Shown here piece by piece: positions 1-35,911 of a stretch of DNA of 35,911 nt. Source of the stretch: Vermamoeba vermiformis (taxonomy: Eukaryota); the NCBI GenBank assembly GCA_045837725.1, contig JBEWZL010000061.1, forward strand, positions 124,001-159,911, in the 5' to 3' direction. Position 1 is the first letter of the stretch; every line of letters starts with the position of its first letter. Made by a program: the position numbers and the translations under genes. A model generated the notes under the pieces. That model made no database searches, was not told where the DNA came from, and saw only the letters and a program-made list of their open reading frames with translations.

Positions 1-1583
1 CACGGAGTTGGCGCACTCACCTCGACATTGAAGTCTTTCCAAGAGGCATTGACTCCTCCTCCTTTCCGAATTTTTGATACTCTTCAAGGCTCTATGAAGG
101 CTCAGATGCTCCATGTAGCGGTTCATTTTCAGGTAGGCGCAATGTTTAAATTTAAGCAGGAGCAAATCTGTTTTTTTTATTAGTCTAATTTTCTCAATGC
201 GCATTGAGAAAATTCGATAATGCTTTATTTAATACTATCTAGTTAAAATATTAATTAATTTTTTTTTTAAGATAGCGGATCACCTGCACAAAGAGCCCTT
301 GGATATCAGATCTCTTGCCGCAAAGGTTGGAGTTACCGAAGGCGCTGATGGCTTGAATAGATTTTTGGTAATTATAATTATTCAAATACGCCATAAATAT
401 AAAATTTACGCCTCACACATTACTAGAATGCACTCATTGCTTTCGGTTACTTTGCTCGCGACAGCAAGAATAGGTTCATCAATAATGCTGCCAGCGAGTA
501 TTTGAGAACAGATCACCCTTACTCAGCGGTAGCCCTGATCAAACATTGGTCCGACGAATCTTATAAAACGTACGAGATGGCAATCGAATCTATTAAGACT
601 GGCAAAAATGCCTTTGCTTTGAAACATGGCGCTACGGTATTCGATTGGTATCGCGATCATCCCGAGCACAAGGATAATTTCGCCAGGACGATGAGCGCCG
701 TTGGTGCGATAGTGAATAAGGTATAGGAGTCCTGTATTCAGCGTAACAGACGTAGTAACACACGTTGCACAGGCGCTCGTTGCAGACTACGACTTCTCTA
801 AGTACAGAACTATTGTTGATGTGGGAGGTAGCGAAGGCAGTCTCGTGCGTGCAATTCTGAAGAAGTTCCCCACTATCGAGAAGGCTTACATTTTCGATTT
901 GCCCGAGGTGATCGAGGAGGCTAAGCAGTCGTTACAGACTGAAGGTAATCTACAGCAACTTGCCCAGGTGCGAACTAACGTTGAGGTAGATCCGGCAATT
1001 AGAAACAAAATTGAGCTGGTCAGTGGCGATTTCTTCAAAGAGATTCCCATCAAAGCGGACGCTTACTTGATGCGCTTTATTCTTCACGATTGGTACGTCC
1101 TTGGTTAGCGATTCTGTTATGCTAACTAGGAATCAATGTATAGGTCCGACAAGGATTGTTTGAGAATTTTAGAGAATATTCACAAGAAATCAATTGCGGG
1201 CAACACTACAGTGTTAGTTGTCGAGCAACTTCTCGGTGAGACTCCAAAACTCGTACATCATGACAAACTTAAACACTTACGGAAATATTTTGGTAGGAGA
1301 GAGAACAGACTCGTACATTGCCGACTTGCAAATGTACATGGTAGCCGCTGGTGGTCGAGAGCGTACTTACCCTCAGTTCAAGAACTTGCTCCGATCAGGA
1401 GGTACGTGTAATGTACTATTTTAGTAGTACATTGTGGATACTTACTAGTTGTTAGGCTTTAAGATCTGGGCCGTCACTCCAACACGAAGCCCGTTCAACG
1501 TTATTGAAGCGAGAGCCACTAAAGAGCTCGTGAAATTTGTCGATAACAACGATATGGTGTTAAATACTGATCTTAGTGGATAG
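1..1583 (+). CDS. SAM-dependent O-methyltransferase, class II (COMT/ASMT-like, Methyltransf_2); 5'-partial, 7 exons visible
   Basis: Spliced translation gives a dimerisation region (AQMLHVAVHFQ/IADHLHKEPLDIRSLAAKVG), SAM motif IVDVGGSEG, FDLPEVI, GDFFKEIP, RFILHDW/SDKDC and GGRERT. Stop TAG at 1581-1583. Confidence 0.93.
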
Positions 1584-1713
1584 TGTATAATTTGATAAAG
1601 TGATCGGCACTTGATTTTAGTCCACCAGAGATCGTTTTTTTGTGTTACACAATCAACGTCAATTTTCTAACCCGCCACAATAGTTTTAACCCATGAGCTG
1701 ACACAACGAGTAG

Positions 1714-4700
1714 ATGGACAATAGGCTGCGCACCGACGATGAGACTGACTCTGACATTTCGGATCTTGAAGAGTTAGATTTGAAGCTGCCTGACAATACA
1801 AACATAAAGAAGATAAAATGGCGCCAAACGATATGCTATTATTTATCGTATATTTCAGAAGGTAAGACGCTGGGCTTGACGGAGCAGTAATTATATTGAT
1901 CCGATCAACCGAAGTGTTTGAATTTTAAAGCTAGGGACAATCTGATTATCATATAATTAATACAGTGAAATTATTTAAGTGACAGAAGAAATTTAATTGA
2001 GCAGCTAATGGCACTTCCAGATCCCGAGATTCAGCAAATTATTTGACCGCGCTTGTAAAGCGTAGTTTTCTTAAGATCTCTTATGTTTGTCACTAATAAT
2101 AATCCTTTACACAAAATAATGCGACTATTTCGTTTTTTACGATCAGATCTTGCAATTTTCTCACTTGTCCCTCACTTCACTAGGTTACACTTGGGGATGC
2201 ATTGGTCCCACATTGCTATTACTGGCTGAACAAGTCGGAGCTTCGCAAGAAGAAATGGGAAACATCTTCGTTGGTAAGCTTTACATTTTTGTTGTCGCAA
2301 ATCAAAAGGAACCGTTTTGTGTCAGTATTACGCGTTTCATTCAAAAAACACCCATATTTCAAATAGCGAGAACAATTTTACGAAATATTGTGGGCTGCTT
2401 TCATTTGTCGTATATTGAGTAAACTCTTCATCAGTAATTCCATGAACATGACGCCACGTTTTGCCGCCAAAGACGCGAATTGGAAGATTCGCCCAGATTT
2501 TCTTCAACGCTTTCCTCTTCGTCTGATGATGCGCCGAAGTAGCAGGCCCTTCAAAAAATTATCAGGTGCCAGAGGAGACGATGTTTTGAGCGGATAATTG
2601 TTCCTCTTCCTCGCATCTTCCGAGCACTGTCTCCAACTTTGCACGCTTGTTGGGCGTATGCATGTAGCGACATTTCACCGACCTCTGGTCACTGGCCGTA
2701 AAGAATAATTAGGATTACGCTCTCTCACTTTTTGACGCCGCTGAGAGGAACCCACGGCAGCTTCAATTAGTATATTTCTTCTTCAACCTATTCGCGCTAC
2801 TCTTCAAAAGACATCTAGCGCTTTCACGAGCGTGCTTCTCCTCCTTTTTGTTTTGAGGGCCTTGCGACCTTCTTTCTCCACCTTCTTCTGCTTCTTAGCT
2901 TTTTCGTTCTTTTCATCTCTGTTCTTTCACGCATACTTTGTGCCCTTTCATACCGGGAGAAATAGGATCCCTGTGTCCGAACAGCCTTTTGAAGGTGCGC
3001 CAACACCCGACCGGGCCCGCTTGAGATCTACATGGCACTAGCACAAGTACATCACTTGTTACTGTACGCATGGTATGAAAAATGCCTATCAGTGCTAGGC
3101 CCGAAATAAAGTTATAAAGATGTTCAAGAATTTTATTTTGTTTTTTCAGCGTTTTTTGAATGAAACGCGTAATATACTTCCTAAAAATTATATTCAATAT
3201 CATTACCCGAGAATGTAGAAGTCTTTTATTAGAATGTACTGGCACAGAAACTTTCTAATTTTCCGTAGCACGCGGATTGGGTTGGATCACGGGAAGTTTG
3301 ATGGCAGCAAAGGCATATGACACCATCAAAGGCCACAGGATCATGTTTGCCGGAAGTATTCTCATGGCTCTAATGATGGGTTTGATCCCTTTTGTAACGT
3401 GTAAGCTTGGTTTTTTGTTATTCGTTTAATGTCGGATTTGGCAATTCCTTCTTTTTGGTCTCATCGAAATTCATCAAAATTTGCTAATTTCACGAATAAG
3501 TTCTCTCCAAATTTAAAGAATTGCAACTTTGATCGCGAATTAAACGCGATTGAATGATTTTAATACGTTTGACAGCCAAATGGTTACTCTACATCGTGAG
3601 TGGCGTGCTGGCGGTGTTTCTTGCCTGGGTTGATGTCGGTTGCAATACACTGTTGTTTTCAGTTTGGCGCGAAGAGGTTGGCCCCTACATGCAGTTCTTA
3701 CATTTTTGTTTTGGTGTCGGTACGTTCCCGCTTTCATACCTTCTTTGCAACGCTGTTTTTATCTTTATTTAAACTTTGACAAATTTAGTTTGTTTAAACA
3801 GTTTCAAGTTAAAGATAGACGTGTACTAAGAAGGCAACGATTTATCGTTCTATATTTAGGTTCTTCGGTTGCACCTTTTATTATCGCGGGGGTGATGAAA
3901 CTAGCTCCTACAGGCTCCGAAGTCTATTATTCATTCTTGATATTGGCCTTCCTTATTCTCGTCAAGAGCTTCCCACTGTTGTTCGCGCCTAGCCCCGAAA
4001 TCAATAAAGCGGAAGAAAAAGAGGCCACGAGCGATGCTGGCAGCAAGAAGTGTATTAACAAGGATCAGCTGGCTTACGTGGTTATGGTCGGAACCATATC
4101 AACGTTATTATTCATTTACGTTGGCGCTGAAGTCACGTACGGAGGCTGGATCTACACTTACGCAGTCAAAGTCTACGAGATTAGCCCACCGGAATCGGCC
4201 ATCATATCATCTGCCTTTTGGGGCGCCATTACCATCGGTCGTTTGATTGCAGGTAAGAATTGTTTATTGCACTATTAAGGAAAGTTGGGGATCGCGGAAT
4301 AAGTTGGCGCCACAGTAAAACGACAAATCACTATTCGCTAATCACAATTTACACAGTGCCGATCACGGCGAAAGTCAAGAGTAGCTACATCTTATTGTCA
4401 AACTTGATTGGTTCCCTGGTTTGCATCGCCCTCTTGTTATTTTTTGATTCCCTGCTTAGCAGCAGTAAGTTCAATGAAGATCTTTTTACGGCAAAACGAT
4501 ACTGTACTAATTCACGCATGTAGTCTTGTTGTGGATACTTACAATCGGCTACGGCCTTACTATGAGCTCTGTGTACGCCACAGCGTTTGCCATACCAGCG
4601 CAAAATGGAGTTACAATCACATCAAGAGCCTCGAGCGCATTCGTTAGTAAGTCATCCAATAATTCGCTATATTATACAAAGTAGTACATTTTAGATCCGA

Positions 4701-5022
4701 ACCGATAATGAAATTTTCAAAATATTAACTCCTGCTGGTATTAGTCAGCGGTGCTATTGGAGAGGTGACTATACCTACTGTAGTCGGATTCCTTATCACC
4801 GGATTGAGTCGCAGTGCTTTCCTTATATCAATATTGATAATGCACTTAATCCTCATCGTACTTTACATCGTCATGGTTTACTATTTGATTCCTCTCAGCA
4901 CGAGGAACTCGAAAAATTATTCTTCTTTAAATGCAAAACAACTTCCTGAGTCAGTAGAGCTTGGTGTTATCACATCCACTGAGGACGATGACATCCACCT
5001 CGCTGCATCTGCTGAACTTTAG
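1714..5022 (+). CDS. Major facilitator superfamily transporter (MFSD4/FucP-like sugar transporter), 8 exons
   Basis: ATG at 1714. Exons join in frame: GCIGPTLLLLAEQVG, DVGCNTLLFSVW, PYMQFLHFCFGVG, FIYVGAEVTYGGWIYTY, SAFWGAITIGRLIA, SGAIGEVTIP. About 12 hydrophobic segments. Confidence 0.9.
2328..3172. mobile_element. Non-autonomous TIR DNA transposon (845 bp) in intron 2 of the MFS gene
   Basis: Perfect inverted repeat TATTACGCGTTTCATTCAAAAAAC (2326-2349) / GTTTTTTGAATGAAACGCGTAATA (3151-3174). The outer TA is read as the target-site duplication. The host intron is ~1 kb against ~50-300 bp for the other introns. Confidence 0.85.
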
Positions 5023-5760
5023 TTAGTTGGGTAAATTGGCATTTAAGGGGAAGGTAACCAGTAAGCTCCTACAGCTGGTTGAGTCAAATTGTAAATAATC
5101 CTAAAATCATAAATGCAACCTATTTTTGCGTTTACTTTCGCACGTTCATCTTATCGGGCAATACCCTCTCTGAAATCCTGATTTATTCAGATCAAAACCC
5201 AGTTTTGGGTAAGAAGTCTGCGTATGTTCTTTCCCGGCAAGGATCGTTAAAGTGAACCCGTTTCTAATCCTGCGTCGATTTGCGGAAAATTGGCGTAGAA
5301 TTGCCAACTGAAAATAGTTTTGGGTTACTTGTACTTTAAAGTATAACTTTATTAATTGCCGAGAATCGTACAGATCGGACTGCGTGCACAAATTGAAACT
5401 CGCACAGCTTTACTGTACAGCGCTTGGAGTGATTGGAGTAATGGGTGTGGACATTAAGTCCACCCGATTTCTTTAACAACAATGGAAAAATCTCCCAAAG
5501 TCTCCCGTTTTTTTTAACCAAACTTTCTGGAGTTTTCATCCTGAACTGAAATAATTTACTTATAAGGCTTGTGTAATTTAGGATGAATTTGAAATTTCGC
5601 GCTTACGGGAGGTTATAAAAATAATTGGTTTGCCGCTCCATTCTTTTCTTCATGAGATTTTGAAAGTCACACAACAGATCCGAACTTCTCTTTTTTTTTA
5701 TTTGGCTTGCCCGGCCTTTGTGTCACTTTCACTTGATTATACATATCAATAATATCAAAC

Positions 5761-7920
5761 ATGTCCAACCGAATGCATAGCGTTGGCCCATTTCTTCTTG
5801 GCGAAACGATTGGAAGGTACGATCTGAACTCCGTCGCGCTTCTCAGAAGACTAACTTTTTTCGGCAACAGAGGATCTATTGGTAGAGTCAAGTTGGCAGT
5901 CCATAAAGAGACGGGATTTAAAGTCGCTATCAAGATCATCGATAAAGAGAAGATCACTGAAGTTAATCCTCATCTCTTGCAGAAAATTGAACGAGAAATA
6001 GTATTGATGGTAATACATTACTTTTAATAACTTAATTATCGCGAAACTATGACCAGTATATCGACATTTCCGTTTGTTACCTAATTATTTTCAATCATCG
6101 TCGTTCCGAGCCGATTTCTAATCTTTCAATTAGAAACTCTTGAAGCACAGAAATATATTGAAGTTGTATGAAGTCTATGAAACCTCGAAGTACTTGTAAG
6201 TTTACACAAGTTCTTTGGTCGATTGCGACCGGATCTTGATGGAGATGAAATTTCAGTTTCTTATTGAGACAAAAAACAAAGCTAACAAGCTTATTTCAGG
6301 TTCTTAATATTGGAATATGCCGAAGGTGGCGAGTTGTTTGAATACTTAGTCGCTCGCGGCGGACTGCCAATCGACCAATCACTCGATTATTTCTACCAAC
6401 TAATTACTGGCCTCGAGTACTGCCATAGTCATTTTGTTTAGTAAGTATCTTTTTATAAATGTTTGAAAACTGGAGAAATGCACGCGCGGAAGCGGGTTTT
6501 CAGATCGCGAACGTTCTTTTTCGCGAAGTTTTCCACGAGATTCATGAATCAAGTATATATTAACCGACAATGTAATTCTCGCTAATCGCAGAAACCCCAG
6601 TTTATTCGCTTTTCAATAAGATTTCCTTATCGCGCAAACAAACTGGCACGCTTTTTGAAACAGAATGATACTAACCGATTCTTATTAGTCACCGAGATTT
6701 GAAGCCCGAAAATCTTCTCCTCTCAGCCAATCACAAAGTCCTCAAGATTGCCGACTTTGGCTTGGCGGCCTTTGAGCCAGAGTTATCGATGTGCAAGACT
6801 AGCTGTGGTTCACCGCATTACGCCAGCCCTGAAATCATTGCCGGAAAGAAATACGACGGAAGTTTGAGCGATGTTTGGAGTTGCGGCGTCATTTTGTATA
6901 GCCTCGTCACTGGTCGCTTACCCTTCGAGGATCAGAACTTGCCTGCCCTTTTGAGCAAGGTGAGTAACAAAGCACACGCAGTAGGAAGAAATTCTAACGA
7001 TTTTATATTAGATTAAGAAGGGAAAGTACTTTCCTGTCCCTCAATATGTCCCCGAAGGAGTTCGCGATCTGATCGAGCGCTGCTTGGTTACTGATCCAGC
7101 GAAAAGAATCACCTTAGATGAAATTCTTGTTCATCCATGCATCGCCAATGTCGCACAAAGTACGTATTTTATCCTGGATGAATCCTCAGGAATCCAATTC
7201 GCTAAATTTCCTTTTTTAGAGTATAACGGTGGAATTACTAAACCTGTTGGGGAAAATGACAGCAAGTTAAAGAAAAAGGATAAGAAAACCAAGAACAAGT
7301 TGCTCGCTTTGGCTAAGTCGAATTCTATGGACAAAATTGGCAAAGAGGATGGCCAGGAAGATCTTCCCATTAAGTCAGAGATCGTCGAACAACTCCAAGT
7401 TTTGGGATGGAAGGAGTCCGATATTATGAAATCCTTAAAATCCTCAAAGCCCTCCATGATCAAGACTGTCTACCGACTCATCTACGAGCACGAGTCCGTT
7501 CCTACCGAAATGATCTACAGCCGCGCCATCGAGTACAAGGATGAAATTGAGTTGGAGACTAACGACTCAATGAAACGCCGATCGATGTCAATCTCTGCCA
7601 ATCCCTTGAAGGGTCGTCAGGCATTGAAGACTAGCGCTCCTGCCCGCGCTGTTTCAAGCGCACATCCTCCCGAACCAGCCGGTACTGCAAGTGCTGTCAA
7701 GTCTGCTGACTCGAGCAATGATGGTGCAGACCTTGATATCAAGAAAGCTCGTCGCACAATGTCGGACAGACGACAAGTGGTCCGAGTTCGTGTTCGAAGC
7801 GGATCCATTGGCACCAGCAACGCACACACTCCAGTTCCTCAGCACCCACCAGCAACTTTCGGTGCAATTCGTGAAGAATACAATGACGCGTCATTGCCCG
7901 CCCTTGTAAATGCAGTGTAA
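5761..7920 (+). CDS. Ser/Thr protein kinase, AMPK-related (BRSK/SAD/Hsl1-like), 6 exons
   Basis: [101 protein letters not shown]-like segment (LQVLGW...VYRLI) and a low-complexity tail follow. Confidence 0.95.
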
Positions 7921-8055
7921 ATACTTCGAGCGATGTAAATAACAACATGTACTTTTAGCTTCGATTTTGTGACTTGTAAAATAAAAAACCAACAAGGTTG
8001 TTAATCACAATCATTTGTGCGACAATTTACAAAGGAATTACTATTTACATAATCT

Positions 8056-8809
8056 TTAATGATGATGAGTAATGGTGTCCAAATAGTGCGTTGCTTCGGT
8101 AGGTTCCAATCGTAGCAGGAAGAATGCGTAACCAATTGCTAGGCCTGCTATAATGGCGATGAATACTCCGACATTGAAACTCATTACTGCGAGCATTAAT
8201 AGAAATGAGATGCCCATGTGCACGAAATAAACAACCGTTCGGAAGATTTTGAACGAAATAATCGTTCCTTGGCTGAATGGCTGAATAACGGGCCTGTTTA
8301 TACTAACAGTTAGTTGCGATGTAGGCACTTAAAGTCCAACCAGATCTAGTACCTTTCTGACTCGTTCCTAAAATTAGCTATTAATGCGCGCTAGTTGAAA
8401 GAATAGATAACATACAATAGCGTGTATTTTCTTCTCTTTGGTTGTACTAAAAGCAGACTAGTAAGAAATTGGCTTAAGATGGCTGATCCGAACAGAATAA
8501 ACAAACTTCCAAAATAGCCCAAAGGTTCCTAAAAATTGACGTCAATATTTTGATATTAATTTGATTACATTAACTTTAAACTCAAACGGGAATCGAATTT
8601 TATCACTTAATATTAAAAATGATAAATAATTAGAATAACTTAGTAATACCTCAAGATCGCTTTACATCACTTACCGATACAACCCACCACTCAAACAAAA
8701 TTGTTGCACTCATGCTATTGCAAAAAACCATGCGCTTGCAACTTGGATTTGCTTGCATTACCGGTGACTCTGCTTCTTCTGCACGTATTCGGATGCTATC
8801 GTCATACAT
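8056..8809 (-). CDS. Ctr (SLC31/COPT) family copper transporter
   Basis: N-terminal MVFCNSMSATILFEWW, TM1 GYFGSLFILFGSAILSQFL, MxxxM motif (LLMLAVMSFN), GxxxG (GLAIGY) and C-terminal HHH. Minus-strand GT-AG introns. Confidence 0.88.
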
Positions 8810-8953
8810 TTGCGTTTTGTTGTTAATACGTACGAGGCGGAGAAACTAAAAGCAAATTGAATTTCAATTTTAAAAACAAAATCAGCCCTCGTTTTTTATA
8901 AATAATAGCCGAAGTTTTATTTGATTACAATATTTATTAAAATAGAAGTCATT

Positions 8954-10145
8954 TTAAGCGACTACAGTACGCATAAAGTCTTTGATGGAGTCCAGAGATT
9001 CCTCACGAACAGATGTCTCGGAGAAGGTAACAGGGAAGGGCAAGTGTTCCATTTTGAAAGGTACACCTTCGATACCAATGAAAATCTGCTCAGTGTTATC
9101 AACGTGAGTGCTGCCAGGTGTTGATTGACGAGTCTTGCGCAACATTTCACTGCGGTCCAAGTAAGTAAGCATTACACTGTAGTGTTCAAAGGAGCGTACT
9201 TACATTTCAGATTCGAGCTCGCTTCTCAACTTCTCGACAGTTTTAGCGAGTTGAATGTCGTTCTTGTTGCATGCAACATGAATGGGGACGCGGTTGGTGT
9301 TCACAATCGGATCGACCAGTATATCGTACAAGAGCCTGTGAAAGTTATGAGCACGAGACTAACGACGAATGTAGTTCGATGGCAACTTACTGAGCGCTTT
9401 GACGGATTTGAGGGTTCGCGGCGTCGATCACAAAGACTACGCCGCCAGTGTTGGGCAAGTAGTTGTGAATTTGTTCGCGCAGTCTGTCATGACCAGGGAA
9501 ATCAACCAAATTGATCTTCTTGTTGACCTACGATAATCGCACAAAGTTAGTAAGGTTGCGTTTTGGTGCTGTCACTGCGATCTGCGAGTGATTGAGCTTC
9601 AATTCAGAACGAATCGTACCTGACCATTTAAGTTGGTTTCGATAGAATTGACTTTCATCGAAGTAACAGTCTGCATATCTTTATTGTAAACGAGCTGAGA
9701 AAATAAAAATTATTAAGATCTGGTTTCTTCGCGAATTGCTTCATTATTTATGCTTACCTTCATAAAAATTGACGTCTTTCCAGAATTGCAAACACCAACT
9801 AATAAAATTGTGTTGCCCCGTTGCTTGCGTCGGAAAGCACCACGAAAAACTGGAAAAATTTATTAAAAATAAATTACAACTAACTAATAGCTCTAAATCA
9901 ATCGTGCTAATGTTTTTAGTACTTACCAAAAAATAAAATAAAAATAACAAACGAAGCGATAGCCAACAATAAAACTCGTCCGCTCAGATTGACTCCATTT
10001 TCTGCCAAAATCTTTTGTACAGGGGTTATATAACCCAGACCTGCTTTTTCTATTTGCTCCAAATACTCCTGAAAGCAAAAATGATTAATATTAAATCTGC
10101 AATCTCAGATGTGCGATAAATATTGAATAATTATAAACTAACCAT
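8954..10145 (-). CDS. SRPRB: Signal recognition particle receptor subunit beta (membrane-anchored Arf-like GTPase)
   Basis: Spliced: TM anchor LLLAIASFVIFILFF, P-loop LLVGVCNSGKT, TVTSM, LVDFPGHDRLR, GVVFVIDA, VACNKND, ELESEI..LRKTR. First coding exon appears to be the ATG alone (10143-10145). Confidence 0.92.
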
Positions 10146-10570
10146 GAGAATATTTGCCGGGTTGTTAATAGTGCAATCGAGTTTGAACAATGCATTCGTG
10201 TGTCGAAATACTGTTTTGCGTCACACAAAAATATCGTTTGACCAATTGTTGACCGGTAGTTTAAAAGAGAACGATCATCAAGTGGTCGCTTCCCTGAGTA
10301 AGCAATGTATTATTCATACTTGATATATTTGGTTGTCGTGCCTTCGCGCTTCTTGAAAGTTGATGCCGTCCATGAACGCAACACAAACTGGTTGAACCTG
10401 GATATGCATAGAAGGATGAATCATCTCGGTTACTGCGAAAAATAGGAGAAAGGAAATGTCCCTGTGACTTTTCAATGTCGCGTGAGTGTCATTTTTCACC
10501 GCAACAGATTTTTTTAAACTTGGTTCGCTTCGATTTGTTTATTTTGATACTCTATTAACGTGACACAACC
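10146..10570. promoter_or_regulatory. Probable bidirectional promoter between SRPRB and the His fusion gene
   Basis: 425 bp between two divergent start codons. Positional inference only. Confidence 0.5.
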
Positions 10571-13500
10571 ATGCCAATTGTCCCTTCAATTGATTTGTTG
10601 AACGGTACTACGGTTCAACTCGTGGGAGGAGATGCGGCACAGCAAAAAGTAGATGCAGGTAAAACGTGCTTTTATAGGTTTAATATTGCTTAGTCAGGGT
10701 CTCAAAATTGATATACTATTAGGTGATCCTGTTCCCATTGCTCGTCAATTCCGCGTTGCCGGAGAAATCGCGGTTGTCGATCTGGATGCAGCGTTGGGCA
10801 AGGGCTCTAACAAAGAGTTAATATTAAAGCTAGTTAAAGAGGCCGATTGTCGCGTCGGTGGAGGTATTCGTGACGTAGAGACTGCTTTATTTTGGTTAAA
10901 TGCCGGCGCATCCAAAGGTAAATTCAACTTACGCTCTCCGCATTATTGCGAGAAAAAAACTCTAAAAAATATCACTTATTAATTAATAAACGGTAGTAAA
11001 ATAAAATAAATTTACTACGGGATCCAAGCAGATTCCCAAATTTCGGCTGTTAAGGATCGGAGTTTACAACATTAGCTTCGAAGGATATTAATCTCCATTT
11101 TTCTTTAGTTGTTTTGGGCACCGCTGCAGTACCCGAAGTTTTGTCGCAGTTGCCCAAGTCACGTGTCGTCGCGGCGCTTGACTGCGTCCACGGAGAGGTT
11201 GTGGTCAAAGGCTGGACGACGAAGACCGGTCAGAATGTATTTGATCGCATCAAGGATCTCAAACAATATGTAGGAGGATTTCTCGTTACTTTTGTTGAAC
11301 GCGAAGGACGGATGCAAGGCATTGATTTGAATACTGTCAAACAGTTGGGTACGTACCACTCATTGCTTACACTAATACGATATAACCTAACGAAAAGCAT
11401 AGCCGAGGCCGTTGGTAACGATGCTGTGTTGACAATTGCCGGAGGAGTCACTACACTCGAAGAAATCGCAGAGCTTGACAGAATGGGCGTTGAAGCTCAA
11501 GTAAGCCACCCACTAATTACCCTTATTAGAGATATTAATTGATCATAGGTCGGTATGGCTCTTTACACTAAGCATATGGATCTCGGCGAGGCTATTGCCG
11601 CACCTTTGGTGAGTGATAGATCCGACGGTTTGTTCCCTACGGTAGTCGTTGATGAGCGAGGCACCGCTTTGGGACTCGTGTACTCGAGCAAAGAAAGCAT
11701 CAAAGAGAGCGTCAAGACATTGCGTGGTGTCTATCACTCTCGCAAGCGAGGTTTGTGGCGCAAAGGAGAGACTTCTGGTGATTATCAAGAGTTGTTGCGA
11801 ATCAAAGTTGACTGCGATCGTGACGCTATTTCTTTTGTCGTCAAACAGCACGGAGATGGCTTCTGTCATTTAAAGACCACGTGAGTATCGACGATTATAC
11901 TTGTTGGAATTTACTTACATCTAATCAGTACGTGCTTCGGTGAGGTACAAGGAATCGATCACATTATGAAGACATTCCAAGATCGCATCAAGAATCCACA
12001 GCCTAACTCGTATACGAACAAGCTCTTAAGCAACGAGACGATGCTCAAGGCGAAGATCTTGGAAGAGGCTAAAGAGGTCACTGAAGCTAAAACTAAGGAG
12101 GAAGTTATCCACGAGACGGCCGATCTGTTCTACTTTACGCTAGTCAACGCTGCTAAACACGGCGTTACATTGCACGACATCGATATGGAGCTCAATCAAC
12201 GCACTCGTCAAGTCAACAGAAGACACGGCGCAGCAAAATCAGAGTTCCTGAATGTTGTTAGCACCGCTAATACCACAGAACAGCCCAAGGTCGAGGCACC
12301 GAAACCCACTGCTCAACAACAGCAAGGGATCACAGATTATTCGAAGGTCACTATCCGTCGTTTGTCTCCCGAAGAAGTACTTGGTTCAACTTGCGATCCT
12401 ATTGATCCCAAGGCACTCAGCGTTGCTCGCGATATTTTATCTGATGTGAAGAGCAAGGGACTTCCCGGCTTGCTCGAACACGCTCAGCGTTTAGGTGACA
12501 TTGCTAGCCCTAACGAGTCCGTATTTATGACCCGTGAGGAGCTTAAGCAGCACTTTGACAGCTTGCCAAAAGAACACCAAGATACATTGTTGCGCACGGC
12601 AGAACGTATTCGATCATTTGCTCAATCTCAACGCGATTGTATGACCGATTTAGTCACCACTATTGAGGTATGAACATTGCAAATCATAGTTCAAGCTAAC
12701 TAATTGTGCTAAAGGGAGGACGTGCTGGCCACCGAGTACTCGCTGTTGATAAGGCCGGTTGTTATGCTCCAGGAGGTCGATTCCCGTTGCCCTCATCAGT
12801 GCTCATGACCGCCGTTACGGCTCGTGTCGCAGGAGTCAAAACTGTTTGGGTTGCCTCCCCTCGCCCCTCATCGGTCACTGCTGCTGCTGCTTATGTTGCA
12901 GGTGCTGATGGCTTGTTGCGCGTTGGTGGTGCTCAAGCTATTGCTGCTCTTGCCTACGGAGCTGGACCTATCCCTGCTATGGATGTCATCGTTGGTCCTG
13001 GTAACAAGTTCGTCACGGCTGCTAAATCTTTGGTCTCGGGAGATGTATGTAACACATTTGTCACAAACCGAATGTTCTAATTCATTATTGCGACAGGTCA
13101 AAATCGACATGCTTGCGGGTCCCTCAGAGTGTTTAGTTGTCGCTGATGAAACAGCTGACCCTGCTACTGTGGCAGCTGACCTATTGGCTCAAGCTGAACA
13201 CGATACTGAGGCACGACCATTGCTCGTTGCTTTATCCGAATCGATCGTTGATGCTGTTGAGCGAGAGATCCGCGCTCAGCTCGAGAAGTTATCGACTGCG
13301 TCAATTGCCTCTCAATCGATCACCAAGCACGGAGTGGCAGTTGTGGCTCGTGACTTGAATCAAGCCATCGCTTTTTGCGACCGACTCGCTCCTGAACACT
13401 TGGAACTTCACATTGAAAATGCACCGGCTATCGCTTCCAAGTTGCGTCATTACGGTGCCTTATTCATTGGCCACCACTCCGCTGAAGTGCTCGGCGACTA

Positions 13501-15869
13501 TGGCGCTGGACCGAATCACGTGTTGCCCACTGGACGAACTTCGCGATACACTGGAGGGTTGTCTGTCCTCACCTTTTTGAAGGTACACTCGTGGTTGCAA
13601 ATTGAGGATCCAGTTGCGGCACTCCCCGTAGTACGCGATGCAGTGACTCTAGGCCAACTCGAAGGACTCTACGGTCACGCTGCCGCTGCAGCTAAGAGAT
13701 TGCACGTCGAAGGAGAGAGGTCACAAACCTCCGCTGAAGTGGTCAAGTCACGCTTTGTTCGTGCCGATTTGAGCAACATCGGAGTGTACCATCCCATTCA
13801 GCCATTAGAAGTATTGGCTGAAGAGATTGGTTTGCCTGTCGATAAGCTTGCCAAGCTCGATGCAAATGAGAATTTGTATGGACCGCTCGAAGAAGTTCGC
13901 CAAGCCATCTCTAACGTACGTAAATATGACGCCTATTTTACACCGAAAACTTGGAATTGTTGACTAATTATGGTTACTCTCAGGCTAATTTACACATCTA
14001 TCCCGATCCTGGTCAAACTTATTTGCGAAGGGATATCGCCGAGTACCACAGAGTAAAGTCCGAACAAATTGTCATTGGCACTGGCAGCGACGATTTGCTC
14101 GACGTTTTGATTCGCGTCGTCGATCCTAAGGCCATTGTTATTTCAACGCCCACATTTGGCATGTACTCGTTCTTGGGCAAGATCAACAAGGCTCGCATTG
14201 TCGACGTTCCTCGTGACGTCAACTTTGATGTAAGAACTCGCTAGTTTTCTGTGGAATAACTCATTAACGCACCTTTATAGGTTGATGTCAACGCCGTGGC
14301 ACAAGCTGTCAAGAAGAGCAATGCCAAATTAATGTTCTTCGCAACGCCCAACAACCCGACAGGCAACGCGCTCTCCGAACAGCAGATTGTTAGTTTGTGC
14401 AGCCAAAATCCCGATTGTGTTGTTGCTTTGGACGAGGCCTACATCGAGTTCTCAAATGCACCTGTGGTCTCTTCAATTCCGTTGATCGAAAAGTTCCCGA
14501 ACTTGGTCATCTTCCGTACTTTCAGCAAGTACTCTGCTTTGGCAGGACTTCGCGTTGGTTTTGCAGTTGCTCATCCCGAGCTCGCTAGTGTTTTTATGGC
14601 GCTTAAGCAGCCTTACAACATGTCTTCTGTCGCCGACGTAGCTGCTCGTGCATGCATTAAACACATGGACAAACTGCTCACTCAAATTGACCTCATCAAG
14701 TACGTGCACATCTATTGTGGCTCTCAAATACTAATTGATCTACAGGGCTGAGAAAGCTAATATTGTTTCATTGGTGTCGAAGTACGCGTGGCTGAAGCCC
14801 GTGCCATCAGAGACAAACTTCATGCTCGTGGAAGTTATCAACAGACCTGCTTGGTTAATTAAGGCCAGCCTGCGTCGTCGTGGAGTTCTTGTTCGTCACT
14901 TTGATCACCCGCGATTGAGCAAGTACATTCGCATCAGCGTTGGTCGCCCTGCAGATACAGTGCTGCTGAAACAAGGTTTGGATGAGCTCGATGCTGCTCA
15001 AGATGACTTTGTGCAGTACAAACCCGACGGACTTTTGTTTGATATGGATGGGTAAGTAGCTGCTAGAATTTAGTATGAAACAAAACTAATTCAAAGTAGT
15101 GTGTTGGTTGACGTGACTCAGTCTTATCGCCAAGCCATCATTTTGACCGCCGCTCATTTTGGTGTTACTGTCTCTCAAGACGACATCAAGGACGCAAAAG
15201 CAGAGGGTAACGCCAACAACGACTGGGTTCTGACGCAGCGCTTGATTGCAAAGAAGGTACGTTGGGATTTTGATCTCAAACAGTGGATCTAAATGGTTCT
15301 TTATCAGACTGGCACCGTCGTGCCATTGCAAGACGTCATCGACAAGTTTGAGGAGTTATACGTTGGCAATAGCAATGATGCTTCATCGGGTCTCTGGCGT
15401 CGCGAGAACCCACTCGTTACTGCTGAATTCCTCGAGAACTTGGCGAAGCAACTGCCACTTGCAGTCGTGACTGGTCGACCTCGTCGTGATGCTGAACGAT
15501 TCTTGAATCACACTGGATTCGGAAAGTACTTCAAAGCTGTCGTGTGCATGGGTAAGTCAAAATCTACAAGCTCTACTTGTTTGAATTTAGAACTTATTTT
15601 GAGCAGAGGACACTGCCTTCCCCAAACCTAGTCCACAACCTGTCGAAGCAGCGTTGAAACAACTCGGTATCAAGCGTGCTTGGATGATTGGCGACACACC
15701 GGATGACATTATTGCCGCTACTGGTGCGTGTGTTGTGGGCATTGGTGCGTTATACTCGCCAGGAGCAAATGACCCAGTGACAGTTCGAGCACTTCAAGCT
15801 GTTGGAGCTCTGCGCGTTACTGAAAACGCCACCGAACTTCTCCCGCTGCTCGCGCAAGTGAAATTGTAA
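10571..15869 (+). CDS. Multifunctional histidine biosynthesis protein: HisA-like ProFAR isomerase + HisI + HisE + HisD + HisC + HAD-family (putative histidinol-phosphate) phosphatase; ~14 exons, ~1,490 aa
   Basis: HisA: PSIDLLNG, VVDLDAA, VGGGIRD, AALD, EGRMQG, IAGGV. HisI: LWRKGETSG, DCDRD, FCHL..TCF. HisE: SYTNKL, EEAKE, ETADLFY. HisD: GCYAPGG, GGAQAIAALAYG, VGPGN, DMLAGPSE, QAEHD, APEHLE, DYGAGPNHVLPT. HisC: KLDANEN, GSDD, PNNPTG, DEAYIEF, RTFSK. HAD: FDMDGVL, NNDW, VVTGRP, KPSP, IGDTPDD. Confidence 0.95.
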
Positions 15870-16091
15870 ATTAATCGTCGTTAATTTAGTTAAATCGGGA
15901 CACAAAATTGCGCTTCGACAATTTATTTGCTTCAATAGACTGTTGAGGCCAAAGTGTGGCCGATGTCAAATTATCTCCGTATCCGATGTCATCGGAGTTT
16001 TAGTCGCAAATTAGGAATAATATAAATATTTTGCACAAATTTTGTTCCCTTTTTTGTTTGTGCCCGTCACTTTCCAGCAATATATGAATGA

Positions 16092-17949
16092 ATGGCCCAC
16101 AAATGGTATCATAATACGAACTTCCTCTTCTTGTTATCTCGTGAGTATATCTGTACGAAACATCCGTAACAAATTGATTGATATCGGCTTTAGTGGTGGT
16201 TTCAGTCGCCCCCGAATTAATTGTAATGAGAAGGAGTAGCGAAGAAATGATTACCGTTGTTTCTTTGTATTACGTCGGTAAGTGTCACAGATTCTGAAAA
16301 AAATAATAATAATAAACAGTATACGACTCTGACACAGAAAATGTTAATAACGATAATTAATAGTATTATTTTATTATTATTATTAATCAGGAAATCGTGA
16401 CTTGGCGGGGAGCATCTATGGTGTGCTTTCACTAGGGTTTTCGGATGGGGTTTACAACGCGAATGATGACAACTTTATACCGTTCAACGGTACAAATGCA
16501 ATGGCTTTGACAGAACAAGCTGAGTTACCCATTGAAAATAATTTGAGGAGGTTAATTCAGCGAGGGGCGATTGGGATCGTGATCGCTAGAAATACGCAAT
16601 TCAGTAAGAAATCAATCAATAAATTGTCCCATGAAATTAATCCATATATTTCTAGGTCTTGGCAGGTAAAGTAATACAACACAGAGCGACGAGAGTTTAA
16701 TATTGCAAAACAGAATAATGTACAACACCAACGGTACAGACACGTCAGACATTAATGTACCAGTCGTAGAAATATCTTTGACGGATTACAATCGCATAAA
16801 AGAATGGATGTTGCTGGATGAGGCGTTTTATCTGCCAGTTAGTTTATCGCCAGGTCGGTTTCAATTATTTATAAGAGCGAAAGCGTTGTTTCTTACTTGA
16901 TTCAATAGGCTACAACGCTTGGTATGCTTATAATTCAGGCCCTTATTTGACAATTTGGCAGGTCACAATGGCTGTTTTCACAGGTATTTTTGTGTGACAC
17001 GTGCCACGTATATTTTCAATTGTAACGAGACTGACTATGCATAACAGCTGCGGCACTTGCACTTGCACTTCGGCGTTTGATTTTGTTACTGCAAGGAAAC
17101 AAGCTCGCGTCCTTTTGGCTCGCTCGAACGGCGTACATTTTTGAGATTATCGGCCTAACGCGTACGTGCAGAAAAAGTACTAGTCCCTTCGAATACTAAC
17201 GAAATATAGTGCGGCTACTTTATACGTGCTTGAACCCGTTAGGCGGGCGAATAACGACACCTTGGTGGCTGGAACAAATTCTACGTTCACTGAATATACC
17301 CTTTAACCTTGCTACGGCAATAATGGTCACGTTCTTTTGGTGAGTTATTGTGATTGTGCCAATACATGTCAATCTTATTGTTATGCCAGGCATTTCGAGC
17401 TCTCAAAAAGCACGATGATTTCGTTGGATGTGGGAAAGACGAAGTTGCCAATTTTTATCGGTAATTATCTTAGATTTATAGTAATTATAGAATATTCTTT
17501 GCTAACCAGGCAATAGCAATCTTTCTGGTTTTTGTTCTAGAATTTTCGACCTCGATCCCTCGCGCCTTTAACGCAGACAGTCAATCAATCTATTACATTT
17601 TGAACGCAGTAATTTATTGCTTGTCTGTCTCCATTTTAGGTGTATTTTATGTAATTACTGGCAAGAAGGTCATCAAACATATCGAATTAATGGGACGCGA
17701 TAATCCGACGGAAGGCGAAGTAAAGAAACAAAAAAGAATGCGAATTGTACGTAATTCTATTGTATTTTAATGGTATTTACCTGTTGCATTTAGGTCTCAG
17801 CTAAAATCATTATCAGCGGTGTTTGCCTGTTTTGCATTGCCATGGTTTATATCCTCACGGCAACGCCGATTTATACGGACCCGGTTGTTTACGGGATTGT
17901 GTGGTGGTTGATATTTGGCTTGTTCAATACTTTGAGCGTATTATTGTAA
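16092..17949 (+). CDS. Membrane protein: signal peptide, PA-domain-like ectodomain, ~7 TM segments
   Basis: MAHKWYHNTNFLFLLSLVVSVA leader; RLIQRGAIGIVI and DINVPVVEIS resemble PA-domain motifs; about 7 hydrophobic segments follow. Includes a 10-nt microexon at 16656-16665. The 3' end is uncertain. Confidence 0.7.
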
Positions 17950-18104
17950 AATAAAATCGGAACAAAATCTTTATTCGATTCGCAATTGCATTCTGTGAGG
18001 AATGCTAGTAAGGTCATAATTATTGTTGTTAATGTTTATATCCCTTTCCTATTTCACACGTATTTGCGCATTGCTTTGAGCACGCATCTCAATCCGTCTT
18101 TGAC

Positions 18105-21100
18105 ATGGACCTTAAAATCAAAATACTATTTTCATTATTTTTATTATTATGTGGAGATAGTTATTCAATCGTTCCCAAGACGGTAAGTGTGATTACAATT
18201 TACGAAATAATTAATCAAAATTTATTATAATTTTAATTTAGTCCGATAGCCACCAACCTATTTTCATAATAATATGCCTTGATAGTGGACTGCTATTGGC
18301 CCATTTCCGGGTGGAATGCGAGAAATTGCTGGAATGTCATTGGATGCGTATAGTACGTGCCATGTGGGTACCGCAGTAATACTAATATTCGCAGCATCAA
18401 TTTTTACAGCTACCGTTGATAACACGACCTATCCCAGCGAGTTAGGTATGTACTTAATCTTAGATTATTCTTCCGATCTAATTCATCTCAGGCGTCAATG
18501 GCCGTGTTGGCTGGAAACACTTTGATACGAGCGACGATGGATCAGTGCTCATCCATTATAGTGATTTCGACGAGAGTTTCTTACAAGTAAGCACGTGCCT
18601 GGATGCACACGTGAACTAACTCATTGGTTATAGCCGCCGTATGGCTGGTCGATCTTATTATGGCAAGGATGGGCCGTTGGTGAATTCAAAATCGATAGTG
18701 ATGGCAAGTAAGTCGCACGACAATTGTTGAGTTCTGATGGACGTAACTGAGACTGCAACAGGTACCTCGTACACTGTTCAAATGTCATCGAGTACTACGT
18801 GGATTCACGCGCCAATCACTTCCACGGCGATGCATTGGTCTACGACTTGTTGTATACGCCAATAGACTTGACACAGGGCTCTCATCGGTTGTTCGTCAAG
18901 TTGATCAGTTCCATTCGCGCGTACGGCAACACCGCAAATGTCACGTTCACTTGTAAAGTACAGCCATGGCAAAACAAAATCAAAGTCATCAACACTGTTG
19001 CTCCGTCTGTGGTGGATAAGTATGTCGCAAGTTTGAGTTGGTCGTGCTCCTTCTAATCGCTCGCTCAGACAGCTTGTTACACCGCACGCCACTGTTTACG
19101 TCTTGAATAATAATCGAGCTGCACGGTACAAAGTCACTGCCCCTCAAGTACGTCACGTATGTAACGATGTTAATGATGCTAATATTCCGCTAGGGATCGA
19201 GTTGGACTGTGACGAGCGATTACAGTTGGATTCAATCCGGCCAGACAAAGCCGGTTAATTTTCTGCTAAGTACAGCCAATGCAATCACCTCATGCCCGAC
19301 GACAGTACCCTTGTGTGTTGTGTCAGAGGATGCGCAGTGCATGCCTTTCAATTTGACTCTGAGTTGCGCTCAGTTCACCTCGGGTTACACCTTCACTTTC
19401 ATCGATTATGATGGCTCAGTACAATACGGTATGATGCTTTGCTAATAGCAATATTCTAACAGTCATTCAGCTGCTGCGTTGCCTCCTGCAGGTCCTTGTC
19501 CTAGTCAAGGCTGTGCAGTTATTTTAGCCTTGCACGGTGCTGGAGTAGATGCCGGCTCTCCGTTTTGGGTTGGAGCGTTCAACGTGCAAAAAGACAAGTG
19601 GATTTTGTATCCAACTGGACGAAGACCTTGGGGCTATGATTGGCACGGGCCGAGCGTACTTAACGTGTTCAAATCCCTTGAGATCTTGCAACGAGATTTA
19701 CCTGGTGCTCCCGAAAAACAACACGGTCAGTTCTCTGTCGATAGTACAAGGCTCGTGTATGCAGGCCATTCAATGGGTGGAGCTGGGTAAGCATTAATAG
19801 TGTTAGTCGCACAGCAGTAATCTAACGCACTTCAGCACATGGATGATTGCGAGTCACTTCCCTGATTTGGCAATGGCAAGTGCTCCAGCAGCAGGGTTCA
19901 TTGCCATCGAACAATACGTGCCATATTACTTGCGAGTCGGCTATGCTCATATTGATAAAATACTGCTAGGTGTAAGTTATCCATCATATCTTCCTTTCAG
20001 CGTATTAACATCCTGAAGATATTGGAGAGCGCAATCAGCGAATACGATACGAATTTGTATGCGGCAAATATGGTAGGCATGCCATTGCTCGTTCAGTACG
20101 GCAGCGAGGACAACAACGTGCCACCCTGGAATAGCAGGCGGATGGTAAGCGAAACGTTTCTTAGACTCAATTACTAAACAAAATAGGTGCGCATCATTTC
20201 CGAACTGAACCACGATCCTGCTTCCGTTTCATTGGTTGAAGTTGCAGGTGAAGGGCATTGGTGGAACAGTGCGATGAATGGGCCAATAATTCAGCAGTTT
20301 TTCAACAACTCTGTCCAGCTTCCTGCCTTTCCAAAGCAGTTCGATGCTGTGACCATTAACCCTGCTTCCTCGGGCAGTCGTGGCTCCGTTTTGATTTTAC
20401 AGAACACAATCCCGTTCCGATTAGCGCGCGTGTCTGTAACACAGCAATCGAGCATGCATTGGACAATCAAATGCCAGAACGTCAAGCGATTCGGGTTGAC
20501 ACTTGATCCCCGAAGTGTGCCGTTGAGCGGTCAAGTAACAATCCGAACTCCCGACGGCAAGTTACTTCCTTTCAGTGCCAAGTATCGCCTGCCTGAACAT
20601 CACTTTTGTTTGCATGGTGATTTGTGGAAGGTAGATTACATTTTATTTTGGCTTTTGTTGATCGCTTTACCTTCAAGGTTTGTGCAACCAGCGATTGGCT
20701 AAGCAGTGGAGAAAGAACCATTGCGCAATATGGTCCTCCTGCAAGAATATTTGAACGACCATTCGCAGTTGTCTATGGTACCAAATCTCAGTACTCGTCT
20801 GCTCTGCTTAAACTTGCCGTGCAGATTGCTAATGATTGGTTCCTTTATTCTGGAGGCAACAGTATGTTTTGCACAACGTGGCATTACGTACTTACTTATT
20901 ATTATTGTCAGCCACAATCTTTAGCGATCATGAGATGAACAACAATTTGATTTCTGAGCTTGGCTTAAATTTGATTGTGATTGGAGGGCCAGCAGATAAC
21001 TATTGGGCAGAGCAAATTCAATCTTTGTTGCCTGTTAACCGTATGTCTTCTTGATGTTGAATTCTGTTTAATATTCTTTAGGATCCACCAATGCATTTTC

Positions 21101-21423
21101 AATTGGATCTCATACTCTCTCTGCTTCATCTGCTGGTGCGATCTATTTGGCTCCATCAAGTGTTGGTCAGTTGATGAATTTAATGATTGAGGGTTTAGAT
21201 TTGGATGGTTTGTTATTAGCTGCTAGATATCTTCCTTATTCCACAGGAGTAACAGTGCCTGATTTTTGTAAGTAATGCCACTATTTTTGTTCACTAAACT
21301 AACATTTCTTAAGTTATTGTTGGTCAAAGTGCTCTTTGGTTGAGTGATGGAGGGATCTTGGCAGCTGGGTTTTGGGATTCAAATTGGCAGGCCAACACTC
21401 TGGCTAGTTACTTTACTATGTAA
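18105..21423 (+). CDS. Secreted alpha/beta-hydrolase (peptidase S9/esterase-like), many exons
   Basis: Signal peptide MDLKIKILFSLFLLLCGDSYS; WTAIGPFPGGMRE; ILALHGAGVDA; PTGRRPWGYDWHG; nucleophile GHSMGG; YGSEDNNVP (Asp); GEGHWW (His); C-terminal VPDF...AAGFWDSNW. Stop TAA at 21421-21423. Confidence 0.85.
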
Positions 21424-21479
21424 ATAAAACTATCATAGGAGCCTTGTTAGAACAGATAGTATGCTTATCTATTATGTTT

Positions 21480-23160
21480 TTGCACATCATTGGGAATAGA
21501 CACATCCTGCTATGTGCTGGTCACTTGGTTGGTGCAAATTGAAGGTCAACTTCTTCATCTTGATGGTGATGACAGGCAATTTGTCAATACCACTGCAGCC
21601 AGGGTCAATGTTGATGTTCATTGCTGTTGTGTGGCTTATGTTCTTGGCACTAATCTAGATTAGATTAGATTGGCTAATGCTTGTATGGAAGATTGTTTTT
21701 GCATCTAAGATGATCTTGATCTCTTGAGCTACAAAGAACCTGACCTGAGAGATACTCGCTTTCTCTTGCCTGTCATCCAAGATATTGGCCTCAATGCCCC
21801 TGCTGATGCTGATATGCCTCCAAATTCAATTGTGGAAATTTCTGATGATGAATCTCCAGCTCTGGGAATGACTCCATAGTCACATGCTTGGTTCAACTTG
21901 TCCCCAGATGCCAGTGCCACCTAAAAACAACTCAACCTGACCTGTTGTGAGACTCAGACCTGCCCTGATCTCAACCATCTTGAACCCAGTAGACTTCACA
22001 CCTGAAGAAGAGAAGCAGCATGAGAAGAACTTGAAGAAGGCTTGTGTGATGCTTAAGCCCTTTAATGGTACTGTAAAGGTGCCAATGCCTTGGGTGGGGT
22101 TGAAAGACTTATGAAGCATTGCTATTTGCTTCCACCTTCCTGAGTGCACTGCTTCCTGTTGGCATTGCATCAAGGGAAGATATCAGTGGTGTGGATCTGG
22201 AGGACAGTTCTGAGGTTAGTCAAAAGTTTGATTCTGTATTTAATTCAAAAATAGTCCCTATTATGCAGTTATTTTATGGTAAAGAAAAGGTTAAAATTGT
22301 TTTTTTATTTTTTGTGTTGGGCATGTGTGCATGAATCTGTATCTGACAGATTCCTGGATTATTGCTGATGATAAAGCAATGTACAAAATATATAAAATGT
22401 TAAAAGAAAAAAAAAATTTAATCTCTAATTTGTAACTCTGCATTTATTTATTATTGCTTTGTAAAAATAACAAGAGTCAAGTTGCATCCAGTGTATGCTG
22501 TTTGTCACTTGCAACAGCAAGCCATCGATACTTCAGCATCAATAATTACTGAGGTTATTGAGTTTTTCAAGAAGTGCAAATCTGCTCTCCAAAAAGAGCA
22601 GAAAGCAAGGTCTAGAAAGCGAAAGCAAGATGATTCTGAATCGTCTGAGCAACCTGCACAAAAGAAGCAAAAGATAAGTGGGAGTGCTTCACACAAGGAA
22701 TGAATCAATGCTGTTGCAGCAAGGTACAGCAAAGTCCAGGATGAGGAACCTTCAGAATCTCCAAATGAACCTGATCAAGGTGAGTAATGCTAATGAGGAT
22801 TCTTCAGTTGAGTATGGAGTTCATGAGGGAAGAAGAACAGCCACAATGGTGTGTGAGGACAGTACTCAACCTCTGGAGCATCTTGACAAAGTTGTAAAGC
22901 TTGGGGACAGGTTCAAAGCTTTGGAAAAATACTTGAGCCAGGGAGAGGAGGCAACATATGCACAAAAGGTGTCAAAGATTTGCATTAAAGTTCTTCGAGA
23001 ATTTTTAAAGTTTGGAGTTTTTCTTCAGATCTGCAAGAAATCATCAAAATTAATGCTTGAAGGCATTGGCAGTATGTATGCTGAGTCCTATGTTAATCTG
23101 AGTACCCATGAGAACACATCATGGTTGCATGTGGAAAGAAACCTTTTGCTTCATCTGTGA
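21480..23160 (+). pseudogene. Decayed intron-containing coding sequence of unknown family
   Basis: Protein-like stretches (DLDLLSYKEPDLRDTRFLLPVIQD; LNPVDFTPEEEKQHEKNLKKAC; KARSRKRKQDDSESSEQPAQKKQK) are broken by stops and frameshifts. Almost no CpG. Ends abruptly at the repeat starting at 23161. Confidence 0.55.
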
Positions 23161-23935
23161 TTAAAGGGTGTTTAGGGCCAGGGCTGGCCAGTTTTTAAAA
23201 TAAAATTGTACTTCAAACATGGGTAACCTTGTGCTTGGTGCAGCAGGAGGGCGTCAGACGGTCTGACGGCCTCAGGCAAGGGGGGGTGCGTCAGACCGTC
23301 TGACGGCCTCTGGCAAGGGGGGGTGCGTCAGACGGTCTGACGGCCTCAAGCAAAGAGGTGTTGCATCAACCAAGCTAATACTACTAGAATGGGGAGGTAC
23401 GTAAGACAGGCAAACAGTCTAGAGATGGCACATAGGTTCGACATTGGCCTGCAGTCTTTGTGCTTGGGGAAGATGTCCGTTAGGGTATGTAAAGGGGTGA
23501 GGGCGTCCGACACGTCCGACGGTCTCCACGTGCCTCAATTACCATATTAGGAAATTCTGGGAATTGTCAGAAGAATTACTTTGCAAAAAAATTTCATGTA
23601 CTGGAAAAGGGCGTCCGACGCGTCCGACGGTCTCCACGTGCCTCAATTACCATATTAGGAAATTCTGAGAATCTGTAGTTTCAAAGAAAAAACATGGAAC
23701 CGAAGCCTCTTGCAGCAAGCTCCAAAACACAAAATGCACCTGCACCTGCACCTGCACCTGCACATGCACCTACATTGCCGCAACCACGCAACCAAGTAAG
23801 AAAACGCTAATTAACGAGTTAAATTCTTTATTTAAAACAAAGAACAAAAGGTACATGCTGGAAGACACTAATTGCGTTGGACATAACCACGAGCTGCCAG
23901 TTCTTGGTCGAGGTCAACCAATAGACCCTCTGCCT
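23161..23935 (+). repeat. Long direct repeat, copy 1 (putative transposon terminal region)
   Basis: Begins TTAAAGGGTGTTTAGGGCCAGGGCTGGCCAG and aligns with 27119-28269. Contains 3 CGTCAGAC-N-GTCTGACG palindromes, a duplicated ~59-bp block (23501, 23609) and (TGCACC)n. Confidence 0.9.
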
Positions 23936-24522
23936 CAACATTCTGCCTGTAAGATCTAAAGGAAAGTTTTTAGAGATGAAGAATAATTTTTTAAACCGAA
24001 GCAGTACTTACCCTCAATAAGGCAGCGAATGATTTCGTCTCTCTTGGCTTGTTCGCCAACCAGCTTGATTCTAGTGCGTTCTCGTAACTTGGTGGCCCTC
24101 ATGTACAGAGTGGTTGCATAGATGGCATCGGGATGTTGCAAAAAACTATGCAAAAAAATATTAGAAATAAAAATTAAAAAAATAATTTTTTACTTGCAAG
24201 TGGTGGTTTGGGAACTGCTCTCTTGCTCGTCGATACTCTTCACTAATGCTGAGAGACTGCGGAACAAAATTGTGATCCCGAGTTGCACCTGAATTTAAAA
24301 AAAATAAATTGCAATTCATAAATATAGTTACTTTGTATTTTAATGAAAACAAAGTGTAGAATATTTCTTATATATAATATTGTTGAAATTAATTAAATGC
24401 TTACACGCAATGAAGGAGGTGATACTCATTTTGATCCGGAGTGTTGCAATATACATCTTGAATTCAAGGCGCTCAATGTGCTCATTCACTCGTTGAAGCT
24501 GGGCACGATACGTCTGTTCCAT
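23868..24522 (-). CDS. Small 4-exon hypothetical gene or pseudogene
   Basis: ATG at 24522 (MEQTYRAQLQRVNEHIERLEFK) and GT-AG introns. The last exon AEGLLVDLDQELA is conserved as AEGLLVELNKELA in repeat copy 2, but the frame junction to it is unclear. Confidence 0.4.
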
Positions 24523-24794
24523 AATTATCCTTAGTTGTCTATATTTTGAACAAAAAATACAGTTAGTCACAAAGTCAATTGAGCTAGATATTTTCGGTTA
24601 TGATATGCACATAAAACTATAAGTGCAATTAGTATTTAGTATTACATATTTAGTTGACTTGATTTCTGGAAGCTGCTGAACCTTTCATATAAATAATGCA
24701 CCAGTGCGTGCATCTCATTGGTACTGGTGCACATGCACCTGCACCTGTACTTGTACATGCACCTGCACCTGCACCTGCCGTAAAGGTAATTGTT

Positions 24795-25673
24795 TTATTC
24801 TGACTGTTCTTGCATAATCTCATTATACAAGTCCAGTGACATCTTCTTTATGGCATAGAGATCACAATGATGATTTGCATTCACGATCACCCGAAGTACA
24901 GAGGACGATCGATGAGCTGCAGCAATTTGCCAGAGAGAAGTACCAGTGTTCCAACCAACAAAAACGGCGTAATCAATTATACACCCATGATCTCCAATGG
25001 CTGCAGCCTCCAAAGAAACTCCAAGAGGGGCACGAAGAACTGTATGCGAGTAGATCAGGCTGGCAAGTTGACCATGTAAAGCAGCTGCTTCACATGTATC
25101 ACTGGTAGGTTCAACTCCTTGAGCGACAAGTGCCATCATGTACTTGATCTTCCCCTTTGAAGCCAAGTAATTCAACATCTTGCCATCGCAGAGCTGTTTT
25201 GTTCTTTTGCAAACCAATCGCACAGCAGAGAGACTCCACAAGCAAGATGAATAATTGGCGATTAATCTGCTCTTGTCGACCAAGTCAAACTTTGACGGAC
25301 GTACAATGTGGATCGGATCCAAGTTGCAAGGGTCCAGCAATTTGACACCTATTGTAAGGAGGCCTGGAATATCAGGGTAGGCTTTCTGAGTAATTAAACG
25401 AAGAATAATTAATTATTTAATTTAAATAAAATAGTTCTCCAATTAAGAAAACAAAATTTAAAATTGTAGAAATGCTTAATTTGAATTGAAACTCACCAAA
25501 TCTGAGATGAAGAGATTTCCACCAGGCTCCGAGGCTGCTTGTATTTCAATAGAGCAAAAAGTAATCTTTCTCCTAGTTTGTCCAGATCTGCGATGAAAAC
25601 CATTGTTAATACTACAACATAGAGTAATAATGAATATTGGATTGATACAGTACTTTTTAAAAGATGAAGCCAT
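24795..25673 (-). CDS. F-box-like plus divergent ankyrin-repeat protein (~205 aa, 3 exons)
   Basis: Exons ~25673-25654, ~25538-25498 and ~25348-24795 splice in frame. LSAVRLVCKR resembles an F-box end. Repeats TSDTCEAAALHGQLASLIY, LEAAAIGDHGCIIDY and LWQIAAAHRSSSVLR resemble ankyrin units. Confidence 0.6.
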
Positions 25674-25732
25674 GAGTTTGTTTGGATTCTGCAACAAAAA
25701 AAATGTACCGAACAACTACAATTTTTATTTAT

Positions 25733-26790
25733 TTACAAAATATCGCTAGAACGAGAATAGCTCATTTCAACACTATCGCTGCTACTAGCATCATCATCTC
25801 CAATATCTTCGTCCATGGGGACATATTCTGATAATGATGAATCCTCGTGCACCAGCAAGTCACTATCGAGGGACTCATCTGCAGGTGCAGGTGCAGGTGC
25901 AGGTGCAGGTTCATGTGCATGTGCTTGTGCAACTTCGGCTGCAGTCGGAGGGTACAAGCCCTGAAACCAATGGCAAGTATCAAAGTTGGGATCTGCTATT
26001 GCCTTTAAATTTGGCTGGTACCCCCAAACTTGACATGACTGGGCCGTTTCATCCTGCGTAATGCCTTTCAGCATACCTCGAGTTTGTTGTAGGCTCTCTA
26101 AGTTTACATTCTCCCCAAAAGTTGGATCTTTTGCTAGCACTTCATCTGTGGCATCTTCGATCTTAATAAAATGGTTAGCCCGATCATTAATGTTATACTT
26201 ACATGTACTTACTCCATAAACATTGGCAATAACTGTTGAATGAATTTGTAATAGAATGCCAGCGTACTTGACAATGTTGTCCATAGCATCTTGCTCCTCT
26301 CTAATCTCCTCCTCCTCGTGTTGTGATTTGGGCACAACATGTGCCCGCCATGGCTTTGTTGATGCAGTGCCTGTGGTGGCAGCTGCCTTAAAACTGACTA
26401 CTGTCTCCACCGAATTGCCAGAATAAGTTCGTGTCAACTTAATTTGTCTCTTCCTTTTGATCCATTCAACCTTGAAATCATTTGCCACTTCGAATAATTT
26501 GATCATTTTACTAGTATAACTGGTGTTAGACTCAATTTGAGAAATAAAACGTAATACAAAAACTTACTTAATTTGTTCGGTTACGACTGCTGGATCTGAG
26601 TCAATCTCTCCAAATATCTTCAGTGCAGTGCTCAATTCCACCCAATTCAAAGAATTAATGGATTGAGGCGTTTCAATATTGAGCTTTCGAATAAACCAAG
26701 ACTGATCTGGTTGAATAAAAAAATAAAATTAAAATCAATTTCTTAGTATTACGATTCAAATAATTATTAATTGCACTTACCTAGCTTTGA
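25733..26790 (-). CDS. Hypothetical protein with a PA-dipeptide tract and acidic tail; 5' end unclear
   Basis: The 257-aa ORF splices in frame to an upstream exon (~26568-26707, DQSWFIRKLNIETP). A further donor lies at 26780. No recognisable domain. Confidence 0.55.
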
Positions 26791-27120
26791 GAGCCGAATA
26801 CTCCAACAGCGAAAGCAGATGCATAACCAACATCCAAAACACAGATGAATACAAACAATTCATGATGAAAGCCGAAAAAGCCGAAAAAATAGACAAACTC
26901 GTCAGTGTTGACTCCAAAGACACTGATTCGAAGGATGAACAAGAAAAAAATCGAGAAAAAAATCCGAATCGGATGGTGAAAAAGAAGAAGAGTCCTAGAA
27001 GACATCGATATTGAAATCCCTGATTTCAGAAAATTTGTCATAAACTGTATCATGAACAGAGACAAAGGTGACACTATACAACAAATCATCAAGAAAACAA
27101 ACATCAACGCCAATCAAATT
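26790..27120 (+). pseudogene. Frameshifted K/E/D-rich coding fragment truncated at repeat copy 2
   Basis: KAEKAEKIDKLVSVDSKDTDSKDEQEK then, after frameshifts, LEDIDIEIPDFRKFVINCIMNRDKGDTIQQIIKK running into the TTAA at 27119. Confidence 0.4.
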
Positions 27121-28269
27121 AAAGGGTGTTTAGGGCCAGGGCTGGCCAGTTTTTAACATTTGTTTTTTTAAAATAAAATTGTACTTCAAACATGGGTAAC
27201 CTTGTTCTTGGTGCAGCAGGAGGGCGTCAGACGGTCTGACGGCCTAGGGATGGGGGGTGCGTCAGACAGTCTGACAGCCTCAGGTGCAAAGGCATTGCAC
27301 CTGCACCTGCACCTGCACATTCAGTCATGCACTGCAACAGCAAAGGGCGTCAGACGGTCTGACGGCCTAGGAACGGGGGGTGCGTCAGACGGTCTGACAG
27401 CCTCTGGCAACGGGGGGTGCGTCAGACAGTCTGATGGCCTCTGGCAAGGGGGGGGTGCGTCAGACGGTCTGACGGCCTCAGGCAAGGGGGTGCGTCAGAC
27501 GGTCTGACGGCCTCAGGCAAGGGGGTGCGTCAGACGGTCTGACGGCCTCTGGCAAGGGGGGGTGCGTCAGACGGTCTGATGGCCTCAGGCAAGGGGGGTG
27601 CGTCAGACGGTCTGACGGCCTCTGGCAAGGGGGGGGTGCGTCAGACCGTCTGACGGCCTCAGGCAAGGGGGGGTGCATCAGACGGTCTGACAGCCTCAAG
27701 CAATGAGGTGTTGCATCAACCAAGCTAATACTACTAGAATGGGGAGGTACGTAAGACAGGCAAACAGTCTAGAGATGGCACATAGGTTCGGCATTGGCCT
27801 GTAGTCTTTGTGCTTGGGGAAGATGTCTGTTAGGGTATGTAAAGGGGGGAGGGCGTCCGACGCGTCCGACGGTCTCCACGTGCCTCAATTACCATATTAG
27901 GAAATTCTGGGAATTGTCAGAAGAATTACTTTGCAAAAAAAAAATCATGTACTGGAAAAGGGCGTCCGACGCGTCCGACGGTCTCCACGTGCCTCAATTA
28001 CCATATTAGGAAATTCTGAGAATCTGTAAGTCCAAAGAAAAAAACATGGAAGTGAAGCCCCTGGCAGCAAACTCCAAATAATGAAATGCACCTGCACCTG
28101 CACCTGCACCTGCACCCGAATACTGCAGCCACATTACAAGTAAGAAACACTGATTAACAAGTTCAATTCTTTCAAACAACAATTACAAAAGCTGGGAGGA
28201 CACTAATTGTCTTTGGAACGAAATGTGTGGTGCTAGTTCTTTGTTGAGCTCAACCAACAGACCTTCTGC
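27119..28269 (+). repeat. Long direct repeat, copy 2 (expanded palindrome array)
   Basis: Same TTAAAGGGTG start and colinear with 23161-23935, but with 12 palindromic units instead of 3. Confidence 0.9.
27223..27697. repeat. Tandem array (~35-38 bp period) of palindromic GCGTCAGACGGTCTGACGGCC units separated by G-runs
   Basis: 12 units counted. 8-bp arms with a 1-nt centre. Most variants are CG>CA/TG. Confidence 0.92.
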
Positions 28270-28399
28270 ATAGTTAATTCCTTTGCACCATATTTGCACC
28301 TGCACCTGCACCTGCACCTGCACTGCACATCTAGCAGGTGCATTTCCGTGGATGTTGCTCCAATTTTTTTTTGTTATGCAAGCATCAAATTCTTGTTTT

Positions 28400-29360
28400 A
28401 CTAATGTATACCTTTGTTAATACAGGTAATATGCATGTGTGTATTGCTAATATGAGAGGATATTTTGTTAAAGGCAAGACTGCAGCTTCATCCGACTGGT
28501 GGAAATTGAGGCCAGAATGGAAGTGTTGTGCTGTGGCCAACATCGATATAAACAGAAGAAAGAGGAATACTACATGAGTTACATGTACTAAATCCCTTTC
28601 AAAAGCAGGAGAAGAAGTAGATCCACTTGTCCAGCATTCTCTAACTACTGCAGAGAAGCCAGCGCCAATAATCAGCAATTTACCTATATAGGGCAAGGTG
28701 TCAATTGTATATTGCATTCAATTTTAACTATTTTTTGTTGATTTTTAAACGCATCTGAAGACTTGACCGCAGCATGTTCTCATGCTAAGCTACAGTTTCA
28801 AGCTATTTGCAATAGGGATTACCAGGCTCATGAATTGGTTACCCTTTACCTTGGGTGGCTCTTCAAAGCAATGCTGTAAGCCACACAAGTCCCAGATGAT
28901 CTTTCATCATTGATGGAAAATTGCTCGAGGCTAAAAGAGATTTTTTGAAAGGAGAAGAATTTACACTCGATTATGGTAAACTAAATATTTATTACATGTA
29001 ATTTAATTTCGTATCAGGTTGTGGATGCTGGGAAAGTTTGGAGGCCAATCAAACACCAGACTAAAGAGTAGAAGAAAGCAGAGGAGTAAAACAATGATAA
29101 ATAAAGACAAGCATGCTCTAAATAATGTGTACGAGCTTGGATCTTGCAGCAACAAAAAATATTGACTCTGTGGATAGGTAGTGCAGTGGAGAAAAAAAAA
29201 GGAGCTAACTTTAGACCAATAGGATTGCAGAACAAGGATTTTAGGATATTTGACCAGGAAACAGCTAGTTACTTTTAGGCGGGAAAACATGAGTCGGACC
29301 AATTTTCAGGTTCTACTCAATCCCAGCAATTGCCTGTTCATTGTAGTATGAGCACAATTA
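28400..29360 (+). pseudogene. Heavily decayed intron-containing coding remnant
   Basis: Protein-like fragments (GKTAASSDWWKLRPEWK; QAHELVTLYLGWLFKAM) with many stops. Residual intron at ~28976-29017. CpG-poor. Confidence 0.4.
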
Positions 29361-29368
29361 ACAGTATT

Positions 29369-29920
29369 CAGTCGCGGCCAAAAGTATCGCCCCACCTTAA
29401 AAAAATTATCCCTCCCCAGCAAGGGGACCCATGGCTGTAACAAAGATGTATTATATAAGTATATATAAGGTAGTTTTGCATATGCATGTGCGTTGACCTT
29501 TGGGGGTTGAATGGCCAGTGAGCAAATCTTGCGAAAGTTTCGGCACAAGTGCGGAAATGGGGTTCGGCAAATGGAATTAATTTGCGGCAATTTATTCCAC
29601 CAGGACCTAACCTCTTCCAGTTTTCAGCATATTTTTCTTAATTGACAAGGTACTTGTACTACCCATATATATTAGTAGCAGTTTGATTGGACTCCTCTCT
29701 AAGGAGTTAAAAATCAAAACCTGCTTTTCGCGGATTTTATGGCTCGGAAACATTCATTTGACCAAAACAACCTACACCAATGTTTGCCAGCGATGCAAAT
29801 ATAATGAAAAATACTATCAGAGCTGGCATATATTTTCAATAGGATATCTTCATAGTCCACCTCTTCAAAACTGGTGACGGCCCTAGTCAAGTGATGGGGC
29901 GATACTTTCGGCCGCGACTG
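29369..29920. mobile_element. MITE (552 bp) with Tc1-like terminal inverted repeats
   Basis: TIR CAGTCGCGGCCAAAAGTATCGCCCCA (29369-29394) / TGGGGCGATACTTTCGGCCGCGACTG (29895-29920), 25/26 match. Flanked by ATT on both sides. No ORF. Confidence 0.88.
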
Positions 29921-30756
29921 ATTTATTGTTTAATAAGCTGTGATGCTTCAGTGCCAATATTTTTTATATTTTGTTCTGAATCTGCGACCTGGATCAAACA
30001 ACACTGCTCTCCTCGCACAGCTAACAAAAGTCAATCCAAATTCAGCTGTGGTTAAACATTTTATTTGTGGTTATGGTAGACTAAAGCAGAGCTCTTGATG
30101 CTAAAGGCACAGCTTTGGGTAGTTTGGCACAGCTGAACATCCGGTCACAGGAGAAAGATAAGTTAGCACCTCTAAGGGACTGCTATCCACTGCTAATAAA
30201 GTGCAACGGGTGGTACAAGCTGTCCCATTCCAGTTACACATGGTGGCACATGAACAGCATTGCATCCCAACCTGATCTGATATTGCACCTTGAATTGCAC
30301 CTGCACATGTCGATCGCACCTTGTATGTTGTATTAACTTGTACTATTATCTTTAATTAAAATAAATGTTTATTTAAAATCAAATAGAGAACAATTTTCTT
30401 ATTAAAGTAGCCTTCATATTTTGCCTTTGTTTTTCTCTTTTTTGTTTTTGATCGGATGTTGGATCAACAATGAATCTATCTCCCAATATCTTTGGGTCCT
30501 ACAGGGTACACATTGCACCTGCACCTGCAGTAAATGGCCCTACTTAAAATTCGATCGCTTCCGCTCATTTTCCAAAAAAGACCAACAGTTGCCTCTAAAC
30601 TCGTATGAAAATTGATCTGAATCCCATCCTTCTTCTTATTCATATATACTACAAGGCTTGGCCAAACAGGGCTAGCCTCAAAAACTATTCAAAAAGTAGC
30701 AGAATCGAGAATATTTTGATTGGGTTACTTTGGAATTTTTTAGTCAAGTGCTTGTG

Positions 30757-30885
30757 GGTGCTAACAAGAGACATCAAGGACTAACAAGAGTTGCCCAGTG
30801 CTAACGAGGGTCACCAAGAGCTGACGAAGGTTGATGATGTGGGTGCTAACAAGAGACACCAAGCACTAACAAGAGTCACTAATGA
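30757..30885. repeat. Degenerate ~20-bp minisatellite with CTAACAAGAG core
   Basis: CTAACAAGAG or near variants recur about 6 times at ~20-bp spacing. Confidence 0.75.
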
Positions 30886-30904
30886 GTGAACATGACGAGG
30901 CATA

Positions 30905-32030
30905 AATAGTTTAAAGCTCTTTATTAGCAGTACATTACAATTTTACAAACCTGAAAATAAAGGGTTAGAATAAAACAAGCTTAAAATAAAGTCCTACAAG
31001 ATCAGGAGTGGGAGACGATCCACTAAAAAAAACTAAGTTGTAGGAGGTTGTCTCCACCGTGGAGACAATGTAAAAAATTCTAAGCACAAACCTTCGTGAC
31101 CACTCTGGTCACGAACTAAAATAATTTAAGTTCTGCAAGGTCGTCTCCACCACGGAGACGATCACTAAAAAAAAACTAAGTTGTAGGAGGTCGTCTCCAC
31201 CGCGGAGACGATCTACTAAAAAAACCAAAGTCCGCAAGGGTCGTCTCCACGTGGAGACGATCTATGAAAAAAACAAAGTCATAGGAGGTCGTCTTCCTGT
31301 GGAGACGATCTACTATAAAAAAACTAAGTCGTAGGAGGTCGTCTCCGCCGCGGAGACGATCTACTAAAAAAACTAAGTCGTAGGAGGTCGTCTCCACGGT
31401 GGAGACGATGCCAGAAAAAATAAGAGTCAAACAAACTTACCCTAAGCCATAGTGGGTTGTAGTGGCCACAATGTTCCATGGCATGTTATAATGGCCATGA
31501 GAGGAGCTGTAGAGCGAAAGGAAATTCCTGAATGAGCTGATTCGTTAAATCAAAATGCGTTACACAAGTAACCTTGGCTTACCTCACACAAGTTGCACGG
31601 TGGTGCTAATCCAGCAGTACCTAAGTTCACGGAGCGTACGAGGTGGCCAGAAGCACTGCACAAGTAATAAAAATTAGATGCCGCGCATCTAAAAATTTAC
31701 GGATTTAAATTTTTTTGCTTACCGAATGCTGCGCACGTGGGCTACCACCTAACGGCATTCTCCTTTGATTTAAGGCACGGAAGAACCACTGCAGTGAGCT
31801 CGAAGAACTTAAGTATGACCCGCAACCGATCAGCTGAAAAACGAAATATTAGTAAAATTAATTAAGTAATATACTGAATTTAATTAAGGGTTAGGGAAAC
31901 TTACCTTAGTGCACTGCGCACTGTACAAGGACATATTGGGAACAGACAGCCGATCGGCACACCGGTAACCTTGGCGGACGAAAGCAGTTGCGTTGCGGTC
32001 ACAACGCAACAATAACAAGAAAATCTTTTT
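30905..32030 (-). ncRNA. Putative spliced 5-exon transcript without a convincing ORF (lncRNA or pseudogene)
   Basis: Minus-strand GTAAG donors near 31904, 31722, 31582 and 31440, with matching YAG acceptors (last at 30951, with a CTAAC branch point). AATAAA at ~30920-30925. Longest spliced ATG-ORF is ~70 aa. Confidence 0.45.
31005..31412. repeat. Tandem array (~50 bp) of GTCGTCTCC-N4-6-GGAGACGAT hairpins separated by A-tracts
   Basis: Seven full or near-full hairpin units, one half unit, and one unrelated hairpin (TTCGTGACCA-CTC-TGGTCACGAA at ~31093). Confidence 0.9.
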
Positions 32031-32267
32031 CTAAATAAAATTAATTTCACGACCATTGTGGTGATCGTGTGCACTGGTGGGTGTTTAACCAAGTTTAGTT
32101 TCGGGCATGAATTTTTCAGCCGTGCCAGGATTTATCCCAGCACAAAAACAATTTTTAGCAGCACGTGCCTCTCGACGCACGTCGGTTTTCTCCGTCGACA
32201 CACGTCGGCTTTCGCGGCATTGACTAAATTGGCAAAGTGACCGTTACGCACGTGCGAGTGTAAAAAC

Positions 32268-32695
32268 TTTGACAGATCGACCACAAGGGTCGATTTATTT
32301 ATTTATTGTCATTACAGCATTAAGTACCGCGCCACGGCATTAGAGCCGCTCCAGCGCGAGTTATTTGGATCAGATGCTGATGTGAAAACGGTTGCATAAC
32401 GCGTTATTTCGCATCAGCAATGCCACAAATCGACCATAAGGGTCGAAATATTTATTTTATGCTGCTTATCACAGCAGACAGTGCCACGCCACGGTCGCCA
32501 CAGCCGTTCAGCGCGAGTTATTTTGAGATTTGATAGCTGCGAACTCGTATTCGCGACAGATCGACCACAAGGGTCGGTTTGTTCATTTAGATTATTTGTA
32601 TGGAATCAGCAGACACGCGCCAAACGACAATCAGCGTCGTTGCGGGACTCTGAACGTTATCTAAGTCGCGCGAATCTCCGAGATTATTAAAGGTA
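32268..32695 (+). repeat. Modular hairpin array, block 1
   Basis: 3 copies of TCGACC-N5-GGTCG(A), 2 of CGCC..CGG...CCG..CAGCGCGAGTTATTT, and hairpin GCTGATGTGAAA...TTTCGCATCAGC. Homologous to 33700-34155. Confidence 0.88.
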
Positions 32696-33549
32696 ATATC
32701 TAATACCAGCATTTATGATATCGTAAATTTATTTTTACTTACAACTCAATGTTTTAAAATTGGGATTTAATAATTTAAAAGCGCTTTTAGATTTAAAATT
32801 TAACAAAGATATCCGGCTTTGCGCGCCAATGCTTCTATTCCTTACTTTGTAAATTGCTGGTAAGAATCTTTATTATTGCAGTGCTGAATATTAACTCAGT
32901 TTGTTATTAGAAATGCTCTCATGAACGATCGAGCCCTTCAGATCGAGAAGTACGCGATCTACGCTCCGTCTCTAACACAGAGTAGATCTATTTGGTAAGT
33001 AATTCATTGCGTTAAATCGACGATTAATAACTGTACATACTCAGGAATCGTCAACGAGGCACTTGAACCAAGTGAGTGAAACTACCGCATCCAACATCGG
33101 ACCTTCCTTTGGATTAAGCTCATCGATCCCGCCAAAGGTAATAATAGAGCTTTATACATATTTAATACAACGTACTAATATTATGATTTACAGTTTAAGT
33201 GCTTGGCAGAGCTATGAATGGTGCCACGACACGGGGAAAACGCGTTCCGCAACTTCGCCAGTGAAAAATAGCGCAAAGGCGCAGCCGTAAATAATTCATT
33301 TAATATTTATGTCATTGCATCTCAATACTAACGCGTTAATCACCAGATTTGACACGGCATGTGGGTAACGCGGCACGCTGATTGGACTAGGCGTGGATCG
33401 AGGCTTGGCTATTTTAGAACGCTATCTTTTGGAGCAATTAATTAAGTGTAATAGGTTCAAGTAATAAAAAACGGTTCTTGTACATAAAAAGATTAAAAGG
33501 ATCCCGCGGGAGGAGTTTCGCAAAGATCTGGCGCGATTAATCCAAAACC

Positions 33550-34155
33550 TTTGACAGATCGACCACGAAGGTCGAAAGATTAATTTCAATTTTTAATTAA
33601 CAGCTGGCAGTTACGCGCCACGGTCGCAACGGCCGTTCAGCGCGAGTTATTTCAATATACTGAATTCGCACGGTCATCGGGAACGCTTTGTGTATGAAAC
33701 CTTGACAGATCGACCATAAGGGTCGATTTATTTAGTTATTACCATACGATTAGTTTATTTACAGCCTAGAGTAACGCGCCGCGGCACCAGAGCCGTTCCA
33801 GCGCGAGTTATTTTCGGTCAGAGCTGATGCGAAAACGGTTGCACGGGTTATTTCGCATCAGCAATTCAACAGATCGACCACAAGGGTCGAAATATTTATT
33901 ATCTATTGAATATTAACAGATGACAGTGACGTGCCACGGTCGCAACGGCTGTTCAGCGCGAGTTATTTCGATGACAAGTTGATGCGAAATCTAGATTCGC
34001 GATAATTCGACCACAAAGGTCGAGTTATTTAATTCATATGATTATTTACAGCATAAAAACACGCGCCAAACAACTTTCAGCGTCGTTCCAAGAGAGACAA
34101 TGCGCGAGATCAAGACTTGCGCGAATCTCGGTGCAGAGACCGAGATAAATCAAGG
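33550..34155 (+). repeat. Modular hairpin array, block 2
   Basis: 4 TCGACC-N5-GGTCGA hairpins, 3 CGCGCC..CAGCGCGAGTTATTT modules, and a perfect 12-bp stem GCTGATGCGAAA/TTTCGCATCAGC. Confidence 0.88.
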
Positions 34156-35911
34156 TAAGATTTTTTATAAATACTTCCACCTTCATCTATCGTAAATTCA
34201 ATGTTTAAATTTTCAATTAAAAATTAATTATATCCGGATCGAGCCAAGTGCTCGGACTTTATCCGGATTTTTTGTTATTAATAACGGTTAATTAATATCA
34301 AGTACAACGTTTAGATTATGGTTACGAACTTTTAGCGCGATCGAAAGTTCCACTTACTTTCGATGCGCGAGATCTCGACCACCAATGGTCGTAAAATATT
34401 ATTCAATGCTGTTTCGTTCGTCTCCTGCATTGATTAGTATCCTTACTGCTCGCTCACGGGCTCGCCAACTCGATGGCGCGATCGGATGCGTGGGACGCGT
34501 CCAAATAATACGTAAGTAATTTTTTTAATATATTAGATATTAGTAAGACGCAATGAATGCGTCGATTTCATTTTTAAAATTATGCTTTAAGTTATTAAAT
34601 TTTCAAATTACGGATCGAGCTTAGTGCTCGATTTAATTTCACATTTACGTTATAAATATTATAGTACTAACATATTAACGTTTATTATGACAGGGATTGG
34701 GCGATTGAATGATCACGAAACGAATCTGATCGCTCGCTGCTTCGATCCGCGAAATACACCTTGAAAACCACTGGTAAGTACTATGGTATAATTTAATAAA
34801 TGATTTAAAATCATTCTAACAGTTCGCAGTCAGGAAAAAAAGGAGAAGAAGAGAGATCTAGATCGCGCACTTCGCGCGATAATTGCTATGGCTTGTCTCG
34901 TCAGTTTCCCGCGGTAAGTGTTGAAATGCGTAGAAGATATCGATTACTAACACAATATAGGTTGGTAATTGATAACAGTGCGTTTAATTAGCGGATGAAC
35001 CGCTTCGATCCAGCGGACTCTAAATCCCGTAAAATACCCTTGATTGGCTCAACGGCTATTATAGGTAAGTAAAACGCGTTCTATCTATTACTATAATCGA
35101 CAAGAAACTCATGGTTTGATTTTAGGAGTTTATTTATACAGTTCTTAGATCAGCGCGATCCGATCCCGCGTACCAATGCAATCTACCTCGGCCCCAAGAC
35201 CGCAGAACAATTCGTAAGTTTAAATAGAGCTAGAAGGTACTTAATACTAACAAATTAATTTATTATAAGGCTGTAATCGCTCACGGTGAGGATCGGAGCG
35301 ATGGTTAAGTGTGCGATCCGGGAGAGTCATTTTGGCGAGTTAGTGCGTAGAAATTTTAACAGTAGCATTCAGCTATGGTAAGCAATATAATTGATAGTCA
35401 ATAGCGCGTACTAATACATAATTATTTAGGTTCTCGTTAAATGATGCGATCTAAATCCATCGGAGGAAAATTACTCAGCGGCACCGAGTAGAGCAAAAAG
35501 TAATTAATTGTAACAATATTAATAATTTCTAATACATACAGCAGCGTAAATTCGACACGGGATTAAAAGTTCCGTTTAAAAGAGATCGCGCCTAATTTCA
35601 TAGGCAACCCAACACCAAGTAAGTCAACGCATCGGTAGCAAGCACGTTATACTAACATATTTTATTACTTAGGCTTTAATCGCTTACAACAATGACGAAA
35701 CAATTCAACGAGATCGGATCGCAGAAATTTACTGCTTGGTCGATTAAGTAAGCAATGTTATGATTAATATTTTTATTTATTAATATATAACATAATTAAA
35801 GTGTTGATATTTGAATTGAAATTATTGTTAAAGTTTTAAAAATTTAAAATCACGGATCGAGCTTCGTGCTCGTATAAAATTTAAATTATTGTTTATTTTA
35901 TCATTCATACA

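What the first reader, a model, noticed from the sequence alone, without database searches (positions are those of the whole stretch)
32268..34155. Repeated 13-nt + 38-nt module in which hairpins cover non-canonical splice donors
Seen: unit = ACAG | ATCGACCAyAAGG (13 nt) | GTCG + AT-rich 29-43 nt ending CAG (7 of 7 copies) | exactly 38 nt (5 of 5 copies: 32318, ~32475, 33604, 33765, 33920) | GCGAGTTATTT. Both boundaries lie in the 3' arm of a stem (TCGACC/GGTCGA; CGCGC/GCGCG). Loops and spacers vary while pairing is mostly kept, often through G-U-compatible changes. 13+38 = 51 nt keeps frame: joining block 2 gives open STTKLAVTRHGRNGRSA-STIRPRVTRRGTRAVPA-STTRMTVTCHGRNGCSA with synonymous GTN Val codons. 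Inference: a microexon array with GT-CG and GC-AG donors gated by RNA structure, or a multi-hairpin ncRNA/ssDNA recognition array. Caveats: the spacers are shorter than host introns, two acceptors are degenerate, and block 1 has a stop.
Basis: partly seen in the sequence, partly recalled or inferred. Interest (0 to 1): 0.8.

Follow-up and report, generated by a model that had tools for sequence, protein, structure and literature searches.

The report
Conserved hairpin repeats, not microexons
Two neighbouring copies of a short non-coding DNA module made of repeated hairpin-forming motifs sit in front of intron-rich, non-coding gene-like stretches of a microbial eukaryote; the repeats are real and partly conserved, but nothing shows that they are spliced mini-exons.

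Summary
The repeat is real. There are seven units, spaced 131-164 nt, in two tandem paralogous blocks (32264-32692 and 33546-34154).

The splice reading fails each test I could run:
- The 'donors' are GTCGR: C at +3 in 7 of 7, G at +5 in 1 of 7. None of the 7 spacers has a CTRAY branch, and they are 29-43 nt long. Nine homology-defined host introns are 46-68 nt and all have G at +5.
- The joined 'exons' show no codon-position bias: 9/9/7 variable columns, and 17 synonymous against 81 non-synonymous codon differences.
- The best-conserved piece is the supposed intron start, GCGAGTTATTT.
- Three RNA-seq runs with the same species label gave no read lying wholly on 32000-35911. Fourteen reads from a paralogue run unspliced through the H1/spacer boundary.
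- No pair shows a compensatory change (0 of 9). There is no Rfam family and no relative in metagenome or viral contigs.

Best reading (confidence 0.4): a lineage-specific, CpG-rich hairpin-repeat leader with T-rich linkers, at the head of two tandem multi-intron non-coding genes. Interest 0.3.

The parts
32150..32263 (+). Degenerate remnant of a further unit (u0) upstream of block 1. It corresponds to u4 of block 2.
   Evidence: Pairwise alignment of 32150-32900 with 33600-34350. It carries short CGAC-4 nt-GTCG palindromes. Weak similarity only; nhmmer does not detect it.
32264..32692 (+). Block 1: units u1-u3. It ends at AAG|GTAATA.
   Evidence: Fold z-score -4.7 on the + strand and -3.05 on the - strand, for 32150-32696.
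33546..34154 (+). Block 2: units u4-u7. It ends at AAG|GTAAGA.
   Evidence: Fold z-score -9.8 on the + strand and -5.2 on the - strand.
32277..32293 (+). H1 hairpin of u1 (TCGACC-ACAAG-GGTCGA). The same 17-nt hairpin lies at 32430-32446, 32561-32577, 33559-33575, 33710-33726, 33874-33890 and 34007-34023.
   Evidence: 83-94% identity between units. 5 of 7 are also flagged as hairpin plus T-rich tail.
32289..32317 (+). The others lie at 32442-32474, 32573-32609, 33571-33603, 33722-33764, 33886-33919 and 34019-34051.
   Evidence: Lengths 29-43 nt, all GTCG...CAG, 0 of 7 with CTRAY. 45% T, T/A ratio 1.5. 50-72% identity between units.
32318..32366 (+). H2 of u1: 38-nt compound hairpin segment plus GCGAGTTATTT. 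The others lie at 32475-32523, 33604-33652, 33765-33813 and 33920-33968.
   Evidence: 40 of 45 pair cells form standard pairs, and 0 of 9 pairs change on both sides. GCGAGTTATTT is 11 of 11 identical in all 7 unit pairs that hold it in both units; the eighth pair compared, u3/u7, lacks it.
32376..32418 (+). H3 of u1, a 12-bp stem. Its counterpart in u5 lies at 33823-33862. Shorter GCGAA...TTCGC hairpins take this place in u2 and u6.
   Evidence: (families D6, D13). The u1/u5 tail is 83% identical, the u2/u6 tail 57%.
32610..32692 (+). Terminal unit type (u3), with the hairpin CAACGAC...GTCGTTG and a last hairpin before the donor. Its counterpart in u7 lies at 34052-34154.
   Evidence: (family D9). 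RNA reads of a paralogue join an H1 and its linker to this segment from 32612 on (table 5c).
32693..33480 (+). Gene-like stretch A after block 1. Intron-like segments lie at 32693-32881, 32995-33044 and 33138-33193, between GC-richer segments without a reading frame. AATAAA lies near 33465.
   Evidence: Read from the sequence. Stops in all three frames of the joined segments. The pattern scan lists matches ending at 33193; the boundaries 32881 and 33044 are read by eye.
34155..35911 (+). Gene-like stretch B after block 2. At least 10 GTAAG-type donors lie on the + strand (34155, 34512, 34774, 34914, 35065, 35214, 35378, 35500, 35619, 35748), mostly with an ACTAAC or ACTAAT branch and a YAG. 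The 'exons' are 70-108 nt, without a reading frame. The stretch runs off the window.
   Evidence: Five of 8 exon-like segments have stops in all three frames.
34512..34693 (+). Long intron-like segment with the conserved hairpin CGGATCGAGC-4 nt-GTGCTCG. Its paralogues lie at 34155-34335 and 35748-35911. The counterpart in stretch A lies at 32693-32881.
   Evidence: families D5, D8; 64.5% and 69% identity.
34376..34391 (+). Further H1-like hairpin (CGACCA-CCAA-TGGTCG) inside the first exon-like segment of stretch B. It is preceded by a hairpin in the H3 position and by GCGCGAG.

Best explanation
What it is: two tandem paralogous copies of a 0.45-0.6-kb non-coding module, each built of three or four diverged subrepeats of about 150 nt.

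A subrepeat holds, in order:
- a 17-nt hairpin H1 (TCGACC, 5-nt loop, GGTCGA);
- a T-rich linker of 29-43 nt;
- a compound hairpin H2 of fixed length that ends in an invariant 15-mer (CAGCGCGAGTTATTT);
- a variable third hairpin.

Each module ends at a canonical AAG|GTAAG or AAG|GTAAT donor. On the same strand it is followed by GC-richer segments without a reading frame, separated by canonical short introns.

How I read it: the module is the repeat-bearing leader (first exon) of two neighbouring spliced non-coding RNA genes of a microbial eukaryote. The conserved hairpins and the 15-mer act as repeated binding sites for a factor. The T-rich stretches are linkers, not introns. Unit number changes by unequal exchange.

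Shown: the repeats, their hairpin potential, conservation of short motifs above their flanks, the CpG excess, the strand bias of splice signals, the absence of any reading frame, and sequencing of a paralogous copy in RNA libraries with the linker retained.

Inferred: that this locus is transcribed at all, where its transcript starts and ends, that the intron-like segments are removed, and any binding function.
For: - Repeats far above chance. Seven units in two blocks. The blocks are paralogous at 73% identity.
- Uneven conservation across the 8 unit pairs compared. GCGAGTTATTT is 11 of 11 identical in the 7 pairs that hold it (u3 and u7 lack it). H1 is 83-94% identical, the 38-nt segment 64-87%, the linkers 50-72%. 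The homologous first intron downstream barely aligns. This points to constraint on short motifs rather than recent copying.
- Strong predicted structure: z = -9.8 for block 2 and -4.7 for block 1 on the + strand, weaker on the - strand at -5.2 and -3.05.
- Both modules end at a conserved AAG|GTAAK donor. They are followed by GTAAG...CTAAY...YAG signals: 13 pattern matches on the + strand against 2 on the - strand in 32693-35911, with a block-shuffle mean of 3.4 and a maximum of 12. GTAAGT occurs 7 times on the + strand in 32-35.9 kb.
- No reading frame. Five of 8 exon-like segments have stops in all three frames. No stop-to-stop frame reaches 100 aa in 31.4-35.9 kb.
- CpG observed/expected is 1.7-1.8 in the blocks and 1.6-2.2 downstream, against 1.0 in two coding genes and 0.49 in the adjacent 21-31 kb. 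The domain therefore does not look like the CpG-depleted repeats next door.
- In the three RNA runs, 14 reads (3, 7 and 4) carry a paralogous H1 unit. They share the same single difference, and their flanks agree at 0.9-1.0. They run on from H1 through the linker, and two of them into a u3-type segment. Uniform flanks, together with zero reads on the 3.9 kb laid, argue for RNA of one paralogous locus rather than DNA carry-over.
- Linkers are 45% T (T/A ratio 1.5), against a ratio of 1.05 in host introns. That fits U-rich linkers.
Against: - No read of three RNA-seq runs (about 13 million records read from each) lies wholly on 32000-35911. This locus is silent in those samples, absent or diverged in that strain, or gives RNA that the libraries miss.
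- I laid no control gene, so I cannot show that the runs cover this strain's genes.
- The libraries look unstranded, so the strand of the paralogous RNA is unknown (table 2).
- Contigs of run X4 are colinear with the genome across two intron-like segments (34441-34597 and 34636-34905). If that run is RNA, those segments were not removed. Its longest contig of 38 kb suggests DNA.
- There is no compensatory change in 9 H2 pairs of 5 units. By eye I count 6 G-T and 4 A-C mismatches in the stems, so they do not clearly favour the + strand.
- All hairpins are palindromes in DNA and fold on both strands.
- Short hairpins are frequent over the whole 22-36 kb.
- No relative from any other organism could be found, so conservation rests on paralogues only.
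Confidence: 0.4

Rival explanations
1. Neutral, palindrome-rich tandem DNA. This is a minisatellite-like array, copied once by segmental duplication, with no function of its own. The hairpins are a by-product of how such repeats arise and are kept by slippage.
For: - Head-to-tail units with varying number: 3 in block 1, 4 in block 2, apparently 1 in the paralogue seen in reads.
- Other hairpin-bearing tandem repeats lie nearby: a 50-nt unit at 31138-31409, and a 37-nt unit at 23251-23353 and 27347-27703.
- Short perfect hairpins are about twice as frequent as in shuffles over the window, and are concentrated in 22-36 kb (129 centres against 60).
- An 11-nt indel between u3 and u7 removes the centre of a palindrome and keeps the arms.
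- No compensatory pairs.
- No read on the locus in three RNA runs.
Against: - A 15-mer is invariant in 5 of 5 copies, and H1 is 83-94% identical, while linkers and tails fall to 37-72%. Homogenisation by conversion would be expected to carry the flanks along.
- CpG excess of 1.7-1.8, against 0.49 in the neighbouring repeat-rich 21-31 kb.
- Both copies end at the same canonical donor and continue into splice-signal-rich sequence on one strand.
- A paralogue is present in RNA libraries.
- No telomere array: single TTAGGG hexamers only.
Confidence: 0.25
2. DNA-level control region. The blocks are arrays of palindromic binding sites (ATCGACC-N5-GGTCGAT and CGCGCC...GCGCG) in an unmethylated, CpG-rich promoter region. 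They drive the downstream non-coding transcription units and work as double-stranded DNA.
For: - The conserved elements are perfect or near-perfect dyads without strand preference.
- CGCG occurs 11-12 times per kb in 32-35 kb, against 0-7 per kb in every 1-kb bin of 1-32 kb (mostly 0-5).
- CpG observed/expected is above 1.6.
- The blocks lie between an AATAAA near 33465 and the first donor at 34155.
- Spacing between motifs varies, as tolerated by site arrays.
Against: - The paralogous unit is inside a sequenced RNA, with 88-94 nt of upstream sequence in the same reads.
- The canonical donor directly after the last hairpin implies that at least the end of the block is exon.
- Folding is stronger on the + strand than on the - strand.
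- No factor is known.
Confidence: 0.15
3. Remnant of a mobile element that uses hairpins. Candidates are the end region of a rolling-circle (Helitron-like) or other DNA transposon, or a miniature derivative. The repeated subterminal motifs would be recognised as single-stranded or double-stranded DNA. This covers the reader's 'ssDNA recognition array'.
For: - A dispersed family: besides the two blocks, a copy with other flanks appears in the RNA reads, and another in a contig of run X4 (tables 7 and 8).
- Repeated short inverted motifs are typical of transposon subterminal regions (recalled, not tested).
- The adjacent 23.2-28.3 kb looks like an element flanked by direct repeats.
Against: - No CTRR within 20 nt after 7 of 7 H1 and after 4 of 5 H2 (the one case lies 15 nt away).
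- No terminal inverted repeats or target duplications seen around the blocks.
- No transposase, Rep or helicase: Pfam found 0 families in 10 neighbouring frames.
- No further copy in the other 31 kb of the window.
- The CpG excess contrasts with the CpG-depleted repeats next door.
Confidence: 0.07
4. The 13-nt and 38-nt segments are microexons, joined by removal of GTCG...CAG and GCGAGT...CAG spacers, with hairpins masking the donors. A variant I considered is that the equal-length 38-nt segments are mutually exclusive exons chosen by competing stems.
For: - Fixed 13-nt and 38-nt segments between variable spacers that begin GT or GC and end CAG.
- GCGAGT fits GYGAGT. One host intron uses GTGAGT.
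- One length-preserving pair of indels inside H2: the alignment of u1/u5 with u2/u4/u6 puts one gap in each row.
- An open frame of 50 codons in block 2.
Against: - First spacers: C at +3 in 7 of 7 and G at +5 in 1 of 7, 0 of 7 with CTRAY, 29-43 nt long. The nine host introns, defined by a 95%-identical transcript-derived protein, are 46-68 nt, all have A or G at +3 and G at +5, and 5 of 9 have a CTAAY match; I read a sixth (ACTAAT) by eye in the 15052-15099 intron.
- Second spacers: a CTRAY match (CTGAT, 21 nt from the start) in 2 of 5 only, and acceptors ACAA and ATAA in 2 of 5.
- Variable columns fall 9, 9 and 7 on codon positions 1, 2 and 3. Pairwise differing codons are 17 synonymous against 81 non-synonymous.
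- Block 1 has a stop in that frame.
- The three units are copies of one another, so an open frame of 50 codons is worth about 17 independent codons.
- No frame continues upstream or downstream.
- Eleven invariant bases on the 'intron' side exceed what a donor needs.
- All 14 RNA reads that cross a paralogous H1|GTCG boundary continue into the spacer. Reads of a spliced form could not have been laid, so this shows retention, not absence of splicing.
Confidence: 0.03

Closest known systems
[quoted passage not shown]
   Same: Several copies of a short, GC-rich, hairpin-forming core separated by T/U-rich linkers of variable length. They lie at the head of a gene-like unit with introns and no reading frame, and copy number varies between paralogues.
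   Different: - No sequence similarity.
- The unit here is about 150 nt with three hairpins, not a 26-mer.
- The organism is a microbial eukaryote.
- No transcript of this locus, no bound protein and no function have been shown.

This is an analogy of design, not membership.
Micro-exon genes of Schistosoma (abstract of bioRxiv 10.1101/2023.06.21.545858 seen in the listing: exons of 3-81 bp, symmetric, long introns up to 5 kb, secreted proteins)
   Same: Runs of very short conserved segments between non-conserved spacers.
   Different: - Here the segments are 13 and 38 nt, so neither is a multiple of three.
- The spacers are 29-73 nt and lack the host's splice signals.
- There is no signal peptide, no reading frame and no coding substitution pattern.
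Tandem repeats with dyad symmetry (minisatellites and satellites). This is general knowledge, recalled; no paper was read.
   Same: Head-to-tail units, palindromic cores, variable copy number, and neighbouring arrays of the same style in the window.
   Different: - Only 3-4 units per block, and the units are 37-94% alike depending on the element.
- Short motifs are invariant.
- CpG is in excess.
- The array is embedded at a fixed place in front of a canonical donor in both paralogues.
Introner-like elements of fungi (abstract of PMC3609843 seen in the listing: hundreds of copies, longer than regular introns, stable predicted secondary structures). This applies to the long intron-like segments, not to the finding itself.
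   Same: Three to four paralogous intron-like segments of 164 nt or more (up to about 190 nt). They are several times longer than their 42-61-nt neighbours, and each has a conserved hairpin.
   Different: - Only 64-69% alike.
- Seen only in this locus of the window.
- Genome-wide copy number is unknown.
- Splicing has not been shown.
Class I RNAs of dictyostelid amoebae (passages read in PMC7919456: 42-65 nt, terminal stem, 11-nt motif after the 5' arm, start AAG, end CUGU, DUSE about 60 nt upstream)
   Same: Clustered short hairpin units with a conserved short motif. The host may be an amoebozoan: the nearest named relative of the fused His protein is Arcella intermedia at 51%. On the - strand each hairpin is followed by CTGT.
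   Different: - The conserved motif lies outside the stem and differs in sequence.
- The units are about 150 nt.
- No element was seen at a fixed distance upstream.
- The paper's authors asked whether the class exists outside Dictyostelia; I read only that question, not its outcome.
- I ran no covariance model for this class. Rejected as a lead.

Membership tests
Host spliceosomal GT-AG introns (applied to the seven GTCG...CAG spacers) | Donor GTRNGT-like, with A or G at +3 and G at +5 | tested here: not met
   Spacers have C at +3 in 7 of 7 and G at +5 in 1 of 7. The nine His-gene introns, placed by tblastn of the 95%-identical protein P0121, read GTGAGT, GTATGA, GTATGT, GTACGT x3, GTAAGA and GTAAGT x2, so 9 of 9 meet the feature. 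Two of the nine were re-placed by eye, at 14230 and 15052, after the script mis-refined them.
Host spliceosomal GT-AG introns (applied to the seven GTCG...CAG spacers) | Branch-site motif CTRAY upstream of the acceptor | tested here: not met
   0 of 7 spacers hold CT[AG]A[CT]. Of the 9 host introns, 5 have a CTAAY match, and a sixth (ACTAAT) is seen by eye in the 15052-15099 intron.
Host spliceosomal GT-AG introns (applied to the seven GTCG...CAG spacers) | Length within the host range | tested here: not met
   Spacers are 29-43 nt. The nine host introns are 46-68 nt. Larger host introns exist in the kinase gene.
Host spliceosomal GT-AG introns (applied to the seven GTCG...CAG spacers) | Exon-exon junctions in RNA | tested here: inconclusive
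   No joints in 3 RNA runs, because no read covers the locus. The 14 reads of a paralogue keep the spacer.
Micro-exon (coding) array | Exon lengths that keep the frame individually, and a continuous reading frame with flanking coding exons | tested here: not met
   13 and 38 nt: only their sum is a multiple of 3. There is a stop in block 1. There is no frame upstream or downstream.
Micro-exon (coding) array | Coding substitution pattern (excess of third-position and synonymous change) | tested here: not met
   Variable columns fall 9/9/7 of 17 each. Pairwise codon differences are 17 synonymous against 81 non-synonymous.
Any curated RNA family (Rfam 15) | Match to a covariance model | tested here: not met
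   0 matches at gathering score over the window. At E up to 5 over 30900-35911 there were three weak matches far below their thresholds. Only one (ATPC motif, 23.4 bits against a threshold of 45, - strand, 32211-32294) touches the first H1. ARAGORN found no tRNA.
Structured RNA under selection (generic) | Compensatory base-pair changes | tested here: inconclusive
   For H2 of 5 units, 40 of 45 cells are paired, 0 of 9 pairs change on both sides, and the shuffle control is uninformative. The H1 stems are invariant. With 5-7 paralogues the test has little power.
Tandem repeat / satellite | Head-to-tail copies of one unit | tested here: met
   Start-to-start spacing is 153 and 131 nt in block 1, and 151, 164 and 133 nt in block 2. 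Seven profile matches have E from 4e-35 to 6e-27. TRF did not report the array.
Tandem repeat / satellite | Subterminal position next to a telomere array | tested here: not met
   Only isolated TTAGGG or CCCTAA hexamers, and none at either window end. Whether the window end is a chromosome end cannot be told: no genome is held.
Helitron-type end | Hairpin about 10 nt before a 3' CTRR terminus; Rep/helicase in the family | tested here: not met
   No CTRR within 20 nt after 7 of 7 H1 and after 4 of 5 H2. No Pfam family in 10 neighbouring frames. The defining features are recalled, not read.
lncRNA repeat module of the Xist Repeat A type (design, not homology) | Several GC-rich hairpin cores separated by U-rich linkers near the 5' end of a spliced non-coding transcript | tested here: inconclusive
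   The sequence design is met. A transcript of this locus is not shown.
lncRNA repeat module of the Xist Repeat A type (design, not homology) | Recruitment of a protein by the repeats | not testable with these tools
   Needs pull-down or cross-linking experiments.

The most novel reading that the evidence does not exclude
A protist has a small family of spliced, multi-intron non-coding RNA genes. Their first exon is an expandable array of conserved stem-loops joined by U-rich linkers. The array is a multivalent platform that recruits a factor, as Repeat A does for Xist. The genes are expressed only in a life stage or condition not sampled by the three RNA runs. The invariant 15-mer and the H1 hairpin would be the recognition elements.
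Probability: 0.12. Interest if true: 0.65.

Novelty: new member of a known kind. Interest (0 to 1): 0.3.

Why it matters
If the module is the working part of a non-coding RNA family, it would be a compact, sequence-defined case of repeat-based RNA scaffolding outside animals. Its two short invariant motifs could be used directly as baits. It would also show that canonical introns are kept in transcripts with no reading frame in such an organism.

If it is neutral repeat DNA, the value is practical. It warns that GT...AG-bounded AT-rich spacers between conserved palindromes can mimic exon-intron structure. The check needed is the host's own donor, branch and length rules, plus the codon-position pattern.

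The sharp change of CpG content is a usable marker of two chromatin or methylation states in this genome: 0.49 in 21-31 kb, against 1.6-2.2 in 32-36 kb.

Tried and rejected
Tools that gave nothing to work with:
- Whole genome: none is held for this window. No genome-wide census, R-scape-type test or copy count was possible.

Sequencing runs:
- No RNA holder was listed in the index.
- Small-share rows X4 and X5 are not used for habitat or strain.
- Run X4 ('RNA?' is a guess) gave three short contigs colinear with the genome. I treat it as uninformative on splicing.

Searches for relatives:
- Metagenome contigs, ACAG+H1 pattern: 0 hits.
- Metagenome contigs, H1...GCGCGAGT pattern: 2 hits, both in GC-rich unrelated contigs with no second motif. 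These are chance.
- Viral contigs, 18-mer of H1: 1 hit inside a GC-rich contig. This is chance.
- Genome contigs was not scanned, because it holds prokaryotes only.

RNA families and classes:
- Rfam at gathering score and at E up to 5: nothing usable.
- tRNA or tmRNA: none.
- By eye I looked for box C/D (RUGAUGA...CUGA with a terminal stem), H/ACA (hairpins too short, no pocket), a hammerhead core (CUGAUG is followed directly by UGAAA, with no helix II), Sm sites (AUUUUG in u2 only), A/B boxes of polymerase III, and spliced-leader genes. None fits. These consensus motifs are recalled.
- Dictyostelid Class I RNAs: passages read, no fit.

Coding capacity:
- Three-frame translation of the joined exon-like segments.
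- Stop-to-stop frames.
- A possible ATG frame at 34101 runs into a stop after about 37 codons (worked out by hand).

Neighbourhood and host:
- Pfam on ten neighbouring frames: 0 families.
- Protein atlas on the kinase tail: no taxonomic lead.
- My first script for host introns chose over-long introns and was discarded. It was replaced by the homology-guided set.
- The bacterial-type terminator scan is used only as a count of hairpin-plus-T sites: 17 against 4.3 in shuffles. It is not used as evidence of termination.


Full report
Setting.

The window is nuclear DNA of a microbial eukaryote. Its first 20 kb hold ordinary protein genes. These include a kinase and a fused histidine-biosynthesis gene, whose product is 95% identical to an unnamed transcriptome protein of 1276 aa. 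The nearest named relative of that protein is Arcella intermedia at 51%. Placing the 95%-identical protein on the window by tblastn defines nine introns of 46-68 nt. All nine have A or G at +3 and G at +5. Five have a CTAAY branch motif, and a sixth (ACTAAT) is seen by eye in the 15052-15099 intron; two of the nine were re-placed by eye after a script mis-refined them. Everything below rests on the window, on one lay of public reads, and on searches of public collections.

The observation.

- The H1 hairpin TCGACC-5 nt-GGTCGA occurs seven times on the + strand. The pattern search gave 11 matches against 0.57 expected.
- CAGCGCGAGTTATTT occurs five times without a mismatch, against 0.14 expected.
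- A profile built from the seven units finds those seven and nothing else in the window.

The units are not independent. Block 1 (32258-32736) and block 2 (33690-34205) are paralogues at 73% identity. Block 2 has one more unit (u4), of which block 1 keeps only a remnant.

Anatomy.

Each unit has four parts:
- H1, a 17-nt hairpin.
- A T-rich linker: 45% T, T/A ratio 1.5, against 1.05 in host introns.
- A compound hairpin H2, with an outer CGCGC/GCGCG stem and an inner CGG.../...CCG stem, ending in the invariant 15-mer.
- A third hairpin that differs between unit types.

The last unit of each block (u3, u7) is of another type and ends in AAG|GTAAT (32693) or AAG|GTAAG (34155).

Predicted folding is far stronger than for shuffles on both strands, and more so on the + strand. 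For block 2, z is -9.8 on + and -5.2 on -. For block 1 it is -4.7 and -3.05.

Conservation is uneven across the 8 unit pairs compared. GCGAGTTATTT is identical in the 7 pairs that hold it in both units. H1 is 83-94% identical, the 38-nt segment 64-87%, the linkers 50-72% and the tails 37-83%.

What follows the blocks.

Downstream of each block the + strand carries a run of canonical splice signals. GTAAGT occurs seven times on the + strand in 32-35.9 kb, against 0-2 per kb elsewhere. A donor-branch-acceptor pattern matches 13 times on + and twice on - in 32693-35911, against a mean of 3.4 and a maximum of 12 in 200 block shuffles.

The GC-richer segments between these signals (70-108 nt in stretch B) have no reading frame. 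No stop-to-stop frame in 31.4-35.9 kb reaches 100 aa.

Three intron-like segments of stretch B are long, from 164 nt (cut by the window end) to 182 nt. They are paralogous at 64-69% identity and share a conserved H1-like hairpin. The first intron-like segment of stretch A (189 nt) is their faint counterpart.

The picture is of two neighbouring gene-like units without coding capacity, each headed by a hairpin-repeat module.

Composition.

CpG observed/expected is about 1.0-1.4 in the gene-rich 1-20 kb. It falls to 0.49 over 21-31 kb, with TpG and CpA in excess. It rises to 1.7-1.8 in the blocks and to 1.6-2.2 in the exon-like and intron-like segments of stretch B (1.36 in the exon-like segments of stretch A). 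The finding therefore lies in a CpG-rich domain that borders a CpG-depleted, repeat-rich one. This argues against its being the same kind of DNA as the neighbouring repeats.

RNA evidence.

One search for runs and one lay were allowed. Three RNA-seq runs labelled with the species of the best DNA holders were laid on 32000-35911. About 13 million records were read from each, roughly half of each run. No read lies wholly on the stretch and no joint was reported.

Fourteen reads (3, 7 and 4) lie only on 32265-32304. All carry T32294A, with uniform unlike flanks on both sides. Two continue, after 23 other letters, at 32612. These are reads of a paralogous single-unit copy elsewhere in the genome: H1, then a linker, then a u3-type segment. 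In all of them the sequence runs from H1 into the linker without a break.

Uniform flanks, and the contrast with zero reads on 3.9 kb, argue for RNA of one locus rather than DNA carry-over.

Limits:
- I laid no control gene, so the silence of this locus holds only if the runs come from a strain that has it.
- The libraries look unstranded.
- Spliced reads with a 13-nt exon could not have been laid.
- Contigs of a fourth run of uncertain kind (X4) are colinear with the genome across two intron-like segments. Its contigs reach 38 kb, so it is probably DNA.

The splice reading.

It fails on the host's own rules.
- First spacers: C at +3 in 7 of 7, G at +5 in 1 of 7, no CTRAY in 7 of 7, and all shorter than the shortest of the nine host introns.
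- Second spacers: they start with a plausible GC donor (GCGAGT), but a CTRAY match occurs in only 2 of 5 and far from the acceptor. Two of 5 end in ACAA or ATAA.
- Coding pattern: variable columns fall evenly on codon positions (9, 9 and 7 of 17 each). Pairwise differing codons are 17 synonymous against 81 non-synonymous.
- The open frame of block 2 spans three copies of one unit, is closed in block 1, and continues nowhere.
- Eleven invariant bases on the 'intron' side of the second boundary are more than a donor needs.

The 38-nt length is kept between the two H2 subtypes through what looks like one deletion and one insertion.

Structure or palindrome.

In H2 of the five units, 40 of 45 pair cells are standard pairs, but 0 of 9 pairs change on both sides. 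The H1 stems never vary. By eye I count six G-T and four A-C mismatches in stems on the + strand, which is no clear strand preference. The data cannot separate an RNA structure from double-stranded dyad sites. With five to seven paralogues the test is weak.

Known families.

- No Rfam model matches and no tRNA was found.
- No relative turned up in metagenome contigs (0 hits, then 2 chance hits) or viral contigs (1 chance hit).
- Helitron-type ends are not met: there is no CTRR within 20 nt after 7 of 7 H1 or after 4 of 5 H2.
- No transposon protein lies nearby.
- Dictyostelid Class I RNAs were read up and do not fit.
- The nearest design I know is Repeat A of Xist: copies of a short hairpin core joined by U-rich linkers in the 5' region of a spliced non-coding RNA (passages of PMC5742192). 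This is an analogy, not kinship.

Verdict.

| Reading | Confidence |
|---|---|
| Lineage-specific hairpin-repeat leader of two tandem non-coding, multi-intron gene-like units, with conserved motifs as repeated recognition sites and T-rich linkers | 0.4 |
| Neutral palindromic tandem DNA | 0.25 |
| DNA-level control array | 0.15 |
| Transposon remnant | 0.07 |
| Microexons | 0.03 |

The finding is a new instance of a known kind of thing, of modest interest (0.3) unless RNA work shows the module to be a working part of a non-coding RNA.

Noticed in passing
window 21001-31000 versus 32001-35911: There is a sharp switch in CpG content. Observed/expected is 0.49 over 21-31 kb, down to 0.07-0.11 in 21-23 kb, with TpG and CpA in excess. 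It is 1.6-2.05 per kb bin in 32-35.9 kb, and 1.0-1.4 in the gene-rich first 20 kb. This suggests a methylated repeat domain next to an unmethylated one.
   Followed up: partly
window 23160-23933 and 27118-28269: Two direct repeats at 86-88% identity flank about 3.2 kb that holds two - strand frames (24795-25412 and 25733-26563) without any Pfam family. Each repeat carries a 37-nt palindromic tandem array (23251-23353 and 27347-27703) and TGCACC microsatellites. It may be an element with long terminal repeats.
   Followed up: partly
window 31000-31425: A 49-50-nt tandem repeat (5.5 copies, 82-83% matches). Its unit is a 10-bp-stem hairpin (GGTCGTCTCC...GGAGACGATC) followed by an A-run. It lies directly upstream of the finding.
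   Followed up: no
window 32693-33480 and 34155-35911: Two gene-like stretches have at least 3 and at least 10 canonical intron signals on the + strand, but stops in every frame of the joined 'exons'. They are candidate multi-intron non-coding genes. No read of three RNA runs lies on them.
   Followed up: partly
window 34155-34335, 34512-34693, 35748-35911 (and 32693-32881): Paralogous long intron-like segments (64-69% identity) share the hairpin CGGATCGAGC-4 nt-GTGCTCG in an AT-rich setting. Introner-like multiplication within one locus is possible.
   Followed up: partly
window 11549-15870: One long gene fuses histidine-pathway enzymes. The Pfam families precomputed for the 95%-identical 1276-aa protein are PRA-CH, PRA-PH, histidinol dehydrogenase, a class I/II aminotransferase and a HAD phosphatase. 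A HisA-like frame lies just upstream at 10653-11542.
   Followed up: partly
window 35740-35753: The 3' arm of an H1-like motif (TGGTCGATT) sits directly in front of a canonical donor (AA|GTAAGC at 35748). At this one place the H1/linker junction of the repeat units resembles a real exon-intron junction.
   Followed up: no
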